Assembly (NCBI GenBank): GCA_964507055.1
Contig: CAZDOJ010000001.1
Coordinates: forward strand, 1,254,758-1,318,757
From: an uncultured Gammaproteobacteria bacterium
GTDB lineage: Bacteria > Patescibacteriota > Microgenomatia > Levybacterales > UBA12049
Direction of reading: 5' to 3'
DNA: 64,000 bases
Positions within the stretch are counted from its first letter, which is position 1. The number at the start of each line of letters is the position of its first letter. This document shows, one piece after another, positions 1-64,000 of this stretch. The notes beneath the pieces are model-generated. The model saw only the letters and a list, made by a program, of their open reading frames with translations. It was not told where the DNA came from and did no database searches. The position numbers and the translations under genes are program-made.

Positions 1-3000
1 GCCATTGATTGCTGCATCTCCGGCTGAAGTGATGTTTCCTGTTGCTCCAGCAACAGAGAAGTTCGTACCAGCGATATCATTTGCACCAAGATCAATTGCA
101 GTGACGATATTTGCGTCAGACAAATCAATTGCTGTTGTAACGTCTCCGCCAGTAACTCCAGCGATTCGCAAACCAACTGGAAGTGCCTGATCAGCATCTT
201 GATTTTGGATCAAAACTAATTGTGCAGGATCATTTGCTCCAGCACCATCAGCTCGGAGGAATTGTGAACCACCAGTTGATCCAGTTGCTGTCGTGATGAC
301 GAAGTTTGCATCAGTTGATGTATCGGTGAGGTTGAATGCGATGTCTCGAGCGTTTGTTGTGTTAATTGTGTTGCCGCCGTTGTATGCACCTTGCAATGAA
401 ACTGATCCAGCTGAACATTTCGTTACGTTGTCAGAACCATCGATACAAAGAAGATTTCCTGTTGTTGTTGTTAATCCGGTGATAGTCAAGAATGAATCAG
501 AATCAGTGTTGATTGTGACATCATTGGTACTGTCAGGGGAGAAGGTTGAAATGCCGTTTGCAGTGAATGTTTGTCCTGATGGAACAGTTGCTCCGCCATT
601 AAATGTTGCCAGTCCTGTGACATTCAATGCGTTATTTACTGTTGTTGTTCCAGTTCCAGCTCCAATATTTACTGAAGTAGCAGCCCCACCAATATTCAAA
701 GTTGTTGCTGTTGTATTGATCAAGTTAAATGTTGAAGATCCAGTTGTTATGTCACCACCATTGACAGCAAGATCTGATGCAGCAGTGACATTACCAGTTA
801 ATGTCGAGATGCCATCAACGGTCAAAGTTCCGTTTGTTTGGATAGTGCCATTGTTAGCGATTGTTGCACCAGTTGATCCGTAACCGTCTCCGATGTTCAA
901 TGCATCAAAGTTTGCGGTTGCTTGTAATGCATTGATTGTTGTTGCATTTGGAAGAGAGAGTGTAGCGTTTCGGATAGTTGTTGTACCAGTTGTTGCACCA
1001 ATTGTGATTGCTGTTCCTGCACCACCGATATTCAATGCTGTAGCATCGGTATTGAAGACATTTGCAGTACCTGATGTTGTAGTGATGTCTCCACCATTGA
1101 TAGCGAGATCACCTGATGTTGTTATCTGACCAGTTGCTCCCGTGATACTGAGTTGTGTTCCGATGATGTCATTGTCGCCGAAGTCGATAGCGTTCACGAT
1201 GTTTGCATCGGAAAGATCAATTGCAGTAGTGATATCTCCGCCAGTAACTCCAGCGATTCGCAAACCAACTGGAAGTGCTCGGTCAGTGTCTTGGTTTTCG
1301 ATCAAGACTAATTGTGCAGGATCATTTGTACCAACACCATCTGCTCGGATGAATGCTGAGCCGCCAGTCGAACCAGTTGCAGTTGTGATAGTGAAATTAG
1401 CATCTGTTGTTGTGTTAGACAATGTGAATGCGATATCTCGTGCATCAGTTGTAGCGATTGTATTTCCGCCGTTGTATGCAGCTTGCAACGAGAATGTTGC
1501 ACCACCACATTTTGTGACATTGTCACTAGCATCGAGACAAAGTGTTGTCCCAGCAACACCTGGAGTTGTGAGTCCAGTCAATGTAAAGAATGAATCACTA
1601 TCAGTGTTAACAGTCACGCCATCTGTTCCAGTTGGTGAGAATGTAGATGCACCATTTGCATCAAATGTACTATTTGCAGTGAGTGCTCCACCAAATGTTC
1701 CTGTACCAAGTACATCCAAGTCATTGTTCACAGTCGTTGTACCGGTTGCTGCTCCGAGTGAGATAACTGTTGCATCTCCGCCGATGTTCACAGTTGTTGC
1801 ATTGGTGTTGAAGAGGGAAGCAGTCCCAGCAGTTGTTGTGATGTCTCCACCATTCAATGCCAAGTCACCACTTGATGTGATGTTGCCAGTCAATGTAGAA
1901 ATACCATCAACAGTCAAAGTGCCGTTTGCTGAGATGTTGCCAGCATTTGAAAGTGTAATTCCTGTATCTCCATAACCACCACCAACTTCGATTGCACTAA
2001 ATGTTGCAGCAGCATTTGGTGCATTGAAGGATGTAGCATTTGCGAAGTTGATTGTCGCATTTCGGATGTTTGCAGTACCGGTTGTTCCACCAAGTGTTAA
2101 TGATGTAGCAGCTCCACCGATATTCAATGTCGTTGCAGTACTGTTAAAGATGTTTGCACTTGATTGTGTTGTAGTGATATTACCACCATTCACTGCGATG
2201 TTACCACCAACAGTTGTGTTACCATTTGATCCATCAACTGAGAAGTTTGTACCAGTGATGTCATTTGCACCGAGTGCGATTGCAGTAACGATTGAAGCGT
2301 CTGAGACGTCAAGTGCAGTTGTGATGCCACCGCCACCAGTTGATGAAATTGTCAAACCGGTAGGGAGGATCTGATCAGAATCAGCATTATCGATCAAGAC
2401 TAATTGTGTTGGATCATTTGATCCGGCACCGTCAGCTCGGATGAATTGTGCACCGCCAGTTGAACCAGTTGCTGTCGTGACGATGAAGTTAGAATCAGTA
2501 GCATCATCAGCAAGTGTAAATGCGATGTTTCGACCACTTGTTGTCGTAATTGTGTTACCAGCATCATATGCAGCTTGGAGTGAGATTGAATTGTCTGCAC
2601 AAGTAACGACATTGTTACTGCCATCAACACAAAGGATAGTTCCCGCTGCAGTTGTTAATCCTGAAACATTTAAGAATGAATCAGCATCAGTTGTGATACT
2701 AACGCCATTTGTTCCTGAAGGATTAAATGTTGATTGACCATTTGCAGTGAAGTTAGCATTTGCTGTCGTGTTTCCCGTTATTGTTAATGCATTATTCACT
2801 GTGGTTGTTCCATTTCCGGCACCGATACTCAATGCTGTTGCTGCTGTTGCAAAGTTCACAGTTGTTGCATTTGCTGTTGCCAAATTGAAGGTTGGGGAAG
2901 TGGTGGTGAGATCTCCACCATTCAATGCCAAGTCGCCATTTGAAGTAATATTCCCAGTTAATGTAGAAATACCATCAACAGTTAATGTACCATTTGCTTG

Positions 3001-6000
3001 GATATTACCAGTGTTGGAAATACTGACACCAGTAGAACCATAACCGCCGCCAAGGTTTGCCGCATCAAGTGTTGCGAGTGCTCCTCCAGCATTAATAGCA
3101 GTCGCATTTGGAAGTGAGATTGTTTGGTTGTTAATTGCGATTGTTCCAGTACTTGCACCAAGATTGATTGTTGTTGCATCGCCACCGAGATTTAATGTTG
3201 TAACATTTGTGTTAAACAAGTTGCCGGTTGTTTGTGTTGTTGTAACGTCACCACCATTGACTGCGATATCACCTGATGTTGTGATATCTCCACTTGCACC
3301 AGTGATTGAGAAATTGGTAGCGATAACATTATTCGCACCAAGTGAGAGTGCATTAACGATTTCAGCATCGGAAAGATCAAGAGCATTAGTGATACCACCA
3401 GCAGCTGATTGGATCTTGATGCCAGCTGCAACGGCTCGATCTGTGTCCAAGTTATCAACCAAGATAAGTTGTGTTGGGTCAGATGTTCCAGCACCATTTG
3501 CTCGAGTGAATGATGTAAATCCAGTTGATCCATCAGCTGTTGTGATGGTGAAGTTCGCATCAGTTGCAGTATTTGCAAGGGTGAATGCGATGTCTCGTGC
3601 ATCAGTTGTAGCGATTGTATTTCCGCCAGTGTATGCGGATTGGAGTGATATAGCATCAGATGCACATTTGTTGATTTGGCCAGTACTATTATCGACACAA
3701 ACCAAAAGACCATTTGGTGCAGCATCAAGTCCAGTGACATAGAATCCAGAATCAGTATCAGTATTGATCGTCACAGTTCCTGTACCAGCTGGTGTGAATG
3801 TACTTGTGCCATTTGCAGTTAAGTCATTATCCACTGTCAATGAATTGTTGATTGTTGTGAGTCCTGTATCATCTCCGATACTGACAACAGTTGCATCGCC
3901 ACCGATGTTTACAGTTGTTGCATTGGTATTAAAGAGGGAAGCGATGCCGGATGTTGTTGTAGTAATATCTCCACCGTTCAAAGCCAAGTCTCCAGATGAA
4001 GTGATATCGCCAGTCAATGTTGATGTCCCATCGATGACAAGATTTCCATTCGCTGAAACATTTCCAGTATTTGTCACTGTCAAACCAGTTGATCCGAATC
4101 CATTGCCTACGTTCAATGCATCGAATGATGCTGTTGCTGCATTAGCATTCAATGTTGTTCCAAGGAGGGAAACAGTTGCGTTTCGGATTGTTGCTGTACC
4201 TGTTGTTGATCCAAGTGAAACAGTGGTTGCAGCATTTCCAATGTTAAGGGTTGTAGCATTTGCATTGAAGATGTTTGCAGTACCTGATGTTGTTGTGATG
4301 TCACCACCATTGACTGCAATATCTCCAGCAGAAGTAATATTTCCATTGCCACCATTTACAGAGAAGTTGGTGCCAGTGATATCATTTGCACCAAGTGCGA
4401 TTGCAGTAACGATAGACGCATCGGATACATCAAGAGCGGTTGTTAATCCGCCACCACCTGATGAGGAAATTCTGAGTCCAATTGGCAATGCTCGATCTGT
4501 GTCAGCATTATCGATGAGTACTAATTGTGATGGATCATTAGTTCCTGTCCCGTCAGCTCGGACAAAAACACTTCCAGCGGTTGAATCGTCAGCAGTTGTG
4601 ACGATGAATTGTGAATCGGTAGCGGTGTTTGCGAGCGTAAATGCGATGTCTCGATTGTTCGTCGTGTTGATTGTGTTTCCACCAACATATGCTGATTGAA
4701 GTGAAATAGCATCAGCTGCACACTTGGTAACCTGACTTGTGCCAGCATCAATACAAACGAGTGTACCTGAAGCGGTTGGCAAGCCTGTAACGAAGAGTGG
4801 TGAATCAGAATCAGTATTAAACGTGATTGCATTTGTTCCTGATGGATTGAAGAGGACACTACTGTTTGCTGTCAAATCACCTTCAACTGTAAGATCGTTG
4901 TTGACTGTTGTTAATCCAGTTGTATCACCGAGTGAGATAACCGTTGCATCGCCACCGATGTTCAAAGTCGTTGCATTGGTGTTGAAGAGGGAAGCAGTCC
5001 CAGCAGTTGTTGTGATGTCTCCACCATTCAATGCTAAGTCTCCAGCGGACGTTATGTCGCCAGTCAATGTTGATGTGCCATCGATGATCAAATTGCCGTT
5101 TGCTGAGAGGTTACCCGTGTTGGTGATACTAAGGCCAGTTGAACCGTAGCTTCCACCAATTGAAAGTGAGTCAAATGTAGCGAGTGCACTTGATGCAGTA
5201 AGAGCTGTTGCGTTAGGGAAATTAATAGTTGTACCACGTATGTTACCGGTTCCTGATGTTGCACCCAATGTGTAGGTTGTCGCAGCCCCACCGATGTTCA
5301 AAGTCGTTGCATTGGTATTGAAGATTGTTGCTGTACCAGTTGTTCCTGTTGTGATGTCATTACCATTCAATGCTAAGTCTCCGTTTGAAGTAATACTGCC
5401 GGTTGCTCCATCAACTGAGAAGTTAGTCCCAGCAATACTACTTACGCCAAGTGAAATACCGGTAACGATCGTTGGGTCAGAAAGATCAATACCAGTTGTG
5501 ATTCCGCCGCCGCCTGAAGAGGAGATCGTTAAACCAACTGGAAGTGCTCGATCAGTGTCAGCATTATCGATGAGAACGAGTTGTGTTGGGTCATTTGTGC
5601 CATTCCCATCTGCACGTTGGAAGATCGTTGAACCAGTTGAACCATCCGCTGTTGTGATGGTGAAGTTTGCATCGGTTGCTGTGTTCTCAAGTGAGAAAGC
5701 AATGTCTTTCGCATTGGTTGTGTCGATTGTATTACCACCATCATATGCTGATTGGAGGGAAATAGCGTTGGATGCACATTTGGTGATCTGATCTGTGCCA
5801 TTGTCGATACAAACCAAGTTACCTGTAGCTGTTGGAAGTCCAGTTACGTAAAGACCTGAATCGAGGTCAGTATTGATGATAACGTCGTTTGTTCCTGATG
5901 GAGTAAGGGTAGTTTGGCCATTTACAAGCAAGTTATCGGAAACAGTAAGGTTATTATTGATCGTTGTTGTACCTGTATTTGCTCCGATTGAAAGAGTTGT

Positions 6001-7400
6001 CGCAGCCCCAGCAAAGTTCACTGTTGCTGCCGTTGCATTGATCAAATTGAATGTTGGGGAAGTAGTAGTAAGATCTCCACCATTCAATGCCAAATCTCCA
6101 GCTGAAGTAATATTTCCTGTAAGTGTTGAAGATCCATCTATTGTGAGATTGCCGTTTGCTGAGATATCGCCAGTATTTGTGAGTGTTGTCCCTGTTGAAC
6201 CATAGCCATTACCGATTGTCACCGAATCAATAGTCAAAGCAGCAGCTCCAGCATCGATAGCTGTAGCATTTGGAAGTGAGAGTGTCGCATTGTTGATTGA
6301 TGCAGTACCAGTTGCAGCACCGAGAACAAGGGTTGTTGCAGCACCGCCGATGTTCAATGTGGTTACGTTTGTATTAAATAAGTTTCCTGATCCAGCAGTT
6401 GTTGTGACATCTCCACCATTAACTGCGATATCACCAGCTGAAGTGATATTGCCACTGCCACCTGCAACAGAGAAGTTCGTTCCTGAAAGATCATTTGCTC
6501 CGAATGAGAGAGCAGTAACGATAGTTGGATCTGATACATCAATTGCAGTTGTAACACCACTTGTTCCAGATGAAGTAATTCTCAAACCGATAGGGAGGAT
6601 TCGATCAGCATCAGCATTATCGATAAGGACCATTTGGTTTGGATCTGAAGCTCCAACGCCATCAGCTCGGATGAATTCGGTACCAGCAGTAGATCCTGTA
6701 GCGGTTGTGATGATGAATCGTGAATCAGTAGCAGTGTCGGCTAATGTGAATGAGATATCTCGTCCATCAGATGTTGTAATAGTATTTCCACCATCATAAG
6801 CAGACTGCAATGTTGAAGCTGATGGAGGACATTTAACTACGTTATCTCCAGCATCGACACAAAGTGAGTATGCAGATGAGACTGGGATTGTGAGTCCTGG
6901 CAAGTTAAGGAATGAGTCAGCATCTGAAACGATTGTTACACTGTCTGTTCCAGCAGGTTGGAGAAGGACAAGACCATTTGCTGTGAGTGAACCGTTTGCT
7001 GTTGTATTGCCAGTAATAGTCAAAGCATTGTTTACTGTCGTTGTACCTGATGCAGCTCCGAATGAAAGGGAAGTAGCAGCCCCACCAACATTTAATGTTG
7101 TAACGCCTGAGTTAAGGAGGTTGAATGTGCTTGTACCTGATGTTAATTCTCCGCCATTGATTGCTAAGTCTCCGCCAATAACACCATTATTGTTTATAGT
7201 TGTTGTTCCTGAACCTGCACCGATAGCGATACTTGTAGCAGCTCCACCTAAGTTAAGCGATGTTGCATTGGTGTTGAAGAGATTCACTGATGAAGCAGTT
7301 GTTGTAATGTCTCCTCCATTGACTGCGATACTGCCACCAAAGGTTGCAAGTCCAGTGCTATTGAATGAGAATGTCGGATTAGTTGTCATGTTACCAAAGC
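1..7400 (-). repeat. Tandem in-frame coding repeats inside the giant gene, period about 1,065 nt (about 355 aa), at least 7 copies. Near-identical DNA stretches of 60 nt or more recur between copies.
   Basis: Antisense peptide signatures recur with a fixed period: ...SPPFNAKSP...NVEIPSTVKVPFA at about 750, 1834, 2910, 3960, 5010 and 6075, and ...SPPLTAISP...TEKFVP at about 40, 1085, 2190, 3245, 4300, 5350 and 6410. A long nt block is shared between about 1783-1850 and 4954-5021. Confidence 0.75.
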
Positions 7401-10400
7401 TGATGTCTTGTGCTCCTGTTGTTGTGTTGATGGAGATATATTCGTTTGTACCTTGGCGGATTGAGAAGGCATCAGCAATGTTATTTACGATGTTATTGGT
7501 GATTGTGCCAGTGCCGTTAGCGGTAAGTGATATGTCAGTGCCATTGATGTTTACTAAGTCACCGCCATCTCCGAGGTTAGAGATGCCATTTGATGAGAAT
7601 GTACCGGTTACGACGAGGTCATTATTAACTGTCGTTGTACCTGATGATGAAGCGATTGAAACATCTGTTGCGTCGCCACCGATATTAAGTGTACTTACTC
7701 CAGAGTTGAAGACATTAGCAGTGGTTTGGTTTGTTGTGATAGAGCCTCCATTAACTGCGATGTTTCCATTGTTATCAACCACAAATGAATCAGCTCCAGC
7801 AGTCTGTAATTGGAGGAGGTTAGGTGTTGCAACTCCTGCTTCGTTGATGAAGAGAAGTGCTTGTGTACCAGTTGCGACTTGTGCAATTCGAGGTTGGATC
7901 AATGCAATCGTGCCACTGTTTGCCGGAAGGATGATCTGTTCATTCTGTGTTGCGTCTTCTCCAACGAGTTCGATTGTGTTTCCATCAACAGTTGTTCCTT
8001 GGAAGAAGAGGGAATTGCCTGCATCTGTTCCTGAGAACGCTGCACCAGTCAACACATTTCCAACGCTTGAGATATCACCAGCAACCAAGTTCGCATTCTT
8101 CCATTCGAGTAATCCGCCACTCTGGTATGTCAAAACATAGTCTGTTGAACCTGCATCGGACGGCAATGTATATACTATAGACGAATTCATTGAATCTGGA
8201 GCCTTAAATCCAGTATATTCAGTACCGTTTGCAGTCAATTCATAGAGTTGGAATTCCGATGTATTCCCAGCCCCAGCTCCGTATGGTTGGAGTTCAATTC
8301 CATTTGCTCCAGTAGGTGTAACTCGCAATGTATCGGTAACTGCGAGGAGGTTGTTCACAGTTGTTGTGCCTGTATTTGCACCAAGTGAGATAGCTGTTGC
8401 TACTCCGCCAAGATTGATTGTAGTAGCCGTGGTATCAAAGATGTTAGCAGTTGTTGCACTTGTTGTGATAGTTCCACTTCCAAGATTGAGTGATCCTGTT
8501 CCGAGGAAGTTAAATGCAGGATTTGTAGCGGCATTACCAAATGCTATATTCTCAGCACCATTGGTTGTATTGATGTTGAAGTAATTATTAACACCTTCTT
8601 GAATATCAAATGCATCTGCAGCGTTGTCTGAAAGGTTTGCTGTAATGGTTGAGCCATTCAATGTCAAAGCATTGCCAGTATTGCCAGCGGTGAATGATCC
8701 AGCTGATGCGAGTGTTGTATTGCCAGATGATGAAAGAGTAGTGAAGGCAGCAGTTGCTGGTGTTGTCGTGCCAATTGCTGTTCCGTTGATTCCAGTTGCT
8801 GTGACATTGAAGGTAGCTGAAGTTATCAACAAGTTATTCACACCAGCGTCAATTGTGGATGCTGAGAGTCCAGAGAGGTTCAAAGCACCTGATGTTGCAG
8901 TTAAGTTAAGTGCTCCAGTTGTCTGAGTAAAGCCATTTGAGGCTGTGAGTAATCCAGCAGAAGTGATAGCTCCAGTGCCAGTTGTTGTTATGTTTCCTGA
9001 TGTGGTGAGGTTCCCATCTTCATCGATAAACAATGTTTCAAGGCCACCCGATTGGATAGAGATAGCATTATTTGTCCCCGTATTGGTATCGTTGATAACC
9101 AATGTGTCTGCTGATCCTTCGTTGGTCAAAGTGAATGATGTAGCAGTTCCAGCATCTGATGTTTCATCGTAGAGTGTGAATGCGATGTCTCGGCCATCTG
9201 TTGTGGTGATTGTATTACCAGTGTTGTATGCAGCTTGCAAACCAAATGGAGCACCGTTACAAAGTGCGAGGTTGTTACTGCCATCAATACAAAGTGCATT
9301 TCCTGCAGTTGTTTGGAGACCATTGAATTGAACGGTTGAGTCAACATCTGTATTGAAGACAACATCATTTGTTCCTGATGGAGTGAATGTCGCAGAGCCA
9401 CTAGCATTGAATGCTTGTCCGTTGCTAACTGTTGCACCGCCATTGAATGTAGCGAGGCTTGCAACATCAAGTGTAGAGTTAAAGTTCGCGGCACCAGTTA
9501 CTCCGAGTGATCCGCCAAGCGTTGTTGCTCCAGTTCCGACTGAGAAGGTGTTTGCACCAGTGACTGCAGTGTTCCCGTTCAAACTCACATTGCCAGTTCC
9601 TGTAGAGAGAGTGCCGGTTCCTGTTTGTGCGATGTTGTTGTTAAATGTCGCAATGCCTGTAACTCCAAGTGTTCCGCCAAGTGTTGTAGCTCCTGTTCCA
9701 ACGGTGAAGGTATTCGCACCTGTAACTGCGGTTGCTCCATTGAGTGAAACAGATCCAGTACCTGTTGAGAATGTTCCAGCACCTGATTGGGTGAAGTTGC
9801 CAGCAGTATTCAAGTTGGCATTTGCATTTACATCACCTGTGAATGCAGCAGCACCTGTTCCGAGGAACGAGTAGGTTGGGTTGGTTGTACCATTTCCAAA
9901 TGAGATATTCTCAGCACCATTGGTTGTATTGATGTTGAAGTAGTTGTTCGCACCTTCTTGAATGTCGAGTGCATTTGCTGCATTGTCTGTGAGGTTTGCG
10001 GTGATAGTTGAGCCATTCAATGTCAACGCTCCAGCAGTATTGCCAGCGGTGAATGTACCGGTTGTTGCAAGTGTTGTGTTACCACTTGATGTCAAAGTAG
10101 TGAATGCAGCAGTCGATGGGGTAGTAGTGCCAATTGCAGTACCATTTATGCCTGTTGCAGTCGTATTAAAGTTGCCTGATGTGATTATGATGTTATTAAC
10201 GCCAGCATCAATTGTTGAAGCTGAGAGTCCAGAGAGATTCAACGCACCTGAGGTTGCAGTCAAGTTAAGTGCACCTGTTGTTTGTGTGAAGCCATTTGAA
10301 GCTGTTAAGAGTCCCGCAGATGTGATTGTACCAGTGCCCGTTGTTGCGATGTTACCTGATGTCGATAATGTACCAAACTCATTAATGGTTAAAGTAGTTG

Positions 10401-13400
10401 ATCCATTATTTTGAATGGCAAGGGAAGTTCCAGTTCCTGCATTGGTGTCATTGATAACAAAAGCTGGAGCTGTTCCTTGATTCTCAAGAGTAAATGAAGT
10501 GTCAGTTGTCACATCAGCCAATGTGAATGAGATGTTTCGTGCATCCGTCGTAACAATTGTGTTGCCAGTGTTGTATGCAGCCTGCAAACCGAATGGAGCA
10601 CCGTTACAAAGAACCAAGTTGTTCCCACCATCAATACAAAGAGCATTTCCAGCTGTTGTACCGAGGCCGTTAAATTGAACAGTTGAATCAGTATCTGTGT
10701 TGAAGACAACATCATTTGTGCCACTTGGAGCGAATGTTGCTGAGCCACTTGCGTTGAATGATTGACCTGATGGAACGAGTACACCACCATTGAAGGTCGC
10801 AAGCCCTGCTACATCAAGTGTAGAGTTAAGATTTGTCGTACCTGTCACACTAAGTGTTCCCCCGAGTGTAGTTGCTCCAGTTCCAACGGTGAAGGTATTC
10901 GCACCTGATACTGCTGTTGCACCGTTCAATGTAACTGAACCAGTTCCTGTAGAGAAGGTTGTAGCACCTGATTGTGTGAAGTTACCATTTGCTACGATTG
11001 CTCCACCGAAGGTTGCGGTTCCAGTAGTGACTGTAAATGCATTTGAAGCAGTAAGCAATCCAGCAGAAGTGATAGCTCCAGTGCCAGTTGTACTGATATT
11101 ACCTTGTGTGGAGAGAGTACCATTCTCATTGATGGTCAAAGTAGTTGCTCCATTATTTCGGATATCAATTGCTGTTCCTGTTGCTCCGTTCGTATTATCG
11201 AGAACGAATGCACTTGCTGTACCAGCATTGGTGAGTGAGAATGAAGCATCAGTAGCGGTGTCTGCGAGTGTGAATGCGATATCTCGGCCATCAGTTGTGG
11301 TGATTGTATTGCCAGCGTTGTATGCCTGTTGCAATGTGACGTTCAATGCATTTGATGAACAGACAGCGAGTTGGTTATCTCCATTTCGGCAAACAACTGT
11401 ACTTCCCACATTTCCTGAAAGAGTAGGAACTCGGACTAAATCATTAAGAATGATTTCGCCTGATCCACTTGCCTCAACAGTAAGGTCCTGATTATTTCCT
11501 GTAGTGATATCCAAGGCTGCATCATCAAAAATTAGTCCTGTAGTTCCAATAGTCTTACTATTCAATGTCTGAGCTTGATTCGCAAAGACAAATGTATCAT
11601 CTGCACTCAAGGCTGGAATGGTAGCTGTGCGAGGAGCAGAAGAAGCGATTGATGAAATCGTAGTTGTATTGGTCAAACCGAGAACAATTTGATTTGTTGT
11701 CGCTTCAGAGGTGAGAGTGCCAGCTGTCACCAAGTTACCGTTTTCGCCAATTGTCAGTCTATTCGTGCCATTTGATTGGATAGCCAAAGCTGTGCCGTTA
11801 CTACCATTGCCAGCATTGGTGTCATTGATGACAAATGCATTTGCTGAGCCTTGATTCTCAAGAGAGAATGAAGAATCTATGCCTGTATCACTGAGTACGA
11901 ATGAAACATTTCGGCCATCAGTCGTTGTTATAGTATTGCCAGCATCATACGCCTGTTGAAGCGTTACATTAAGAGCATTTGAGGAACAGACAGAGAGTTG
12001 GTTATCATCGTTTCTGCAAACAACAATATCTCCGACAGTATTGGAGAGGTTCGTAACTTGGACGAGATCACTAAGGATAAGCTGGCCTGTTCCATTTGCA
12101 TCGATGGTGAGGTCTTGATTAGTTCCCGAAGTAATGTCAGTTGAAACGCTATTGAAAGTAAAGGTGCCAGTAGTTGTGATCGCTCCTGAAGAGATTGTTG
12201 TAGCTCCTGAGATTGCTCCAGCGTTGGTGATACCGCCAATATTGTTATCGATACCTCCAGTGATGTTTGCTCCGCCTGCTGCGACAGTTACGCCACCAGC
12301 TGTGATACTCAATCCGCCAGTACTGATGGTCTGCCCTGCAGTAAAGACATTTGCTTGATTGAGGTAGGCGACATTGTTGAGTGTTCCAGCTGTATTGATA
12401 TTTGCACCGTTTAGTTGGATAGCACCTGTCGCATTAAGATTGCCAGCTTGGATCGTACCTGAAGCTGTAAGGTCAGTGATTCCTGTTATTTGACCTGCAT
12501 TGGTGATTCCTCCATTGCTGTTATCAAGGCCGCCACTGATAGTTGCTCCATTAGTTACATTTAATCCGTTTGAAGCAGAGAGGAGGCCAGCAGAAGTAAT
12601 GGTTCCTGTGCCGGTTGTTGCAATATTACCTGAAGTTGAGATATTGCTGATAGAGATAATGGCTCCATCTTCAGTAATTCGTAATGTTTCTGATCCATTT
12701 GATTGGATGATCAATGCATTATTTGCTGCAGCGTTTGTATCGTTGATTATGACACCTGCTCCTGTGCCTGTATTGGTTAAATTAAGTCCTGTAGCATTAC
12801 CATTATTGACTAGATTAAATGATGTTGGTGTGGTTAATCCACCAGTTAAATTGAAGAATATACCTCGACCATCAGATGTGTCTATAGTATTTCCTGCATC
12901 GTACGCTTGTTGTAATGTGACCTCAGCAGCATTGGCTGGACACTGTACTAATTGGTTGGTTACATCGTCTCGGCAGATTGTTGTAGCAGAGTTTACTGTT
13001 GTGTTAAGTACTGAAAGCTGAGTCATCTTACCGAGAATGATTTCACCAGTTCCATTAGGTGAGAGAGTGAGGTTTTGATTTGTTCCAGTTGTTATTGCTG
13101 ATGAAACGCCACTTAATATAACATTGCCTGAAGTTGTAACAGAACCAGATGATATCGTTCCTGCGGTGATAAGGTTTCCATTTTCATTAACAGTAAGTGT
13201 GGAAGTGCCACCTGATTGGATATCTAAAGCAAGTTGATTAGCAGCATTGGTATCGTTGATGACAAACGCACCATTACCAGTTCCTGCGTTGGTGAGTGTG
13301 AATTGTGCTGAAGATCCGTTTGCCAAATTGAATTCGATATCTCCATACGTATTATCTGCATCAATCGTATTGCCAGCTTGATAAGCTTGTTGCAAGTCAA

Positions 13401-16400
13401 CATTTGCAGCATTGGCAGGACACTGAATTAATTGATTTGTTATATTGTCTCGGCAAACGGTTGTTGCTCCATTAAGACTTGTGTTGAGCGTTGTTAATTG
13501 GAGTGGACCAGCCAATGTGAATTGTCCTGAGTTACTGAGACTTGCAACTTCGGTACCAGATGTATTTTGGAATGAAAGTTCGTACGAAGGCCCAGTTCCT
13601 GTAACTTGATTTTGGAGACTGAAGCCTACATTGGTTGATGAACTGCCATTCCAGTATGCTCCTTGGAATGTTACAAGGTTTGAATTCTGTGTTTGTGTTC
13701 CGACTGTTGCATTACCAACGCGATTCAATGTAAGTGTATCTGTTCCTGATTGATCTCCGATTTCAACTCCTGAGAGAGCACCGATAACTGTTCCGTTGTC
13801 GGTAAGGTTTGAATCAGCGATATTTGAAGCAAGTCCTGGATCGATGAATCGAGCAAGTCTGTATTGATTACCTTGGCCCCCAACAACGCCACCTGTACCG
13901 GCACAGTTACCTGAAGTAACACAGATAGCACCATCTGCGTCAGGAATCGTTAGCACTCGAGTCGTACCAGTTGCTATCTGACTTGCATCAAAGATAAACC
14001 GCTTTGTGACATCTGTGTCATCGACGAAGTAGGTTGTTAGATCAGTCAAAGACTTGTTGCTGAGTGTCTGTGCTTGGTTTTGGAAAACGAATGTATCATT
14101 GCCTGTAAGAGCCGGTAGTGTTGCAGTTCGTGGGGCAGATGGAGCAATTGAATTGATTGTAGTTGTATTTCCTGTGCCGAGAACCAATTGATTTGATGTA
14201 GCGAGAGAGGCGAGTGAGCCGTTTTCACTGATGGTTAATGTATTTACGCCACCTGATTGGATAGCCAATGCAATATTTGTTCCAGCATTGGTATCGTTGA
14301 TAACAAACGCACTGTCAGTGCCTTGGTTGGTGAGTCGGAATGAAGCATCATCTGTCAAAGTGTCTGCAAGTGTGAATGAAATATCCCGAGCATCAGTTGT
14401 GAGGATGGTATTGCCAGAATCATACGCTTGTTGCAATGTTACGGCTGCAGCATTAGCAGGGCACTGTACGAGTTGATTTGTTACATTATCTCGGCAAATT
14501 GTGGTTGCGGAGTTGAGCGTCGTATTGAGAACTGAAAGTTGTGTCGCACTGCCAAGCACAATATTTCCTGAGCCAGCTGAAAGGGTGAGTGCTTCATTTC
14601 CTGTTGTTGCAATATCAGTCGCTGCTCCTGTAAAGAGTAATCCAGAGGAACCGATCGTCTTATTTGTCAGTGTTTGTGCCTGGTTTTCAAAGACGATAGT
14701 ATCATTTGCACTCAGTGCTGGAATGCTTACGATTCTCTGAGCAGCTTGAGCGTTAGCATTAAATACTACGTTATTGCCAGTTGGTCCAAGTGAGAGCTGA
14801 TTGTTGCTGTTTGAGAGGCTCGCTGTTGGGGCATGGACTTCACCTGCACAATCAAGGTTTCCGCTTGCATTGAAAACTGTACAACCTGTTGCAGCTGAAC
14901 CACCAGCTAAAGCTATATCACCAGAGCTATTTATTGAAAGTTCAGTTGTCCCTTGTGTTTCATTAACTAAATTGAGAGTACTGCCATCTACTAATATTGC
15001 AAAATCCTGCTCGCCTCCAACACCGCCAGTGGTATCCACGAATCGTAGAGAAGGATCTGAATTTTCAATTGTGATATCTCCATCAGAGGTTGCCGCACCA
15101 GAGAGGTAAAGGTTTCGGAAACGCTTATTAGCAGAACCAAGATCGTATACAGCATCTGCGGAAGGACCAATATTGCCACCTACTTCAACCAAAAAATTCT
15201 CCAGAGGATCTGGAGTTGTCCCTATGCCAACTTTACTGTTGGGAATCAGTAGGTTCCCCGCATTATCGGCGGTTATGGTCGGATCGGGCGAACCATTTCC
15301 AGCAGAGTAGAGTGTTAGACTGCCATTTGTTCCTCCTGTTCCAGTGTTGTTTGTTCCAAGAGCGAGGTTCGCTGTTGCTGCATTGAAGAAGAGCGTTGCG
15401 TTGCCAACTGTTCCGTTACCTCCAAGAATGAAATCATTAGCAGTTGAAGTAGGGCGGATGAAGTCACCGTAGGTTGCATCGTTATCAACGATGAATGGAG
15501 TAACGCCAGCAGAAGTGATTGCATTGTCGAGATCTTCCAAAACTGCTTGTAAATTAGTTGAACTTGCATTTGCAAGACTGTCATATACACCAACTAAGTT
15601 TGCACCTGATGTGTTTGCATCAGTACCTTCTGCATCAAGGGCAATTGATGACCAAGCAGGAAGCCCGTTTACTACCTGAAGGATCTTTCCATCTGTATCA
15701 CCGATTGGAAGTGCGTCTAATTCGTTACTCCCTGAAGCGAAAAGTAAGTCCCCTGTATTATATGAAGTAAGTCCTGTACCTCCGTTAGCAACTGATACTG
15801 AGCCATTGATAGCTCCAGCATCAACTGAGCCTCCAGGACCGACAGTTATATTATTTGATACAGCAACATCTGTGATACAAGACGCACAAGTTCCACGAGC
15901 TACAACATCTCCTAACGTAGAAATATCACTAATTGTCAGTCCATCTATAGCTATACCATCACCAGGTTGGAGTTCGATTTCACCTGTTTCACCTTGGAAA
16001 GCTGTCACAGTTTCAGGGGATGGAGGAATTTCAACTGAGATTGTAGGATTCTGTTCGTCACCTGAAAGAACGACATTGTCTCCAGCCACAATACTGTAGA
16101 GGATATTTGGTGCTGTTAGATCACCGGTAAACGTACCTGTTCCACCGACTTCAAGATTTTTGTCGATAGAAGTATTTCCGTTGACTTCAAGGTCTTTTTT
16201 CACTGAAACATTTTCCTTGAAGATGACTGGCAAGGCGAAGGTTACATTTCCCGCAAGCCTCACTTTACTGGTTTCTGCAGCTAATACTTCTCCATCTTGA
16301 GCCGAAGTAGTCCTGTAGTCAGATGTCTCGAAGAGAAATTTGAACTTATCTTGTTGATTTATGACCACAACACCTAGAACCAAAAGAATCGTTGTAGTAA

Positions 16401-16848
16401 TTGCAAGTGTTTTTGTTGAAGGAATTCTGAATTTGAAGGTAAGGGAGTCTGTGATTTGAGCCTTGATATGATCCTTGATGAAATCATCTTCGTAGAAACC
16501 GTTTCCGATCCAATTCACTAGCCTTCGGTAAAAATCTGCTTTCGCAATGTTATCCGGAAGGGTAGAAGGCTCAGATGCGATCTTTGCCAATTCAGACGCC
16601 GTCTGCCCTGACGGAGTATCTGTGGCATTAATCACTTCACCTTGTGCAGCAACGCTTGTTGCTTTCTGGATCTCGAGAAAATTCTCAAGCTGTTCTTCGG
16701 TGTACCCAATCTGCCCATCATGGGTAATCGTAGGCTTGAGGATGTGCAATTGGTTCCATTTGAGCAGCGTGTCAGTAGAGACTGCTAGTCTTTTAGCAGC
16801 CTCTTGAAGTGTTAGTAATTTTGGAGTTTTTGGATGGGCAGAATCCAT
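1..16848 (-). CDS. Giant membrane-anchored repetitive surface protein, 5' partial. It has an N-terminal cytoplasmic excisionase/MerR-like HTH, one TM helix and an extracellular region of more than 5,400 aa made of tandem repeats. It runs off the window start, so the true length is unknown.
   Basis: ATG at 16848-16846 on the minus strand. I translated frame 0 by hand to nt 1 with no stop: 16848/3 = 5616 codons exactly, and the final codon GGC occupies nt 3-1. N-terminus MDSAHPKTPKLLTLQEAAKRLAVSTDTLLKWNQLHILKP is an HTH_17/Xis-like pattern. TM segment TLAITTTILLVLGVVVI. After that come Gly/Thr/Asn/Ala-rich repeats with the recurring motif LC[IV]DxxxNxx[TK]C...SLQxAYxGGNTI. Every minus-strand ORF in the track for 1-16.8 kb sits in a single other frame, as expected if frame 0 is open throughout. 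Confidence 0.8.
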   Translation of the reverse strand, partial: MDSAHPKTPKLLTLQEAAKRLAVSTDTLLKWNQLHILKPTITHDGQIGYTEEQLENFLEIQKATSVAAQGEVINATDTPSGQTASELAKIASEPSTLPDNIAKADFYRRLVNWIGNGFYEDDFIKDHIKAQITDSLTFKFRIPSTKTLAITTTILLVLGVVVINQQDKFKFLFETSDYRTTSAQDGEVLAAETSKVRLAGNVTFALPVIFKENVSVKKDLEVNGNTSIDKNLEVGGTGTFTGDLTAPNILYSIVAGDNVVLSGDEQNPTISVEIPPSPETVTAFQGETGEIELQPGDGIAIDGLTISDISTLGDVVARGTCASCITDVAVSNNITVGPGGSVDAGAINGSVSVANGGTGLTSYNTGDLLFASGSNELDALPIGDTDGKILQVVNGLPAWSSIALDAEGTDANTSGANLVGVYDSLANASSTNLQAVLEDLDNAITSAGVTPFIVDNDATYGDFIRPTSTANDFILGGNGTVGNATLFFNAATANLALGTNNTGTGGTNGSLTLYSAGNGSPDPTITADNAGNLLIPNSKVGIGTTPDPLENFLVEVGGNIGPSADAVYDLGSANKRFRNLYLSGAATSDGDITIENSDPSLRFVDTTGGVGGEQDFAILVDGSTLNLVNETQGTTELSINSSGDIALAGGSAATGCTVFNASGNLDCAGEVHAPTASLSNSNNQLSLGPTGNNVVFNANAQAAQRIVSIPALSANDTIVFENQAQTLTNKTIGSSGLLFTGAATDIATTGNEALTLSAGSGNIVLGSATQLSVLNTTLNSATTICRDNVTNQLVQCPANAAAVTLQQAYDSGNTILTTDARDISFTLADTLTDDASFRLTNQGTDSAFVINDTNAGTNIALAIQSGGVNTLTISENGSLASLATSNQLVLGTGNTTTINSIAPSAPRTATLPALTGNDTFVFQNQAQTLSNKSLTDLTTYFVDDTDVTKRFIFDASQIATGTTRVLTIPDADGAICVTSGNCAGTGGVVGGQGNQYRLARFIDPGLASNIADSNLTDNGTVIGALSGVEIGDQSGTDTLTLNRVGNATVGTQTQNSNLVTFQGAYWNGSSSTNVGFSLQNQVTGTGPSYELSFQNTSGTEVASLSNSGQFTLAGPLQLTTLNTSLNGATTVCRDNITNQLIQCPANAANVDLQQAYQAGNTIDADNTYGDIEFNLANGSSAQFTLTNAGTGNGAFVINDTNAANQLALDIQSGGTSTLTVNENGNLITAGTISSGSVTTSGNVILSGVSSAITTGTNQNLTLSPNGTGEIILGKMTQLSVLNTTVNSATTICRDDVTNQLVQCPANAAEVTLQQAYDAGNTIDTSDGRGIFFNLTGGLTTPTSFNLVNNGNATGLNLTNTGTGAGVIINDTNAAANNALIIQSNGSETLRITEDGAIISISNISTSGNIATTGTGTITSAGLLSASNGLNVTNGATISGGLDNSNGGITNAGQITGITDLTASGTIQAGNLNATGAIQLNGANINTAGTLNNVAYLNQANVFTAGQTISTGGLSITAGGVTVAAGGANITGGIDNNIGGITNAGAISGATTISSGAITTTGTFTFNSVSTDITSGTNQDLTIDANGTGQLILSDLVQVTNLSNTVGDIVVCRNDDNQLSVCSSNALNVTLQQAYDAGNTITTTDGRNVSFVLSDTGIDSSFSLENQGSANAFVINDTNAGNGSNGTALAIQSNGTNRLTIGENGNLVTAGTLTSEATTNQIVLGLTNTTTISSIASSAPRTATIPALSADDTFVFANQAQTLNSKTIGTTGLIFDDAALDITTGNNQDLTVEASGSGEIILNDLVRVPTLSGNVGSTVVCRNGDNQLAVCSSNALNVTLQQAYNAGNTITTTDGRDIAFTLADTATDASFSLTNAGTASAFVLDNTNGATGTAIDIRNNGATTLTINENGTLSTQGNISTTGTGAITSAGLLTASNAFTVTTGTATFGGAIVANGNFTQSGATTFSTGTGSVTLNGATAVSGANTFTVGTGATTLGGTLSVTGTTNLNSTLDVAGLATFNGGVLVPSGQSFNASGSATFAPSGTNDVVFNTDTDSTVQFNGLGTTAGNALCIDGGNNLVLCNGAPFGLQAAYNTGNTIVTTDARNISFTLADVTTDTSFTLENQGTAPAFVINDTNAGTGTSLAIQNNGSTTLTINEFGTLSTSGNIATTGTGTITSAGLLTASNGFTQTTGALNLTATSGALNLSGLSASTIDAGVNNIIITSGNFNTTATGINGTAIGTTTPSTAAFTTLTSSGNTTLATTGTFTAGNTAGALTLNGSTITANLTDNAANALDIQEGANNYFNINTTNGAENISFGNGTTNPTYSFLGTGAAAFTGDVNANANLNTAGNFTQSGAGTFSTGTGSVSLNGATAVTGANTFTVGTGATTLGGTLGVTGIATFNNNIAQTGTGTLSTGTGNVSLNGNTAVTGANTFSVGTGATTLGGSLGVTGAANFNSTLDVASLATFNGGATVSNGQAFNASGSATFTPSGTNDVVFNTDVDSTVQFNGLQTTAGNALCIDGSNNLALCNGAPFGLQAAYNTGNTITTTDGRDIAFTLYDETSDAGTATSFTLTNEGSADTLVINDTNTGTNNAISIQSGGLETLFIDEDGNLTTSGNITTTGTGAITSAGLLTASNGFTQTTGALNLTATSGALNLSGLSASTIDAGVNNLLITSATFNVTATGINGTAIGTTTPATAAFTTLSSSGNTTLASAGSFTAGNTGNALTLNGSTITANLSDNAADAFDIQEGVNNYFNINTTNGAENIAFGNAATNPAFNFLGTGSLNLGSGTITTSATTANIFDTTATTINLGGVATAISLGANTGTTTVNNLLAVTDTLRVTPTGANGIELQPYGAGAGNTSEFQLYELTANGTEYTGFKAPDSMNSSIVYTLPSDAGSTDYVLTYQSGGLLEWKNANLVAGDISSVGNVLTGAAFSGTDAGNSLFFQGTTVDGNTIELVGEDATQNEQIILPANSGTIALIQPRIAQVATGTQALLFINEAGVATPNLLQLQTAGADSFVVDNNGNIAVNGGSITTNQTTANVFNSGVSTLNIGGDATDVSIASSSGTTTVNNDLVVTGTFSSNGISNLGDGGDLVNINGTDISLTANGTGTITNNIVNNIADAFSIRQGTNEYISINTTTGAQDISFGNMTTNPTFSFNSTGLATFGGSIAVNGGDITTTASSVNLFNTNATSLNLGGAATSIAIGAGSGTTTINNNGVIGGDLAINGGELTSGTSTFNLLNSGVTTLNVGGAATSLSFGAASGTTTVNNALTITGNTTANGSLTANGLVLLQPAGTDSVTIVSDADSFLNLPGLTIPVSSAYSLCVDAGDNVVKCPPSASTLQSAYDGGNTITTSDGRDISFTLADTATDSRFIITTATGSTAGTEFIRADGVGASDPNQMVLIDNADADRILPIGLRITSSGTSGVTTAIDVSDPTIVTALSFGANDLSGTNFSVAGGSGNITSAGDIAVNGGDVTTTAGSGNLFNTNVTTLNIGGAATTLVLGAATGTASINNATLSLPNATAIDAGAAALTIDSVTIGNGYGSTGTTLTNTGDISANGNLTIDGSSTLTGNITSAGDLALNGGDLTTTSPTFNLINATAATVNFAGAATTLSIGANTGTTTINNNLTVSDNLLVNGQTTLTPSGTNDVIINTDLDSGLYVTGLPTATGNLVCIDNGTDQITKCASNAISLQSAYDGGNTIDTTNAKDIAFSLENTATDANFTITTADGSTGSTIFQRADGNGTNDPTQLVLIDNADTDRALPVGLTISSSGGGGITTGIDLSDPTIVTGISLGVSSIAGTNFSVDGATGSITSNGDLALNGNDITTGTTGTATIFNTNATTLNIGGAATTYTLGATSGTGNIRGTTINFPNATALTASSALATFDSLSIGGSYGSTGLSITNTGNLSANGNLIIDGTSTLTGDITSAGDLALNGGDITTTAGTASLFNTNATTLNIGGDATVISLGDTTGLTTVNNDLTVEGDLTANSSVLFNPSGTNAITFNTDSDSPLFVTGLPTASGTLVCIDAGTSQVTKCAADAISLQSAYVGGNTINTTNNRDIAFTLANTATDSQFIVTTADDSTAGSVFVRADGTGTNDPSQLVLIDNADTDRALPIGLRISSSGGGGLTTALDVSDASIVTAIALGANDITGTNFSVNGGNGNITSAGDIAVNGGDITTTSGTANIFNANATTLNIGNAATTVSLGSTTGTATIRNATVSLLGTTLNANAATASFDALNVGNGFGSTGLTVTNTGNVSANGNLVIDGTSTLTGDITSSGDLALNGGDITTTTSGIASLFNTNATTVNIGGDATVVSIGDDTGLTTINNSLTVDNDLTANGTSTFTPAGTGTVTINTDTDSGFYVTGLDAAPNGLLVCVDNSTGQINKCASDAISLQSAYTGGNTIATTDARDIAFTLANTATDANFTITTADGSTGFTSFTRANGAGTSDPTQLILVDNLDTDRAVAAGIKIQSAAGGITNALDLSDAEIVNALSLGANNVIATNFSITGASGDITTSGDIAVNGGDVTTTQTTGNLFNTNVTTLNLGGDATTINLGASTGTIAINNQTISLPNATAINAGGALATLDAANLGGGYGSTGVSISNTGNIQANGTLTVDGISTLTGNITSNGDLALNGGDLTTTSPTFNLATANATTVNFATAATALSIGAGNGTTTVNNALTITGNTTANANFTANGQSTFNPSGTNGVSITTDADSFLNVSGLTTAAGTILCVDGSNNVVTCADNSISLQAAYDAGNTITTTSGRNIAFTLADDATDSNFIVTTATGSTGGAQFIRADGAGSNDPTQLVLIDNADSDQILPTGLTISSTGGGGITTALDVSDASIVTAIALGANDITGTNFSVDGSNGNTTVGGNIAVNGGNITTTQSSANIFNSTATTLNIGGAATSLTLGGTTGTANIRNATINFANATSFNAPNAAATFSAIEVGGGYGDTGITLSNAGNISANGTLTVDGISTLTGNITSSGDLALNGGDITTTAGTASLFNTNATTVNIGGDATVISLGAATGTTTVNNDLDVLGTGTFGGALTANSTFDANGASTFSPTGTDGVTVNTDSDSFFTLTGLTTPGVAGTTLCLDASDNVTKCGGATFSLQAAYNGGNTIATTDARDIAFTLSNTTTDANFTITTATGSTGGSAFIRADGVGTNDPAQLVLIENQDTDRALPVGLRIAGVTGGDITTAIDLSDANIVNAIDFGDNDIIGTQLSITGATGQITTSGDLAINGGDITTTSGTANVFNTDATALNIGGAGTAITIGATTGTTTIRNATLSLPNATTINALQATANFDALNIGDGYGSTGATIANNGTIQTNGTLTVDGISTLTGNVTAASDLAVNGGDITTGSSTFNLINTTATTLNIGGAATSVNIGAGTGTTTVNNALNVTGLATFNGGATVPSGQTFTANGISTFSPDSTNDVTINTDSDSFLTITGLTTTTGNLLCIDGSDNVTKCSAGSVSLQGAYNGGNTINTTNARDIAFNLTDTSTDANFVITTATGSTGGSQFLRADGAGANDPAQLVLIQNQDADQALPVGLRIAGVTGGDVTTAIDLSDANIVTAIDLGANDIAGTNFSVAGATGNITSAGDAAING
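8300..11450 (-). repeat. A second, more divergent tandem repeat family in the giant gene, period about 1.37-1.45 kb, at least 2 copies.
   Basis: The antisense ORFs 8624..8926 and 9962..10414 are clearly homologous (...VEPFNVKALPVLPAVN.../...VEPFNVNAPAVLPAVN...; ...TPASIVDAESPERFKAPDVAVKLSAPVV...). 9353-9874 and 10790-11491 are likewise homologous. Confidence 0.6.
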
Positions 16849-18248
16849 GTGTTTTACAAGATAAGTTCTTTGACTTTGAGATTTAGGCTTATAAAAATCT
16901 AAAACTCTAGCCTAATCTAACTTTATTATTATTAATATAGGTAGTCAAGTAAGAATTTACACTTTTCTTACATGTCCATATCTTAGAGTATTTTACTCAG
17001 CCGTAAAATGAGTAGGGAATTGATATATTTTGAATCTTTATAGTGGGATTTTATATCCTAAAAAACAGCAATGTAAGAAAATTCGTTTTACAAATAATTT
17101 TCCAGCTCATTTGTCACAAAAAAGCCCAAAAGGGCGGAGTTTATTAGATTCTAATATACCCTGATTATTTAGGGAGATGTGAAACGAAAATGTGAAAAGA
17201 AAAGACAATAAAAATACGAAATCAGCATTTTTAGTAACTTTTCATATTTGTCTATAGTGAGGTGTCGGCAGCTACACTACAGACAAAAGAAGGAGATAGC
17301 AAAATGTTGGCATTACTGCTAATTATTTTTAAGCACTGTTTGGATTGATGACACAGTGTCTTTCTAAAATCGTACTTTACTTTGGGAAGTAGGGTGGATT
17401 CGTGATGAAAAAAATATATATTCTAGCCTCGAGAAAATGAAAATAAATCAACACTTCATACTATAGCAATTTTATGTAATAAACTAGTCTTGAAAATGAA
17501 AGTATACTCATGCTTTTAAATTCAAACGTCATAAAATGCGTTTTAAGCTATGTAAATAAGGATAGGACGACCATTTCATTAATTATTTAACTGCTATTTA
17601 AAGGAATTTTAGATAGAGAAGTAGTATACGCCCTTCGAGTTGATACGCTCAAGCCTTTGCCTATTAAAAGAGAATAACCTTAGTTAAGAATAGGCTAGAA
17701 GTTAGTTGTAACAAAAAAAAGTATATATCCCATAGGTTACTTATCCACATCCCATAGGCGAAAAATGTGGAGAAGTGTGGAAACTTGAGCATGAATAGCC
17801 TCATTTAATATCTACTTATTTCTTACTACAAAGAGAGGACTACATAATTTAGCCACGCCACGATTCGCTACAGGATTAAATAGATGCATATGTATATTCT
17901 TTGATGCATTAAGCTTTTTGGTTTTCACAGTGATTTAGGAAATCTGGATAACATTAACGTAAATCGTACTAAAAAAATCTTTCAATGAGAAATGGAAAAA
18001 CTAATTTGTATACATTTTTGTTGTATGTGTTTCTATCATACGAAAGATTAAAAGTATATGTATGGAACCTTCAATAAAATGTCAGTAGAAGGGGAGATCA
18101 AGGCTAAAATAGAGTCTCAGTATTTTCTATGAACATAGAGATAAGCATAAAACAAAGAAAACGAACAGATTTTATTGTTCTATAAAATTGATCAAATAGC
18201 CTATTTTAGAAATATATTATTATAATAATTAATCCGCACTAAATATGC
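16849..18248. other. 1.4-kb AT-rich non-coding region. It could be the upstream regulatory region of the giant gene and/or a candidate oriC. It contains a cluster of DnaA-box-like 9-mers.
   Basis: No ORF of 60 aa or more on either strand across about 1.4 kb in an otherwise tightly packed window. It is visibly more AT-rich than the flanking coding DNA. TTATCCACA (9/9) at 17741-17749. TGTGGAGAA (8/9, reverse orientation) at 17766-17774. TGTGGAAAC (7/9) at 17776-17784. TCTGGATAA (8/9) at 17943-17951. Confidence 0.5.
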
Positions 18249-18560
18249 TTATTGTTTTTGAGGTTTTGATTGCGATTTTGAAGATGGATCAATCTCTTCA
18301 AGAAGGAGTGTCTCGATACCCAAGAAAATATGTACTTCATCTTTTTTTACCTTCATTACCGCCTGTTCAATCTTTAACTCTTTAATCTTCTGCTTATTGT
18401 GATAAAGATCGAGCTGCGTATGAATAATAGATATGAAGTTGGCATGCATAGGGTAGACATCGAACTTTCCAACCTCATTAAAAGAGGTTATACGCTCGGC
18501 TTCGCCTTCATAAATGGTATTTTCAGTATCTTCTACAATGACTTTAAGTAGAGTGGCCAT
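18249..18560 (-). CDS. atpC: F0F1 ATP synthase subunit epsilon
   Basis: 103 aa, lies directly downstream of beta. MATLLKVIVEDTENTIYEGEAERITSFNEVGKFDVYPMHANFISII is the characteristic epsilon beta-sandwich N-terminus. Confidence 0.75.
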   Translation of the reverse strand: MATLLKVIVEDTENTIYEGEAERITSFNEVGKFDVYPMHANFISIIHTQLDLYHNKQKIKELKIEQAVMKVKKDEVHIFLGIETLLLEEIDPSSKSQSKPQKQ

Positions 18561-18607
18561 AGTGTTAGCGTATCATGATCTCTCAGATAATCACAAGTTT
18601 GTACTTC

Positions 18608-20164
<1,557 letters not shown>

Positions 20165-21058
20165 TTATTCATCTTCAAGTGAAAGTACTCCAGAAATGGT
20201 TTCTAATTGTTTCTTGTTTTGCATAAGATGTTTGATACGAGTTTGTTCGACGTGCAGCTTTTTTGTTTCTTCTTCAATATGAACAAGTGCTTCTTCCATC
20301 GCACTTACACGGGAAGCATGTCTTGCAAGCTGGTTCTCAAGAAGCGTTTGGCTGAAAAGATTTGCCATGATCTGCGTTTCAAAAAAGTGCAATATCTTCT
20401 CTAAATCAGGTTCAAAAATAAATCTATCTTCACGTGGAATTTCAACTGGTGTTTCTGTCTCAAAAATATCTTCTCCACTGATACTTGTTTGAATAGGGGT
20501 TTGCTTAACGACATTTCCAAATTTTCCATAATAGACATCTACTTTGTCATATTGTAAAAACTTTTGCATAAGCTGTTTGATGTGATCAATATCGACAGAT
20601 GTGTCAGGGATTTCAAAGTACTCAAACTTTTTTCCAATACCAGATGCTTCATACATTTCTTTACCAGCACGCCCAATGATCACAATATCTGCATCATTTT
20701 CGTTTGATTCTTTTACATCCGCGATAAAAAGCTTATATGTTTTTTGTGTCACAGCTCCGTACAATCTTCCATTGGATGAAAGATATACAAGAAGTTTTTT
20801 TCCATTTTTTTGAAGAGTAGGGAGTATATTTTTGTCACCTTTTTTCATCTTATCCAAAAGCTCTTTGACTTCTCGTCCATACGATGATTTTAAGTCGACG
20901 TATACATCAGAAAGAGATGCAAGAAATGTACGAGTTTTTAATACAGAATCTTTAATCTTCTGCATACGAACAACGGCGATTTCCTCATACGATTCAGCTA
21001 AGTCTTTAAGACTATTCAATGCTTCTAATTCTTCTAATACAATTTTTCTTTGTGGCAT
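20165..21058 (-). CDS. atpG: F0F1 ATP synthase subunit gamma
   Basis: 297 aa between alpha and beta. It has a coiled-coil N and C terminus, and ...LARHASRVSAMEEA... is conserved near the C-terminus. Confidence 0.8.
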   Translation of the reverse strand: MPQRKIVLEELEALNSLKDLAESYEEIAVVRMQKIKDSVLKTRTFLASLSDVYVDLKSSYGREVKELLDKMKKGDKNILPTLQKNGKKLLVYLSSNGRLYGAVTQKTYKLFIADVKESNENDADIVIIGRAGKEMYEASGIGKKFEYFEIPDTSVDIDHIKQLMQKFLQYDKVDVYYGKFGNVVKQTPIQTSISGEDIFETETPVEIPREDRFIFEPDLEKILHFFETQIMANLFSQTLLENQLARHASRVSAMEEALVHIEEETKKLHVEQTRIKHLMQNKKQLETISGVLSLEDE

Positions 21059-21074
21059 ACATTTATTATATGGT

Positions 21075-22553
21075 TTATTGTCCTATCTTTAATAGCGTAT
21101 CTTTATGTTTCATGACGTTCTCATTGAATACTTTAATATCATTAGTATTTTTGATTTCGAAAATTAACTTCTGTCCACCGTAATGGGGGAAAGTATATGT
21201 TTTAATTAATCCATTCTTAACTTTTTCCAAAACCTCTTTATCTGGAATGAGATCCTGCAAGATCATTGAAAGAAGTATTAATTGCACTGCAAAGGGTACA
21301 GTAATGTGATATGACTGATTGAATAACTTGTAGATCATCTCACCCAAACGTAAATCTCTTTTAACATCATCAGTTAATTCTTGACCAAAATGAGAAAGAT
21401 TTACCATCTTGTCATAGTTGGTCAGAAACGCTGTGAGACTTTTATTTACTTCACGAGAGAGTTTATCCATCGCTTGACGCCCAACACGAGTAACGGAAAG
21501 AGGGATGTTTACAGCAGGACGCATACCTTGGTAGTAGATATTACTATCCAAATAAATGTGTCCATCCGTGATACCCATGACATTGGTTGATACGTATCCC
21601 GTCAAATCTCCTTCGACAATTTCGATAACAGGAAGGCATGAAATAGAAACTTCTTTTACCATCGGATCTGGGTGTTTGAAATTGCCAGCACGTTCGAGAA
21701 GTTTTGAATGCACATAAAAGATATCACCTGGATACGAATCACGACCCGGGAATCTTCGTGCAAGAAGTGATAGTTCTCGATAGAACTTCGCGTGTGTTGA
21801 AAGGTCATCGAGAATCAATAATGTATGCTGACCCTTGTCCCGGAAATATTCTGCAATTGCCATTGCAGCATAAGGGGTTTGGTAAATAAGACTAGGGGAA
21901 TCGTATGAAGATGTCGCAACGATAATTACTTTATCAGCAATTTTTTGTTGCTCAAAAAATGCTTGCAGTCTTTTGATTTCACTTTTTTTCTTTGCGATTG
22001 CGGCGTAAATTGCGATAACTCCTTCATCAATTTGTTTGCGAATAGTTGTCATAAGGATTGCAGTTTTACCTGTTTTACGATCACCAATAATAAGTTCTCG
22101 TTGTCCTCGTCCTAATGGAATGAGAAGATCAATCAATGTAATTCCTGTAGCAAGGGGAGTTGCGATCTTTTGACGTCCTGAAATACCAATAGGCTTTGCA
22201 TCAAGGTCTCGAAACTCTTTAGGAGGAGTATATGGGACAGATGGGTCAAGCTGTTCGCCCAAGGGATTAATTGTATGTCCGAGTAATTCTGGGCCTACAC
22301 CGATACTCAATAATGTATCTGTTCTGACAACTTTTGTTCCAACGCGTATCGGTTCATGCGAGAATATACGTACTTCAATCTTTCCTCGATTGATAGTAAA
22401 GACTTCGCCTTTTTGTCCTGTTTCAAACATCACAACTTCATGGGTTTTTACTTTTGGTAAACCTTCTATAAAAACAATAGGGTGGCTTACTTGATAGACT
22501 ACACCGTATTCACCGGTTTTCTGCATGATGTCATTGAATTGATTGTCGTTCAT
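21075..22553 (-). CDS. atpA: F0F1 ATP synthase subunit alpha
   Basis: GDRKTGKTAI P-loop (consensus GDRQTGKT). ...ILDDLS.HA.AYRE.SLLARRFPGR... motifs. Confidence 0.9.
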   Translation of the reverse strand: MNDNQFNDIMQKTGEYGVVYQVSHPIVFIEGLPKVKTHEVVMFETGQKGEVFTINRGKIEVRIFSHEPIRVGTKVVRTDTLLSIGVGPELLGHTINPLGEQLDPSVPYTPPKEFRDLDAKPIGISGRQKIATPLATGITLIDLLIPLGRGQRELIIGDRKTGKTAILMTTIRKQIDEGVIAIYAAIAKKKSEIKRLQAFFEQQKIADKVIIVATSSYDSPSLIYQTPYAAMAIAEYFRDKGQHTLLILDDLSTHAKFYRELSLLARRFPGRDSYPGDIFYVHSKLLERAGNFKHPDPMVKEVSISCLPVIEIVEGDLTGYVSTNVMGITDGHIYLDSNIYYQGMRPAVNIPLSVTRVGRQAMDKLSREVNKSLTAFLTNYDKMVNLSHFGQELTDDVKRDLRLGEMIYKLFNQSYHITVPFAVQLILLSMILQDLIPDKEVLEKVKNGLIKTYTFPHYGGQKLIFEIKNTNDIKVFNENVMKHKDTLLKIGQ

Positions 22554-22555
22554 AA

Positions 22556-23080
22556 TTAGTTATGTGCAGCTGTTTGTTGCTTTGAATCTTCCTTGTGAGG
22601 TGCTTCATCTGTTGAAGGTTTCATTAATTGCTTCATTGATTCATCGAAACGTGGCTTGATAGATCCATCAACAAATTTTCCTTTATATTGTAATTTCGCT
22701 CCAGCAATAATATTTTTATCCACGACGATTTCAAAAATCATTTGTTTTTTTATATTCATAACAAACCATTCAGAAAGTGCTTGTAATGTTTTTTCCTTTG
22801 GTTCAACTGCAATAGTCATACTCAGAACGGGGAGAGCGTTCACTGCTGCTTGCAATTTTGTGAGGAATGCTTTCAGTGCTGTCGCTGATTCTGGATTTAT
22901 TTTGTTGTCTCGGAGAAGCGTCATGAACTTATCCTTTTTCTGAATACCAAATTCATCGAGGAGGCTACTTTCTAAATGAAAATTCGTTTCATATATTTTT
23001 GAAGATATTGTTCCAATTCGTGCGTTGAAGTCCATTGCCTGAGCTTTTGTTTTAAAAAAAGGTGTTAAATCAAGTTCCAT
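22556..23080 (-). CDS. atpH: F0F1 ATP synthase subunit delta (OSCP)
   Basis: 174 aa, sits between b and alpha. Helical N-domain and C-terminal ...AGAKLQYKGKFVDGSIK... Confidence 0.65.
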   Translation of the reverse strand: MELDLTPFFKTKAQAMDFNARIGTISSKIYETNFHLESSLLDEFGIQKKDKFMTLLRDNKINPESATALKAFLTKLQAAVNALPVLSMTIAVEPKEKTLQALSEWFVMNIKKQMIFEIVVDKNIIAGAKLQYKGKFVDGSIKPRFDESMKQLMKPSTDEAPHKEDSKQQTAAHN

Positions 23081-23715
23081 TACTCAAATAGTCCTTCCTG
23101 TTTGGCTTTATCGAGCGATTCGATGATTAGCTTTTGGTGATCTTCAGCGGAGATTGATTTATGAAGAACATCCTGTGTCACCTTTAATGTCATACTTTTG
23201 ATGTTTTGTTCTGTTTGCTTCATGCGTGCTTGTTTGTATTCGAGTAATTCTCGTTCGAGAGCTGGGAGCATGTCGTTTTGGAAATGCAGTGCTTGCTTAT
23301 GCAAACCTTCTTGCATTTCTTTTGAAATTGCTTTGAAGTCCTGCAATGATTGATCAGTGAGTTTCTTCAATTCATGCTGATAACTATCTCTGAAATTCTG
23401 TGAGGCATTGGATGTCTCTTTCTCAATATCTGTTTGCATCTGATGGAGTGCTGTATCAACTGATTCTTTTGATGCTTCGCTGACGAATTCGGTTTGGGCA
23501 ATAATCTGATTTGCTTCAGTTGTCGCATCATCAAGGATTTTACGCTCTTTACTTAATGCGTCATCGACGACTTTGTGATATTCCGTATCAGTTTTTTTTT
23601 CTCGCTTTTCTAAATCCTTTTCTTTGGAGTAAAGACGCATCATGTAATAACCGACGAAGAGGAAGAGGACCAGATCGGCCGTAATGGACATCGCTTGGTA
23701 AAATGTGGGCAGCAT
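23080..23715 (-). CDS. atpF: F0F1 ATP synthase subunit b
   Basis: N-terminal TM helix followed by a long charged coiled coil. Its position upstream of delta fits. Confidence 0.65.
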   Translation of the reverse strand: MLPTFYQAMSITADLVLFLFVGYYMMRLYSKEKDLEKREKKTDTEYHKVVDDALSKERKILDDATTEANQIIAQTEFVSEASKESVDTALHQMQTDIEKETSNASQNFRDSYQHELKKLTDQSLQDFKAISKEMQEGLHKQALHFQNDMLPALERELLEYKQARMKQTEQNIKSMTLKVTQDVLHKSISAEDHQKLIIESLDKAKQEGLFE

Positions 23716-23759
23716 AATATATCTATTTTAGCAGAAAACAAGATACTTTGAAGCTTGGG

Positions 23760-24563
23760 TTAGAGGCGGAGGATAAGAAAAGAAACAGTCATTCCAGCGG
23801 CAACGATGATTACCACAATGCCTACATTAAACATAATTCCAAGATGGATAATCCGGCTTGCTGATGGATTACGGCCCAAAGCCTCAACACCTTTTGCAGC
23901 GGTTCGTCCAAAGGTCATAAATGCTAGAACAAATGAGGCAATAACCACAAGTGCCGCAACTATGTATTTAAAAAGAGGAGTAGGACCATCTTTGGTTGGG
24001 AGCAATGCAAACTTGAAAATATCGGTTAGTGAACCTGGAAAAGTAGGTTTGGCATTAAAATAATGGAGGTTAAATTCAACTGCAATCAATCCTGGTTGCG
24101 TTGGGTTGGAACTTCCATAATCTTCAAGTGCAGTCCCGAGTACATATCCATCTTTTACTGCCTTTACTCCGACTCCTGGTATTTCTGATGTAGCGATCAA
24201 GTCGCCCTTTTTAATCGGGCCTTCTTTACTTGCGACCAATACATAGACAGTTCCCACGGAAATGACTGGGACACCGTTTTCTGTAGCACTATTATTTAAG
24301 ATAATTCCGGCATCACGTGAGACAACTCCCATGACCTGTGCATCATAGGGGATATTGGAAAGAACATTTCCGGTGTCAGAGGAAGAGATAATGCTTCCAT
24401 CTTTGACATCTTTAACTTTTACATCAACCATTCGAGCGACTCCAAGCGTTCCAGCACCTTGGACTGCAGATCCTTGAGCGTTAACAGTGGGTGCAATCGT
24501 AAGTAGCAAAGTACCGATTATAGGAAGTATGAGGAATTTGGATTTTAGCGAGGCAGAAAACAT
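23760..24563 (-). CDS. Hypothetical secreted or membrane protein. It has a signal peptide, a soluble domain of about 170 aa and a C-terminal 2-TM hairpin. It sits where atpB/atpE would be expected.
   Basis: MFSASLKSKFLILPIIGTLLLTIAPTVNAQG is a signal peptide. The C-terminus ...FGRTAAKGVEALGRNPSASRIIHLGIMFNVGIVVIIVAAGMTVSFLIL has a loop that resembles the c-subunit 'ARQP' loop, but it has no conserved carboxylate in helix 2. Confidence 0.5.
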   Translation of the reverse strand: MFSASLKSKFLILPIIGTLLLTIAPTVNAQGSAVQGAGTLGVARMVDVKVKDVKDGSIISSSDTGNVLSNIPYDAQVMGVVSRDAGIILNNSATENGVPVISVGTVYVLVASKEGPIKKGDLIATSEIPGVGVKAVKDGYVLGTALEDYGSSNPTQPGLIAVEFNLHYFNAKPTFPGSLTDIFKFALLPTKDGPTPLFKYIVAALVVIASFVLAFMTFGRTAAKGVEALGRNPSASRIIHLGIMFNVGIVVIIVAAGMTVSFLILRL

Positions 24564-24599
24564 ATACTAGTATCGTACCATATTGAGAAGGTTTTTAAC

Positions 24600-25373
24600 T
24601 TATTTTGGTTGGAAGTTTGTGAATTCTTGAGCACAGTTGTTCCCAACGCAGGAGACACAACTATAGGTGAAGTTTCCGACAATTGCTTGATGGTGAATAG
24701 GATCATTGATCCACCAATTAAATGCGGCTTCTTCCGAACCCATTGAGATAATATTCTCTGTATTCCAGTATGGAAGTGCTCGAGCAGCGAGTCCAGAATG
24801 AAGTGCTCCCGATGCAACTTCTCCAGCAATTTCTGGTGCACGGGAAGCGGCCAAACTACAAACCTGGTCATTTTTCTGCAATGCAGGTAATCCTCTCGCA
24901 GCACGATAATCATTTGACATTGAGAATAATTTATCTGCATCCAATCCACCAGGATTTGCTGTTGATTGCGGTGCCGCTGGCGGAGGTGTTAATGGTGCAG
25001 ATGTTGGGGTAGGCGTATCTTTTTTGGTGGGGAGAGGGGTTGGGGTTGGTGAAGCTTTTTTTGTAGTTGTCGGGGCTGTTGACGGAGTACCTGATAGAAG
25101 TGTCTTCGGCTCGACAAGATGAGATATATAAATAGTAGGCGTCGGGTCAGCAAATGGGGTAGGAGTGATTGTAATTTGGGTATGTGCTGCGAGAACCTGA
25201 GGCGTATCTTTTGCCTTTGAAGCTACAGGGCTAATCGGTTCTGTAGGTCCTTGTGCGTGTGCCACTGTGTGGAAGACCACGGTAAAGAAGCAAAACGCAT
25301 ATACTGAGAGCAGCGTATATCCTGCTATTTTTCTCCGCATTTCTTCATGGTAGCATGGAATCGTAAAATACAA
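24600..25373 (-). CDS. Secreted CAP/SCP/PR-1 domain protein with a Pro/Thr-rich linker
   Basis: N-terminal TM/signal ending ...FHTVAHAQ. PT-rich linker. C-terminal ...NDYRAARGLPAL...HHQAIVGNFTYSCVSCVGN... is a CAP-domain signature. Confidence 0.6.
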   Translation of the reverse strand: MYFTIPCYHEEMRRKIAGYTLLSVYAFCFFTVVFHTVAHAQGPTEPISPVASKAKDTPQVLAAHTQITITPTPFADPTPTIYISHLVEPKTLLSGTPSTAPTTTKKASPTPTPLPTKKDTPTPTSAPLTPPPAAPQSTANPGGLDADKLFSMSNDYRAARGLPALQKNDQVCSLAASRAPEIAGEVASGALHSGLAARALPYWNTENIISMGSEEAAFNWWINDPIHHQAIVGNFTYSCVSCVGNNCAQEFTNFQPK

Positions 25374-25433
25374 AATGGTTATAGTAATTCTATTACATTC
25401 TGAAGCTGTGAAAAGTAGAGTTTAGAGTATTTT

Positions 25434-26735
25434 TCACTGTTCCGCTGCAGTCTTGGTTAAGGTTTGGAGGACAAGATCTGGGACGTATAAGAATTCATCT
25501 TTGGCATAGCCATTACGAAGAAGTGCATCATGAACATTTTTAGAAAGCACAACGGGGTAGTAGTCATCGATTTTTCGTGAGAGTGTTTGTTGTTCTGTTT
25601 GGTCTTCGAAGATATCATAACCAATGGTAAGGGTACCTTTTTTACCTACTGAAGGCTTGTAGCCAAGTTCTTTGAGTCTATTGTAGAATCGTTCTTTGTA
25701 CTCAACGATGCCGTCTTTTGTGGCTCTAAAGACTATCTTTCTTCCATTAGCAATCTTTAAGACCTTTCTTAAAACAATATCTGATGGATCAAGTAGGGTG
25801 ACATTTTGATATTTATTTGCGATAGAAGTGAGGGAGATAACATCTTCACTTTTTGGGACAACACGATGTTGATCTTCTGATTGGACAAAGCTTTTATGGA
25901 ATCTATCGCCAATGATAATAATGCGTTTATTGTCCCAACCCTCTTCTTTTTCAATAACACGAATATTCTGGCAGAGAATATCAAGTTTATGAGGAGAAAC
26001 ATCATACGCTTTTTCTCCTGGTAAAAAGATCTGGTCATCTTTCACAGGGAAGAACACATATTCTCCTGCAGTTATTCCACTTGAACGGGTCAAAGTTTGC
26101 TTCAAATCGTCGTACATGCCATCTGTATTGTAGAGGCTCCAGAATCGTGTGTAGTACGGTTTTGTCTCTGCAAGAGTGACTGTTTCGTCAGGATAATGGT
26201 TTAAGACAAATTGTGTACCGATGAAATCTCCTTTGCCAACGAAAAGGATGGAATGTCCTTCTCTCATTTTAAAATTCGCTGTTCCATTGGTGATTTTTTC
26301 TTGCAAAATCTTCTTTGCCGCGTATACAACATCGAGCCATGTTCGACGGTCAATTGCATCGATTAATTTCTTGATTCCGAAGACACCAAAAGAGTAGAGA
26401 ATGATATTCGGAATGTGGTAAATAACATTTGGTTTACGAACTGGTTCACCAATTAGATCCCACAGATAATCCACTCCGGTCAAGATGGGAGGAGGGAAAT
26501 TAGTCCAGCTTGGTAATCCTGATGCGAATTGTGCGAATTCTTTTGGAAAAGCCATGAAGAGGAATCCAAAAGCTAAAGACGAAGGCACAGCGATACGTTT
26601 GAGGAATTTGGTGGTGCGGTTTTCTTTCGTTACCTTTTCGAAATCAAGAAGATAGTTGACCTCATCTGCAGTTAATGACTGATCTTTAATGATCTTTTGT
26701 GCTGTCTCAACAAGCTTTTTCTTCTGATAGTACAT
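25434..26735 (-). CDS. Hypothetical membrane-associated protein, 433 aa
   Basis: Long ORF with a hydrophobic N-terminal segment. I recognise no motif. It is transcribed divergently from the glycosyltransferase-like gene. Confidence 0.5.
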   Translation of the reverse strand: MYYQKKKLVETAQKIIKDQSLTADEVNYLLDFEKVTKENRTTKFLKRIAVPSSLAFGFLFMAFPKEFAQFASGLPSWTNFPPPILTGVDYLWDLIGEPVRKPNVIYHIPNIILYSFGVFGIKKLIDAIDRRTWLDVVYAAKKILQEKITNGTANFKMREGHSILFVGKGDFIGTQFVLNHYPDETVTLAETKPYYTRFWSLYNTDGMYDDLKQTLTRSSGITAGEYVFFPVKDDQIFLPGEKAYDVSPHKLDILCQNIRVIEKEEGWDNKRIIIIGDRFHKSFVQSEDQHRVVPKSEDVISLTSIANKYQNVTLLDPSDIVLRKVLKIANGRKIVFRATKDGIVEYKERFYNRLKELGYKPSVGKKGTLTIGYDIFEDQTEQQTLSRKIDDYYPVVLSKNVHDALLRNGYAKDEFLYVPDLVLQTLTKTAAEQ

Positions 26736-26797
26736 GTAGGAGTATTATAGATCAGCAGTGGAATGTTTTGAAGAGGAAGTTCTGCTACACTGGAGTT

Positions 26798-28138
26798 ATG
26801 GCTTCTCTGTCCGCTTTAACTGATCCGACATTGGCTATTATTTTTGAAGCTTCACCGCTTGGCTTGGGGCATCTGCGTGTCTCAGATGCTCTCTATCATG
26901 GGCTACCGAAGAATGCATCTCCGATTCTGCTTGGAGCTCAAGCTCCCAAATCCAGTGCAATATATCGTTTTGCAAGCATCCATCGAAGTACCCGAACAGT
27001 ACTCGAGATGATGCAATTGCCACCGTTAGACCAACCTGTAGCAGCCGTTATGAGAAGATTATTGCGGTTGCAATCAAAAGAAGTGTACCATCATGTCCGC
27101 ACAATCTTAAATGAACGATTTACTGTCCCGACAAAAGTCCTCATGGTTGCAACGCATGCAATTCATGCTCATCCGCTCGGTGCAATTAAGAAACAAATGA
27201 GCAGGGAATTGGGTATCCAAGCGTTTCTTGTTGTGCAGGTAACTGATGATAGTCCACAAGCAATCTGGTATGTCCCCGATGCGGATTGTATATTTGCCCC
27301 AAGTGAATATACGAAGAAAAAATTAGAAGAATATGCAGCCAAGGCACATTTGCCAAAGGTGCCAATTGTGGTTACGGCATATCCAATAAGTCCGTTACTA
27401 ACACAAGATCTAGCCGAACACGAAGTTACTGAACGTAAAGAACAACTGGAGCCTCATGCCACTGAAAAGGTTCATGTTTCAATTCCGATCTCTGGTGCGG
27501 CTGTCGGTACAGCTTACAATGCAGTGTTCATGCAAGCATTACGGAGTTTATCTGATCGATACCAATTCCATGTGGTTGTCCGAGAAGCGGAGTTTACACA
27601 ATCATTTCTCCAAACAATGAAAGATCTGCCGTATGTGCAGTTATCAGTTTCGACGCATGAACGAGCAACGATAGATAATTATGAAAAAGTTTATAAGCAA
27701 ACAACAATCGCTATTGAGCTTACAAAGCCAAGTGAGCAGACTTTTAAAGTACTCGCAAATCCAAAACAACGCGGTGGCGTCATTATGCTTTTTACCAAGC
27801 CAATTGGTGGGCAAGAGTATGACAATGTGCAATTCCTTCGTACGCATGGTCTGGTCCCATCTGAACACGAAACAGAAGTGATTTGGAAGAAAGCAAAACA
27901 TGCAGATCCGATTAGTGATGAGCTTTTGGCAAAAGCTCATGAGTGGAGAGGGATTATCTTGCCTGAAGAACCTCAAGCCGCTGCTCTTGTGACACAATGG
28001 TGTATGCAGGCTGGAATATTTAAAAAAATGCTGCAATACAAACTTGTAAGTGAACTCCCTGAATCACAATCAAATGGAGTAGAGCAGTTTTGGACTAAGG
28101 TAGTGGATCTCATCGAACAGCGTGTTGTTACAACCTAA
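26798..28138 (+). CDS. GT-B glycosyltransferase, MurG/MGDG-synthase/UgtP-like (putative glycolipid glycosyltransferase). An alternative start at 26699 would overlap the divergent neighbour.
   Basis: N-terminal ...AIIFEASPLGLGHLRVSDAL... (G-loop). C-terminal ...GGVIMLFTKPIGGQEYDNVQFL... resembles the GT28 C-terminal domain. Confidence 0.4.
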   Translation: MASLSALTDPTLAIIFEASPLGLGHLRVSDALYHGLPKNASPILLGAQAPKSSAIYRFASIHRSTRTVLEMMQLPPLDQPVAAVMRRLLRLQSKEVYHHVRTILNERFTVPTKVLMVATHAIHAHPLGAIKKQMSRELGIQAFLVVQVTDDSPQAIWYVPDADCIFAPSEYTKKKLEEYAAKAHLPKVPIVVTAYPISPLLTQDLAEHEVTERKEQLEPHATEKVHVSIPISGAAVGTAYNAVFMQALRSLSDRYQFHVVVREAEFTQSFLQTMKDLPYVQLSVSTHERATIDNYEKVYKQTTIAIELTKPSEQTFKVLANPKQRGGVIMLFTKPIGGQEYDNVQFLRTHGLVPSEHETEVIWKKAKHADPISDELLAKAHEWRGIILPEEPQAAALVTQWCMQAGIFKKMLQYKLVSELPESQSNGVEQFWTKVVDLIEQRVVTT

Positions 28139-28353
28139 TTTTATTGAAATTTTTACATCCTTCTTACGCTTCATATCATTTACTTCTTACATCAACACTT
28201 TATAGTAGTAGATAGATAAGTTCAGGTATCATAAGTTACTCAGACTGACAAAACCCGCCGCTACTCGAAGGCAGTAAGAATAGCAATGGCGGGCCTTGTC
28301 GCATTTGGACCTTTAGCATATCTGTATTTATGGTAAAATAGCGTTCAAGCACC

Positions 28354-29817
28354 ATGAGACAATTGCTTCGCTATCTCAATCCAATCCAACGATTGGGGTA
28401 TACAAAATATTCATTTTGGTTTCCACTGATTTTTTCAATAATCATTTCTTGTGCCTCTGAATTTTACGCTTACGCAATCATCCATAATCCTCTTGCTGTT
28501 GGTTCATATATCATTTTTATCCACGTTGCACTTGTCATTTATTTTTCCTTTCGTGATGGTGTAAAGGGTGGAGCAATAACTACAATTGTTTCAATTGCAT
28601 ATTATGTGTATATTATTTTTTCTCGAAATTATTCCGGTGATCAATTGGCACGAAGTATTGATGCTGTCATTATTTTAGGCATATTGTTTTTCCTCCTGGC
28701 AGGGGTTATCGGATGGCTAAAGCAAACTATCGATGGGCTGATCGAACGAGAGAAAGATGAAAGAAGACGATTGCAAGCAATTATTTCGCAACTTCCAGTG
28801 GGTGTTGTCATTACTGATAAAGAAGGGCGAGTGCAGGAAACGAATAAGAAATTCGAGCAGATACTTGGAACGAAGATCCCATTAGGTTTTTTTGTGGGAG
28901 GTAAACCTCTTTTAACAACTGCTCAAAATGGTAAGCCAATTATTATTTCTCAAGGTCCATTGGCGACAACTTTGGCAAGCGGCAAACCAGTCATAGGAAA
29001 AGAATATGAAATTACTAAAAAAGATGGAAAACATGTATACGTCCAGTCAAGTGCTGCAGCAATTCACAATAAAGCAGGGAAGATTATCGCGGCTGCATTA
29101 ATTGCCAATGACGTAACACAACAAAAAGAAATGGAGCAACGTAAAGATGATTTCGTTAACATGGCTTCTCATGAACTAAAAACACCGATAACAAGTATGA
29201 AACTTTATACAGAAGCATTGATCAAAAGACTTAATACAAAAGACGAATCAGTCAAGAAAATCCTCCAAAGAATTCAATATCAGACGGAAAATTTGCAAGA
29301 GCTTATCAGTGATTTATTGGATGTATCTCGTATCCAAACAGGGAAGCTCTCCTTTAATAAAGAAGATTTTGTCCTTAATGAACTTGTTGAAGAAACAGTC
29401 CAAGCATTGCAAGAATCTACAAGTGATCACAGCATTTCGATCAAAGCGAAAAGAAAAGTTATGGTTCATGCTGATAGATTTCGATTGTATCAAGTGCTCA
29501 CAAATTTATTAACAAATGCTATTAAATATTCACCTCAAGGGGGAGATATCAAAGTAGTGGTCACAATAATTGAGCGAAAAGCGGTCGTCAGTGTCCAGGA
29601 TTATGGTATTGGTATACCGAAAGACCAGTATCGAAAAATATTTGAGCGTTTATATCAAGTCACTGGCCAGAAGGAAAAAACTTTTCCAGGATTGGGGATG
29701 GGTTTATATATCTCGAAAGAAATTATCAGAAGGCATAGAGGAAATATCTGGGTAGAGAGTCAGAAGGGGAAAGGCACGACATTTTATTTTGCAATTCCTC
29801 TGAAGCAAGAAAAGTAG
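28354..29817 (+). CDS. Sensor histidine kinase with multi-TM N-terminus, PAS-like region, HisKA and HATPase_c domains. No response regulator lies next to it.
   Basis: H-box ...MASHELKTPITS... G1 ...DYGIGIP... G2 ...GLGMGLYISKEII... Confidence 0.85.
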   Translation: MRQLLRYLNPIQRLGYTKYSFWFPLIFSIIISCASEFYAYAIIHNPLAVGSYIIFIHVALVIYFSFRDGVKGGAITTIVSIAYYVYIIFSRNYSGDQLARSIDAVIILGILFFLLAGVIGWLKQTIDGLIEREKDERRRLQAIISQLPVGVVITDKEGRVQETNKKFEQILGTKIPLGFFVGGKPLLTTAQNGKPIIISQGPLATTLASGKPVIGKEYEITKKDGKHVYVQSSAAAIHNKAGKIIAAALIANDVTQQKEMEQRKDDFVNMASHELKTPITSMKLYTEALIKRLNTKDESVKKILQRIQYQTENLQELISDLLDVSRIQTGKLSFNKEDFVLNELVEETVQALQESTSDHSISIKAKRKVMVHADRFRLYQVLTNLLTNAIKYSPQGGDIKVVVTIIERKAVVSVQDYGIGIPKDQYRKIFERLYQVTGQKEKTFPGLGMGLYISKEIIRRHRGNIWVESQKGKGTTFYFAIPLKQEK

Positions 29818-29838
29818 AAATTTGGTACTATAAAAGAG

Positions 29839-30057
29839 ATGGCAAAAGAGTATAAAGTTGAAGTAGTTGAAGAGGGCATCATAGGTTCTATATTACTTGG
29901 TGCTAGTGGATTACCAACTGAACGAATGGAGGAGCTTATGAATCATAATGCACACAATGGATGGGAAATGCATTTTATGGTTGTTGAAAAACGAAGACTT
30001 TTCCTTTTCTGGACGAGAGAATCCGTTATTATTACCTTCGTTCGTGACAAAAAATAA
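29839..30057 (+). CDS. Small hypothetical protein, DUF4177-like
   Basis: 72 aa. The MAKEYKVEVV... opening resembles DUF4177 family proteins. Confidence 0.35.
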   Translation: MAKEYKVEVVEEGIIGSILLGASGLPTERMEELMNHNAHNGWEMHFMVVEKRRLFLFWTRESVIITFVRDKK

Positions 30058-30082
30058 TTGTATAGATTGTGTAAGAATCCTT

Positions 30083-30113
30083 GATTAAAAAAACTCCATA
30101 TTGTATAAATATA
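30083..30113 (+). promoter_or_regulatory. Candidate sigma70-type promoter for the sugar dehydrogenase gene
   Basis: TTGATT, then a 17-nt spacer, then TATAAA, about 10 nt upstream of the ATG at 30123. Confidence 0.3.
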
Positions 30114-30122
30114 TAACTCCTG

Positions 30123-31271
30123 ATGAAACGACTCGCAGTCATATTGAGTGCACTTCTCATTTTCATGGTGACTACATATGTTTGGTCACAGCGAAACAAT
30201 TCACAAAATCCTCCTGTCCCAACAAATTCTATTAGTAATACCGCCACAACACAGCCACAGAATAAAAATGATATTCCATCAGAAACAATAATTGCTGAGA
30301 ATCTTGATACGCCATGGGCGATCGCAATTTTGCCTGATAGTAAACTCCTGGTAACTGAACGATTTGGCCGTGTGACTATAATTGATCCTACAGGAGCCAC
30401 ATCACCAATAGTGGCAGCGACGCTTGCAAAGGTAAAAGAGATAGGTGAAGGTGGACTTTTGGGAATAGCACTTGATCCTCAATTCGCTTCCAACAAATAT
30501 GTCTATCTCTATTACACGTACAGTGCTATTGGTACAGATACCATGAATAGAGTTGTACGAATGACAATGAATGGTAATGCTCTTCAGGATGAAAAGACAA
30601 TTGTAGATCGCATTCCTGGAGCATCAAATCATGATGGTGGAAGAATTAAATTCGGTCCTGACAACTATTTGTATATAGGTACTGGAGACGCACAGAATCC
30701 TACACAAGCACAGGTAACTTCCACATTGGGTGGTAAGATCCTTCGAGTTACAACTGATGGGCAACCCGCTCCTGGAAACCCCTTTAATAATGATGTCTAT
30801 TCATATGGTCATAGAAATGTACAAGGGCTTACTTGGGATGACCAAGGTGGATTATGGTCAACCGAACATGGAAGATCCGGTGTAGCGTCTGGGTTGGATG
30901 AATTAAATTATATTCAGTCAGGAAAGAATTATGGGTGGCCGGATATTGAAGGTACAGAGACTCGTTCTGGGATGGTTGCACCTGCTTATAATTCAGGAGC
31001 GAATGATACATGGGCTCCATCAGGTGCAGCATATGTGAATGGATCTGTGTACTTTAGTGGGCTACGCGGACGGAATTTGTATCAAGCAGTCGTTTCAAAT
31101 GGTCAGGTAACTGAATTCAAAGAACATTTAGAAGGCAAATACGGAAGGATACGAGAAGTCGTGGCCGCATCTGATGGACTTTTATACATAACTACAAGTA
31201 ATAAAGACGGTCGGGGTGTCCCTCAGAGTGGGGATGATAAAATCATCCGAGTAAATCCTGACAAGCTTTAA
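30123..31271 (+). CDS. PQQ-dependent soluble sugar (glucose/sorbosone) dehydrogenase, YliI/GSDH family, secreted
   Basis: ...DTPWAIAILPDSKLLVTERFGRV..., ...HDGGRIKFGPDNYLYIGTGD..., ...GHRNVQGLTWD... Confidence 0.7.
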   Translation: MKRLAVILSALLIFMVTTYVWSQRNNSQNPPVPTNSISNTATTQPQNKNDIPSETIIAENLDTPWAIAILPDSKLLVTERFGRVTIIDPTGATSPIVAATLAKVKEIGEGGLLGIALDPQFASNKYVYLYYTYSAIGTDTMNRVVRMTMNGNALQDEKTIVDRIPGASNHDGGRIKFGPDNYLYIGTGDAQNPTQAQVTSTLGGKILRVTTDGQPAPGNPFNNDVYSYGHRNVQGLTWDDQGGLWSTEHGRSGVASGLDELNYIQSGKNYGWPDIEGTETRSGMVAPAYNSGANDTWAPSGAAYVNGSVYFSGLRGRNLYQAVVSNGQVTEFKEHLEGKYGRIREVVAASDGLLYITTSNKDGRGVPQSGDDKIIRVNPDKL

Positions 31272-31285
31272 GCATTGTATTCATC

Positions 31286-31939
31286 TTAGTGGCAATTTGG
31301 CCAGTGGCCTTGTCCGCCTCGAGCGATCATGTATGCAGCTGTTCTGATGGCTTCTTCTGCGTTTGTTCTAAGGTCAGGATTTGGATCTAATCCCATGCGG
31401 TTTCTATTTGCACTCCATGTGCTGCTTGCAAACTGATACATGCCGAGGTACATACCACTATTATTCGAAGTAGGATTGAACCCAGACTCGCATTTTGCAA
31501 TCTTCTTTAATAATTCTTTGTCTGCTCCATATTCAGCACTGTATTTATCAAAGAGAGCTTCAAGATCAGCTGGTCCTGCAACTGGGGCTGTTGTTGCTTC
31601 AGGAGTAGGTACTGATGTTGGGGTTGGAGTTGCTGTTGGGAGTGCAATTGTTGGAGTTGGTTGTACTGCAGTTGTACTTATCCCTTGTACTTCTATAGTC
31701 GGTGATTGTGATGGTGTTGGAGTAAGATTTGAATCTGTTCTTGTAGTATTAGCAGCTGATATAGGACTTTGGATAAATACGGTAGGAGTAGGGACATTTG
31801 TGAATGGTGCGACAATTCGTACTTTGTCTGGTGCAAATTGTGCAGCTTCCTGTGCATGTGCTACAGCATGAAAGATACCTGTTGATATGCTAAATGAAAG
31901 TAAATAAAGAAGAAAGTACCCGGTCTTTTTTCTCTGCAT
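31286..31939 (-). CDS. Secreted protein with a PT-rich linker and a C-terminal transglycosylase-like (Rpf/SLT-like) domain
   Basis: Signal/TM ending ...FHAVAHAQ. ...KIAKCESGFNPTSNNSGMYLGMYQF... is the transglycosylase-like motif. Confidence 0.6.
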   Translation of the reverse strand: MQRKKTGYFLLYLLSFSISTGIFHAVAHAQEAAQFAPDKVRIVAPFTNVPTPTVFIQSPISAANTTRTDSNLTPTPSQSPTIEVQGISTTAVQPTPTIALPTATPTPTSVPTPEATTAPVAGPADLEALFDKYSAEYGADKELLKKIAKCESGFNPTSNNSGMYLGMYQFASSTWSANRNRMGLDPNPDLRTNAEEAIRTAAYMIARGGQGHWPNCH

Positions 31940-32162
31940 GTGTCTATAATAACATGATTTTGTTCAGTTCCTAATGTAAGTTATCTATGGGACTTTGTCT
32001 ATAGTGATTCTTATGCATGAGCTTTTTTGTCTTTTCGCCCAGAATCACGGCTGTGTAAAAATATGTATCAAAAGACGAGTTTTGTTATAAGACTATCGAA
32101 AAAGCTTGACAAATTTTTACTAAAGGAAGGATGGAAGGGTTTGTTATAATCAATTTATACCC

Positions 32163-32735
32163 ATGGGTACAAAATTAGAAATACTCCACTTCGCAACAGT
32201 CGCAGAATGGGAATCATGGCTCCACAAAAATCATGATAAGGTTCCTGGAATATGGATGAAATTCGCAAAAAAGGGAACTGGAATAGCTTCAATTGATCAT
32301 GATCAGGCATTACTTCCAGCACTTTGTTATGGCTGGATTGATGGACAGGCAAATAAACTTGATGAAACATTCTGGATAATGAAGTTCACTCCACGACGCC
32401 CGAAAAGCATGTGGTCCAAAAGAAACTGTAATTTTGTTACACAGCTTATTGCACAAGGGAAGATGCAATCTTCAGGACAGGCACAAATTGACGCTGCAAA
32501 GGCTGATGGACGTTGGGATGCTGCCTATGATTCACCCAAAAATATGGTCGTTCCAGAAGATTTCCTCAAAGAATTGGAAAAAGATTCAAAAGCTCTGGAG
32601 TTCTTTGAATCGCTCAGTAAAACGAACAAATATGCAATTGTTTGGAGCCTGCAAACTGCAAAGAGGCCTGAAACGAAAGTAAAAAGGATACAAAAGTTTC
32701 TAGAGATGATGAAAAAGGGTGAGAAACTTTACTAA
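32163..32735 (+). CDS. YdeI/OmpD-associated family protein
   Basis: 190 aa. ...WESWLHKNHDKVPGIWMKFAKKGTG...FTPRRPKSMWSKRN... pattern. Confidence 0.45.
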   Translation: MGTKLEILHFATVAEWESWLHKNHDKVPGIWMKFAKKGTGIASIDHDQALLPALCYGWIDGQANKLDETFWIMKFTPRRPKSMWSKRNCNFVTQLIAQGKMQSSGQAQIDAAKADGRWDAAYDSPKNMVVPEDFLKELEKDSKALEFFESLSKTNKYAIVWSLQTAKRPETKVKRIQKFLEMMKKGEKLY

Positions 32736-32752
32736 GGTGCTATAATTTATGT

Positions 32753-33178
32753 ATGAACATGTTTAAACCAACAGCTGCGAAAACTCCTCAAGAATACATT
32801 GATCTGATTGAAGAACCACGAAAAACGGAAATGGTGAAGCTGCATGAACTAATTCAAAAAACTGTGCCTGAATTCAAGCCGTACATTCTTTCTGGAATGA
32901 TCGGTTATGGCTCATTCCATTATAAAAGTAAAAGCGGTCGTGAAGGGGATTGGTCAATTATTGCCTTGGCAAGTCAGAAGAATTATATTTCAGTGTATAT
33001 TTGTGCAGTTGATGGGAAAGAGTATCTTGCTGAGAAGTACAAAAAGGAATTTCCTAAGGCTAGCATTGGGAAGAGTTGTATACGATTTAAAAAGTTAGAA
33101 GATATTAATCTTGAATTTCTTATGAAAGTTATTAAGGAAGCCGCAGCTTCTCCGGGATATGGAGATTATTATGCCTAA
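32753..33178 (+). CDS. DUF1801 domain protein
   Basis: 141 aa. ...YGSFHYKSKSGREGDW... resembles DUF1801. Confidence 0.4.
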   Translation: MNMFKPTAAKTPQEYIDLIEEPRKTEMVKLHELIQKTVPEFKPYILSGMIGYGSFHYKSKSGREGDWSIIALASQKNYISVYICAVDGKEYLAEKYKKEFPKASIGKSCIRFKKLEDINLEFLMKVIKEAAASPGYGDYYA

Positions 33179-33434
33179 ACAATGTACGCATCAAAACGAA
33201 ATTAAAGTAACTGAACCAAAGACTAATGGATGTGAGGAATGTCTAAAATCAGGCGATACATGGGTTTCTCTCCGCATGTGTCTAACATGTGGTCATGTGG
33301 GCTGTTGTAACGATTCCAAGAATAAACACGCTAGTAAACATTACTTAATCACAAATCATCCACTTATGAAGTCTGTGACGCCTGGTGAAGAGTTTGTTTG
33401 GTGTTATGTTGATGAAATGTATTTGGCAGAATAG
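33171..33434 (+). CDS. zf-UBP-type zinc-finger protein. The ORF-track start at 33159 overlaps the upstream gene.
   Basis: CxxC...WVSLRMCLTCGHVGCC...H..H Cys/His pattern typical of the UBP-type zinc finger. Confidence 0.45.
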   Translation: MPKQCTHQNEIKVTEPKTNGCEECLKSGDTWVSLRMCLTCGHVGCCNDSKNKHASKHYLITNHPLMKSVTPGEEFVWCYVDEMYLAE

Positions 33435-33437
33435 TTA

Positions 33438-33983
33438 TTACTTCTTGTCTGGCACAAAATAGAGTGCCACTGAATTCATACAATATCTTTTTCCAGTAGG
33501 TTGGGGACCGTCCTCAAAGACATGCCCCAAGTGTCCTCCACACTTATCTAGTACTTCAATTCGTTTTTCTCCCAAGCTAGTATCTTCGCGGAGAACAAGT
33601 GCATCCTTTGTAATTGGTTCGTAAAAGCTTGGCCAACCTGTGCCTGATTCATATTTCGTTTCGGATCGAAAAACAGGCTCATTACAGCCTACGCTGTAGT
33701 ACGTTCCTTTCCGTTTTTCACCGAGTAGTTTTCCTGTGTAGGGAGTTTCCGTACCTTGTTGGCGAAGTATATTGAATTGTTCAGGTGACAAAATCTTTTT
33801 CCATTCTTCATCAGATTTTATTTTGGATTGATCAAATGCACCGGAGATAATTGGAGCTTCTGATGAAGCAGGTGGTGGCGGAACGATTTGGTCGAAGAGA
33901 TTATTATTGAATAACATCAAACCAGCTCCAAGTATGAGTCCAATGATCAGGATAGCTGCGAAAAATTTATTGCCGATTCTCAT
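33438..33983 (-). CDS. msrB: Peptide methionine-(R)-S-oxide reductase MsrB, membrane-anchored
   Basis: ...GTGWPSF..., ...[10 protein letters not shown]..., ...RYCMNSVAL... (SelR signature). N-terminal TM helix. Confidence 0.85.
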
Positions 33984-34032
33984 GGGGAATTATTACTATA
34001 AGTATATGGAATTGGTCTATAATTAACAAGTT

Positions 34033-35076
34033 ATGAGGTTCTGGACGACATTTACTCCCGGAAAGGTGAGTTGGGAATTAACGATGGTTATGACGCAAGG
34101 AAAAGGCGGAGATAGTCGTTGGATGTCCCATTTGGATTTGATTGAATCGAGTTTGAAAAGGCTTAAAGCAGCTGGCATCGAAGGAATCCGTTTGGTTATC
34201 TATCCCTATGAACTTTCTGAGGATGGGAAGAAATTTGACTGGAAACCACTTGAAACCATGCTTGATCTCTGCAAAAAAACAAAAATCGAAGTCGAATGGT
34301 GTGTCGGTCCTTTCCAGTATCCAAACTACCCAGGTATTTATTTCCCTCAGCCACTACTCAGGCATGTTTTTAATAATACAAGAAGTTTGGATACGACGCC
34401 TCCATTAAAGGAATTCGGTGATATGTTCCTTGAGAAACAAATGTTGCGGTATGGGGAGGATGATCGAATCCGTGGGTTCCACTTTGCCAATGAATGGCCA
34501 GATATGCAACGGGTGCATGGCAAAGAAAGTGTACGGACTGGTATTTCAGCTGCGTACATGATTGCGACAGCGAAACACTTAAAAGAGCAGACTGACAAAC
34601 AAATCTCCTTCAATACCAATATCGATGCGTCAGATAAAAGAAAGCTGCAGAGTAGTTTTGGTGAATTGTTCACACTTCTGGAGGATAGAGTTCGTCTCGG
34701 ATTTGATGTCTATCCTTCTCAGGAAACCTGGCGGAAAGCATTTCTGCAAAAACTTCGAAGACTATTTGAACCATATCAAAAATCGTTCCTGTGGTGTGAT
34801 AAACGATTTCCGCTTTGTGAGATGTTTTTCTGTGAAGTTGAAGCACAGCCATGGGGGAATGGGTGGTCGTGGTATCGGATTATCCATGCTGCAGAGAATC
34901 CTCAAGATATGATTATTCAGTATTCACGAAACTCGTTACCAAATACGATGAGGAAATTCATCAAGCCGACCAAGGCAAACGAGGTAAGTCTTTGGGGATC
35001 GGATTTCTGGTTGGCCGCGGATTTGATGGGAATTACATGGCCTTTGGAGCAAGTAAAATCTTTTACTAAGCAATAA
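34033..35076 (+). CDS. Hypothetical protein, possibly a TIM-barrel glycoside-hydrolase-like fold
   Basis: 347-aa ORF with Trp/aromatic-rich conserved-looking blocks. I recognise no definitive motif. Confidence 0.4.
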   Translation: MRFWTTFTPGKVSWELTMVMTQGKGGDSRWMSHLDLIESSLKRLKAAGIEGIRLVIYPYELSEDGKKFDWKPLETMLDLCKKTKIEVEWCVGPFQYPNYPGIYFPQPLLRHVFNNTRSLDTTPPLKEFGDMFLEKQMLRYGEDDRIRGFHFANEWPDMQRVHGKESVRTGISAAYMIATAKHLKEQTDKQISFNTNIDASDKRKLQSSFGELFTLLEDRVRLGFDVYPSQETWRKAFLQKLRRLFEPYQKSFLWCDKRFPLCEMFFCEVEAQPWGNGWSWYRIIHAAENPQDMIIQYSRNSLPNTMRKFIKPTKANEVSLWGSDFWLAADLMGITWPLEQVKSFTKQ

Positions 35077-36100
35077 ACCGTTTAACTGGTGTCTTTTGGA
35101 GGGTTACGATAATACTCATGCTCACAGCCAACACAATAATTGCAACGATCACTATCTTTAATGCATAGGGTACATGCATTGTCAGCTGTGGAAAAGGCAG
35201 TATATTTAAAATAAGTCCATGAACAAGATATATTCCCAGGCTTGCATTACTTACTGTCGCAACAATTTTTACAACCCTTTTGTTCAATGTTGATTCGATT
35301 TTTTTACAAATTGATTTGATGAGGAGAAAAGCACAAATTGAAGCCGCAATTGCAAAGAACGAGAGGTTGCTCCAGAAATAGGTTTGTAGATCAGGTCTGT
35401 TAAATGCATATGCAAGAAACGTCCCGATGCTATTTCCCATAAAGCACCCAACAAGTAAAAGGGTAAGTTGTTTGGCCTTGAGAAGAGGTTTTTGTAAATG
35501 TAGAAGCACATAACCCAAGATAAAATATCCAAGATGTTCAAAAACAAATGGATTAGGGATTATAAAATCGGGAGACACTAATTTCATGCAAAGGGGGAAC
35601 ACAGAATAAATCATGAACCAAAGTATTAAGGCGTACATGACATCCTTATTCGTGGCCCTTTGTATCCACAATCGAAGCATTGGAGTAAGTAGGTACAAAC
35701 CAGAGATCATAGGCATAAACCAAAAATAAGAGAAAGAAAGCTCATGTGTCTGCTGAGCAAAGTCAGAGAGAGATTGTATTTTATTTGTTGCAATAAACCA
35801 AAGGAGATATATAACTGTCCAAAAAATCCATGGCATGAGGATGCGGCTAATGCGTTTTTTGAAAAAAGTCCTGTACGATTCTAATTTGCCCAATAATAAG
35901 GCACCGCTTGCCATGATAAAAAGAGGCACGCAAATACGCGTGATCGAGTCGTAGAATACAAGAATGATCCAATCAAGACGGTTGGTGGTGGGCAGTTGTG
36001 GTGTACTTGCACTGTGAATAAAAATAACGAGAAAAATCGCAATAATTTTTACACTATCAAGCCAAAAAATTCGATCTATTTGTGGAGAATCAACTTTCAT
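35066..36100 (-). CDS. Acyltransferase family 3 (OatA/OafA-like) integral membrane protein
   Basis: About 10 predicted TM helices. N-terminus ...FWLDSVKIIAIFLVIFIHS... is typical of Acyl_transf_3. Confidence 0.6.
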   Translation of the reverse strand: MKVDSPQIDRIFWLDSVKIIAIFLVIFIHSASTPQLPTTNRLDWIILVFYDSITRICVPLFIMASGALLLGKLESYRTFFKKRISRILMPWIFWTVIYLLWFIATNKIQSLSDFAQQTHELSFSYFWFMPMISGLYLLTPMLRLWIQRATNKDVMYALILWFMIYSVFPLCMKLVSPDFIIPNPFVFEHLGYFILGYVLLHLQKPLLKAKQLTLLLVGCFMGNSIGTFLAYAFNRPDLQTYFWSNLSFFAIAASICAFLLIKSICKKIESTLNKRVVKIVATVSNASLGIYLVHGLILNILPFPQLTMHVPYALKIVIVAIIVLAVSMSIIVTLQKTPVKRFIA

Positions 36101-36169
36101 AAGATGAGCATACTGCAGTAGTACATTGCATTACAACTGTTTGTACATCCTTCTGCTATACTTTTATTT

Positions 36170-36943
36170 ATGGAATACTTTCATGCATTAATCCTTGCTG
36201 TCGTTGAGGGGATTACTGAATTCCTGCCTGTTTCTTCAACAGGGCATCTCGTTTTAGCTGCCAAACTACTTAATATTCCACAGACGGAGTTCGTTAAAAG
36301 CTTCGAAATTATTATCCAACTAGGATCAATCCTCGCAATAATCTTTCTTTACTGGAAGAAACTTTTTGTGCAGCGAACAGTATGGAAGCCTATCTTAATT
36401 GCATATCTTCCGACAGCTATTCTTGGATTTACCTTATATAAGCTTATTAAAGGATATTTAATAGGCAATGAATTGATCACTGTAATTGCACTTCTGATTG
36501 GCGGTATAGTGTTAATTATAATTGAACTTTTTCATAAAGAGGATAAAAACAGTATAGAAAATATTGAGGACATTCCTGTGAAGACGGCAATTGGTATTGG
36601 ATTTGCTCAATCACTTGCTATGGTCCCTGGTGTTTCCCGTTCTGCTGCAACTATCATTGGGGGATTGCTCCTGAAGTTAAAGCGTAAAACGGCAGTCGAG
36701 TTTTCTTTTCTCTTAGCCGTGCCTACAATGATCTCTGCTACAGGCTTGGATTTGATTGAAACTCGTTTTTCATTTACACCGTATGAATACTCAGTCTTGG
36801 CTGTAGGTTTTCTTGGTGCATTCTTTGTAGCGATCTTTACTGTGAAGTTTGTGCTCAAATATATTGAGCGAAACAACTTTATCCCTTTTGGTATCTATCG
36901 TATTATCGTGGCTATATTATTCTTTTTATTCGTTCTTCATTAA
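36170..36943 (+). CDS. uppP: Undecaprenyl-diphosphatase
   Basis: ...LAVVEGITEFLPVSSTGHL... and ...PGVSRSAATI... are UppP/BacA motifs. Confidence 0.85.
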   Translation: MEYFHALILAVVEGITEFLPVSSTGHLVLAAKLLNIPQTEFVKSFEIIIQLGSILAIIFLYWKKLFVQRTVWKPILIAYLPTAILGFTLYKLIKGYLIGNELITVIALLIGGIVLIIIELFHKEDKNSIENIEDIPVKTAIGIGFAQSLAMVPGVSRSAATIIGGLLLKLKRKTAVEFSFLLAVPTMISATGLDLIETRFSFTPYEYSVLAVGFLGAFFVAIFTVKFVLKYIERNNFIPFGIYRIIVAILFFLFVLH

Positions 36944-37290
36944 AAGAACACTTCCCACCATCTCTGGTAATTGGGACGTATATCAATAGGAGGAGGTGAA
37001 GCTGTTTTTGTCGCTAGCACACGTGTTGTTGGTATAACTACTATCCCTTCTCCAGGTTTGGCAAGCAAGAGTTTATCTCGAGCTTCAGATTCTACGAATT
37101 CAGGCTTGCTCACTTTGGCGAGATCTTTGCGTAATTCTTGATTGTCAGTTTTTGCTTTATCCAAATCTTGCTGTGCTTTTATGATCAGATCTTGCTTCTG
37201 CCACGTAGTATAAATTGAGTGTCCAAGATTATTAATTGTGAGAAGTAGGGCACCAATGATAATAAAAAAAGCTATTTTTTTATATCCCAT
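36940..37290 (-). CDS. Septum-formation initiator-like (FtsB/DivIC-like) protein
   Basis: 116 aa with an N-terminal TM helix and a coiled coil (...QQDLDKAKTDNQELRKDLAKV...). Confidence 0.4.
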   Translation of the reverse strand: MGYKKIAFFIIIGALLLTINNLGHSIYTTWQKQDLIIKAQQDLDKAKTDNQELRKDLAKVSKPEFVESEARDKLLLAKPGEGIVVIPTTRVLATKTASPPPIDIRPNYQRWWEVFF

Positions 37291-37391
37291 TATGTTTTAT
37301 AATATAATCTCTTTGGCAGGGGTTTGCAACGTCTCATAAACTTCTGCTTGTACTTTATGCAGTTTTATGATATTATGGGACTTACAATTAT

Positions 37392-38252
37392 ATGAAAGAG
37401 ATAAAAATTAAAGAAGCACACCAGGAATTTGTCGATTTTTTGCGAGGCAAGAAGCACTCGAGTGCTACCGTGCTTGCATATGGAAAAGACATTGATCAGC
37501 TTACACAGTTCCTTGGTGAGCTCGAAAAAGAACACATCCACGATGTTAGTAAAGATGACATTCAGGCTTTTTTGGCTGCACTTGCAGAAAAAGGCTACAC
37601 TCCAAAGTCATTGTCACGTAAATTGAACTCAACACGCACGTTTTATCGTTTCTTAAAAGTGAATGAATATGTTTCAGATGATCCATCACTTTTAGTATCA
37701 CATCCACAATACGAATTAGCAGCTCCACGTATTTTGAAACCAACTGAATACCGAGCTCTTCGCGATGCAGCTCGAAATGATGCTCGCATGTATGCAATCA
37801 TCGAATTATTACTCCAAACAGGAATCCGAATAGGGGAATTAGCAGACATCAGAACAGCTGATGTTCAAGGAGATAATATTAATATCCGACCTCACGAAAA
37901 GCATGAAGAAAGAGTTGTTCCATTGAATAAGTCAGCAAAAGAAGCATTGAGTAGATATCTCTCAATCCGTCCACAAATCGAAGATGATCATGTTTTCGTA
38001 ACAAAATCAGGCAAACCTTTCTTAGTTCGTAACATCAGAACAGCAATTGAACGATACTTCAGAATTGCTGGTATCGAAAACGCAAAGGTAAATGACCTTC
38101 GACATACATTTGTTGCTCACCATTTAAAGCATGGAGTTTCACTCGTATTACTCTCAAAGATTCTCGGACACAAGAGACTTTCTACAACAGAACGATATCT
38201 CAATTACGTTCAAGATCGAGCAAAAGACACAACAACCCTCAGTGAACTCTAA
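37392..38252 (+). CDS. Tyrosine site-specific recombinase, XerC/XerD family
   Basis: SAM-like N domain. C-terminal ...LRHTFVAHHL..GVSLVLLSKILGHKRLSTTERY... (R..HxxR..Y catalytic residues). Confidence 0.8.
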   Translation: MKEIKIKEAHQEFVDFLRGKKHSSATVLAYGKDIDQLTQFLGELEKEHIHDVSKDDIQAFLAALAEKGYTPKSLSRKLNSTRTFYRFLKVNEYVSDDPSLLVSHPQYELAAPRILKPTEYRALRDAARNDARMYAIIELLLQTGIRIGELADIRTADVQGDNINIRPHEKHEERVVPLNKSAKEALSRYLSIRPQIEDDHVFVTKSGKPFLVRNIRTAIERYFRIAGIENAKVNDLRHTFVAHHLKHGVSLVLLSKILGHKRLSTTERYLNYVQDRAKDTTTLSEL

Positions 38253-38327
38253 ATAGCAGCAGAACTTCTTTATTCTTTTCTTGTACAAATTTTTCGAAGG
38301 AAATTGTAGCTTTCGTGGTACTTTCTG

Positions 38328-38400
38328 TGGGCCAGGAAGGACTCGAACCTTCGACAAGGAGTGTATAAGACGCCTGTTCTAGCCGCTGAACTACTGGCCC
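38328..38400 (-). tRNA. tRNA-Ile with anticodon UAU (reads AUA)
   Basis: 73-nt cloverleaf. Acceptor GGGCCAG/CTGGCCC. D arm GTTC-AGCGGCTA-GAAC. Anticodon loop CTTATAC with U33 and A37. T arm GAAGG-TTCGAGT-CCTTC. One C:T mismatch in the anticodon stem. CCA is not encoded. Confidence 0.65.
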
Positions 38401-38435
38401 TTGATAGGAAGTATTATAACACTAAAGATTTGCTC

Positions 38436-38780
38436 CTACCACAGTTCTGTAAAGATTCCTTTGCAGATCAATTCTTGCTCTCGTAGTAAGGTAATATTCT
38501 CAATTTTAAAACCCAATCCACGGGTTAATGCTTTGAACAACGGTGGGGGAATATTTCGGCTGCATGCTCGCCATTCAGCAATATGCTGAGCGTATTGTGA
38601 AGTCATGAACTCTGCGATAACTTGCAGTATATCTATGGCCTGGATTTCTCCATCGGGAGTTAAAGTGAAAAGTTTCGCACTATGGTAATACAGGAGTTTC
38701 CAATCAGTACCATCAGATTCATAAATACGAAAAATAGTTTCTGTGCTATCAATAAAAATAATACCATATCTATGCCTCAT
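38436..38780 (-). CDS. Hypothetical protein, 114 aa
   Basis: ORF with a plausible start that sits between the tRNA and the HTH regulator. Confidence 0.35.
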   Translation of the reverse strand: MRHRYGIIFIDSTETIFRIYESDGTDWKLLYYHSAKLFTLTPDGEIQAIDILQVIAEFMTSQYAQHIAEWRACSRNIPPPLFKALTRGLGFKIENITLLREQELICKGIFTELW

Positions 38781-38821
38781 ATGTATAATAATATGAGAGT
38801 ATGGTATACTAAGTCAAGAGG

Positions 38822-39142
38822 TTATTTACCAGCTTTCTTGAGAAGTTTTTTCACTTCAAGAAGCTCTCGTTCGATAATTAGAAGTTTACTTGTGATTGTC
38901 GCATCATCAGTATTTTCTTGGGTAAAGTAACTAATTGGACGTTCGGTTGCGTCTGCAATCTTTTTTAATTTTGCGAAGGGAGGAGTGCTTCGCCCTTGTT
39001 CGTAGCTTGAAACAGACTTGTCAGAAACACCAATACTTTTACCAAGTGCTGATTGGGAGAGGCGTGCTTCTTGTCGAGCTGTTCTAATTCTTTGAGAGAG
39101 CTCATTGAGTGCTTCTTGTTTGGACGGATCGGATCTGTTCAT
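38822..39142 (-). CDS. XRE-family HTH transcriptional regulator
   Basis: ...RQEARLSQSALGKSIGVSDKSVSSYEQGRSTP... HTH_3 pattern. Confidence 0.65.
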   Translation of the reverse strand: MNRSDPSKQEALNELSQRIRTARQEARLSQSALGKSIGVSDKSVSSYEQGRSTPPFAKLKKIADATERPISYFTQENTDDATITSKLLIIERELLEVKKLLKKAGK

Positions 39143-39160
39143 GGAGCATATTATACAACA

Positions 39161-39853
39161 ACTATGGTACCAAAAAGCAAGCTCAACATTAAAGATATGC
39201 CGTTTTCTTCTCGTCCAAGGGAGAAATTGGAAATTTATGGGCGTGCAAATCTATCAGATGTAGAGATAGTTGCGATACTTTTGGGAAGTGGATCTGCGAA
39301 AGAAAATGTTTTAAAACTAAGTAAAACGCTTTTGCAAAAGCATCCATTGCAAAGTTTTGAACATATTACTGCAGAAAGGCTTACAAAATTTCCTGGCATT
39401 GGTTTTTCTAAGGCGTCAACTGTTCTTGCAGCGATTGAGTTAGGAGAAAGGATATATTCACAGAGTTTGCTCAACAAAGTACTTATACGGTCAACTGAGG
39501 ACGCAATAGAGCAATTAAAAGAGTATACCCAAAAGAGACAAGAATATCTCATTGCCCTTTATTTAAATGCTAGACATGAACTGCTTCAGAAAGAAGTTAT
39601 TGGGATAGGTAGTTTAAATTCCATGGTTATTACTCCTAAAGAAATTTTTAGTCCTGCTTTGGCATCACCTTGTGCTTCAATCATTATTTCTCACAATCAT
39701 CCATCAGGTGACGCACATCCTTCGGATGATGATATCAAGTTCACGCAACGAGTGCATGAAGCAGGGGAGATATTGGGAATACCACTTGTGGATCATATTA
39801 TTGTAGCTAAATCGAGTTATTTTTCTTTTCGGGAGAATAAAGTGAGGAAATAA
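39161..39853 (+). CDS. radC: RadC-like JAB/MPN domain protein (UPF0758)
   Basis: ...KDMPFSSRPREKLEIYG...LSDVEIVAILLGSGS... and JAMM motif ...SHNHPSGDAHPSDDDIKFT... The start at 39161 is chosen over the ORF-track 39053. Confidence 0.75.
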   Translation, partial: TMVPKSKLNIKDMPFSSRPREKLEIYGRANLSDVEIVAILLGSGSAKENVLKLSKTLLQKHPLQSFEHITAERLTKFPGIGFSKASTVLAAIELGERIYSQSLLNKVLIRSTEDAIEQLKEYTQKRQEYLIALYLNARHELLQKEVIGIGSLNSMVITPKEIFSPALASPCASIIISHNHPSGDAHPSDDDIKFTQRVHEAGEILGIPLVDHIIVAKSSYFSFRENKVRK

Positions 39854-39860
39854 TACTTTG

Positions 39861-39929
39861 TTGCGGAGCTAGGAGTTGAACCTAGCCTGTGAGATTATGA
39901 GCCTCACGTGCACCGTACACTACCCCGCG
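39861..39929 (-). tRNA. Initiator tRNA-fMet (CAU)
   Basis: 5' CGCGGGG with a C1:A72 mismatch to the 3' strand CTCCGCA. Anticodon loop CTCATAA. T arm CTAGG-TTCAACT-CCTAG. Unusually short D-loop (5 nt) and a 4-nt variable loop, 69 nt in total. CCA is not encoded. Confidence 0.7.
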
Positions 39930-39995
39930 TATAGGCTATAAGTATACCATTTGCTTTAGCCTTGGTCAAATTGCTATAATCTGGAGGTCTATAAC

Positions 39996-40069
39996 GCCAG
40001 GGTAGCTCAGCTGGTTAGAGCACAGGATTCATAAACCTGAGGTCGTGGGTTCGATCCCCACTCCTGGTA
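39996..40069 (+). tRNA. tRNA with a CAU anticodon: either elongator Met or lysidine-dependent Ile2. The sequence alone cannot tell them apart.
   Basis: GCCAGGG-TA-GCTC-AGCTGGTTA-GAGC-A-CAGGA-TTCATAA-ACCTG-AGGTC-GTGGG-TTCGATC-CCCAC-TCCTGGT-A. 74 nt. One A:A mismatch in the anticodon stem. Confidence 0.7.
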
Positions 40070-40102
40070 CTAATTAGAAGTACAGTTAGAGACAACTTCA
40101 TT

Positions 40103-41488
40103 ATGACAAAAATTCCACATGATTTTGATTGGCAGCGAAAGAAAATCGCAATCCTTGGTTTAGGGGTAGAGGGGCTATCAACATTACAATATCTTCAAAA
40201 AAAGAGTACGAATCTTTGGGTCTTGGAACGAAAACAAATTGATGATATTGATCCAACTTTGTTAACAGCAGCGGAAGAAACTGGAGCACAATTCGTTTTA
40301 GGAAAAGACTACCTCAAAGATCTGTCTGAGTATGATGTTATCTTTCGAAGTCCGGGTGTGAGGAGAAATACTCCTGAATTGATTGAAGCTGAAAAAAAGG
40401 GAACTATCATAACCTCCCAAACAAAACTCTTTTTTGATCTTTGTCCAGCACAAATTATCGGTATTACAGGCACAAAGGGGAAGGGTACGACTTCAAGTTT
40501 AATTTATGAAATGCTGAAAGCTGCAGGTAAAGATGTGTATCTCGGAGGCAATATTGGTGTCCCTCCTTTATCATTTATCGATAAACTACAGTCCTCCTCC
40601 TGGGTTGTTTTGGAGCTTTCAAGTTTCCAATTACAGGATTTGCATAAAAGCCCACATATTGCTGTTATGTTGATGGTGACGAGCGAACATATGGATCATC
40701 ATGCCTCTATTGAGGAATATGTCGATGCAAAGCGAAATATCTTGTCGCATCAAACTGCAGATGATTTTGCGATCGTCAATCGTGATTATCCAGCCTCAAA
40801 TGAATCTGACGTTTACTCTGACGGAAAAGTATTTTATGTCTCAAGAGAGCGGGAAACGGATGATGCTTGTTATGCATTTGGAGATCGAATTGTTATTCGC
40901 AAGAATGGAAATGAAACTGTGATCATAAAGAAGAACGAAATTTTGTTACCTGGAAAACATAATCTTGAGAATGTCAGTGCTGCAATTATGGCAGCTAATC
41001 TAGCTGGCGTGGGTATGAAATATATCGTCGATGTTCTAAAGACATTCAAAGGTTTGGAGCATCGATTGGAATTGGTTCGAGAGCTTGATGGGATCAAATA
41101 TTATGATGATTCATTCTCGACAACACCTGAAACAGCAATTGCTGCAATAGAAGCATTCACTCAACCAAAGATACTTATTCTTGGTGGCTCTAGCAAAGGA
41201 AGCGATTTTACAGAATTGGGAAGAGTGCTTCGCGAAACAGAAAGTATCAAAGCAATTATCGGTGTTGGGGAAGAATGGTATGCAATCAAAGAACAAATTG
41301 GAGAAAAAGCCGCACAAATGACACTGATTGAAAACGCTACAGATATGAAATCGATTGTACAATCTGCCGTACATGTTGCAGCCAAAGGTGATATTGTGCT
41401 TTTGAGTCCTGCGTGTGCAAGTTTTGGAATGTTTAAAAATTACAAGGATCGAGGAGAACAGTTTAAACAAGAAGTTGCGAAACTCTAG
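40103..41488 (+). CDS. murD: UDP-N-acetylmuramoyl-L-alanine--D-glutamate ligase
   Basis: ...ILGLGVEGLS... (Rossmann), ...GITGTKGKGTTSSL... (Mur ligase P-loop) and the MurD domain order. Confidence 0.85.
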   Translation: MTKIPHDFDWQRKKIAILGLGVEGLSTLQYLQKKSTNLWVLERKQIDDIDPTLLTAAEETGAQFVLGKDYLKDLSEYDVIFRSPGVRRNTPELIEAEKKGTIITSQTKLFFDLCPAQIIGITGTKGKGTTSSLIYEMLKAAGKDVYLGGNIGVPPLSFIDKLQSSSWVVLELSSFQLQDLHKSPHIAVMLMVTSEHMDHHASIEEYVDAKRNILSHQTADDFAIVNRDYPASNESDVYSDGKVFYVSRERETDDACYAFGDRIVIRKNGNETVIIKKNEILLPGKHNLENVSAAIMAANLAGVGMKYIVDVLKTFKGLEHRLELVRELDGIKYYDDSFSTTPETAIAAIEAFTQPKILILGGSSKGSDFTELGRVLRETESIKAIIGVGEEWYAIKEQIGEKAAQMTLIENATDMKSIVQSAVHVAAKGDIVLLSPACASFGMFKNYKDRGEQFKQEVAKL

Positions 41489-41556
41489 TTTTGTAAGAGC
41501 TCTGCAAAGGTTTGAAAATGGAGCAATTACCACTAGCGTGGGCACAATCTTTATGT

Positions 41557-41562
41557 TATACT
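41557..41562 (+). promoter_or_regulatory. Candidate extended -10 element (TGnTATACT) for ftsH with a very short leader
   Basis: TGTTATACT at 41554-41562, 12 nt upstream of the ATG at 41575. Confidence 0.25.
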
Positions 41563-41574
41563 GACACATAATTT

Positions 41575-43449
41575 ATGGCTGGAAATGGTAAGAAGCAGAC
41601 AGGAGACGGACGAAAAAAAGTAGTCAAATTTAAGACTCGGTTTTCCTGGAAAAATTTATTATTATATTTCTTTCTTATCGTGTTTGCATTGTTTTTCTTC
41701 TCTGCATTCACAAGTCCTCCTGAAGACCGCAAAAATGTCTCTCTGTCTGAAGTTATCGCAGCCGTTAAAAAAGGTGATGTTAAAGAAATCGTTGTAAACA
41801 ATAACAATCTTGTCGCTACCAAAGCAAATGGCGAAAAAATTCAAGCTTCAAAAGAACCTAATTCAAATGTCTACACACTTTTTAAAGATGCAGGAACAAC
41901 GCTTGATCCAACAAAGGTAAAAGTTGATGTTAAAGATCAATCAGGTGCAGCGAATTGGATCAACATTACTTCAGCATTGCTTCCAGTCCTTCTTATGATT
42001 GCTTTCTTTTACTTTATATTCCGCCAAGCTCGGGGAACTCAGGAAAGCATCTTCTCCTTTGGACAATCTCGAGCAAAACTCTTCAATCGTGATAATCCAA
42101 AAGTAACATTTGCAAATGTTGCAGGTGTTGATGAAGCGAAGCAAGAACTGTCTGAAATCGTTGATTTCCTAAAGAATCCTGTGAAGTATCGAGTCATGGG
42201 TGCTCGAACTCCAAAAGGTGTTCTTATGGTTGGACCAGCAGGAACAGGTAAAACACTACTCGCTCGTGCAACAGCGGGTGAGGCAAATGTTTCATTCTTC
42301 TCAATGGCAGGATCAGAATTTATGGAAATGCTTGTTGGTGTTGGTGCATCACGTGTCCGTGATTTGTTTAATACCGCGAAAAAAGCACAACCAGCAATTA
42401 TTTTTATTGATGAAATCGATGCGATAGGTCGACAAAGAGGGAATGGTTTAATGGGTGGACATGATGAGCGTGAACAAACACTTAATCAGATCCTGGTTGA
42501 AATGGATGGATTTACTCCAAATGAGAATGTCGTCGTCATCGCAGCAACGAATAGACCAGATGTCCTTGATCCAGCATTGGTTCGTCCAGGTCGATTTGAT
42601 CGACGAGTTGTCCTTGATCTTCCTGACGTTGAAGGTCGCAAGATGATTCTCGCTATTCATGCGAAAGGCAAGCCAATGGATCCAAAAGTGAATTGGGAGA
42701 AAGTTGCAAAAAGAACTGTCGGATTCTCAGGAGCAGATCTCGAGAACATGCTCAATGAATCAGCAATCATGGCTGCACGACTTGCTAAAAAAGCTATTGA
42801 TATGTCAGATCTTGAGGAATCAGCGACTCGAGTGAAACTCGGACCTGAGAAGAAGCGTCTTCAATCCGAACAAGATCGTCGGATGACTGCATATCATGAA
42901 GCGGGACATGCTTTAGTTGGCTGGCAAATGCCGCACATTGATCCTATTCATCGTATCTCAATCGTTTCTCGAGGTATGAGTCTTGGGCATACAATGACAG
43001 AACCAATTGATAAAGTACACGAAACAAAGCAAGGCTTGCTTGAACAAATTGCGATGATGATGGGTGGACAGGTTGCTGAAAAGTTGGTCTTCAATGATAT
43101 TACAACAGGTGCTTCAAATGATCTTGAGAAAGCTTCTCATGTCGCTCGTGCTATGGTAACAAAATTCGGTATGAGTGATCTCGGTCCAATAACTTTTGAC
43201 ACTGAGCGAGGCATGTACGAATCAAGTGAGATCTCACCGGAGATGGCTGCGAAGATTGATACTCAGGTGAAACAAATCTCAGATGAAGCATACAGACAAG
43301 CGATGGATATCTTGGTTTCACAAAGAGACAAGCTTGATCTAATTGCTGAAGAACTTTTAAAGAAGGAAACTATTGATTCAGATGAATTTGTTAAATTGAT
43401 TGGACCAAAGAAGGATATAGCTGTAAAAGCAAAGTCTGCAAAGAAGTAA
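41575..43449 (+). CDS. ftsH: ATP-dependent zinc metalloprotease FtsH
   Basis: Two N-terminal TM helices. AAA+ ...[13 protein letters not shown]... SRH. Zn-binding HEAGHALVG. Confidence 0.92.
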
Positions 43450-43506
43450 CTCTTTTATTAAGTTTCTCTTACCCCTGATAATTCCTGCTATGTTAGAATA
43501 TTCATT

Positions 43507-44415
43507 ATGAAAAAGCTGTTGCTTATTGATGGAAATGCCATACTGCATCGTGCTTATCATGCATATCCACCACTTACCAATCCTCAAGGTGAAATAATAA
43601 ATGCTGTACTCGGATTTTTCTCTATGGTGCTTACCGTTCTTGCTGACCAAAAGCCTGATTATTTGGTTGTTTGTTTTGACCGCTCGAAGCCAACTATCAG
43701 AACAGAACTTTTTGCTGGATACCATGCCCATCGTCCACAGATGGATGAAGTTTTCCGTAATCAAGTGAAAATCGTTGATGACATCTTGGAAAAAATGAAA
43801 GTTACTGTCTATGCTCTTGATGGTTTTGAAGCGGATGATTTAATCGGAACAATCTCCAGAAGGGCAGTTGAAGAATACAACGAAGAGGTTGTAATCGTAA
43901 CAGGGGATCGAGATCTTCTCCAGCTTGTAAATCCACATGTTAAAGTCTTGATGCCACTTGTAGGTTTGACCAAAACAGTTTTGATGGGAGAAGAAGAAGT
44001 CGAAGCAAAATATGGTGTCCATCCACGACAGTTCATCGATTACAAAGCACTCATTGGAGATGCTTCTGATGGATATCCGGGTGTCACAGGAATTGGTCCA
44101 AAAGGTGCTGCAAAACTTATCCAAGAGTATGGAACATTTGAAAATCTTTATGCCAATGTCGGAGTATTGCCCGAGAAGATCGGATTAAAACTCGCAACTG
44201 ATGCGGAGCAGGCAGCACTTGCCAAAAAGTTGGCAACAATTATCACAGATGCTCCAATTCAATTCGATCTGCTGGAATGCGACACGAAGCATTTTGATAT
44301 TGCAGCGTTACGAAAATCATTCCGTGAACAGGCATTTAATAGTCTTTTAGCACGACTTGATGTGATGTTTGGGAAAGAAGTGATTAAGACAGACGAGCAA
44401 CTGGAACTTATATGA
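43507..44415 (+). CDS. 5'-3' exonuclease (stand-alone FEN/Pol I N-terminal domain)
   Basis: ...LLLIDGNAILHRAYHA... and ...GYPGVTGIGPKGAAKLI... (H3TH). Confidence 0.8.
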   Translation: MKKLLLIDGNAILHRAYHAYPPLTNPQGEIINAVLGFFSMVLTVLADQKPDYLVVCFDRSKPTIRTELFAGYHAHRPQMDEVFRNQVKIVDDILEKMKVTVYALDGFEADDLIGTISRRAVEEYNEEVVIVTGDRDLLQLVNPHVKVLMPLVGLTKTVLMGEEEVEAKYGVHPRQFIDYKALIGDASDGYPGVTGIGPKGAAKLIQEYGTFENLYANVGVLPEKIGLKLATDAEQAALAKKLATIITDAPIQFDLLECDTKHFDIAALRKSFREQAFNSLLARLDVMFGKEVIKTDEQLELI

Positions 44416-45062
44416 ATATCCCTTCACACATAAAAGCAGTCATCTTTGATATGGATGGTTTGCTTATTGACTCTGAACCATATTGGCAGAAATCCGATGC
44501 GAAGTTCTTTGCTAAGCATGGCAAAAAGCATTCACCCGAAATCAATAAACAAATTATGGGGATGGGGCACAAGCAGATTGTTGAGCATTTTAAGAAGAAG
44601 TATGGATTTAAGAAAGATAGAGATGCATTGATTAAAGAACGGAAGGATATCTTTTACGATACGATTATGGGCGAATTGCAATTGATGGAAGGAGCAAAAG
44701 AATTAATCCAAAAGTTATATGACAAGAATTATGCTATGGCAATTGCAACTAGTGGACATAGTACCGAAAAGACTGCAGAAATTCTTGAAAAGCTTGATTT
44801 AGATGTATACATCCCAATTCTTGTTTCAGGAGACGATGTCAAAAAGAGTAAACCTGAACCTGAGATTTATCTCAAAGCAGCGGAAGAATTACAGATTGCT
44901 CCAGAGTTCTGCCTCGTATTTGAAGATGCTCCAAATGGTGTCAAAGCAGGAAAGGCTGCTGGGATGCTAGTCTATGGAATTAATACAGATAAAAAGATTT
45001 ATAAGAATCTTGAGAAAGAAAAAGCGGACAAGGTATTTACGAGTTTGGAAAAAGTGTTGTAG
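44412..45062 (+). CDS. HAD-superfamily hydrolase (subfamily IA, beta-phosphoglucomutase-like)
   Basis: Motif I ...VIFDMDGLLIDSE... Motif III/IV ...K.KPEP...FEDAPNGVKAGKAAGM... Confidence 0.75.
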   Translation: MNIPSHIKAVIFDMDGLLIDSEPYWQKSDAKFFAKHGKKHSPEINKQIMGMGHKQIVEHFKKKYGFKKDRDALIKERKDIFYDTIMGELQLMEGAKELIQKLYDKNYAMAIATSGHSTEKTAEILEKLDLDVYIPILVSGDDVKKSKPEPEIYLKAAEELQIAPEFCLVFEDAPNGVKAGKAAGMLVYGINTDKKIYKNLEKEKADKVFTSLEKVL

Positions 45063-45071
45063 CAACTTTAT

Positions 45072-45320
45072 TTACCAATCGCCTTGGTGACGACCTTTCC
45101 CACGCGATGCTGGGATAGAGCTCATAAGCTCTCTTGCGTTAAATAAGTCATCTCTATCCGAAACTGCTGCACGTTGTTGTTCTTGGACTCTATTAAAAAG
45201 TGCATCGAGACTTCTTCCTCCAACCCAAATTCTTCCTGTAGGTTGTCCTGTGCTTGCATCTATTTCTGGATATGCACTTGGTTTTCTTTCGTGACGTGGT
45301 GCTGATTCTGGCCTTGGCAT
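45072..45320 (-). CDS. Small hypothetical Arg/Pro-rich protein (82 aa), antisense-oriented between two plus-strand genes
   Basis: It fills a 310-bp gap. Its N-terminus MPRPESAPRHERKPS resembles that of the ORF at 46477-46710. Confidence 0.25.
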   Translation of the reverse strand: MPRPESAPRHERKPSAYPEIDASTGQPTGRIWVGGRSLDALFNRVQEQQRAAVSDRDDLFNARELMSSIPASRGKGRHQGDW

Positions 45321-45375
45321 GATGTGATTATATCTAATTATCTTAGCCTGTCAATCGTGTATAATCACAGAAGAG

Positions 45376-46476
45376 ATGCGAGTTGCGTTAGTTCATGATT
45401 ACATCAAAGAATATGGGGGAGCAGAGCGGGTGCTTGAAGCTCTGACCGAGGCATATCCTGACGCTCCAATTTATACAGCGTTTTATAAAAAAGGCTCCCC
45501 GGCATATGAGCGTTTCAAACATAAGAAGATTCGCACTTCATGGGTTCATTATATTCCTGGTTTTTCAACAAAACTGCATAGTCCACTTCGATTTCTCGCA
45601 CCAATAATTTGGGGTGGATTTGATTTCAGTAAATATGATGTAGTGATCAGTTCCGCAAGTTGGTATGTGACAAAGGGTTTTCCCAATAAAGGCAAAGCAA
45701 TTGAAGTTTGCTATTGTCATACACCCCCTCGATGGTTATATGGTTATAAAACCTCCGTTGAATGGCAACGATTCTGGCCGATTAAGATTTATGGAATGGT
45801 CATTGGCCACTTTATGCGGCAGTATGACTTTAACGCGGCCCAAAGAGTCGATCATTTTGTGGCAAATTCCAAAGAAGTTCAGGCAAGAATTGAGAAGTTT
45901 TACAGAAGAGAGTCGACTGTGATTTATCCACCTGTTAGTTTGCCGAAGATTCCAAAGATACAAAAAGGGGATTATTATTTTATTGTTTCGCGTATCGTCG
46001 GGGCAAAAGGAATTGATATGGCTGTTGAGGCTGCAAGAAGGCATGGTTTTACATTGAAAATTGCTGGAGCGGCTGCTGGTTACTACACTGGATTAAAAGA
46101 TATGCAGGAAACAGCACCTGAAAATGTGGAATTCCTCGGACGAGTTTCCGACGAAGAATTGGTAAAACTCTATGCGGGAGCAAAAGCATTCATCGCGACA
46201 GCGACGGATGAAGATTTTGGTATCACACCTGTTGAAGCAATGGTATGTGGAACACCAGTGATTGCCTATCATGGCGGGGGATATAAAGAGACTGTCATTG
46301 AAGGCAAAACTGGAGTCTTCTTTCATGAATCATCAGCCGATGCTCTGGTGCAGGCAGTACGAAAGTTCGAGAAATTGAAACTTGAGCCAAAAGATTGTCG
46401 CAAACAAGCTGAGAAATTTTCCAAGGAACGATTCCTCAAAGAGATAAAAGCCTTTGTACAAAAAGTAGCTAAGTAA
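45376..46476 (+). CDS. Glycosyltransferase family 4 (GT4)
   Basis: ...VHDYIKEYGGAERVLEAL... N-terminus and ...E.FGITPVEAM.CGTPVIA... EX7E region. Confidence 0.75.
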   Translation: MRVALVHDYIKEYGGAERVLEALTEAYPDAPIYTAFYKKGSPAYERFKHKKIRTSWVHYIPGFSTKLHSPLRFLAPIIWGGFDFSKYDVVISSASWYVTKGFPNKGKAIEVCYCHTPPRWLYGYKTSVEWQRFWPIKIYGMVIGHFMRQYDFNAAQRVDHFVANSKEVQARIEKFYRRESTVIYPPVSLPKIPKIQKGDYYFIVSRIVGAKGIDMAVEAARRHGFTLKIAGAAAGYYTGLKDMQETAPENVEFLGRVSDEELVKLYAGAKAFIATATDEDFGITPVEAMVCGTPVIAYHGGGYKETVIEGKTGVFFHESSADALVQAVRKFEKLKLEPKDCRKQAEKFSKERFLKEIKAFVQKVAK

Positions 46477-46710
46477 CTATTTATCCTCAGACCAGAGAAG
46501 CTGTGACTGTTTTGGTAACGCTTCATGATGATGTGGCTCCCCAAAAGTGTCGCCGTGGCGGTGTAATTTGGCATGGAAGTCTACAACTAAATGCCTATCT
46601 TGTCTTCGTACAGGTTCAGTTAAATGATCTTCCAAAAGATGTCGACGTGCTTCGGCATTTGTCGTAACGGTTGGTCTAATAGGTGATCGAGTGCGTTCTG
46701 GTGCTGACAT
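46477..46710 (-). CDS. Small hypothetical Arg/His-rich protein (77 aa)
   Basis: It fills a 300-bp gap. Its N-terminus MSAPERTRSPIRPT resembles that of 45072-45320. Confidence 0.25.
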   Translation of the reverse strand: MSAPERTRSPIRPTVTTNAEARRHLLEDHLTEPVRRQDRHLVVDFHAKLHRHGDTFGEPHHHEALPKQSQLLWSEDK

Positions 46711-46778
46711 AAAAAAAGTATTCTACAACGCGTTCTCTTCTTTGTCAAAATCATTTTTTCGTATGCTACAATCGGTTC

Positions 46779-47633
46779 ATGCCAGAACTCCCAGAAGTTG
46801 AAACAATCAGAATTGGCCTTCAAAAATACATTGTTGGGCATACTATTCAATCTATAGATGTCCACTTACCGAAGCAATTAAGTGGTGATACAAATGCTGT
46901 TATTGGTGCCAAGATATTGGAAGTAAAACGATTTGGAAAAGGATTGGTGATTGATTTGAATAATGGCTACAGTATCACGATTCATGTGAAGATGACCGGG
47001 CAGATGCTTTATCGAAATCCTCAACAAACGGTTCGTCAGGTAATTCCTGGGAATGCAAAAGTTGCTATCGATGCGTTGCCAGATAAGTATACGCATGTCG
47101 TTTTTCATCTCGATAAAGGAGCAGAATTATTCTATCGAGATGTACGTCAGTTTGGTTGGATAAAGATTGTCAAAAGTGATTCTGTGGCGTCACAACAGTA
47201 TTTCAAAAGCCTTGGACCAGAACCATTGCGTGATTTAACACTTCCGATGTTTCAGGAGATTGTCCTAAAAAGAAAAACGTCTATCAAAATGCTCTTAATG
47301 GATCAGGGATTGATTGCTGGGATAGGCAATATTTATGCCAATGATGCCTTGTTTATCTCCCATATTCATCCCCAGCGTTCTGCCAATTCTTTAACGAAAG
47401 ATGAACAGGAAAAACTCTTTGATGCAATTGAGGTTGTCTTAAGAAAAGGGATTGCAGTGGGTGGAGCGAGCGAGTGGTCTTATGTGGATGCACTTGGGCA
47501 AGCTGGAAAATATCAGGATTTTTTCCAAGTTTATCGAAAACATGGCCAACCATGCCCCAACTGTGGAACAATTATCGAAACAATACGAATGGGTGGACGA
47601 GGGACCTTTTTTTGCCCTCAATGTCAGCGGTAA
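46779..47633 (+). CDS. mutM: Formamidopyrimidine-DNA glycosylase (Fpg/MutM)
   Basis: N-terminal MPELPEVETIR (catalytic Pro2/Glu3). C-terminal zinc finger CPNCG...CPQCQR. Confidence 0.9.
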   Translation: MPELPEVETIRIGLQKYIVGHTIQSIDVHLPKQLSGDTNAVIGAKILEVKRFGKGLVIDLNNGYSITIHVKMTGQMLYRNPQQTVRQVIPGNAKVAIDALPDKYTHVVFHLDKGAELFYRDVRQFGWIKIVKSDSVASQQYFKSLGPEPLRDLTLPMFQEIVLKRKTSIKMLLMDQGLIAGIGNIYANDALFISHIHPQRSANSLTKDEQEKLFDAIEVVLRKGIAVGGASEWSYVDALGQAGKYQDFFQVYRKHGQPCPNCGTIIETIRMGGRGTFFCPQCQR

Positions 47634-48556
47634 GTGGGTCGTACTTTAGAAGACTTGGTTTTTTGCACTAAAACATTCTTTGGTCGTTGTTTCTGAATTT
47701 CTTTCAGGATCTTTTTCAGGAGGGGATGATGTACTTGGAGTTCTGTATTAATAAAGAACTCTTCCAAATCTTTCTCGTCTGATTGCTCATAGGCTAATGC
47801 CTGCATCGCCATTTCAAGTTTATCCAATTGCCAAAAGACCCGTGACTCCTGACTTGATCTCGCAATCATTTCGTCAAATAGTTTTACATACTCCTGGGAT
47901 TTGCCAATTCCTTTAAAGAGTTTTGCAACCCCTTCTTTTTCGAGTTTTTCTTTTTCGACGCGTTTTTGCATGTCAATTAGAGAGCCTCTTGACCAGACTA
48001 AATCTCCTGTGATAGTCTCACAAAGATCGTGCATGATCGCCATTTGAATCAATTTATCTTTATTAACACCAAGCTCTTCTGCAAGTGTCATAGCCCAGAT
48101 ACTCAATTGGAAAGAATGCTCAGCGACACTTTCAGGATCTTTGATACTCATCATTACCCAGCCTGTTCTTACAATCTTTTTTGATTTTGCTGTGTTCGCG
48201 AGGAAATCCACGAGCTTTCTTGCTGGAGCACTTGTTGTTGCTGGCTTGGGAATGGTTGTAATTCTACGAATTTCAGATTCTGTCAAATAGCCTTGATTAG
48301 CTGACGCAAGGAATGCATTCATCATATCGACAGACACGTTTGCATTGTTCTCTTTGAAGATGAGTAGGGCAGTCAGAAGAATATCTCTTCGTGTTGGAAT
48401 CTTTCTTCCACTTTGCCAATGAGAAAAAATACTATCCTCATAGACATAACCATAATCCGCCATGGTATTCCCGAAATCCTTTAAGGTCTGAATATTGGCC
48501 TGCAATCGGAGTTTTTTAAATATTTCTCCAAATGTTTTTGACGTTGTAGTTCTCAT
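47624..48556 (-). CDS. HTH (XRE-like) domain fused to an HD-domain phosphohydrolase, a putative regulator
   Basis: N-terminus ...FGEIFKKLRLQANIQTLKDFG... is the HTH. ...HSFQLSIWAMTLAEEL...MAIMHDLCETITGD... is the HD motif. Confidence 0.6.
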   Translation of the reverse strand: MRTTTSKTFGEIFKKLRLQANIQTLKDFGNTMADYGYVYEDSIFSHWQSGRKIPTRRDILLTALLIFKENNANVSVDMMNAFLASANQGYLTESEIRRITTIPKPATTSAPARKLVDFLANTAKSKKIVRTGWVMMSIKDPESVAEHSFQLSIWAMTLAEELGVNKDKLIQMAIMHDLCETITGDLVWSRGSLIDMQKRVEKEKLEKEGVAKLFKGIGKSQEYVKLFDEMIARSSQESRVFWQLDKLEMAMQALAYEQSDEKDLEEFFINTELQVHHPLLKKILKEIQKQRPKNVLVQKTKSSKVRPTYR

Positions 48557-48589
48557 TTAATTATCTGAGTATCTATTTTACAAAGTGTG

Positions 48590-48603
48590 TTGACGAAAGT
48601 CAA
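48590..48603. promoter_or_regulatory. Palindrome TTGACGAAAGTCAA, candidate operator
   Basis: Perfect inverted repeat in the divergent intergenic region. Confidence 0.35.
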
Positions 48604-48622
48604 AGCCCAAAGGGCACATTCT

Positions 48623-48637
48623 GTCAAGAAAGTTGAC
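48623..48637. promoter_or_regulatory. Palindrome GTCAAGAAAGTTGAC, candidate operator
   Basis: Inverted repeat using the same TTGAC/GTCAA half-sites. Confidence 0.35.
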
Positions 48638-48750
48638 AAATGAATCATACCAAAACTGACTTCAGCATACTAGTATAGATCCAGACTTAGGTAATACTTA
48701 GTCTAGGATTTTGTCTTTTTGACTAGAGCTCATTGCAAAATTCACGCCTA

Positions 48751-48788
48751 TTGACGCCTGATCCCGCATTGCGGGATCAGAACGTCAA
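48751..48788. promoter_or_regulatory. 38-bp palindrome TTGACGcc-TGATCCCGC-ATT-GCGGGATCA-gaa-CGTCAA, candidate operator or hairpin
   Basis: 10-bp perfect core stem with a 3-nt loop, nested within an outer TTGACG/CGTCAA inverted repeat. It sits about 90 nt upstream of the ATG at 48875. Confidence 0.4.
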
Positions 48789-48874
48789 CTTTAAGAGGGT
48801 AAATTGTATCTCATCCGGTATTATGTTACTATGGTAAAACAAGCTAAAAGTAATCCGGAGTAAGGTAAACATCT

Positions 48875-49585
48875 ATGGGGAATAATAACGGACGTAAACG
48901 TATTATAATTTCAGTAGGGGGATCCCTAATTGTCCCTAATGAAGGGATTAAAACTGAGTTTCTTAAGAAGCTCAATGCGTTTGTTAGAGAAGAACTGGCC
49001 AAAGATTCTAAGCGCCAGTTTTTTTTGGTCGCAGGAGGGGGATCAACAGCACGTAAGTATATTGACGCCGGGCGAGAAGTGCTCGGACATGATCTTACTC
49101 ATGAAGATCTTGATTGGCTAGGTGTCCATTCCACAACCCTCAATGCCCACCTCATCCGCACAATCTTCAGAGACATCGCTCATCCCAAACTTATCCGCCA
49201 CTATGATATTATCCGTAAAGCTCACGAACAAGTTGTGGTTGCAGCAGGTTGGAAGCCAGGCTGGTCCACTGATTACTGTGCGACACTTTTGTGCGAAGAT
49301 TACGGTGTAAAAACTGTTATCAACTTGAGTAATGTAGAGCAAGTATATGACAAAGATCCTCGAAAATTTCCTGACGCAAAAGCATTAAAAAAACTCTCAT
49401 GGAATGGTATGCGGGAGATTGTAGGGGATGATTGGACACCTGGACTAAATGCTCCGTTTGATCCTATCGCTGCAAAGAAAGCACAAGAGCTTGGAGTAAG
49501 AGTCGTTGTTATGTCAGGAAACAACTTTGATAATATCCGTAATTATCTTGATAACAAACCATTTACTGGAACAGTCATCGAATAA
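48875..49585 (+). CDS. Amino-acid-kinase family protein, UMP-kinase-like (archaeal-type PyrH-like)
   Basis: ...KRIIISVGGSLIVP... and ...FFLVAGGGSTARKY... are typical AAK-fold nucleotide-binding loops. Confidence 0.5.
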   Translation: MGNNNGRKRIIISVGGSLIVPNEGIKTEFLKKLNAFVREELAKDSKRQFFLVAGGGSTARKYIDAGREVLGHDLTHEDLDWLGVHSTTLNAHLIRTIFRDIAHPKLIRHYDIIRKAHEQVVVAAGWKPGWSTDYCATLLCEDYGVKTVINLSNVEQVYDKDPRKFPDAKALKKLSWNGMREIVGDDWTPGLNAPFDPIAAKKAQELGVRVVVMSGNNFDNIRNYLDNKPFTGTVIE

Positions 49586-49638
49586 CTACAGTAGCTTGCA
49601 AATTACTCAGTTCTCCTTTATTATTTCTCAATCAGCTA

Positions 49639-50700
49639 ATGTACTTAAAAGATATCTCTCTGCAAAATTTCCGCAGCTACAATAAAGCTCATTTCACATT
49701 TGATCCAAGCATCTCTATTATCGTCGGTCCCAATGCTGCTGGTAAAACAAATCTTGTTGAAGCTATCGGACTTCTCTCAACAGGGAAGAGTTTCAAAACA
49801 GGTGGGGATAAGCATCTCATCGCATTTGGCAAACCCGCAGCACATCTCTCCGGAGAGTTACAAGAAGATGATGATACTGAGAAGTTGGAGATTGCTGTTG
49901 CCGCAAGTCCAACTGGTATGATGTTGAAAAAGTATCTCGTTAATGGTGTATCGCGAAGGAGAAATGGTTTTGCCGGCAAACTTCCAGCTGTTTTGTTTAC
50001 GCCGCTAGATCTCGATATTGTTGCTGGACAGCCTGGAGAGCGAAGGCGATTTCTCAATGAAGTACTCGAGCAAACTGATTCTCAATACGATGCTGCTCTG
50101 ACACAATATACCAAAGCCCTCCGTCAACGAAATGCCTTACTTGAGTTCGTCCAACGAAGTGGGAGACGGGATGAAGAACGGTTTGCGTATTGGGATACTG
50201 TCTTGATCTCGAACGCAAAGATCATCAGTGACAAGAGGGAAGAGCTAATTAATTATATTAACTCACAAGAGAAGACACTCTTTCCATTTATACTGACATA
50301 CGATAAAAGCGTGATGTCACGTGAGAGGCTTTTACAATATAAAGACGCTGAAGCCGGAGCGGGTGTGACGCTTGTTGGGCCACAACGCGATGATGTCTTT
50401 ATCCAGTCGTACCATCCTGTTTCTCAGGAGCTTGAAGATGTAAAACATTTTTGCTCAAGAGGACAACAAAGGCTTGTGACATTAGAACTTAAGAAATCCC
50501 AAATTGCATACCTCCAAGAGCAATTACAAACGCAACCACTACTTATTCTTGATGATATCTTCTCTGAGCTTGATAGCAAACACATTGATCATGTCCTGCA
50601 TATGGCACATGATTTCCAAACGATTATTACGACTACACATAAGGAATTTGTCATGATTGATGGGCTGGAAAATCCGCATGTGATAGAATTAGGAAAGTAA
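49639..50700 (+). CDS. recF: DNA replication and repair protein RecF
   Basis: ...LQNFRSYNKAHFTFDPSISIIVGPNAAGKTNLVEAI... Walker A, SMC-like signature region, and a D-loop near the C-terminus. Confidence 0.85.
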   Translation: MYLKDISLQNFRSYNKAHFTFDPSISIIVGPNAAGKTNLVEAIGLLSTGKSFKTGGDKHLIAFGKPAAHLSGELQEDDDTEKLEIAVAASPTGMMLKKYLVNGVSRRRNGFAGKLPAVLFTPLDLDIVAGQPGERRRFLNEVLEQTDSQYDAALTQYTKALRQRNALLEFVQRSGRRDEERFAYWDTVLISNAKIISDKREELINYINSQEKTLFPFILTYDKSVMSRERLLQYKDAEAGAGVTLVGPQRDDVFIQSYHPVSQELEDVKHFCSRGQQRLVTLELKKSQIAYLQEQLQTQPLLILDDIFSELDSKHIDHVLHMAHDFQTIITTTHKEFVMIDGLENPHVIELGK

Positions 50701-50718
50701 TAGTACTGCCTGTTCAAA

Positions 50719-51615
50719 ATGGATTTTGCTCAGGAAACTTTTCTTATGCAATCTTTTAATCCTGACCTTCTTAAGCAGTTGTACATACCTGCTCATGATT
50801 CCCACAAAGGCCAAAACGGTAAACTTCTTATTATTGGTGGTTCACGCTTATTTCACGCAGCTTCTCTTTGGGCATTAACTACAGCAAGTCGGATCGTCGA
50901 TATGGTTTTTTACGCATCGGTAGCTGAAAATAATGCGGTAGTACAAGAATTAAAGAAGGAATTCCGCAATGGTATCGTTGTTGCTCGCGATGACATTGAA
51001 TCATATATCGAAGAGGCAGAAGCAGTTCTAATTGGGCCAGGAATGCTACGTCAAGAAGAATCTTTTGATAAGAATAAACACCTGACGCTCAAGCAAATCA
51101 ATGAAATCAGTAATGAAGGCGAGCAAACCTATTACCTTACACGATACCTTCTTACAAAATATCCTCACAAGAAGTGGGTAATTGATGCTGGTGCTCTGCA
51201 AATGATAGATCTGACATGGTTAAAACATATGGCTGGAAATGTCGTCCTCACGCCACATGTTGATGAATTTTCAAGAGTGTTTGGAGAGATAAAGGATGTC
51301 GGTGCTTTGGCAAAAGAATATAAATGCACAATTCTTTTGAAAGGCGAAAATGATGTCGTCTGTTCTTCAACACAATGTGTCAAAATAGCTGGAGGAAATC
51401 CTGGTATGACCAAAGGTGGGACAGGTGATGTCCTTGCTGGTTTGATCGCCGCACTTGCTACAAAAAATGAATTGTTTCTGGCTGCATCAGCAGGTTCGTA
51501 TATTAATAAGCAAGCAGGGGAGTCATTGGAAAAAAGAGTAGGATACTATTTCAATGCTTCTGATCTTGCCAATGAAATACCTCAGGTAATGAAGCGAACA
51601 ATGCTTGATAAATAG
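50719..51615 (+). CDS. nnrD: ADP-dependent NAD(P)H-hydrate dehydratase (YjeF C-terminal domain)
   Basis: ...HKGQNGKLLIIGGS... and ...GGNPGMTKGGTGDVLAGLIAAL... Confidence 0.8.
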   Translation: MDFAQETFLMQSFNPDLLKQLYIPAHDSHKGQNGKLLIIGGSRLFHAASLWALTTASRIVDMVFYASVAENNAVVQELKKEFRNGIVVARDDIESYIEEAEAVLIGPGMLRQEESFDKNKHLTLKQINEISNEGEQTYYLTRYLLTKYPHKKWVIDAGALQMIDLTWLKHMAGNVVLTPHVDEFSRVFGEIKDVGALAKEYKCTILLKGENDVVCSSTQCVKIAGGNPGMTKGGTGDVLAGLIAALATKNELFLAASAGSYINKQAGESLEKRVGYYFNASDLANEIPQVMKRTMLDK

Positions 51616-51617
51616 AT

Positions 51618-51842
51618 TTGGCAAGCTATAATAACCCCATGAGTGAATTCCTTCGGAGACTAGGACGAGAAATTGGTGTTGAGCCAGGAAATCAGCCAAC
51701 AAGGTCAGATCGTCTGAGAGTCAGAGATGATGTCGAAGCGTGGAAGTCACGATATATGGAAGAGCACGGGCATAAACCTAAACCTACTGAGATAGCTGAT
51801 GCTGGAATTCAGATCTGGCGAAGACGCGGTGCTCGTATTTAA
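51618..51842 (+). CDS. Small hypothetical protein (74 aa) immediately upstream of the Fic gene, a possible antitoxin-like partner
   Basis: Basic small ORF. It contains ...SRYMEEHG..., which loosely resembles the Fic-inhibitory [ST]xxxE[GN] motif. Confidence 0.3.
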   Translation: MASYNNPMSEFLRRLGREIGVEPGNQPTRSDRLRVRDDVEAWKSRYMEEHGHKPKPTEIADAGIQIWRRRGARI

Positions 51843-51898
51843 ACTTCACATTGCCTTTTTTCGGGAAATAGGCAATAATAAACTGACTTTTCACTCCT

Positions 51899-52939
51899 AT
51901 GTATACTCCGAAATATACAATCAATAATACAATTTTGCGCAACATTGGCATTGTTGAGGCAGCCCGCGAAGTTATTTCTCACGCCCCTTTACTTCCATAT
52001 TACGAAAAAGAATTTCAAAAAGATGCACTTGCTCGTGCTGTTCATCATGGTACGCATATCGAAGGAAACGAACTTGATATGGATCAGGCTGAAAAGGTTA
52101 TTGCCGGACAACAGATCGTTGCACGTGCACGAGATATCCAGGAAGTTATTAATTACCGTCGAGTGATGGAGCATATCGGCAAAGACGAAACAAAACATAT
52201 CAATGAAGATTTGCTCAAAGACTTGCATCGAATGACTGTTGATAAACTCCTCGTTCCAGAACGATGCGGACAATACCGTACAACACAGGTTGTTGTTCGT
52301 AACAGTCTGACAGGGGATGTGACATTTACTCCGCCAGTCGCAACAGCAGTGCCTCAGCAAGTGAAAGAGCTTCTTGAATTCATCGATAAAACCGATCCTG
52401 AAACACTGCACCCAGTGCTGAAGAGTGGCATTGTTCACTATGAACTCGCTCGTATCCATCCATTTGTTGATGGAAATGGGCGTGTTTCTCGTGCTCTCTC
52501 AACATTTATTCTTTTTCAAGAAGGTTATGACATTCGTAAATTCTTTTCACTTGAAGAATATTTTGATAATGATGCAAGTGAGTATTATTCTGCCTTGCAA
52601 AGTGTTGGCCGAAATGACGGTGATCTGACTGAATGGCTTGCATACTTTACCCAGGGATTGGCGATTGAATTGAATAAGATCAAAGAGAAGATTGAGAAGA
52701 TTTCGGTTGATGTGAAGATCAAAGAACGCCAAGGTGGTGAACCGATCATGCTTTCTGAAAGACAACTTAAAATTATGGAATATATCCAAAAGGTAGGATT
52801 CTTGCAGAATAATGGTTTTAAACAACTTTTCCCAATGGTCAGTGAAGATACTGTTTTGAATGAACTAAAATATCTCATTAAGCATGGGTTACTTAAGAAG
52901 CAGGGAAGTACGAAAGGAGCAAAGTACGTCCGGGCATAA
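51899..52939 (+). CDS. Fic/DOC family protein with a C-terminal winged-HTH
   Basis: Fic motif HPFVDGNGRVSRAL. N-terminal ...HHGTHIEGNELD... helix. Confidence 0.85.
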   Translation: MYTPKYTINNTILRNIGIVEAAREVISHAPLLPYYEKEFQKDALARAVHHGTHIEGNELDMDQAEKVIAGQQIVARARDIQEVINYRRVMEHIGKDETKHINEDLLKDLHRMTVDKLLVPERCGQYRTTQVVVRNSLTGDVTFTPPVATAVPQQVKELLEFIDKTDPETLHPVLKSGIVHYELARIHPFVDGNGRVSRALSTFILFQEGYDIRKFFSLEEYFDNDASEYYSALQSVGRNDGDLTEWLAYFTQGLAIELNKIKEKIEKISVDVKIKERQGGEPIMLSERQLKIMEYIQKVGFLQNNGFKQLFPMVSEDTVLNELKYLIKHGLLKKQGSTKGAKYVRA

Positions 52940-52940
52940 G

Positions 52941-54707
52941 ATGAAATTTACTGAACTCACACAATATTTTGAAAGACTTGAAGAAACCTCCTCACGACTA
53001 GCTCTCATTGATATCCTCTCTGAACTCTTCAAGAAAACAGATAAAACAACAGTCGATAAAGTCATGTATCTTGCACAAGGACGTGTTGCACCATTTTATG
53101 AACCAACGGAGATTGGTATGGCTGATAAGATGGTTGCCCAAAGTATTGGTGAAGCATTTGGTTTGACCAAAGATGAGGTATTGGCTGAGTATGCAAGAAA
53201 AGGGGATTTAGGGATTGTTGCATTTGAGCTTTCTGAGAAAAAACGCCAAAAGGGAAAAAAAGAAGAATTATCGGTTATAACCGTTTTCGAGGAACTCACA
53301 AACATTGCCAATACAAGTGGTGTGGGATCGGTTGAGAAAAAGATAACTGCTCTCAAGGCTCTTCTTGAACATATGGATGCAGTTTCAGCAAAGCATTTGG
53401 TCAGAATTCCCCTGGGCAAAACCCGACTTGGGATAGGTGATCCGACGATTCTTGATGGTATTGCAATCGCAATACTCGGAGACAAGTCAAAGAGAAAGTT
53501 ACTTGAGAAAGCTTACAATGAAACCTCCGATTTAGGATTAATCGGCAAAACATTAATGGAAGGGGGACTTGAAGAAGTTCAAAAGCTTGGTGTCTCTGTC
53601 GGGCGTCCCATCCGATCTGAACTTTGCGAGCGTTTGCCAAATCCGGTCAAAGTCTTTGAGAAAATGGATACTGATGGATTGGGAATTCACGCGACACATA
53701 AATACGATGGATTCCGTGTCCAGATCCACAAGAATGGTGACAAAGTCGAGATGTTCTCTCGTAACCTTGAAGACATGACACATATGTTCCCAGAACTTAT
53801 CGAAGGAACACGCAAACAGATCAAAGCAAAGACAGTTATCCTTGATTCTGAGGCAATGGCATACCAGCCTGAATCACAGGAGTTTTTGCCTTTCCAAGAA
53901 ACTACCAAACGTCGTCGAAAGCACAATATCGAAGAGATGGCAGAATCGTTACCCTTGAAAGCATTTGTCTTTGATATTTTATATGTCGACGGGAAATCGC
54001 TTCTCGGAACTCCATTAAACGAACGCGTTGAGATCATGAAGAAAACAATTGCTGGAGACGAGATCTTGATTCCAGAGCCGGGGACGATTATGAAGAAAGC
54101 AGAGGATCTCCAACTTATGCTTGACGATGCTTTCACACAAGGTTTAGAGGGAGTGGTTATCAAAAGACCGGATTCAGGCTATGAAGCAGGTGGACGTAAC
54201 TTTAATTGGGTAAAACTCAAGAAACACTCAGCTGGAGATTTGAATGACACAATTGATTGCGTCATCCTTGGTTACATTTACGGAAAAGGCAAAAGAACAG
54301 ACTTTGGAGCAGGTGCATTGTTGGTGGGTCTCTATGATAAAGAGCAGGATCAATTTGTCTCTGTAACGCGAATTGGGACTGGTTTATCTGACGATGAATG
54401 GCGAAGTATCAAAGAGAAAGTCAAAGGCTTGGAATCCGATCACAAGCCCGCTCGCGTCCATTCATTTATTACGCCAAGTGTTTGGGTAAAGCCTGAGATA
54501 GTCATTGAAGTTTTAGCCGATGAAATCACCAGAAGTCCGTTGCATACGGCTGGTGCAACGGTGGATGCAGATGGTTTGAAAGTTCCTGGCTATGCACTCA
54601 GATTTCCTCGATTGGTTTCTTTTCGAGATAAAGATAAAAAGGCGGAAGATGCTACTTCAGTTGATGAGTTGATTGAGATGTTTAATGATCAAGGAAAGAA
54701 AGAGTAA
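52941..54707 (+). CDS. ATP-dependent DNA ligase
   Basis: Adenylation motif I KYDGFRVQIH (KxDG). The OB-fold region follows. The start at 52941 (MKFTEL...) abuts the Fic stop. Confidence 0.8.
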   Translation: MKFTELTQYFERLEETSSRLALIDILSELFKKTDKTTVDKVMYLAQGRVAPFYEPTEIGMADKMVAQSIGEAFGLTKDEVLAEYARKGDLGIVAFELSEKKRQKGKKEELSVITVFEELTNIANTSGVGSVEKKITALKALLEHMDAVSAKHLVRIPLGKTRLGIGDPTILDGIAIAILGDKSKRKLLEKAYNETSDLGLIGKTLMEGGLEEVQKLGVSVGRPIRSELCERLPNPVKVFEKMDTDGLGIHATHKYDGFRVQIHKNGDKVEMFSRNLEDMTHMFPELIEGTRKQIKAKTVILDSEAMAYQPESQEFLPFQETTKRRRKHNIEEMAESLPLKAFVFDILYVDGKSLLGTPLNERVEIMKKTIAGDEILIPEPGTIMKKAEDLQLMLDDAFTQGLEGVVIKRPDSGYEAGGRNFNWVKLKKHSAGDLNDTIDCVILGYIYGKGKRTDFGAGALLVGLYDKEQDQFVSVTRIGTGLSDDEWRSIKEKVKGLESDHKPARVHSFITPSVWVKPEIVIEVLADEITRSPLHTAGATVDADGLKVPGYALRFPRLVSFRDKDKKAEDATSVDELIEMFNDQGKKE

Positions 54708-54756
54708 GCCAAATTTTCTTACTGTAAAATACTATCCGAATGCTAGAATTATTTCA

Positions 54757-56088
54757 ATGCAGTATGTTACAGATCTCCATCTTCATTCCAAATACTCTCG
54801 AGCAGTTTCTCCACAGATGAATCTTCAGACAATGGCACAATTAGCATTACAAAAGGGTTTGGATGTTTTATCTGCAGCAGATTTTACCCATCCGATTTGG
54901 TTTAAAGAGATTAGTGAGCAATTAGAACAAGCTGAAGAAGGTTTATATACATTGAAAGGGAATGAAGATCTTTCCAAGATCCGATTTATGCTTTCAACAG
55001 AAATTTCCTCGATATACAAGCAAGGTGATAAATTACGCAGAATTCATAATTTGATTTTTGTTCCAAGTTTGGAAACAGCGGAGAAGTTTAATAAGGCAAT
55101 TGTGGCAAGAGGAGGAAATCTCAATGCAGATGGTCGTCCAATTGTAGGGATGTCATCAAAGAATTTACTCGAGCTGTTACTCTCAATTGACGAGCGGGCA
55201 TTTTTGATCCCGGCACATGTCTGGACGCCTCACTTTGGTATTTATGGTTCGGCTTCTGGATTTGATTCGTTGGAAGAAGCATTCGGAGAGCTTGCACCAA
55301 AGATCTTTGGAATTGAGACGGGGCTTTCAAGTGATCCCGATATGAATTGGCAAGTGCCGGAGCTGATGAATCGAAGCATCTTATCATTCTCTGATGCACA
55401 TAGTGCTCCGAAGATGGCTCGTGAAGCAACCGTGGTGGAATTGGAATCGCTTAGTTATACGAATATCCGTCATGCGTTTGAACGATTTTCTCGCCCCGAA
55501 CTTGGAACGAAAAACAGGATTGCGTATACATTGGAGTTCTATCCTGAAGAAGGAAAATATCATTTTTCGGGACATCGTGATCATAAAGTAGTTTTTGGTC
55601 CTGATGAAATCAGAACGAATGGCAATACGTGTCCAGTTTGTAATAGAAGATTAACTGAAGGTGTTTTATTCCGTGTGCAGCAATTGGCAGATGAATCACT
55701 TTTGCACCGCACGGTTGAGAAAATTGAAAAGGATGGGATCAAATGGTATGAAGATTCAAAGAAGATTCAACCTCCATTTGTAAAATTAGTACCACTTCTG
55801 GAAATTGCTGCGGAATCTCTTGGATCGACAGTAAATAGTCAAAAGTCAAAGAATCTTTTCGCCAAACTCTGTGCAGAACTCCAATCAGAATTACATGTTC
55901 TTTTGCGTGCTCCAATTGAAGATATTGAGCGAGTCGGTGGAGGAAGAGTTGCACAAGGTGTGCTGAAAGTGAGGGAAGGAAATATAGCAATTGAGCCAGG
56001 TTATGATGGGGTGTATGGGAAAGTTAAAATCTGGAAAGAAGGCGAAGAAAAAGCTTCTGATGTTCCACAATTAGCTTTGGATCTTTAG
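54757..56088 (+). CDS. PHP-domain protein with a Zn-ribbon, endonuclease Q (EndoQ)-like
   Basis: N-terminus ...VTDLHLHSKYSRAV... is the PHP metal-binding motif. ...CPVCNRRLTEG... is the zinc ribbon. An alternative upstream start at 54673 would overlap the ligase. Confidence 0.5.
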   Translation: MQYVTDLHLHSKYSRAVSPQMNLQTMAQLALQKGLDVLSAADFTHPIWFKEISEQLEQAEEGLYTLKGNEDLSKIRFMLSTEISSIYKQGDKLRRIHNLIFVPSLETAEKFNKAIVARGGNLNADGRPIVGMSSKNLLELLLSIDERAFLIPAHVWTPHFGIYGSASGFDSLEEAFGELAPKIFGIETGLSSDPDMNWQVPELMNRSILSFSDAHSAPKMAREATVVELESLSYTNIRHAFERFSRPELGTKNRIAYTLEFYPEEGKYHFSGHRDHKVVFGPDEIRTNGNTCPVCNRRLTEGVLFRVQQLADESLLHRTVEKIEKDGIKWYEDSKKIQPPFVKLVPLLEIAAESLGSTVNSQKSKNLFAKLCAELQSELHVLLRAPIEDIERVGGGRVAQGVLKVREGNIAIEPGYDGVYGKVKIWKEGEEKASDVPQLALDL

Positions 56089-56148
56089 CGAAAAGGTAAT
56101 TAATCTTACGTTATTTTCACCTTTCGTATGCTATGCTAGAAGGAGATT

Positions 56149-56763
56149 ATGAAGTTAATTGTAGGACTAGGAAACCCCGGAGAAAAATATCAAAACACAC
56201 GCCACAATGTCGGCTTCATGGCAGTTGATCATTTCCTCAAAGAACTTGGTACAAGCAAAGATGATTGGAGCAGTAATGCTAAGCTCAAAAGTGATATTGC
56301 GACGTTTACTATCCCTTCTGATTCCGGAGAAGAGAAAGTGATTCTCGCAAAACCACAAACATTTATGAATGAATCTGGTATTGCTGTACATTTGCTCATG
56401 CATTTCTACAAGGTTGAACCAGATGATTTATGGATTGTGTATGATGAATTAGATTTACCATTGGGAACCCTTAAGATTCGAAATGGTGGAGCAGCGGCCG
56501 GACATCATGGAGTAGAGTCTGTCATGGAGCATGTGGGAACAGATAAATTTTGGAGATTTCGATTAGGTATTGGAGTTTCACGAAATCATGAGCAACCTGT
56601 GGGTAAACAATTCATTCGTGATGCAAAAGAATTTGTCCTCGATATATTTACACAATCAGAACAGGGGAAGCTCCGTGAAATGATCAAGCACACCTGTCAT
56701 GCTCTTGAATGTGGTATCAAAAAAGATCTTGAGACCGCTATGAATAAGTACAACACCAAATAA
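56149..56763 (+). CDS. pth: Peptidyl-tRNA hydrolase
   Basis: MKLIVGLGNPGEKYQNTRHNVGFM... An AGGAGA Shine-Dalgarno sequence lies 5 nt upstream. Confidence 0.9.
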   Translation: MKLIVGLGNPGEKYQNTRHNVGFMAVDHFLKELGTSKDDWSSNAKLKSDIATFTIPSDSGEEKVILAKPQTFMNESGIAVHLLMHFYKVEPDDLWIVYDELDLPLGTLKIRNGGAAAGHHGVESVMEHVGTDKFWRFRLGIGVSRNHEQPVGKQFIRDAKEFVLDIFTQSEQGKLREMIKHTCHALECGIKKDLETAMNKYNTK

Positions 56764-56764
56764 T

Positions 56765-57088
56765 ATGCAATCTCTCAAAAGTGTTCTCACTCGATTTAAT
56801 CCTACAACTGACAAATATATTTCTCGTGAGTTTCAGACGTTTGGCTTGCATCTTGCGGACCAGCTGGATGATTACAAGCACAAGAGTTTATATATTAAAT
56901 TAGCTAAGACAACTCCTCGTGCAATTCTTGAGCAGGCGTTATCATTTTGTGTCGATAGTAAAGCGACCAATAAAGGAGCACTGTTCATGTGGAAATTGAA
57001 GGAGATTAAGAAAGATATGAAAAGTGCTGCAATCCCAGTTCCAAAGGTTGAACAACCTTCGTTAATTCCAGAAGTTCCCGTAGTATGA
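56765..57088 (+). CDS. Hypothetical protein, 107 aa
   Basis: The ORF is tightly coupled between pth and acyP. Confidence 0.35.
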   Translation: MQSLKSVLTRFNPTTDKYISREFQTFGLHLADQLDDYKHKSLYIKLAKTTPRAILEQALSFCVDSKATNKGALFMWKLKEIKKDMKSAAIPVPKVEQPSLIPEVPVV

Positions 57089-57354
57089 AACAAGCACATG
57101 TTTTTATATCAGGTTCCGTCCAAGGTGTCGGCTACCGTCAATTCGTCAAACAAAATGCTCGTAAATTGGGTATAAATGGTTGGGTTCGTAACACTGAAGA
57201 TGGTGGAGTAGAAGCTGTTCTGCAGGGCGAAGAGTCAATGATTGAAGTGATGATTGAGCAATGCAAAAAAGGTCCCTTTATGTCTGAAGTCGAGCATTGT
57301 GGTTTTGAATGGGAAGAATCGGAAGAAGAGTACGATAGTTTTAACCTCGCATAG
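57085..57354 (+). CDS. acyP: Acylphosphatase
   Basis: ...ISGSVQGVGYRQFV...GWVRNTEDGGVE... acylphosphatase signatures. Confidence 0.85.
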   Translation: MKQAHVFISGSVQGVGYRQFVKQNARKLGINGWVRNTEDGGVEAVLQGEESMIEVMIEQCKKGPFMSEVEHCGFEWEESEEEYDSFNLA

Positions 57355-57374
57355 CCTCTGCTATAATCAGCTTC

Positions 57375-57686
57375 ATGACAATTAAAGAACAAAAACGAAT
57401 CTGGGGTATTCCACTTGGACGAGAGCGTGTAGTTGTCGGCGTAACCGAAGTCGAAGAACGCATCCCATCAGGTGTTTCTGGTATGACGATTAAAGATCGA
57501 TTTGCCGTTGATGGTGCTAGCGATATTGTCACACAAACTCGTGTAACACGAATTCGTCCAGATGAACCTGTTAGAGAACAGAGACCAAGTATTTTAAAAG
57601 AAAATGGAATTAATAGAGAAAATGGGGAACTAGTTATTCGAACAGGAAAGATAATTCAAACAGTTTTTCGTTATACTCCAGAATAA
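57375..57686 (+). CDS. Hypothetical protein, 103 aa
   Basis: ORF with a plausible start. I recognise no motif. Confidence 0.3.
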   Translation: MTIKEQKRIWGIPLGRERVVVGVTEVEERIPSGVSGMTIKDRFAVDGASDIVTQTRVTRIRPDEPVREQRPSILKENGINRENGELVIRTGKIIQTVFRYTPE

Positions 57687-57687
57687 T

Positions 57688-58665
57688 TTACTTCTTCAAC
57701 TCTTCCTCGATAACTCTTTCAAACTCACTGAATGGCTGGGCACCAACCAATCTGTAGCCATTGACGAAAAAGGCAGGAGTTCCGTCAACCTGTACTTTAT
57801 TACCAGCTTCAAGATCAGTTTCAACCGCTTTTTGATATTTATCACTATCAAGGCATGACTGGAATTGATCAGTATTTAATCCGAGTTCTCCCGCATATCC
57901 AACAAATGCATTTGATGCGTCAGTAAGTGTGAGAGGAGACCATGTATCTTGCTCAGCGAACAGTTTATCGTGGAATTCCCAGAATTTACTTTGTTCGTTT
58001 GCACATTCTGATGCTTCTGCTGCTTTTTGAGCATTTGGATGAATCGAAGTTAATGGATAATGACGATACGCGATCTTTACTTTCCCTGTATCAATATACT
58101 TTTCTTTAATTTGTTCATGTGTTTCATCAATGTATCTTTTACAGAATGGGCATTGGAAGTCACTGAATTCTACTATTGTTACTTTTGCATTTTCATCTCC
58201 GAGGATTGGTAGCTTACCATTATCAACTTTTACTACTTGCGGTGGTGGTGGAGTGGTTGGTAATGCATCTCCTGGATTTGCCGCGGCTGCAGTATTTGCG
58301 TTCGAGCCAGTTTTTAATTCATTCTCTAGGTACAGCACCTTATTTGTAAGCATGCCTAAAAGAAAAGCAAAGATAACGAGTACAAAAACGAGGTACACAT
58401 TTAAATTTCCTTGCTTGAATCCAAAACGGGGGATTTTTAGGGTGAAGTGATCTTTATCTTTTGTCGCTGTTTTCTCTGCTGGAACAGTTGTCGCAGAATC
58501 AGTAGTTTTTGTTGATTTGGTAGTGGATTTAGCGGGAGCTGCCTTTCTCATTGAGTCCATTGTATTGTCTGGTGATTTGTTTGTCAATTGGATGTTTTCG
58601 CGTAAACTACTTTTTATTTGCGACCGATCAGAGTCTCTTAGTAATGGACTCGATATTGCATTCAT
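57688..58665 (-). CDS. DsbA-family thiol:disulfide oxidoreductase, membrane-anchored
   Basis: N-terminal TM helix. Thioredoxin-fold CPFC active site (...FSDFQCPFCKRY...). Confidence 0.8.
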   Translation of the reverse strand: MNAISSPLLRDSDRSQIKSSLRENIQLTNKSPDNTMDSMRKAAPAKSTTKSTKTTDSATTVPAEKTATKDKDHFTLKIPRFGFKQGNLNVYLVFVLVIFAFLLGMLTNKVLYLENELKTGSNANTAAAANPGDALPTTPPPPQVVKVDNGKLPILGDENAKVTIVEFSDFQCPFCKRYIDETHEQIKEKYIDTGKVKIAYRHYPLTSIHPNAQKAAEASECANEQSKFWEFHDKLFAEQDTWSPLTLTDASNAFVGYAGELGLNTDQFQSCLDSDKYQKAVETDLEAGNKVQVDGTPAFFVNGYRLVGAQPFSEFERVIEEELKK

Positions 58666-58792
58666 ACCATTCTCTTTTAGCTACTTCGTGGTAGCATTTG
58701 TCGTTGCATAAAAAGTAGTTTACGCACAGGAAGTAGGTGAGGTATGTATTGCTTTGGGTTGGGCTGTAAATGATATAATGGTTGAATAACCT

Positions 58793-60364
58793 ATGTATAC
58801 CTTTCGTCCGCTTTCACCCTTGGCAAAGTATCTTATTGATGCACTTGAGGAAAAACAAGATCATCATCATGAAGAACGCCGCATTACAGTAAATCCAATT
58901 GTTACCAAATTTGCTTCATGGTACGAAAAACTTCGTAATGCTATGGAGTTTCGTGAGGATGAGGTAATCCTTCGTGCAACTATCGAACGTATCTTGAAAA
59001 GACGTTTACTTCTTGGAGGTAATGGGAAGTCCACAGCAAATCCATTAGTTAAAGAGCTCTTGTGGGCACGTTATTTGCCAGATAATGAGGTCGGAGCTTC
59101 TGTTGTGCAAAAGATTGAAGAAACAATTGATCTTTACTTGCAGTTACGACTAAAGGTATTGGCGAAGCATAAGATTTCAGAAAGCGAGATAAATGATTGG
59201 ACATATGATCTGATGTCAGCGGACATCCAATACATTCTTAATCCGAAAAAGCCAAAAGAACTTATCGCAAACTTCATGTTTCATGTCTTGAAGGATGACG
59301 TCGCGATAGAGGATGAGAAGCCTGAAACAAAAGATGCTCAAGTCTTTATGGCAGTTCGTAAAGCATTTGCTCGTGATGATTTGGCCTTTCTTCGGTATCA
59401 TATGTTCTCGCAATACTTTGGTCGATTAACGCCAAAGACACTTGATTTTACGGCAGAACATTTCCTTCAAGGATATAACGAAATTCATCGCCAAATGAAA
59501 TATGTTCACCGTGACAAGATTTACACATATGTAAAGCGAAGAACTGCAGCATTTTTTATCTTTGATGATATTCTCCAATCCAAAAAAGAGAATTGGAAAT
59601 CTATTCTTGAAAATGAGGAAGAGTTAAGAGAAGCGGTTTTTGAAGCTTGTGAGAAGCGATATAACGGTATTACTACACGTGTTCGAACGGCTATTCTTCG
59701 ATCGTTTGTCTTTATTTTAATTACCAAATTAGGTTTTGCCTTCTTTGTAGAAGGAACATACGAAACTTTAGTCTATGGGGAAATTCATTGGAACTCTATT
59801 ATAGTCAATACGACAGTGCCGCCGTTATTGATGGTTATCGTGGGTTTGTTCATCCGTGCTCCAGGAAAGGATAATTCTGAAATCGTCTTTAAGTACATAA
59901 CACAGCTTCTTTATGAGAATGATCCAGTGTTAGGAAATAGATTGCTTATTCACAAAGCACAAACCGATAAAGGGTTTATGACAGCATTTACTATTCTTTG
60001 GTTGATTGGGTTTGTTATCTCATTTGGTACATTGGTCTTAATTCTCACAAGGTTTGGTTTCAATCCTGTCAGTCAATTTATTTTCTTATTCTTTTTGGCA
60101 ATCGTTTCATTCTTGGCGTATCGTATTTCACTTTTATCCAATGTCTATCGTGTAGGGGAGAAACAGGGATTTGGCACGCTTTTGGTCGATTTCCTTTTCA
60201 TGCCGATTATTCGTGTCGGTCGACGTTTAACTACAAGTATTGCACAGATAAACATCTTCCTTATGCTCTTTGATTTCTTCATCGAAGCACCATTCAAATA
60301 TCTTTTTGCCTTCTTCGACCAATGGTTCTACTTCCTCCATACCAAGACTGAGGAGTTGGAGTAG
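58793..60364 (+). CDS. Hypothetical integral membrane protein, 523 aa
   Basis: Soluble N-terminal half, then 4-6 TM helices. I recognise no motif. Confidence 0.45.
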   Translation: MYTFRPLSPLAKYLIDALEEKQDHHHEERRITVNPIVTKFASWYEKLRNAMEFREDEVILRATIERILKRRLLLGGNGKSTANPLVKELLWARYLPDNEVGASVVQKIEETIDLYLQLRLKVLAKHKISESEINDWTYDLMSADIQYILNPKKPKELIANFMFHVLKDDVAIEDEKPETKDAQVFMAVRKAFARDDLAFLRYHMFSQYFGRLTPKTLDFTAEHFLQGYNEIHRQMKYVHRDKIYTYVKRRTAAFFIFDDILQSKKENWKSILENEEELREAVFEACEKRYNGITTRVRTAILRSFVFILITKLGFAFFVEGTYETLVYGEIHWNSIIVNTTVPPLLMVIVGLFIRAPGKDNSEIVFKYITQLLYENDPVLGNRLLIHKAQTDKGFMTAFTILWLIGFVISFGTLVLILTRFGFNPVSQFIFLFFLAIVSFLAYRISLLSNVYRVGEKQGFGTLLVDFLFMPIIRVGRRLTTSIAQINIFLMLFDFFIEAPFKYLFAFFDQWFYFLHTKTEELE

Positions 60365-60374
60365 GTATTTTACT

Positions 60375-61487
60375 ATGGTAGAGAAAAGACCAAATCTTCC
60401 TTCTCATGAAACCGGACTTACAGTACGCTCAGAAGTTCGTAAATTACGTAAAAATGCTCCGGGATATTTCCTTTCACTTATCGAAAATGGGGTTTTAGAG
60501 AATATAACTTCTATTCGAGATATTCCTTCTCAAAGTATGGTTGCTTTAGGAGGATTAGCTTCTGCGTGCTACTTTTATGAAAATAATGGAAAAGCTGAGG
60601 TTGTGAAGTTTGGTACCTTATCGACAGAGGCCGAAGAAATGGCTCTTAAAGCATGGAAGGCTCAGGGAGCATCAGTTCCAGATGTGAAATCCTCAGGTTA
60701 TGTTCCAGGTGTTGAAGATAGAACAAAATATATCGTTTTAGAAGGGATAACGACTTCAGAAGGAGAGCGTGCTCCGATCGGAGAGGATTTCATTGCTAGA
60801 TTCCCTGATAAAACAGAACAATTAGGGAGAATTATGGGAGTAGAGTTGGCACATATGCATAGAGCAGAAACCGCTTTGCCATTTGGTGCATTTGCAGATA
60901 CCAAAGGTTCGACTGCATCTACCGCAGCAGAATATTATGGAGCTGAAATTCGATCTGGGCAGGGAGCACTAAAAGCTAGTGGGATGACAGATGCACAACT
61001 AGATGATTTATATAATAATGTGCAAATGATACATTTCCCTGAGAAAGGGGTATTTGTCCATGGAGATTATGGTCCCCACAACGTACTTGTTAACTCGTCT
61101 GAGCCACTAAGCATTAAAGTTTTTGATCCTGCTCCACGCATTGCAGATGGTTATTGGGATATTGCTCGTCTCAAAAATCAGGTCGAATTGCTTGCAGGGT
61201 TAGTTACATCATCTCCCGAAGATAGTGAACTCTTAGATGAATACCATCAAAGAAAAACCTATACCGATACACTCATTAATTCGTATACCCAAACAACGGG
61301 AGAATCGCTTGATCCTCAAAGACTCCTTGCCAATCAAATTGTTACTGAACTGAGATCTATACAACGTCAGGTAAATCAGCAGCCTCATATCCTTGCTGAA
61401 ACAGGAAAGGATACAAATCTTGATCCTAAAAACCTAAAGAAAAAGCAACTACTGGTACAAAGAGTCAATGCATTTTTGATTGCATAG
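60375..61487 (+). CDS. Phosphotransferase (APH/choline-kinase-like, protein-kinase-like fold)
   Basis: Brenner motif ...VHGDYGPHNVLV... and ...KVFDPAPRIADGYWD... Confidence 0.6.
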   Translation: MVEKRPNLPSHETGLTVRSEVRKLRKNAPGYFLSLIENGVLENITSIRDIPSQSMVALGGLASACYFYENNGKAEVVKFGTLSTEAEEMALKAWKAQGASVPDVKSSGYVPGVEDRTKYIVLEGITTSEGERAPIGEDFIARFPDKTEQLGRIMGVELAHMHRAETALPFGAFADTKGSTASTAAEYYGAEIRSGQGALKASGMTDAQLDDLYNNVQMIHFPEKGVFVHGDYGPHNVLVNSSEPLSIKVFDPAPRIADGYWDIARLKNQVELLAGLVTSSPEDSELLDEYHQRKTYTDTLINSYTQTTGESLDPQRLLANQIVTELRSIQRQVNQQPHILAETGKDTNLDPKNLKKKQLLVQRVNAFLIA

Positions 61488-61558
61488 GAGAAGAGATACT
61501 TACTTTTTAGAAAGTCATTGACACCACATTTAGTAGTTGCTATATTAGATAGACACTT

Positions 61559-61879
61559 ATGGCAGACAAGACTTTTACAGACGCAGACTTTCAAGCAAAT
61601 GTACTCAACAGCGACAAACCAGTTGTTGTTGATTTCTGGGCTCCTTGGTGCACTCCTTGCAAAATGGTAACTCCAATTATTGAAGAACTCGCAAAAGAAT
61701 ATGATGGTAAAGTTTCAGTAGGGAAGATGAATGTTGATGAAAATCAACAAACAGCTGGGACATACGGTGTGATGAGTATCCCAACAGTTATGGTTTTCAA
61801 AGGGGGTAAACCTGTTCAAGCAATTGTCGGAGCACAAAGTAAAGCAGCATACAAATCTGAAATCGATAAGGCACTCTAA
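61559..61879 (+). CDS. trxA: Thioredoxin
   Basis: ...VVDFWAPWCTPCKM... active site (WCxPC). Confidence 0.9.
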   Translation: MADKTFTDADFQANVLNSDKPVVVDFWAPWCTPCKMVTPIIEELAKEYDGKVSVGKMNVDENQQTAGTYGVMSIPTVMVFKGGKPVQAIVGAQSKAAYKSEIDKAL

Positions 61880-61929
61880 CGTAGATTTAAGATGTATGAT
61901 TCTCAGTCTCATCTCTTAAGTCTTTTTTT

Positions 61930-62856
61930 ATGGAAAATATCTACGACGTCATCATCATAGGATCAGGACCCTCAGGGCTTACAGCCGCTATCTACACAAC
62001 TCGTGCAAGTCTCAAGACTCTCGTTGTCGCTGGTGATAAATGGGGTGGACAACTTATGCTTACGACAGAAGTTGAGAATTTTCCGGGATTTCCAGAAGGT
62101 ATTCAAGGTCCAGATCTGATGGCAAATATCCGAAAGCAAGCAGAACATCACGGTGCAGAAATCGTTGATGTGAAGTTCGTTGAAGGTGATTTCCACAAAG
62201 CTGGTGGACCATTTACTATCACAACAGAAGAAAAAACCTACCAAGCAAAGACAGTTATCATCGCAACAGGTGCTGATACGAAATGGCTTGGTGTACCTGG
62301 TGAAGCCGAAAAGATCGGTCGAGGTATTTCTTCATGTGCCCCGTGTGATGCACCATTCTTTAAGGAAAAGGATGTTATTGTTGCTGGTGGAGGAGATAGT
62401 GCAATGGAAGAAGCGTGTGTGCTGACTCGTTTTGCAAAAAGTGTCACCATAGTTCATCGAAGAGAAGAATTACGTGCGTCTCAGATTATGCAGGAAAAAG
62501 CCCGTGCTAATCCAAAGATTAAGTTCGCTTTGAATACTGAGATCACTGAAATTACAGGAGAATTTAAGGTTGAAGGTGTTACATTGAAAAATAATGCAAC
62601 TGGAGAAACAAGTGAGATGAAAATAGATGGAGTTTTTGTGGCAATTGGTCATATTCCAAATAGTAAAGTTTTCCCTGGAATTGACATTGATGAAAAAGGT
62701 TTTATTAAAGCAGCAGAGCATACAAAAACAAATATTGAAGGCGTTTTTGTAGCAGGGGATGTCCATGACAAGGAATATATGCAAGCAATTACAGCGGCAG
62801 GACTCGGTTGCCAAGCAGCCCTTGATGCTGAGCGATGGTTAGCATCAAAAGAATAA
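61930..62856 (+). CDS. trxB: Thioredoxin-disulfide reductase
   Basis: FAD motif ...DVIIIGSGPSGLTAAIY... Redox-active ...SCAPCD... NADPH motif ...VAGGGDSAMEEA... Confidence 0.9.
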   Translation: MENIYDVIIIGSGPSGLTAAIYTTRASLKTLVVAGDKWGGQLMLTTEVENFPGFPEGIQGPDLMANIRKQAEHHGAEIVDVKFVEGDFHKAGGPFTITTEEKTYQAKTVIIATGADTKWLGVPGEAEKIGRGISSCAPCDAPFFKEKDVIVAGGGDSAMEEACVLTRFAKSVTIVHRREELRASQIMQEKARANPKIKFALNTEITEITGEFKVEGVTLKNNATGETSEMKIDGVFVAIGHIPNSKVFPGIDIDEKGFIKAAEHTKTNIEGVFVAGDVHDKEYMQAITAAGLGCQAALDAERWLASKE

Positions 62857-62884
62857 TCCTATATTCTATTCAAAATTCCCTCTA

Positions 62885-62913
62885 TTGACACTCAAATGAG
62901 GCTATGGTAAGAT
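62885..62913 (+). promoter_or_regulatory. Candidate promoter for the tRNA-Ala/23S transcript
   Basis: TTGACA at 62885-62890, a 17-nt spacer, then TAAGAT at 62908-62913. Confidence 0.3.
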
Positions 62914-63049
62914 AACTTTTACGAACCGAAGAAAACTCGTTTATGATGTTCTGTAATATTTTAGTTTCCTACCCAAACTAACGGAGTAAAACGTCTTCAT
63001 ACTCATCAGTCTTCTTCTGTTCAATTTCGCTCTTTCTAATCAAAAATCT

Positions 63050-63122
63050 GGGCCGTTAGCTCATTTGGTAGAGCACCTCATTTGCACTGAGGGGGTGGCG
63101 GGTTCAAATCCTGTACGGTCCA
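63050..63122 (+). tRNA. tRNA-Ala (UGC)
   Basis: GGGCCGT...ACGGTCC acceptor with the G3:U70 Ala identity pair. Anticodon loop TTTGCAC. T loop TTCAAAT. 73 nt. CCA is not encoded. Confidence 0.85.
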
Positions 63123-63384
63123 CTAATCAAAGTGTAAATGTCTAAAACTAGTTTGCCATCAAGCATTGAGGCAAACCTTCTAGTAAGAGAAGGTTTACCT
63201 GAGTGACTTGATGATAGATACTCCTTCGTCGATAGGCGGAAGAGGCTCTTTAAAAAGTGAAGAGAATATCCTGAATTGTGTTTATTTCTGCACCCGCAGA
63301 AGTCCATGGCGCAATCCAGGATAAATAATCATGTCTTAAATAGCTCTAATTGAGTTAATCAATTAGGGTGTTAAAAAAAAATAA

Positions 63385-64000
<616 letters not shown>

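Follow-up and report, generated by a model that had tools for sequence, protein, structure and literature searches.

Recurring Paired-Cysteine Modules in a Giant, Probably Membrane-Anchored Protein of a Levybacteria-Like Patescibacteria Bacterium

Introduction

Why does one giant protein carry, again and again along its length, the same closely spaced pair of cysteines followed by the same short conserved core? The question arises at one end of a 64,000-nucleotide stretch of DNA (the window), where an earlier note had remarked on a paired-cysteine motif recurring across positions 1 to 14,500, and had proposed that it defines a new repeat domain containing either a structural disulfide hairpin or a ligand-binding site.

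Results

The motifs are encoded on the minus strand, in a frame that runs from nt 16911 to nt 1 without any stop codon. The first ATG is at 16848, and the 5′ part of this giant ORF (1..16848, minus strand) remains open to window position 1, encoding at least 5,616 amino acids, with its 3′ end beyond the window. Residues are numbered here from nt 16911 as residue 1, which gives a translated frame of 5,637 amino acids. Apparent ORFs on the plus strand were rejected as antisense artefacts. The protein is rich in Thr (17%), Gly (13%), Ala (11%) and Asn (11%), whereas His accounts for only 0.1%. An orthologue in OZ246394.1 is 87% identical across 2,640 amino acids; differences at codon positions 1, 2 and 3 number 303, 163 and 1008, and 832 codons differ synonymously versus 330 non-synonymously. 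Aligned with a complete chromosome, the gene is collinear at 82% nucleotide identity. It is chromosomal and adjoins an ATP synthase operon. Relatives carrying the module have open frames of up to at least 16,850 amino acids, which would make up over 3% of a 1.6 Mb genome and rank among the largest Patescibacteria proteins.

The N-terminus carries a putative MerR-type helix-turn-helix (HTH) domain (16660..16812, minus strand) whose match to Pfam MerR_1 is marginal (22.9 bits, cut-off 21.6). The same domain matches HTH_17 and phrog_66 (excisionase/regulator), and module-bearing homologues match MerR clearly (P0055, 43 bits; P0097, 80 bits, two copies). Downstream lies a single transmembrane helix, TKTLAITTTILLVLGVVVIN (16351..16416, minus strand), a predicted signal-anchor; no other 19-residue window among the 5,637 residues exceeds 1.6 in Kyte-Doolittle hydropathy. 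Because this one helix follows a cytoplasmic HTH domain and precedes every module, all of the modules are predicted to lie outside the cell. The source is a Levybacteria-like member of the Patescibacteria, at whose surface the giant protein is predicted to be anchored in the membrane. The same window also encodes, at a site not adjacent to the giant ORF, a membrane-anchored DsbA-like thiol:disulfide oxidoreductase (57688..58665, minus strand; Pfam Thioredoxin_4, E = 6e-37; DSBA, E = 1e-20) with a CPFC active site and one hydrophobic stretch followed by FSDFQCPFCKRY. This protein is a candidate catalyst for the formation of module disulfides.

Exactly 14 modules are found by regular expression and by HMM alike within the first ~5,600 residues of the giant protein. 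Each spans ~145 residues and contains C-x9/10-C, then LQxAYxxGNTI, then RDIxFTL. Seven modules, all on the minus strand, represent subtype B, and their motifs lie at ~14.4-14.5, 13.4, 12.9-13.0, 11.9-12.0, 11.3-11.4, 10.6 and 9.2-9.3 kb. These are module 1 (14194..14604; Cys 806/817, x10; HMM score 155 bits), module 2 (13147..13566; Cys 1153/1164, x10; 146 bits), module 3 (12634..13086; Cys 1313/1324, x10; 145 bits), module 4 (11707..12126; Cys 1632/1642, x9; 163 bits), module 5 (11086..11499; Cys 1841/1851, x9; 163 bits) and, with a subtype B tail but an LCID-type hairpin, module 6 (10339..10758; Cys 2092/2102, x9; 167 bits) and module 7 (8980..9411; Cys 2541/2551, x9; 159 bits).

The seven C-terminal modules are of subtype A, likewise on the minus strand, with motifs at ~6.8, 5.8, 4.7, 3.7, 2.6, 1.5 and 0.4 kb. 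Module 8 (6544..6984; Cys 3351/3361, x9; 178 bits) opens the first of seven regular units of ~355 residues, and is followed by module 9 (5494..5925; Cys 3701/3712, x10; 192 bits), module 10 (4435..4872; Cys 4053/4064, x10; 190 bits), module 11 (3385..3819; Cys 4405/4416, x10; 166 bits), module 12 (2314..2751; Cys 4761/4771, x9; 184 bits), module 13 (1222..1662; Cys 5125/5135, x9; 183 bits), which is the copy modelled with AF2, and module 14 (130..567; Cys 5489/5499, x9; 185 bits). Overall, the cysteine spacing is x9 in eight of the 14 modules and x10 in the other six. In each regular unit the module is followed by two sub-repeats of ~50 residues ('NGGDITT...LNIGGxAT'), and the units are mutually 55-77% identical.

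The earlier note had thus located the motif correctly, and its period of ~1,065 nt agrees with the spacing of the seven C-terminal modules (350-364 residues, or 1,050-1,092 nt). Its estimate of at least 11 copies captured the recurrence but falls short of the count of 14, and it named no strand. The copies that it took to be older and more divergent are better described as a distinct subtype than as decaying repeats, since subtype B is conserved in an orthologue at 83% amino acid identity and in many other proteins. Nor is conservation limited to the motif residues, as had been stated, because the whole 355-residue unit is conserved among close units.

Paired cysteines are not confined to the modules. 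Three further pairs, all on the minus strand, are a C-x10-C pair (14848..14883; residues 677/688), a CxxC pair in the membrane-proximal unique region (15877..15888; residues 342/345), and a C-x5-C pair, 'ICVTSGNC' (13903..13923; residues 997/1003), which is a hairpin variant without the LQxAY core. In homologues, a similar 'CLTSGNC' form does stand before LQxAY.

Alignment of the 14 copies reveals 13 invariant columns (C, C, L, Q, A, Y, G, N, T, I, F, L and F), including both cysteine positions. All 34 cysteines of the giant protein have a partner no more than 11 residues away, whereas 20,000 random placements pair 4.1 on average and never more than 18. Matches to [LIVM]Q.[AGS][YF] number 14 in 5,637 residues, all of them within modules. 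Equally complete pairing is seen in the giant frames of four relatives (64/64, 70/70, 60/60 and 68/68), such that the ~65,000 residues of the five giant proteins examined include no unpaired cysteine.

The pair is also retained or lost as a unit, as expected of a hairpin closed by a disulfide. Of 524 unique module instances from relatives, both cysteines are present in 507 and absent from 12, and four retain one; a frameshift or truncation is evident at the site of three of these four. Loop length in these 524 modules ranges from x5 to x20 with a mode of x9 (x5 in 31 instances), a variation that fits a disulfide-closed loop rather than a fixed metal site. Several of the 12 modules without cysteines (L056, L059, L063, L064 and P0117) instead carry a Trp/Tyr-rich 'IYxWNGSxWIL' hairpin of the aromatic-zipper type. 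Such replacement indicates that the hairpin is the conserved element, and the existence of modules lacking cysteines suggests that the disulfide is accessory to the core and dispensable for the fold. Consistent with this ranking, the LQxAYxxGNxI core is 93-99% conserved, compared with 88-92% for the cysteines in the raw alignment. The essential role may therefore lie in the core and its polar residues (Q, Y, N, R and D), which could bind a ligand or an ion. Between orthologues the hairpin loop has no excess of substitutions and the core is 89% identical versus 87% for the rest, which counts against a variable binding loop.

Rather than being particular to this gene, the module is found in 295 protein-cluster representatives among 1.84 billion, and its bearers are almost exclusively giant Patescibacteria proteins. 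Searches of Pfam and NCBIfam with five segments of the giant protein gave no match at E ≤ 1 over any module, and 71 diverse module sequences scanned singly gave no family matched by more than two members (best E = 3e-4). A PDB sequence search with the module gave no match, and PHROG matches fall only outside the module, where the sub-repeat part of the unit matches phrog_4527 'short tail fiber' (E = 1.5e-9) and phrog_6002. Among 2.9 million IMG/VR viral contigs there are only three weak module matches. The three putative viral proteins carry the LQxAYxxG[NS]TI..D[IL]xFTL core without the cysteine hairpin; on viral contig L067, the core stands behind a phage head-decoration-like domain. With no described family matched, the proposal of a new repeat domain holds for the libraries searched.

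Two independent AF2 runs, each on a single chain, place the two cysteines on a β-hairpin, with helices covering LQxAY after it; pLDDT in the first run is 72-87. In the model of module 13 (mean pLDDT 84.5), the hairpin strands comprise residues 40-42 and 48-50 and the helices residues 53-63. The cysteines, at model residues 41 and 51, are offset in register and not directly opposite each other according to DSSP. Beyond the helix, DSSP assigns no strands or ladders in model residues 64-226, even though pLDDT is 85-93 there, and hence the picture of a β-solenoid cap is not confirmed. A right-handed parallel β-helix of the pectate-lyase-like type with an N-terminal helix cap is not supported, given the lack of DSSP ladders and of a significant Foldseek match. 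Fold searches of the PDB and of BFVD gave no significant match (best BFVD E above 2, TM at most 0.32). Direct coupling analysis (DCA) is noisy and shows a few couplings between positions 13-14 or 42-43 apart. Downstream of the module, the sub-repeats are predicted to form stacked strands.

The interpretation suggested at the outset is thus supported in part. The joint retention or loss of the pair, the predicted hairpin, the predicted extracytoplasmic site behind a single transmembrane helix and the availability of a DsbA-like CPFC protein all speak for a structural hairpin, whereas the lower conservation of the cysteines relative to the core does not.

Discussion

On balance, we lean toward a reading in which the module is a disulfide-stapled structural junction within a very long extracellular fibre, anchored in the membrane by its N-terminus, of a Levybacteria-like Patescibacteria bacterium. 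From the patterns described above we infer the S-S bond itself, its capping or registration role, and the adhesin role of the fibre. A C-x9/10-C β-hairpin held shut by an intrachain disulfide would open each module. Next would come LQxAY, as a short amphipathic helix, and then a GNTI turn, after which the chain would continue as ~100-150 residues of T/D/N-rich strands, all of them short; in the seven regular copies, two sub-repeats of ~50 residues would complete the ~355-residue unit. Export of the chain would run through Sec, with the signal-anchor leading, and each cysteine pair would then be oxidised outside the cytoplasm by a DsbA-like enzyme. The locked hairpin and helix could form a covalent staple at regular intervals, one that caps β-rich segments or starts them anew, keeps similar neighbouring units in register and stiffens the fibre. 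The protein as a whole would most probably be a long-reach surface tether or adhesin.

The absence of intrachain ladders in the models bears on an unlikely alternative, in which three copies of the protein intertwine into a homotrimeric fibre of phage tail-fibre or triple β-helix type. On this view the module, placed on the three-fold axis, would set the register or act as a 'neck', and the cysteines would either form interchain disulfide knots or lock hairpins that pack around that axis. Approximately 150 post-helix residues with high pLDDT but no intrachain β-ladders, as seen in both AF2 monomer models, are what one intertwined chain should yield, and the closest neighbours in BFVD, though none is significant, are models of tail-fibre monomers. 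The phrog_4527 and phrog_6002 matches of the sub-repeats and the core on contig L067 point the same way. However, the fold searches and the sparse viral matches noted above offer little to such a fibre, the giant protein has no coiled coil or known trimerisation domain that we could find, and a close C-x9/10-C pair on a predicted hairpin is more simply explained by an intrachain bond.

We regard as rather improbable the proposal that each module is a repeated ligand-binding site, for a glycan or Ca2+, in a multivalent adhesin whose disulfides only shape the binding loop. The Q, Y, N, R and D residues of LQxAYxxGNTI..TD.RD are kept family-wide (98%, 99%, 93%, 76% and 70%), D/N-rich stretches (NTDxDS and DNxDTDR) appear to resemble calcium-binding loops, and adhesins are a requirement for cultivated Patescibacteria, which live as epibionts (PMC10633639). 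Yet no lectin or calcium-binding family in the libraries searched resembles the module, neither loop nor core carries a diversifying signal between orthologues, and the conserved polar residues could equally form a buried hydrogen-bond network at a cap. Moreover, adhesins that bind by their tips do not usually carry at least 14-33 copies of an identical site along a shaft.

Similarly doubtful, though further-reaching, is the idea that the relatives of at least 16,850 residues, if β-solenoid-like, form fibres hundreds of nanometres long that the cytoplasmic MerR-type DNA-binding domain tethers to the cell, with locked hairpins acting as folding or translocation ratchets, or as trimer knots, that enable export and integrity, while the HTH domain couples pulling or host contact to DNA or transcription. 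If true, episymbiotic bacteria would possess a kind of cell-surface organelle that has not been described before.

Disulfides are less to be expected in anoxic habitats, and many Patescibacteria live there. This circumstance, the conservation of the cysteine pairs and the CxxC near the membrane (residues 342/345) might suggest metal-binding or redox-active sites (Zn/Fe ligands or a thiol-disulfide switch) instead of stable structural disulfides. We consider this very unlikely. With two cysteines per module, His at 0.1% and no further cysteines, a metal site within one chain is improbable, and the variable loop length, the aromatic hairpin that replaces the pair and the DsbA-like machinery argue against it as well. 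Finally, although the window edge truncates the gene and its database relatives are often fragmented by frameshifts, we give almost no credence to a repeat assembly artefact or a decaying pseudogene, because the frame runs for 16.9 kb without a stop, units only 55-77% identical make collapse or mis-assembly unlikely, the locus is collinear with a complete chromosome, and orthologue differences are concentrated at third codon positions.

Comparison with Known Systems

The stapled-fibre architecture that we favour recalls the parallel β-helix and β-solenoid adhesins (FHA/HMW1 TPS domains and pertactin-type passengers), which are likewise very long, T/G/N/A/S-rich extracellular proteins of short strands. 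The top PDB neighbours of a whole-unit model, though non-significant, are β-helix proteins, among them the HMW1 secretion domain and an ice-binding protein, and the module helix before a run of short strands resembles an N-terminal cap. Unlike these adhesins, the module region is without DSSP β-ladders or a significant sequence or fold match, the anchor is a transmembrane helix with a cytoplasmic HTH domain rather than a TPS, autotransporter or LPXTG system, and a single disulfide hairpin per unit is not known from those families.

Phage tail fibres and tailspikes share the PHROG tail-fibre profiles that match the sub-repeats, the core present in three putative viral proteins, and a monomer model without ladders. 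They differ in that the viral cores lack the cysteine hairpin and BFVD yields no significant match, whereas the giant protein is chromosomal and membrane-anchored. Bacterial thrombospondin type 3 repeats, which reportedly contain an intra-repeat disulfide in 15-25 residues, would offer a parallel for one cysteine pair per extracytoplasmic, D/N-rich repeat and for a loop shaped by a disulfide. However, the module is ~145 residues long and has no sequence similarity to them by Pfam match.

Lastly, the giant genes of Omnitrophota are reported to encode numerous transmembrane regions and a divergent SecA DEAD helicase domain (West-Roberts et al., 2023, bioRxiv 10.1101/2023.11.21.568195), in a paper that does not treat CPR giant proteins. 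The giant protein differs from them in having one transmembrane helix, a MerR-type HTH domain and no SecA/DEAD match within the 5,616 residues encoded in the window, the C-terminal remainder lying beyond it. What the two share are enormous and largely unannotated genes in small-celled, probably host-dependent bacteria, for which a role in attachment has been suggested.

A giant gene on the minus strand

The earlier note reported at least 11 copies of a paired-cysteine module within positions 1-14500 of the window. A regular expression and an HMM both bear out the motif, but it lies on the minus strand, in 14 copies rather than 11, and within one giant open reading frame (ORF). On the plus strand, positions 1-14,500 hold only broken ORFs of 100-416 aa, and frame 2 contains 69 stops of all three kinds in 5,500 codons. 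These stops are complements of the sense codons TCA (45), CTA (16) and TTA (8), and plus-strand frame 2 is the exact codon complement of a minus-strand gene whose single frame runs without a stop from nt 16,911 to nt 1. Its first ATG lies at 16,848, and the frame leaves the window at the left edge, giving a protein of at least 5,616 aa (numbered here from nt 16,911, with the Met at aa 22). Since this frame is wholly open, stop-codon reassignment, RIP-like mutation and a pseudogene were dismissed, and the plus-strand reading of 293-15109, with its ORFs of up to 416 aa, was rejected as a set of antisense artefacts.

Four regions follow the membrane anchor of this protein. Specifically, a unique region (aa 188-770) precedes seven subtype B modules (aa 770-2,650), whose tail reads FxLTNxGTAxAFVINDTNA...LxIQSxG..LTIxExGxL. 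A stretch composed only of 'NGGxITT...LNIGGxAT' sub-repeats (aa 2,650-3,300) leads to seven regular units (aa 3,310-5,637), each a subtype A module with the tail FxITTAxGSTG..FxRADGxGTNDPxQLVLIDNxDTDRALP... followed by a pair of sub-repeats, each about 50 aa long. Intervals of 350-364 aa separate the seven C-terminal copies, corresponding to a DNA period of 1,053-1,092 nt at 60-77% identity, in agreement with the period of about 1,065 nt first proposed. Tandem Repeats Finder reported no repeats because this period exceeds its 500-nt limit. The other seven copies, found at 8.98-14.6 kb, are 160-810 aa apart.

The window probably holds no more than the first third of a gene that exceeds 40 kb, as judged from the frame sizes of its relatives. 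When overlapping loci of one contig were merged, frames without a stop, open at both ends of the merged DNA, encoded at least 16,850 aa in CAYPEN010000001.1 (330477-381028; L004+L006+L010+L013+L042), at least 15,865 aa in CAZHDZ010000002.1 (L030+L022+L025; this frame includes a 580-N gap), at least 13,704 aa in OZ246394.1 (1298846-1339959; L001+L012+L009) and at least 13,508 aa in JBPOIT010000009.1 (L002+L008+L019). These giant frames carry 29-33 modules and 60-70 cysteines each, and in the largest case one gene takes up over 3% of a 1.6 Mb genome. In CAVRKE010000002.1 (386866-419606; L051+L011+L033) the giant gene is broken within a module into ORFs of 5,217 and 5,285 aa, apparently by a frameshift, and the break may come from misassembly or from a genuine interruption of the gene. 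Out-of-frame tails likewise end many database hits (P0009, P0016-P0018).

Cysteines are kept or lost in pairs

The regular expression C-x(9-10)-C ... LQxAYxxGNTI ... [RK][DNG][IV]xFxL finds 14 copies, and an HMM built from them scores these 14 at 145-192 bits, with no further match above noise. Thirteen columns are invariant in all 14 copies, namely both Cys and the residues L, Q, A, Y, G, N, T, I, F, L and F. The protein is rich in T (17%), G (13%), A (11%) and N (11%), whereas C makes up only 0.6%. On inspection of this composition, Thr-Gln ester and Lys-Asn isopeptide cross-link domains were rejected: no His is conserved, and K and E reach only 0.7% and 1.3%. Despite their scarcity, all 34 cysteines have another within 11 residues, whereas random placement in 20,000 trials gave 4.1 on average and 18 at most. 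Fourteen pairs fall within modules and three outside: a CxxC at aa 342/345, a C-x10-C at aa 677/688 and a C-x5-C hairpin variant, 'TIPDADGAICVTSGNCAG', at aa 997/1003 (window 13903-13923, minus strand), which lacks the LQxAY core. In homologues, a C-x5-C form, TLPDxxGTxCLTSGNCSG, stands directly before LQxAY.

The same pairing holds across the wider family. In an alignment of 190 unique instances, L (99%), Q (98%), Y (99%), G (97%), N (93%) and I (93%) are highly conserved, as are Cys 1 (88%) and Cys 2 (92%); most of the apparent cysteine exceptions are pairs shifted in the alignment. Cysteines were also counted on the raw sequence, in the 32 residues before LQ of 524 unique modules. Two are present in 507 of these, none in 12, one in four and three in one, and three of the four single-cysteine modules sit at evident frameshifts or truncations. 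The spacing varies, with x9 (325), x10 (94), x5 (31) and x8 (17) being found and x20 the longest. Several cysteine-less modules (Saccharibacteria loci L056, L059, L063 and L064, and the protein P0117) carry 'GYGQIYxWNGSxWILGASGGG', a hairpin-like sequence rich in Trp and Tyr, at the position where the cysteine hairpin otherwise stands.

A family of unnamed giants in Patescibacteria

An exhaustive search of 1.84 billion proteins with the module profile yielded 295 cluster representatives at E <= 1e-3, 163 of them at E <= 1e-10. Many are 1,000-4,861 aa long with one to seven modules, and their database names are absent or 'hypothetical protein'. A separate homologue search returned only 28 short fragments, and it is through the exhaustive search of representatives that the family becomes visible. 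A genome scan produced 65 loci, whose titles name Levybacteria/Levyibacteriota, Saccharibacteria, Doudnabacteria, 'Patescibacteria group' and, in many cases, 'uncultured Gammaproteobacteria'. The last titles (e.g. OZ246394.1, CAYPEN010000001.1, CAZMSF..., CAYTCO...) are probably wrong, being mislabels or placeholders, because the gene and its ATP-synthase neighbours match metagenome-assembled genomes (MAGs) of Levyibacteriota, a lineage that a taxonomy lookup places within the Patescibacteria group. One such Levybacteria/Levyibacteriota MAG (L036) is 75% identical to the window at the nucleotide level.

Among viral contigs (IMG/VR), only three weak loci were found, all with an LQxAYxxG[NS]TI..D[IL]xFTL core and no Cys pair, in putative viral proteins at L066 759-5861, L067 4416-7535 and L068 4923-5621. 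The N-terminus of the L067 protein resembles phrog_2647, 'head decoration' (E = 1.4e-14), and the core stands behind that domain.

Both module subtypes are maintained

The closest comparison is with OZ246394.1, a 1.61 Mb chromosome that is collinear with the window over 7.6 kb at about 82% DNA identity and whose orthologous protein is 87% identical over 2,640 aa. Differences at codon positions 1/2/3 number 303/163/1008, and 832 codon differences are synonymous versus 330 non-synonymous. This pattern indicates purifying selection along the entire repeat region. Subtype B is conserved too, with 83% identity over 1,136 aa. Thus, the copies that the earlier note took to be older and more divergent form a maintained subtype and are not decaying.

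A predicted hairpin outside the membrane

The suggestion that the module defines a new repeat domain agrees with our searches: no Pfam or NCBIfam family covers it, the best PDB sequence profiles reach only E = 2.4 and 0.12, and a family scan of 71 diverse module sequences found no family common to more than two. PHROG tail-fibre and virion-protein profiles match only the sub-repeat part of the unit. AF2 was run on a whole unit (aa 5,075-5,499; 42-sequence alignment; mean pLDDT 67, module 72-87) and on the module alone (model mc763be09e3f2; aa 5,085-5,310, window 982-1659, minus strand; 71 sequences; mean pLDDT 84.5, pTM 0.68). Both models place the two cysteines on a hairpin followed by short helices over LQxAY; in mc763be09e3f2, strands 40-42/48-50 carry Cys 41 and Cys 51, and helices span 53-63. 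The downstream sub-repeats are given strands. Foldseek searches of the PDB returned no match to the module model at E <= 10 and only non-significant beta-helix proteins for the whole unit (best E = 2), and a search of BFVD gave tail-fibre-like models alone, none of them significant (best E = 2.5, TM <= 0.32). Gap artefacts dominated a mean-field DCA of first 414 and later 229 module sequences, and the noise was too high for a fold to be derived.

The N-terminus of the window protein matches MerR_1 at 22.9 bits (cut-off 21.6), as well as HTH_17 and an excisionase/regulator PHROG. The 5,637 aa contain a single hydrophobic helix (aa 166-187). Because it precedes all modules, everything after it, modules included, is predicted to lie outside the membrane. 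Other module-bearing homologues begin with a MerR-type HTH, or with another short cytoplasmic tail and one TM helix. The cytoplasmic HTH with a single TM helix (window 16351-16812, minus strand) recurs as the anchor of module-bearing giants, including P0055, P0097 (with two HTH copies), P0030, P0033, P0038, P0109, P0146 and P0159.

A 325-aa protein encoded at 57,688-58,665 (minus strand) has one hydrophobic anchor, a CPFC active site and matches to Thioredoxin_4 (E = 6e-37) and DSBA (E = 1e-20), and is a plausible extracytoplasmic oxidase for the Cys pairs. Its gene lies 41 kb from the giant gene, which constitutes same-genome support and not linkage. The window further encodes thioredoxin reductase (61930-62856) and MsrB (33438-33983). 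The giant gene shares its strand with an F-type ATP synthase operon that lies upstream of it, and the window ends with tRNA-Ala and the start of a 23S rRNA gene; therefore, the locus is chromosomal.

Several other features were observed in the neighbourhood. A 1.4-kb AT-rich stretch (16850-18250; about 36% GC), devoid of ORFs of at least 50 aa, separates the giant gene from that for the ATP synthase epsilon subunit (18249-18560, minus strand), and presumably contains the promoter and leader of the giant gene. A CAP-domain secreted protein is encoded at 24600-25373. A tyrosine recombinase gene (37392-38252) adjoins tRNA-Ile(TAT) (38327-38400), a RadC-like gene (39053-39853) lies close to a divergent tRNA-Met pair (39860-39929, minus; 39996-40070, plus), and a Fic-domain gene (51899-52939) overlaps the start of that for an ATP-dependent DNA ligase of archaeal/eukaryotic type (52884-54707).

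A proposed periodic staple in a surface fibre

We somewhat favor a model in which a disulfide-stapled hairpin and its helix form a periodic junction or cap element of a long, anchored surface fibre. This reading draws on the pairing of every cysteine in five giants totalling about 65,000 aa, the both-or-none occurrence of cysteines, the variable loop length and the aromatic hairpin that can take their place, along with the predicted hairpin, the topology outside the membrane and the presence of a DsbA-like enzyme. The structural disulfide hairpin proposed in the earlier note is partly supported in this way, by cysteines that lie on a predicted hairpin and are kept or lost together; the S-S bond itself is a proposal.

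A less probable arrangement, though one to be taken seriously, is a trimeric intertwined fibre in which the module serves as a registration element or interchain knot. In both AF2 models, about 150 residues after the helices unexpectedly lack any DSSP helix or strand at pLDDT 85-93, and this segment may be either irregular or one chain of an intertwined oligomer. The hairpin itself is predicted within a single chain.

That the module is a repeated ligand- or Ca-binding site seems unlikely. The earlier note had found only the motif residues conserved across divergent repeats, and the core does stand out across subtypes and in the wider family, but only there. Close units are conserved throughout: the module core is 89% identical between close orthologues versus 87% for the rest, and conservation is fairly even along the whole unit in 110 units of five related giants. 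We consider it very improbable that the Cys pair is a metal or redox site, a reading that shares the strict pairing with the staple and must accommodate loops from x5 to x20 and an aromatic replacement. Finally, an artefact or pseudogene is scarcely credible for a frame that is wholly open and whose orthologue differs mostly at third codon positions.

If the staple model is correct, then a periodic staple together with a DsbA-like enzyme would mean that these bacteria depend on oxidative extracytoplasmic folding to make very long appendages. From its architecture and from knowledge of cultivated Patescibacteria (PMC10633639), we infer that the whole protein serves an episymbiotic lifestyle as a tether or adhesin. 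The unit is small (about 145-355 aa), has a predicted fold unmatched among the PDB chains searched with Foldseek, and is suited to expression and structure solution, which would directly test an adhesin role in host attachment. The finding would be of greater interest should the fibre, trimer or ratchet model, or coupling to the HTH, hold.

Patescibacteria account for a substantial part of bacterial diversity, and their cell-surface biology is almost unannotated. The profile from alignment A1 provides a searchable signature for giant HTH-anchored surface fibre proteins, which are now fragmented by gene callers and assemblers and labelled 'hypothetical' in databases. In our literature searches, neither this module nor giant genes of Levybacteria turned up as described. 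CPR giants are not covered by a preprint on giant genes (10.1101/2023.11.21.568195), whose abstract states that its full-length giant genes all encode numerous TM regions and that most encode SecA-like DEAD helicase domains. The module represents a domain family not described so far, although its general kind, the repeat modules of giant bacterial surface proteins, is known.

Follow-up and report, generated by a model that had tools for sequence, protein, structure and literature searches.

A conserved two-module region between atpC and a giant gene in a candidate-phyla-radiation bacterium: a predicted control region with a DnaA-box locus outside the replication origin

The 64-kb stretch of DNA that we analysed (the window) contains a non-coding gap of 1400 bp between atpC and a giant gene, and we conclude, with a probability of roughly 60%, that this gap is conserved cis-acting DNA which would combine a promoter/operator region of the giant gene with a DnaA-box locus outside the replication origin. 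The downstream part of about 620 bp (16849-17473) would be the promoter and operator region, and the upstream part of about 290 bp (17727-18015) would be the DnaA-box locus. This reading rests on the conservation of the region among relatives, on its geometry and the identity of its motifs, on the absence of coding and RNA signatures, and on the absence of a switch in GC skew.

Organisation and conservation of the gap

The gap (16849-18248) extends from the stop codon of atpC at 18249 to the ATG of the giant gene (16848-16846), both flanking genes being on the minus strand. atpC (18249-18560) encodes the epsilon subunit of ATP synthase and is the last gene of the atp operon. The giant gene (1-16848) has more than 5,616 codons and runs off the window; its ortholog is 16,528 aa long, the length of the gene is 17-50 kb, and its protein begins with a MerR-like helix-turn-helix, after which comes a transmembrane helix. 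A preliminary description of this DNA had placed the gap at the same coordinates and had reported no ORF of 60 aa or more within it, which is right, the longest contained ORF being of 46 aa. It had also called the gap markedly AT-rich; the GC content is indeed low (0.30 versus 0.41 for coding DNA in the 64-kb window), but it is only moderately below that of other intergenic DNA (0.37). The window itself, given as more than 90% coding, is about 90% coding when the RNA genes are counted as well. In the record OZ246394.1 the locus is found at about 1.34 of 1.61 Mb.

The order atpC, gap of 1.2-1.7 kb, giant gene is common to nine relatives, and in these the gap is made of two modules with conserved internal spacing, joined by a linker of variable length. 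The linker (17474-17726) is conserved neither in sequence nor in length, and measures about 250-425 nt among relatives. In the relative L021 only 270 bp separate atpC from the giant gene, and the box pair described below is absent (12.7 kb looked through). Since L021 has the same gene arrangement with this short gap, the region appears to be dispensable for basic expression.

In the upstream module (17727-18015) short blocks are conserved, and the spacers between them are not conserved in sequence but keep their length; the module holds three DnaA-like boxes and three copies of the motif CTAYRGGA. The right DnaA box, TTATCCACA (17741-17749, plus strand), matches the consensus at 9/9 positions and is inverted relative to the left DnaA-box-like 9-mer, TTCTCCACA (17766-17774, minus strand, 8/9), with a 16-bp spacer between them. 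Together with a weak box, GTTTCCACA (17776-17784, minus strand, 7/9), and the DnaA-box-like TTATCCAGA (17943-17951, minus strand, 8/9), these are the four 9-mers listed in the preliminary description, and all were recovered with the positions and scores given there. The pair TT(C/T)TCCACA-N16-TGTGGATAA is kept in 9/9 long-gap relatives, about 400-520 nt past atpC, and its start-to-start spacing of 25 nt is invariant in these nine independent genomes; the sequence around the pair is unalignable, or randomised, among them. The left box reads TT(C/T)TCCACA in 8/9 relatives and TTTTCCCCA in L017, and the right box, present once per locus, is the perfect consensus in 8/9 and ATATCCACA in L011. Of eight relatives, six keep TTATCCAGA, with 200-205 nt between it and the right box. 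The 7/9 box is not broadly conserved, as L008 and L015 alone share it with the window, and a scan of nine genomes anchored on the right box found only three conserved box positions.

The right box is flanked by two direct copies of CTAYRGGAY (17749-17758 and 17727-17736, minus strand; repeat family D11, spanning 17727-17758), and an inverted copy of CTAYRGGA, TCCTGTAG (17868-17875, minus strand), is conserved in seven genomes. A palindrome, (A/T)TGTATACAA (18006-18015), is conserved in relatives as well. Spacings within the module are conserved within ±3 nt, the distances to the right box being 263-266 nt for the palindrome, 200-205 nt for TTATCCAGA, 125-128 nt for TCCTGTAG and 24 nt for the left box. 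Distances that are conserved across non-conserved spacers suggest a defined protein-DNA complex.

The clustering of the boxes, together with the AT-richness, had been put forward as the suggestive signal. Boxes with at most one mismatch number 29 in the window against 20 ± 4.5 expected, and because 4.75% of first-order Markov random 64-kb sequences reach three or more of them in 211 bp, a cluster in a single sequence is only marginally significant. The signal is marginal on its own but is supported by its conservation in relatives, and it is this comparison of sequences, rather than clustering alone, that is the stronger evidence that the box locus is real.

Promoter-like elements ahead of the giant gene

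The downstream module (16849-17473, minus strand) presents conserved blocks at fixed spacing ahead of the giant-gene start codon. It is as conserved as coding DNA, and its pairwise alignments show 59-79% identity with only 1-8 gap columns. The block at 17459-17473 stands 615-622 nt before the ATG in six genomes, and the other intervals within the module are 92 nt (7/7 genomes), 95-96 nt and 52-53 nt. This distal block carries the promoter-like element AAATTGCTATAGTA (minus strand), an extended -10 which points to the giant gene, is conserved in six relatives, and is almost the same as AAATTGCTATAAT, the tRNA-Met promoter at 39968-39980. The match to the tRNA-Met promoter is also seen for AAATTGCTATAGT, the distal extended -10 about 620 nt upstream of the giant gene.

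Between this element and the gene, all on the minus strand, we found a near-invariant 22-mer, ACTATAGACAAATATGAAAAGT (17237-17258), which has no second copy in the window, is the same at almost all positions in 7/7 relatives and always lies 375-397 nt before the giant ATG; a conserved T-rich tract, TTTCGTrTTTTTrTTGTCTTTTCTTTTCACA (17190-17221), which in the window includes a tandem 13-mer pair (repeat family D6); and a conserved CACTATAAAG (17036-17045), whose plus strand reads TATAGT, a -10-like hexamer. A putative proximal promoter, TTGACT-N17-TAAAGT (16920-16949, 9/12 match), lies inside the block CTTGACTACCTATATTAATA, which is unique in the window and invariant in eight relatives; this promoter is built like that of rRNA/tRNA-Ala, TTGACA-N17-TAAGAT. 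The invariant ATTTTTATAAGCCTAA (16883-16898) is conserved as sequence rather than as a hairpin, because its apparent partner arm varies without compensation. Finally, GAACTTATCTT (16858-16868) contains a -10-like TATCTT 9 nt before the ATG, a position typical of the leaderless genes of this genome.

The N17 spacing between -35 and -10, within the usual 16-18 bp, the extended -10, the conservation and the orientation towards the giant gene are those of a predicted sigma-70-type promoter, with the reservation that these assignments are consensus matches and that such matches are no commoner than in shuffled sequence. The leaderless signature, in which a -10 hexamer precedes the start codon by 4-13 nt, was found in 20/44 genes, and as the genome is otherwise leaderless, a conserved upstream region of 1.4 kb is exceptional here. 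A complex control region for the giant gene was one of the two readings offered in the preliminary description, and the conserved ~620 bp, their fixed spacing, and the resemblance of the promoter elements to the tRNA and rRNA promoters of the genome speak for it.

The invariant blocks at fixed distances would most simply be binding sites for DNA-binding proteins, and on the upstream part DnaA and a second factor may assemble. Such an assembly might modulate transcription toward the giant gene, whether this comes from atp read-through or from initiation at the distal promoter; or else the upstream part might be a DnaA-titrating or DnaA-regulating site, like the clusters of Bacillus subtilis or datA and DARS of Escherichia coli. 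We infer DnaA binding, promoter activity and a regulatory consequence from the sequences; a protein other than DnaA could be the binder of the box-like 9-mers, and the functional link between the upstream and downstream modules is putative.

Alternative readings of the region

The inverted repeat of the boxes may be the operator of a different dimeric factor, for example the helix-turn-helix of the giant protein, in which case its likeness to DnaA boxes would be coincidental. As in many operators, the element is an inverted repeat, with arms ATGTGGA (inverted pair I24), the giant protein does begin with a MerR-like helix-turn-helix, and the presence of the second motif CTAYRGGA implies that other factors probably bind here. 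We nevertheless hold this reading to be doubtful: the right arm is the exact DnaA 9-mer consensus in 8/9 genomes, the arms keep a constant asymmetry that a symmetric-dimer operator would not need, and 200 bp away another conserved DnaA-like 9-mer, the third, stands isolated and outside any inverted repeat.

Equally doubtful is a functional RNA, which would be either a long leader of the giant gene starting from about 17450 or a structured element past atpC, with TCCTGTAG-CTAYRGGA pairing around the boxes. A good extended -10 promoter does stand 620 nt upstream in a genome with almost no leaders, and the length from this distal promoter to the ATG is strictly conserved. The seven core TCCTGTAG-CTAYRGG pairs are formed in 49/49 cells, in all four variable columns G-U pairs preserve the pairing, on the sense strand only, and the minimum-free-energy folds of four relatives have both helices, with z of -3.1 to -4.1. 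Against this, TCCTGTAG is complementary to the copy at 17727-17736 without any compensatory change, and no pair has changed on both sides anywhere (6-8 sequences, limited power). The spacer inside the proposed domain, which is the interior spacer of the upstream module, has a mean folding z of +0.44 and so shows no excess of RNA folding, the consensus fold of the 400-nt leader amounts to -1.06 kcal/mol (RNAalifold), the putative hairpin arms vary without compensation, and the terminator-like GCCCTTTTGGGCTTTTTT is not conserved. We also estimate that a conserved RNA arm would equal the DnaA consensus at 9/9 positions by chance with a probability of about 0.002. No Rfam family was found in the gap, with the whole window searched at the gathering threshold and the gap by E-value (matches at chance level only), or in eight relatives, and no tRNA or tmRNA was found in the gap. 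The unrecognised ncRNA suggested in the preliminary description is thus disfavoured by the lack of an Rfam family in the gap, of covariation and of a folding excess in the spacer, and the Rfam check over the gap proposed with it returned no known RNA.

Several particular structures were considered and rejected. A hairpin of RNA or DNA formed by the box pair was discarded because one position of the arms is unpaired throughout and three changes in them destroy the pairing, none being compensated; the arms are never fully complementary because the left is always TT(C/T)T and the right always TTAT. In a domain closed by TCCTGTAG-CTAYRGG the pairing is always possible, with one-sided changes only and a spacer free of folding excess. 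A structured leader of 400-620 nt has essentially no consensus structure in RNAalifold, and a search for covarying helices did no better than noise. The hairpin TAGGCT…AGCCTA near the start codon has a 5' arm that varies uncompensated, and an sRNA with its end at the terminator-like GCCCTTTTGGGCTTTTTT (about 17118-17135) was dismissed because relatives do not keep this hairpin and a terminator scan found none.

The upstream module could also act as a checkpoint dedicated to the giant gene and dependent on DnaA, at which DnaA and the CTAYRGGA factor would gate transcription by the state of replication initiation, although we regard this as improbable. A complex of fixed geometry would then gate transcription into the giant gene, and RNA polymerases would be cleared before the fork arrives; judged from GC skew, the giant gene is probably oriented head-on to replication.

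The other reading in the preliminary description was that of an origin, in which the upstream module would be the chromosomal oriC, with DnaA binding the boxes and unwinding nearby AT-rich DNA. We consider it very unlikely that the gap is the chromosomal replication origin. The conserved DnaA boxes, one of them a perfect consensus, the low GC content (30%) of the gap, and the tandem 13-mer pair in the T-rich tract are in keeping with an origin, as are the conserved blocks set apart by fixed-length spacers, an arrangement that resembles the enterobacterial oriC. Moreover, gene content does not make the origin obvious in at least one group of the candidate phyla radiation (PMC4736985).

Genomes of the candidate phyla radiation normally show clean GC skew (PMC4736985), and this argues against an origin here, as there is no change in the sign of the skew at the gap in the 64-kb window. 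The plus-strand skew is positive on both sides (+0.087 in the giant gene, +0.034 in the atp block and +0.103 in the rightward genes), whereas an origin at the gap would predict about -0.10 for the giant gene. Expressed on the coding strand, the skew of the giant gene is -0.087, compared with -0.041 ± 0.075 for lagging-strand genes and +0.105 ± 0.064 for leading-strand genes, so that it lies about 3 SD from the leading-strand genes and fits the lagging-strand ones. Eight of eight 2-kb chunks of the giant gene agree in skew, the skew at four-fold degenerate sites agrees as well, and in seven relatives the skew keeps its sign across the gap.

The boxes and their surroundings also differ from those of an origin. 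Box arrays at oriC usually hold five or more, low-affinity sites included, whereas the gap has no dense array, with only three positions conserved in nine genomes. No DnaA-trio or conserved unwinding element was found beside the boxes, each of which is followed by the CTAYRGGA motif or by non-conserved sequence, and the sole conserved T-rich tract (17190-17221) is about 500-520 nt away across the variable-length linker. Linkage of oriC to dnaA or dnaN is not universal; the preliminary description had itself counted the lack of these neighbours as evidence against an origin, and Pfam scans of the window's genes found neither in the 64 kb. A recF-like gene is present at 49639-50700, without dnaA or dnaN. 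With an origin at this position the atp operon would meet the rightward fork head-on, and an origin is expected to be indispensable, yet L021 keeps the gene order without the region. We also compared the gap with the consensus sequences of dif and parS; the resemblance is at half-site level only, and there is no skew switch.

The presence in the gap of a decayed gene, or of small protein genes missed by annotation, is scarcely credible, since the small ORFs, such as MKS… from a conserved ATG at 17243 or a 44-aa plus-strand ORF (17030-17164) shared with L008, carry in-frame stops in the window and L015, different frames run over the same conserved nucleotides in different relatives, and mismatches in the downstream module have no 3-nt periodicity whereas the neighbouring coding DNA is strongly periodic. 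Neither the frame of the MKS… ORF, whose ATG is that of ACTATAGACAAATATGAAAAGT, nor that of the plus-strand ORF is kept in relatives. A mobile-element or plasmid/phage origin was rejected because blastn found no similarity in phage or plasmid collections.

Comparison with known DnaA-box loci and significance

Clusters of DnaA boxes that lie outside oriC are established in B. subtilis as regulators of adjacent genes or of replication initiation (PMC3245932). The boxes described here, with 9/9, 8/9 and 8/9 matches within 211 bp, are likewise intergenic, consensus-like and off the origin, their non-origin status being deduced from skew, and they adjoin genes whose expression they might modulate. 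The B. subtilis clusters have many boxes, whereas this candidate locus has three conserved ones, set in a rigid geometry alongside another repeated motif.

A small set of DnaA boxes outside oriC is also characteristic of DARS1, DARS2 and datA of E. coli (PMC6868365, PMC3245932). The combination of a consensus box, an oppositely oriented imperfect box and a third box is shared with DARS, and the accessory protein sites at defined distances in DARS2 and datA may have a counterpart here. The differences are that the oppositely oriented boxes I and II of DARS are 5 bp apart (PMC6868365), compared with 16 bp here in 9/9 genomes, that the third box is here 200 bp away, that we recognised no IHF or Fis site, and that datA has five high-affinity boxes, against only three boxes at this locus.

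With DnaA-regulated promoters, such as those of dnaA autoregulation and of sda, ywlC and yydA in B. subtilis (PMC3245932), the gap shares boxes upstream of a co-oriented unit. Here, in contrast, about 900 nt separate the box pair from the giant-gene ATG, and the closest promoter-like element is about 270-425 nt off, beyond the variable-length linker; direct occlusion of the promoter, or simple recruitment, is therefore unlikely. The features in common with bacterial oriC regions are DnaA boxes, AT-rich non-coding DNA and conserved blocks with fixed-length spacers. What sets the gap apart from them is the lack of a skew switch, too few boxes, the lack of a DnaA-trio or unwinding element by the boxes and of linkage to dnaA/dnaN, and the absence of the region from one relative that shares the gene order.

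In candidate-phyla-radiation bacteria, gene regulation and the control of replication have hardly been studied, because these organisms are uncultivated. The locus supplies defined sequences for DnaA binding assays, with L021 as a natural deletion variant. It also suggests caution for automated origin prediction, as AT-rich non-coding DNA may carry a conserved cluster of DnaA boxes without being oriC. The checkpoint, if it were true, would be a new use of DnaA boxes, that of avoiding conflict between replication and transcription in an uncultivated candidate-phyla-radiation lineage. More generally, the locus would represent a concrete, conserved and predicted DnaA-box site outside the origin in a bacterium of this radiation, within what may be an unusually large and rigidly organised control region ahead of one of the largest bacterial genes known.

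The gap, its neighbours and the host genome

The 1400-bp gap at 16849-18248 separates two minus-strand genes: atpC (18560-18249), the final gene of the F-type atp operon, and a giant gene that starts with ATG at 16848 and extends past the left window edge, with more than 5,616 codons inside the window. Its ortholog in the related complete genome OZ246394.1 (locus L008, 13261 onward) encodes 16,528 aa. At its N-terminus the giant protein has a MerR-like helix-turn-helix (aa 13-63, Pfam E = 8e-5) and then a hydrophobic helix at about aa 147-165, which makes it look like a membrane-anchored protein with a predicted cytoplasmic DNA-binding head.

The preliminary description of the gap as an AT-rich, ORF-free region with clustered DnaA boxes was confirmed. 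The longest internal ORF is 46 aa, the GC content is 0.30 versus 0.41 in coding DNA and 0.37 in other intergenic DNA, and four DnaA-box-like 9-mers are present (17741-17749, 17766-17774, 17776-17784 and 17943-17951). Judged on the window sequence alone this cluster is only marginally unusual, given that 4.75% of random 64-kb sequences contain three or more boxes of no more than one mismatch each inside 211 bp.

The source genome belongs to the candidate phyla radiation (Patescibacteria), and the closest named relatives of its ATP synthase beta subunit bear the labels Levyibacteriota, Saccharimonadales or Patescibacteria. The OZ246394.1 record is labelled 'uncultured Gammaproteobacteria bacterium', but both in gene content and in its resemblance to the window it is of the Patescibacteria type, which makes this label probably wrong. 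Genes in 1-26735 are all encoded on the minus strand; they comprise the giant gene, the atp operon and two others. The atp operon (18249-25373) has Pfam matches for epsilon, beta, gamma, alpha and delta; two ORFs without a Pfam match (23080-23715 and 23760-24563) occupy the positions expected for membrane-sector subunits, and a gene for a CAP-domain protein lies immediately upstream of the operon. At 37392-38400 a tyrosine recombinase (integrase family) gene adjoins a tRNA-Ile gene whose anticodon is the rare UAU, with two divergent tRNA-Met genes nearby (39860-40070). A recF-like gene stands alone at 49639-50700, dnaA, dnaN and gyrB not being beside it, and 52884-54707 encodes an ATP-dependent DNA ligase of archaeal/eukaryotic type. 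At 63050-64000, tRNA-Ala(UGC) precedes the 23S rRNA gene, with a thioredoxin-reductase-like gene upstream; the 64-kb window contains no 16S rRNA gene, and the rRNA genes are therefore unlinked.

Two modules of conserved blocks

Independent relatives were collected via the flanking proteins (loci L008/L010 of OZ246394.1, L011, L013, L015, L017, L018, L019 and L020), and in each of them a non-coding gap of 1.2-1.7 kb lies between atpC and a giant gene whose N-terminus is the same. Same-strain copies from other samples were 100% identical and thus uninformative. Over most of its length the gap is unalignable among the relatives, so that neutral sites are saturated; despite these surroundings, certain blocks reach the degree of conservation seen in coding DNA. 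The blocks form an upstream module on the atpC side (17727-18015) and a downstream module adjoining the giant gene (16849-17473), joined by a linker (17474-17726) that varies in sequence and in length (about 250-425 nt).

The upstream module begins with the palindrome (A/T)TGTATACAA, 263-266 nt from the right box, followed by TTATCCAGA (200-205 nt; 17943-17951, minus strand) and by TCCTGTAG (125-128 nt), an inverted copy of a CTAYRGGAY motif that also occurs as two direct copies, one on either side of the right box. The left box, TT(C/T)TCCACA (17766-17774, minus strand), lies 24 nt from the right box with a 16-bp spacer between them, and the right box TGTGGATAA (17741-17749, plus strand) is the exact DnaA consensus in 8/9 genomes. 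These distances hold in seven genomes, while the sequence between the elements is not conserved. With the right box as the anchor, scanning yielded three conserved DnaA-like positions only and no further weak boxes.

At the start of the downstream module, AAATTGCTATAGTA is near-identical to the window's tRNA-Met promoter AAATTGCTATAAT. The module also holds the nearly invariant 22-mer ACTATAGACAAATATGAAAAGT, in every case 375-397 nt before the giant ATG, a conserved T-rich tract, the conserved elements CACTATAAAG and ATTTTTATAAGCCTAA, the invariant CTTGACTACCTATATTAATA, within which lies a candidate promoter TTGACT-N17-TAAAGT of the form seen in the rRNA/tRNA-Ala promoter, and GAACTTATCTT, which precedes the giant ATG by 9 nt. 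Six genomes place the first block 615-622 nt from the ATG, an internal interval measures exactly 92 nt in 7/7 genomes, and pairwise alignments show 59-79% identity with just 1-8 gap columns. Four copies of CTATAGAC are present in the window versus 0.96 expected, one of them upstream of a transglycosylase gene (31997-32004, minus strand; 31940-31960), and TATAGACACATG stands before the start of that gene; a CTATAG-type -10 may therefore be a recurrent promoter variant here.

In locus L021 (CAZSWA010000001.1, 8810-9079), a relative about as distant as L011 and L020, the order atpC to giant gene is kept around a gap of 270 bp (24% GC) that has neither module nor the box pair; only a TTGACTAC-like -35 element remains. 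This locus reflects either loss of the region by natural deletion or a failure to acquire it, the beta-subunit tree being too weak to polarise the change. A more distant homolog of the giant N-terminus (37% identity; locus L012, Ga0182011_10013744, 2317-2427) is preceded by 111 nt of intergenic DNA without boxes, so that the long control region is a feature of the closer clade only.

Origin, RNA and coding readings

The boxes and the AT-richness had raised the possibility of a replication origin, which we now consider very unlikely. The GC skew in this genome depends more on the replication strand than on the coding strand: right of the gap, plus-strand genes have +0.103 and minus-strand genes still +0.044 on the plus strand. 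With an origin in the gap, the giant gene should show about -0.10, but +0.087 was observed, all 2-kb chunks concurring, although these values come from a 64-kb window with only one gene, of unusual composition, left of the gap. On its coding strand this gene has -0.087, a value usual for lagging-strand genes (-0.041 ± 0.075) and 3 SD away from leading-strand genes (+0.105 ± 0.064). [quoted passage not shown] Complete genomes of the candidate phyla radiation have ordinary skew patterns (PMC4736985). The DnaA boxes are also too few for an origin, neither a DnaA-trio nor a conserved unwinding element adjoins them, dnaA and dnaN are absent within the 64-kb window, the atp operon would face the replication fork, and L021 keeps the gene order without the box pair.

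The alternative of a non-coding RNA is not supported either, and no RNA signature was found in the gap: the Rfam search over 16849-18248 returned no family, nor did any appear in eight relatives. The two box arms remain asymmetric in the same way throughout and have gathered changes without compensation; the pair therefore represents two sites, and a hairpin was rejected. Pairing of TCCTGTAG with CTAYRGG is possible in every case, via wobble-preserving one-sided changes; no pair is altered on both sides, folding of the spacer in between does not exceed that of shuffled sequence (mean z +0.44), and a structured domain closed by this pairing was likewise rejected. The 400-nt leader has no consensus structure (-1.06 kcal/mol), and its covarying helices are at noise level only. 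Small ORFs in the gap are interrupted or shift frame over the same conserved nucleotides, mismatches in the downstream module lack the 3-nt periodicity that is strong in adjacent coding DNA, and phage or plasmid records show no similarity to the gap.

A candidate control region with DnaA boxes

Blocks at fixed distances, unconstrained spacers and the lack of RNA or coding signatures are best explained by proteins assembling on DNA. The proposal of a complex control region for the giant gene is thus supported, and refined by the fixed-spacing blocks and promoter-like elements: the downstream module would be a candidate promoter and operator region, and the upstream module a putative non-origin DnaA-box locus. 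From its boxes, DnaA would bind the upstream module and might affect giant-gene transcription or DnaA availability. DnaA boxes away from the origin are known in B. subtilis (PMC3245932) and E. coli (PMC6868365). The locus described here differs from these in box number, in the spacer between inverted boxes (16 bp versus 5 bp in DARS) and in having a second repeated motif.

The genome seems to be largely leaderless: in 20/44 genes a hexamer with 5/6 or more positions of TATAAT ends 4-13 nt ahead of the start codon, with a mode of 6-7 nt, and a Shine-Dalgarno-like core is present in only 2/44 genes of the window. Against this background a 1.4-kb conserved upstream region stands out. GC skew, rRNA orientation and the 75% plus-strand bias rightward all point to the plus strand as leading, and the atp operon and the giant gene of 17-50 kb would consequently be head-on to replication. 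Speculatively, this orientation suggests that transcription of the giant gene may be timed through a link to DnaA.

Follow-up and report, generated by a model that had tools for sequence, protein, structure and literature searches.

Introduction

Ligase-centred repair modules of bacteria include the Ku-LigD system of NHEJ and the LigB/Lhr/PdeM 'ligase-associated DNA damage response' cluster, which share with the locus described here a bacterial ATP-dependent ligase encoded beside DNA-processing genes. [quoted passage not shown] SoFic (3EQX) is a single-gene anti-phage system with a small antitoxin, AS1 (PMC12249575). CccR of Yersinia pseudotuberculosis (7XUX), a T6SS-secreted toxin that AMPylates FtsZ, autorepresses via its C-terminal DNA-binding domain at its own promoter (PMC9755527). 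In CbFic2 of Coxiella burnetii (8CIL), an effector that targets host histone H3, DNA binding switches between AMPylation and deAMPylation (PMC10628234). Endonuclease Q (EndoQ), known from P. furiosus and T. kodakarensis (PDB 5ZB8, 7K30), leaves a ligatable nick (PMC4357722), and a beta-clamp motif has been noted for its bacterial homologues (PMC4858679).

All three types of protein meet in the 64,000-nucleotide stretch of DNA analysed here (the window), where a first-pass annotation had proposed a tightly coupled four-gene module for repair or anti-phage defence. On balance we favour a different picture, i.e. a replication/repair neighbourhood that a Levybacteria-like member of the Microgenomates (CPR/Patescibacteria), an ultra-small bacterium, has inherited vertically as part of its chromosome, and in which the four genes form three units rather than one module.

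Results and discussion

Identity of the encoded proteins

Four co-directional ORFs were confirmed within 51618-56088:

51639..51842, + strand: small basic ORF, 67 aa, ATG start; annotated in NCBI/Logan assemblies, where its cluster is a singleton
51899..52939, + strand: class-II Fic AMP-transferase with C-terminal winged helix, 346 aa
52941..54707, + strand: ATP-dependent DNA ligase (Lig), Lig1/archaeal three-domain type, 588 aa
54757..56088, + strand: endonuclease Q homologue, 443 aa; PHP metal site, zinc finger of a variant type, C-terminal domain
56068..56085, + strand: QLALDL, a beta-sliding-clamp-binding motif by sequence (QLxLxL type), at the EndoQ C-terminus

The annotation of the second ORF as a Fic AMP-transferase with a winged helix-turn-helix (wHTH) holds (Pfam Fic 3.5e-18). 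Its inhibitory helix GTHIEGN (residues 51-57, nt 52049-52069) indeed has Gly at the S/T position, the Fic motif HPFVDGNGRVSR occupies residues 187-198 (nt 52457-52492) and the wHTH roughly residues 285-346. An AF2 model (pLDDT 87.8) matches over its full length the folds of 4RGL, CccR, CbFic2 and SoFic, with CccR and CbFic2 among the top matches. CccR is also a full-length sequence match (E 1.3e-19), and CbFic2, likewise a class-II Fic with a C-terminal HTH, is only about 20% identical. Among 43 Microgenomates orthologues, 42 read GTH[IL]EG and the remaining one NTHIEG, the residue that follows GTH[IL]EG is Asn in all but three, and HP[FY]x[DE]GNGR is kept in every one.

The ligase, which contains DNA_ligase_A_N/M/C and scores 415.8 bits against TIGR00574 (cut-off 217.8), was correctly described as an ATP-dependent KxDG enzyme (motif I, K254-Y-D-G, nt 53700-53711), and 51 orthologues show no change in its catalytic residues. 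Like its best PDB match, the Sulfolobus ligase (2HIV, E 7.7e-122), it consists of a DBD, an adenylation domain and an OB fold, has KYDG as motif I and passes the TIGR00574 cut-off; unlike that enzyme it is encoded in a bacterium, has no recognisable clamp-binding motif at either terminus and, in the loci sampled via EndoQ or Fic, is always preceded by a Fic or pseudo-Fic-wHTH gene. It is not LigD, since there is neither a Ku gene nearby nor a polymerase or phosphoesterase domain, and the earlier remark that Ku is missing thus stands; the locus has no LigD-type ligase, and the enzyme is of the archaeal/eukaryotic Lig1 type. In contrast to the ligases of the Ku-LigD and LigB-Lhr-PdeM modules, it belongs to another subfamily (TIGR04120, 139.9 versus a cut-off of 400; NHEJ models below their cut-offs) and its partner is a Fic-wHTH protein; no Ku, Lhr, PdeM or SbcD-like partner is found among the genes annotated in about 40.1-62.9 kb of the window.

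The PHP and Zn-ribbon nuclease is EndoQ and not a histidinol phosphatase: it matches P. furiosus EndoQ (5ZB8) over the full length (E 9.7e-44), with the conserved catalytic residues H8, H10, E82, H97, H154, D213 and H215, and it scores under the trusted cut-off of the TIGR00375 profile. Like the P. furiosus and T. kodakarensis enzymes, it has the full set of PHP metal ligands, a zinc finger and a helical C-terminal domain, and its very C-terminus carries a clamp-binding motif. It differs from them in being bacterial (CPR), in having a motif of the bacterial beta-clamp type instead of a PIP box, in its first zinc-ligand pair (H-x2-H here, H-x2-C in most relatives, C-x2-C in the archaeal pair) and, in Microgenomates, in the proximity of its gene to that of an ATP-dependent ligase. 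Most EndoQ orthologues end in a clamp motif (e.g. QLGLDF, QLSLF or QMGLF).

Spacing, promoters and transcription units

The gaps between the four genes are short, i.e. 56 nt between the small ORF and Fic, 1 nt between the Fic stop (52937-52939) and the Lig ATG (52941), and 49 nt between the Lig stop (54707) and the EndoQ ATG (54757). Alternative starts at 52884 (a longer Lig) and at the TTG at 54673 (EndoQ) were rejected, with orthologues starting MKF.EL and M[HQ]YVTDLHLHS, respectively. Thus, co-direction and short gaps were rightly noted, but this spacing is not special, as 11 co-directional genes between 48875 and 57686 are spaced by -4 to 60 nt, and the small ORF falls outside the conserved set. 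Moreover, the region has three promoter-like sites:

51605..51632, + strand: TTGATA-16-TATAAT promoter-like site for the small ORF, 11/12 match
51851..51879, + strand: Fic promoter, with a conserved element resembling an operator
54741..54749, + strand: extended -10 element TGCTAGAAT, 7 nt before the EndoQ ATG

The core of the operator-like element, TTCGGGAAATAGGCAATAAT (51860-51879), overlaps the -10 and lies 19 nt before the Fic ATG. Its consensus TGCGGGAAATATGCGAGAAT has 23 matches with at most four mismatches in 1.57 Mb of loci, 20 of which lie just upstream of Fic or pseudo-Fic. Judging from the sequence, Fic and Lig are probably co-transcribed in the window, from this promoter with its conserved TGCGGGAA-type repeat over the -10. 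Such co-transcription is not universal, since WWE3-type loci have a separate Lig promoter, TGnTAGAAT-N6-ATG, directly after the Fic stop. EndoQ is likely to have an independent promoter of the leaderless type in TGCTAGAAT; in 22/54 related loci the EndoQ start codon is preceded, at 5-9 nt, by a -10-like TAnnnT, in many cases with a TG extension. Three units, each with a promoter of its own, therefore describe the region better than a single module of four genes, with only the succession Fic-Lig being deeply conserved.

Conserved gene order and its possible causes

The following genes are part of the surroundings of these units:

43507..44415, + strand: stand-alone 5'-3' exonuclease/FEN
46779..47633, + strand: Fpg/Nei DNA glycosylase, part of an ancestral GT4-Fpg-RecF-Fic-Lig block
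49639..50700, + strand: RecF, upstream of Fic and belonging to the larger conserved block
56765..57088, + strand: h107, a conserved 107-aa protein, encoded after EndoQ-Pth here and directly after Lig in WWE3-type loci

The larger syntenic block is FtsH-FEN-GT4-Fpg-…RecF-…Fic-Lig-…h107, which includes housekeeping genes of unrelated function as well as h107, a protein without a match in family or structure searches; the order FEN-GT4-Fpg-RecF-Fic-Lig is found also in locus L103. Synteny was sampled in 80 genome loci anchored on EndoQ and 9 anchored on Fic. In the EndoQ-anchored set, the order Fic-Lig-EndoQ recurs in about 45-51 related genomes (Microgenomates), i.e. far beyond chance, and the genes are thus not scattered in relatives. 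Of the assessable loci in this set, 45/45 have Fic and Lig colinear (median gap 223 nt, maximum 1323 nt) and 51/72 Lig and EndoQ (median 1128 nt, maximum about 9 kb), with a glycosyltransferase, a P-type ATPase, an antiporter or an MGMT-like gene among the unrelated insertions between the latter two. Outside the EndoQ set, eight distinct contexts were reached via Fic (six of the WWE3 type and two of further lineages); in every one of them Lig follows Fic at a distance of 12-1690 nt and EndoQ is missing. Conversely, neither Fic nor Lig was found near EndoQ in EndoQ loci outside the Microgenomates.

An important question is whether this pattern reflects anything but stable gene order in Microgenomates and WWE3, with the Fic-wHTH protein being a general regulator or AMPylase that has no special tie to ligase or EndoQ. 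We consider this possible but unlikely. Conserved adjacency alone is no proof of a functional link between Fic and Lig, because pairs of unrelated function such as GT4-Fpg and EndoQ-Pth are also syntenic in these lineages; control pairs are about equally well conserved (UMPK→RecF in 22/25, Pth→h107 in 38/42) and GT4-Fpg-RecF occurs in both classes. The separate Lig promoter of WWE3-type loci and the small unrelated genes that many loci admit between Fic and Lig point in the same direction. However, Fic→Lig is the sole adjacency of the block that is present in every locus examined (45/45 and 8/8), and this across about 30% Fic identity, whereas RecF→Fic, Lig→h107 and Lig→EndoQ are each interrupted somewhere by insertions of several genes; and at least eight loci have a stop-1 nt-start junction or a gap of at most 20 nt between Fic and Lig.

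If the linkage is more than frozen order, the Fic protein could act on its neighbours directly, i.e. AMPylate or de-AMPylate Lig, the clamp or EndoQ on DNA and thereby gate nick sealing, with a scaffolding or DNA-targeting role alone retained in WWE3. The deep and tight linkage to Lig, the catalytic motif and inhibitory Glu kept in Microgenomates orthologues and the precedent of CbFic2, a DNA-gated bifunctional Fic modifying a DNA-bound protein (PMC10628234), would be in line with this idea, which nevertheless seems rather improbable to us. In the WWE3 Fic subgroup the motif reads xPFExxNxxxxxL, without His and GNGR, in 30/30 sequences. As pairing with Lig persists despite this loss, catalysis is not needed for whatever holds the pair together. 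Furthermore, none of the S/T/Y residues of Lig tracks the loss of Fic catalysis among the orthologues compared, so this comparison yields no candidate target residue, a result that also fits mere stability of gene order, and our literature search found no functional link between Fic and a DNA ligase. The wHTH of the WWE3-type proteins is strongly conserved despite the loss of the catalytic motif and the promoter element is kept as well.

The proposal of an anti-phage or abortive-infection module, in which a SoFic-like toxic AMPylase would join nuclease and ligase in a nucleic-acid-processing defence, fares considerably worse and is very unlikely to be correct. The protein does resemble SoFic in its N-terminal inhibitory helix, Fic core and wHTH, the PADLOC SoFic model matches it at 2e-52, and phage families hold Fic-wHTH relatives (phrog_5978, 1.7e-54). 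Yet no PADLOC model matches Lig or EndoQ, the NCBIfam SoFic equivalog, whose cut-off is 550, gives 69 bits, the match to solved SoFic structures is confined to the Fic core (E 2.7e-11) and weaker than that to FICD, and no AS1-like gene follows Fic, from which Lig is 1 nt away. In contrast to a patchily distributed defence gene, this Fic is strongly conserved and vertically inherited; over 50 genomes from two classes have it at a fixed chromosomal place surrounded by housekeeping genes, its catalytically dead orthologues occupy the same place, its best 120 database homologues are all at least 71% identical, and a search of viral contigs found no relatives.

Finally, a toxin-antitoxin layer had been suggested from the small ORF, originally read as 74 aa from a TTG at 51618; the ORF exists, but the ATG at 51639, as in public annotations, is the more likely start and lies 6 nt past the -10 element in a leaderless-looking arrangement; promoter and start are laid out alike in the nearest relative (L090). 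Family searches gave no match and none of the 80 related loci contains a homologue; the positional analogue in L090 has no significant similarity (E 0.13) and no antitoxin motif, and several loci leave no room for the ORF (NnrD→Fic gap 36-110 nt). By its sequence, the small ORF is strain-specific, with its own promoter, and unrelated to the conserved set, which leaves the antitoxin idea unsupported. Although it lies immediately 5' of Fic and contains the string SRYMEEHG, and although Fic's own motif has Gly at the S/T position, a pair in which it provides a Fic toxin with a [ST]xxxE[GN] helix, like class-I FicT/FicA or VbhT/VbhA, is the least probable reading of all, since SRYMEE ends in E rather than G or N, Fic has a separate, conserved promoter and the Fic protein carries an inhibitory helix of its own with Glu55 kept in 43/43 orthologues.

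A putative autoregulated Fic-ligase pair in a proposed repair neighbourhood

For the favoured reading, i.e. a vertically inherited replication/repair neighbourhood, the repair role first suggested for EndoQ and ligase is coherent, because the nick made by EndoQ is ligatable (PMC4357722). By homology, EndoQ would nick DNA 5' of dU, dI or abasic sites, probably being recruited by the beta clamp via its C-terminal QLALDL; FEN, with the gene at 43507..44415 as a candidate for flap removal, and a polymerase would process the nick, and a ligase, plausibly the adjacent Lig, would seal it.

The conserved Fic protein may contribute at two levels. With its catalytic site intact and its inhibitory Glu retained, it may be a (de)AMPylase gated by DNA like CbFic2, whose target is a DNA-associated protein; a DNA-associated target is also proposed here, where, unlike for CbFic2, the gene is associated with a ligase gene. 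At the level of gene expression, its winged helix may bind the putative operator over its own -10 and so set Fic and Lig expression, in analogy to CccR, which in its own right is a secreted toxin, whereas the protein described here is encoded by a conserved CPR chromosomal gene coupled to a ligase. The element could also be bound by a different regulator. In WWE3, where the catalytic motif is lost, only a role in DNA binding without catalysis can remain. In these ultra-small bacteria, the Fic-wHTH protein and the ligase would thus probably constitute an autoregulating pair.

Organization of the gene block

Between positions 48875 and 57686 of the window, eleven co-directional genes follow one another on the forward strand with gaps of -4 to 60 nt, i.e. 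a UMP-kinase-like gene (UMPK), RecF and NAD(P)HX dehydratase (NnrD), then a small ORF, Fic, the ligase (Lig) and endonuclease Q (EndoQ), and finally peptidyl-tRNA hydrolase (Pth), the conserved 107-aa protein h107, acylphosphatase (AcP) and a 103-aa ORF. The four middle genes, which the first-pass annotation had joined into a single module, are present with the spacing it described: 56 nt separate the end of the small ORF from Fic, a single base separates the Fic stop codon (TAA, 52937-52939) from the ligase ATG (52941), and 49 nt separate the ligase stop (54707) from the EndoQ ATG (54757); longer starts for the ligase (52884) and EndoQ (54673) are unused in orthologues. Its identification of a Fic protein, an ATP-dependent ligase and an EndoQ was also correct. 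The idea of a module of four, however, holds only for the deeply conserved Fic-Lig pair. A better description of the region has three units: a strain-specific small ORF, a conserved and probably autoregulated pair of a Fic protein with C-terminal winged helix (Fic-wHTH) and a Lig1-type ligase, and a loosely linked, probably separately promoted EndoQ. All three lie within an old syntenic block of repair and housekeeping genes in Microgenomates and WWE3.

Features of the window
43507-44415, stand-alone FEN
51605-51632, strong promoter-like site TTGATA-16-TATAAT, ending 6 nt before the ATG at 51639
51639-51842, + strand, small ORF
51851-51879, promoter element TTGCCTTTTTTCGGGAAATAGGCAATAAT, directly upstream of Fic
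51899-52939, + strand, Fic
52941-54707, + strand, Lig
54741-54749, extended -10 element TGCTAGAAT, ending 7 nt before the EndoQ ATG
54757-56088, + strand, EndoQ
56765-57088, + strand, h107

The window, which ends in 23S rRNA, is of bacterial origin, and the closest named relatives of its proteins belong to Candidatus Levybacteria/Levyibacteriota, Patescibacteria (CPR). Within 63050-64000, the 5' end of the 23S rRNA comes after tRNA-Ala(TGC); because the gene directly upstream (61930-62856) encodes a thioredoxin-reductase-like oxidoreductase and not 16S rRNA, this suggests that the rRNA operon is unlinked in this genome. Many metagenome-assembled genomes carrying the Microgenomates block (L003-L006, L011, L012, L014, L018 and many more) are titled 'uncultured Gammaproteobacteria bacterium', and others Acidiferrales, Sulfotelmatobacter or Methylomirabilota, which look like taxonomic mislabels in public records.

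The Fic protein, the ligase and EndoQ

Fic, ligase and EndoQ are each new members of known families, with no new part among them. Fic, read as a class-II AMP-transferase, matches the Pfam Fic family (3.5e-18), and its catalytic motif HPFVDGNGRVSR (residues 187-198) fits HxFx(D/E)GNGRxxR, with HP[FY]x[DE]GNGR found in 43/43 Microgenomates orthologues. The N-terminal helix reads G51-THI-E55-G56, so that the Glu and Gly of the inhibitory motif [ST]xxxE[GN] are present, and GTHIEGN aligns with the inhibitory helix TVAIEGN of FICD. The inhibitory Glu is kept in all 43 orthologues, and the S/T position is Gly in 42 and Asn in the remaining one. An AlphaFold (AF2) model built from 38 sequences (pLDDT 87.8) comprises the Fic core and a C-terminal winged helix of three helices and a beta-hairpin (residues 287-345), an architecture shared with SoFic, CccR and CbFic2; full-length Foldseek matches were 4RGL, CccR 7XUX, CbFic2 8CIL and SoFic 3EQX/3ZCN (E of 4e-15 to 1e-11 for 4RGL, 7XUX, 8CIL and 3EQX).

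In the ligase, the DNA-binding, adenylation and OB-fold domains (PF04675, PF01068, PF04679) all score above their cut-offs, as does TIGR00574 (415.8 bits, cut-off 217.8), and among solved structures the Sulfolobus ligase 2HIV (7.7e-122) is closest. K254-Y-D256-G257 (motif I, KxDG), R259, E304, K425 and K427 show no variation in 51 orthologues. Filing as LigD/NHEJ ligase was rejected, with TIGR02779 at 157 (cut-off 227.75), TIGR02776 at 133.7 (cut-off 373.2) and the partner genes missing; so was filing as damage-response LigB, whose model stayed below cut-off and whose partner genes are likewise missing. Ku, already noted as missing in the first-pass annotation, was not seen either when the annotated genes of the block and its surroundings were checked, both in the window and in related loci. 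No clamp motif was found at the Lig termini of 46 orthologues.

EndoQ can be aligned with P. furiosus EndoQ over the whole length (phmmer against the PDB; 5ZB8, E 9.7e-44; query residues 5-428, chain residues 5-385). Its H8, H10, E82, H97, H154, D213 and H215 align with Pfu residues which we take, from the 5ZB8 structure, to be the metal ligands, and these PHP positions vary little or not at all in 26 homologues. The zinc finger has four ligands, H273-x2-H276 … C292-x2-C295, where position 276 is C in most relatives and the other three are invariant; the archaeal EndoQ, in contrast, has C-x2-C … C-x2-C. Although the TIGR00375 score (165.5 bits) is below the trusted NCBIfam cut-off of 326.6, the alignment spans model positions 3-374 of 374, and homologues of 63-79% identity are labelled 'endonuclease Q family protein' by NCBI. 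The full-length match, the conserved PHP ligands, the zinc finger and these labels together exclude a histidinol-phosphatase-type enzyme, the identity that would have told against the first-pass assignment. The C-terminus, PQLALDL here and QLGLDF, QLSLF or QMGLF in most of 80 orthologues, is a predicted beta-clamp-binding motif of the bacterial consensus. Archaeal EndoQ binds PCNA via a C-terminal PIP box, and beta-clamp motifs in bacterial homologues have already been pointed out (Shiraishi et al., PMC4858679).

EndoQ relatives are encoded in at least 594 genome loci, and EndoQ is common in CPR, Dehalococcoidia and Latescibacterota; in descriptions from 2015-16 it was reportedly present in only a few bacterial genera. 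No Shine-Dalgarno sequence precedes the EndoQ ATG in the window. A -10-like TAnnnT lies 5-9 nt before the EndoQ start in 22/54 related loci (regex search), often with a TG extension, and is missing where Lig abuts EndoQ. More generally, TAnAAT (often TGnTAnAAT) ends 6-8 nt before many starts that lack a Shine-Dalgarno sequence, which suggests that leaderless mRNAs are widespread in these CPR lineages; cases are the small ORF and EndoQ of the window (51627-51641, 54741-54759) and pseudo-Fic and Lig of WWE3-type loci (L093 7974-8003 and 8993-9011; L099; L095).

A conserved element at the Fic promoter

Neither terminators nor the global promoter count in the window exceeded shuffled expectation; only sites that are individually conserved were used. 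The element TTGCCTTTTTTCGGGAAATAGGCAATAAT is common to the window, its nearest relative L090 and the related locus L001, in an otherwise unalignable spacer, and many Levybacteria loci have its core ahead of Fic, even with a gene inserted between the two. In six of six WWE3-type loci, TGCGGGAAATATGC[GA]A[GA]AAT is found a few bases before the start of pseudo-Fic, i.e. the WWE3-type Fic relative without catalytic motif, and is essentially the Levybacteria element. With up to four mismatches, the 20-mer of the element has 23 matches in 1.57 Mb of loci plus window, where about one would be expected by chance (a back-of-envelope estimate), and 20 of the 23 lie immediately before Fic on the coding strand. 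A four-mismatch copy (TGCGTGAAATAAGCGTGAAC) on the minus strand within the NnrD coding region (window 50840-50859; L090 5505-5524) probably reflects coincidental coding-sequence conservation.

The element takes the form of a direct repeat, TGCGGGAA-ATA-TGCGAGAA, that overlaps the -10 region; Woesebacteria-type loci have an inverted version, TTCCGCA-N5-TGCGGTAAT. The predicted recognition helix of the Fic winged helix, VSEDT[VI]L[RN][ED]L, is conserved across Levybacteria, WWE3-type and Woesebacteria-type lineages, and CccR binds and represses its own promoter via its C-terminal domain (PMC9755527). From the shared element, the conserved helix and this precedent, the most economical inference is that Fic-wHTH binds the element and autoregulates.

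Synteny around Fic, Lig and EndoQ in Microgenomates

Relatives of eleven window proteins were sought by tblastn in 80 genome loci encoding EndoQ relatives of 42-66% identity; sampling was thus anchored on EndoQ, with nine further look-ups anchored on Fic and none on Lig. About 50 of these loci are Microgenomates (Levy-, Gottesman-, Woese- and Blackburnbacteria and many of the genomes titled 'uncultured Gammaproteobacteria'), and there the order UMPK-RecF-NnrD-Fic-Lig-EndoQ-Pth-h107-AcP is found on one strand. The genes are hence not scattered in relatives, with Fic→Lig colinear in 45/45 assessable loci (median gap 223 nt, maximum 1323 nt; at most 20 nt in eight loci) and Lig→EndoQ in 51/72 (median gap 1128 nt, maximum about 9 kb). 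Apart from an MGMT-like gene in a few loci, the genes that separate Lig from EndoQ have no relation to repair: a glycosyltransferase, a P-type ATPase, a Ca/Na antiporter and four-helix-bundle proteins. No Fic, Lig, RecF or Pth lies near EndoQ in the loci from Dehalococcoidia, Latescibacterota, Paceibacterota, Magasanikbacteria and other groups.

The MGMT/ATL-like ORF (75-113 aa; minus strand at 9270-9611 in L030, also in L033, L039, L072 and L076) carries the active-site motif PCHRVV, is found in one Levybacteria subgroup beside an inverted h107 copy and represents a further DNA-repair gene in the neighbourhood. In Woese-/Gottesmanbacteria-type loci (L027, L029, L031, L032, L035, L036, e.g. 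3865-4074, and seven more), an ORF of 61-73 aa for a membrane protein with two transmembrane segments is conserved between Fic and Lig; its placement is reminiscent of the small gene AS1, which lies downstream of EcSofic, but the product resembles a membrane protein and the window lacks the ORF.

A decayed Fic protein beside the ligase in WWE3

An exhaustive HMMER search gave 224 cluster representatives of the Fic family at E ≤ 1e-30. Among full-length relatives of 27-35% identity is a group, assigned by profile search to candidate division WWE3 and unclassified Patescibacteria, whose Fic motif has decayed to xPFExxNxxxxxL, with neither catalytic His nor GNGR; the catalytic residues are missing in all 30 sequences fetched. 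Best conserved in this group is the winged helix, ERQERIIEYLQDYGxLQNKDF…SEDTVLRDLK…GSTKSSRYEL. Six distinct WWE3-type contexts read GT4-Fpg-RecF-(small gene)-pseudoFic-Lig-h107-…, with Fic→Lig gaps of 12-661 nt and neither EndoQ nor Pth. Lig is also downstream in two further lineages with partly degenerate Fic motifs, L102 (1.7 kb from Fic) and L103 (FtsH-FEN-GT4-Fpg-RecF-Fic-Lig, 23-nt Fic-Lig gap). One catalytically intact relative outside the block (39% identity) was looked up; it is flanked by transporter and methyltransferase-like genes, with no ligase on its 3.2-kb contig.

From the gene orders of the WWE3-type loci, L103 and the window, the ancestral block can be reconstructed as FtsH-FEN-GT4-Fpg-RecF-Fic-Lig-h107, with EndoQ-Pth between Lig and h107 only in Microgenomates. 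FtsH, the stand-alone FEN/5'-3' exonuclease, (HAD), a GT4 glycosyltransferase and Fpg precede RecF-Fic-Lig in the window (41575-47633) as in the distant L103 (1-6949), so that the block reaches at least 10 kb upstream and includes several repair genes (FEN, Fpg, RecF). The ancestral Fic-Lig block may also have included h107, which comes straight after Lig in WWE3-type loci (L093 10770-11048; L095 10861-11232; L099 9134-9412; L101 9802-10080) and after EndoQ-Pth in Microgenomates; with 41-83% identity across 52 loci (core EFQxYG…LYIKLAK…LFMWKL) it surpasses both Fic and Lig in conservation. It had no family, PHROG or PDB match, and its single-sequence AF2 model (pLDDT 49.6) was uninformative.

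Fic→Lig is the sole adjacency kept in every locus examined, and a fixed syntenic position is seen in 45 plus 8 loci. Within the clade, synteny alone does not imply an operon, because pairs that are plainly unrelated show similar conservation (UMPK→RecF 22/25, Pth→h107 38/42); together with the separate promoter of Lig in WWE3-type loci, this makes purely frozen synteny a serious alternative, even if we consider it unlikely. That Fic controls Lig directly as an enzyme is possible but unsupported, and we judge it improbable: a simple search of low power found no Lig hydroxyl residue conserved with active Fic and lost with dead Fic, and because the pair persists in WWE3 without catalytic residues, catalysis is not what holds Fic beside Lig.

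Defence, toxin-antitoxin systems and the small ORF

The first-pass annotation had also considered an anti-phage role, and the PADLOC search it proposed did return a SoFic match for Fic (2e-52); this match, however, reflects shared architecture only, and for the NCBIfam SoFic equivalog NF046030 the score is 69 bits where 550 is required. A SoFic defence system would be expected to have a variable accessory-genome distribution and a small downstream antitoxin, AS1 (PMC12249575), whereas the gene described here has one fixed position and is strongly conserved, the best 120 database homologues all being at least 71% identical. With a Fic-Lig gap of 1 nt, there is no downstream small AS1-like antitoxin gene in the window, and viral contigs, scanned with the Fic alignment, yielded no relatives. 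An anti-phage module is therefore unlikely. A toxin-antitoxin pair, proposed from the SRYMEEHG of the small ORF, fails, since the final residue of SRYMEE does not fit [ST]xxxE[GN], the motif is missing in the L090 analogue, the ORF has a promoter of its own, and searches of related loci with tblastn, blastp and phmmer, even at E up to 10, gave no homologue. Class-I Fic toxin-antitoxin systems (FicT/FicA, VbhT/VbhA) were rejected as well, with no conserved antitoxin and VbhT and DOC models far below cut-offs.

The small ORF, 67 aa from the ATG at 51639 in public annotations, is a singleton cluster seen only on contigs identical to the window, and Pfam, NCBIfam, PADLOC and PHROGs gave no match. 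It would not fit into the NnrD→Fic gap of several genomes, which measures only 36-110 nt. L090, otherwise 87% (EndoQ) and 92% (Fic) identical to the window, has the identical promoter and start arrangement, followed by an ORF of 79 aa without significant similarity (E 0.13). No Rfam match at gathering thresholds points to a non-coding RNA in the NnrD-Fic spacer. We read the small ORF as a fast-evolving strain-level small gene or transcript and not as a conserved partner of Fic. In 19-20 loci (L002, L006, L010, L011, L013 and 15 more), the minus strand directly ahead of Fic encodes a conserved membrane protein of 74-116 aa, matching DUF5654 in L103; the window lacks such a gene and has the small ORF in that spacer instead.

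Discussion

Starting from the observed gene identities, synteny, motif conservation and promoter element, a possible working of the region can be outlined. Fic-wHTH would bind the TGCGGGAA repeats and control the Fic(-Lig) promoter, and in the window Lig would be co-transcribed with Fic and translationally coupled to it via the stop-1 nt-start arrangement. As the catalytic motif and the inhibitory Glu are kept throughout the Microgenomates orthologues, their Fic is probably still a regulated (de)AMPylase, possibly gated by DNA binding as in CbFic2, the precedent for such gating of (de)AMPylation (PMC10628234). By homology, EndoQ would cut DNA 5' of dU, dI or AP sites. EndoQ leaves a ligatable 3'-OH/5'-P nick, and the proposed pathway runs from EndoQ via polymerase and FEN to ligase (PMC4357722); in these bacteria, EndoQ would be tethered to the clamp and its nicks finally sealed by a ligase, plausibly the neighbouring Lig.

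A more far-reaching reading, which is speculative and in our estimate unlikely, is that in Microgenomates, WWE3 and related CPR bacteria the Fic-fold/winged-helix protein is a dedicated, co-inherited partner of the archaeal-type ligase that binds the operator, and that its DNA-gated (de)AMPylation controls nick sealing or the surrounding proteins, with the WWE3 pseudoenzyme serving in DNA targeting or scaffolding only. If true, DNA ligation would be subject to a layer of control not described before, and one conserved gene pair would exemplify how a Fic enzyme becomes a pseudo-Fic.

A literature search returned no relevant paper on CPR ATP/NAD-dependent ligases or a Fic-DNA ligase link. Three features appear to be undescribed in the searchable literature, i.e. 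the linkage of a Fic-wHTH gene to a Lig1-type ATP-dependent ligase in at least two CPR classes, a 20-bp promoter element that is nearly unchanged despite about 30% protein identity, and the clean loss of Fic catalysis in WWE3 with gene and position retained. If the link is functional, it would open a route into the control and integration of an archaeal-type ligase in a bacterial replisome, and into the roles of chromosomal class-II Fic-wHTH proteins beyond toxins and effectors.
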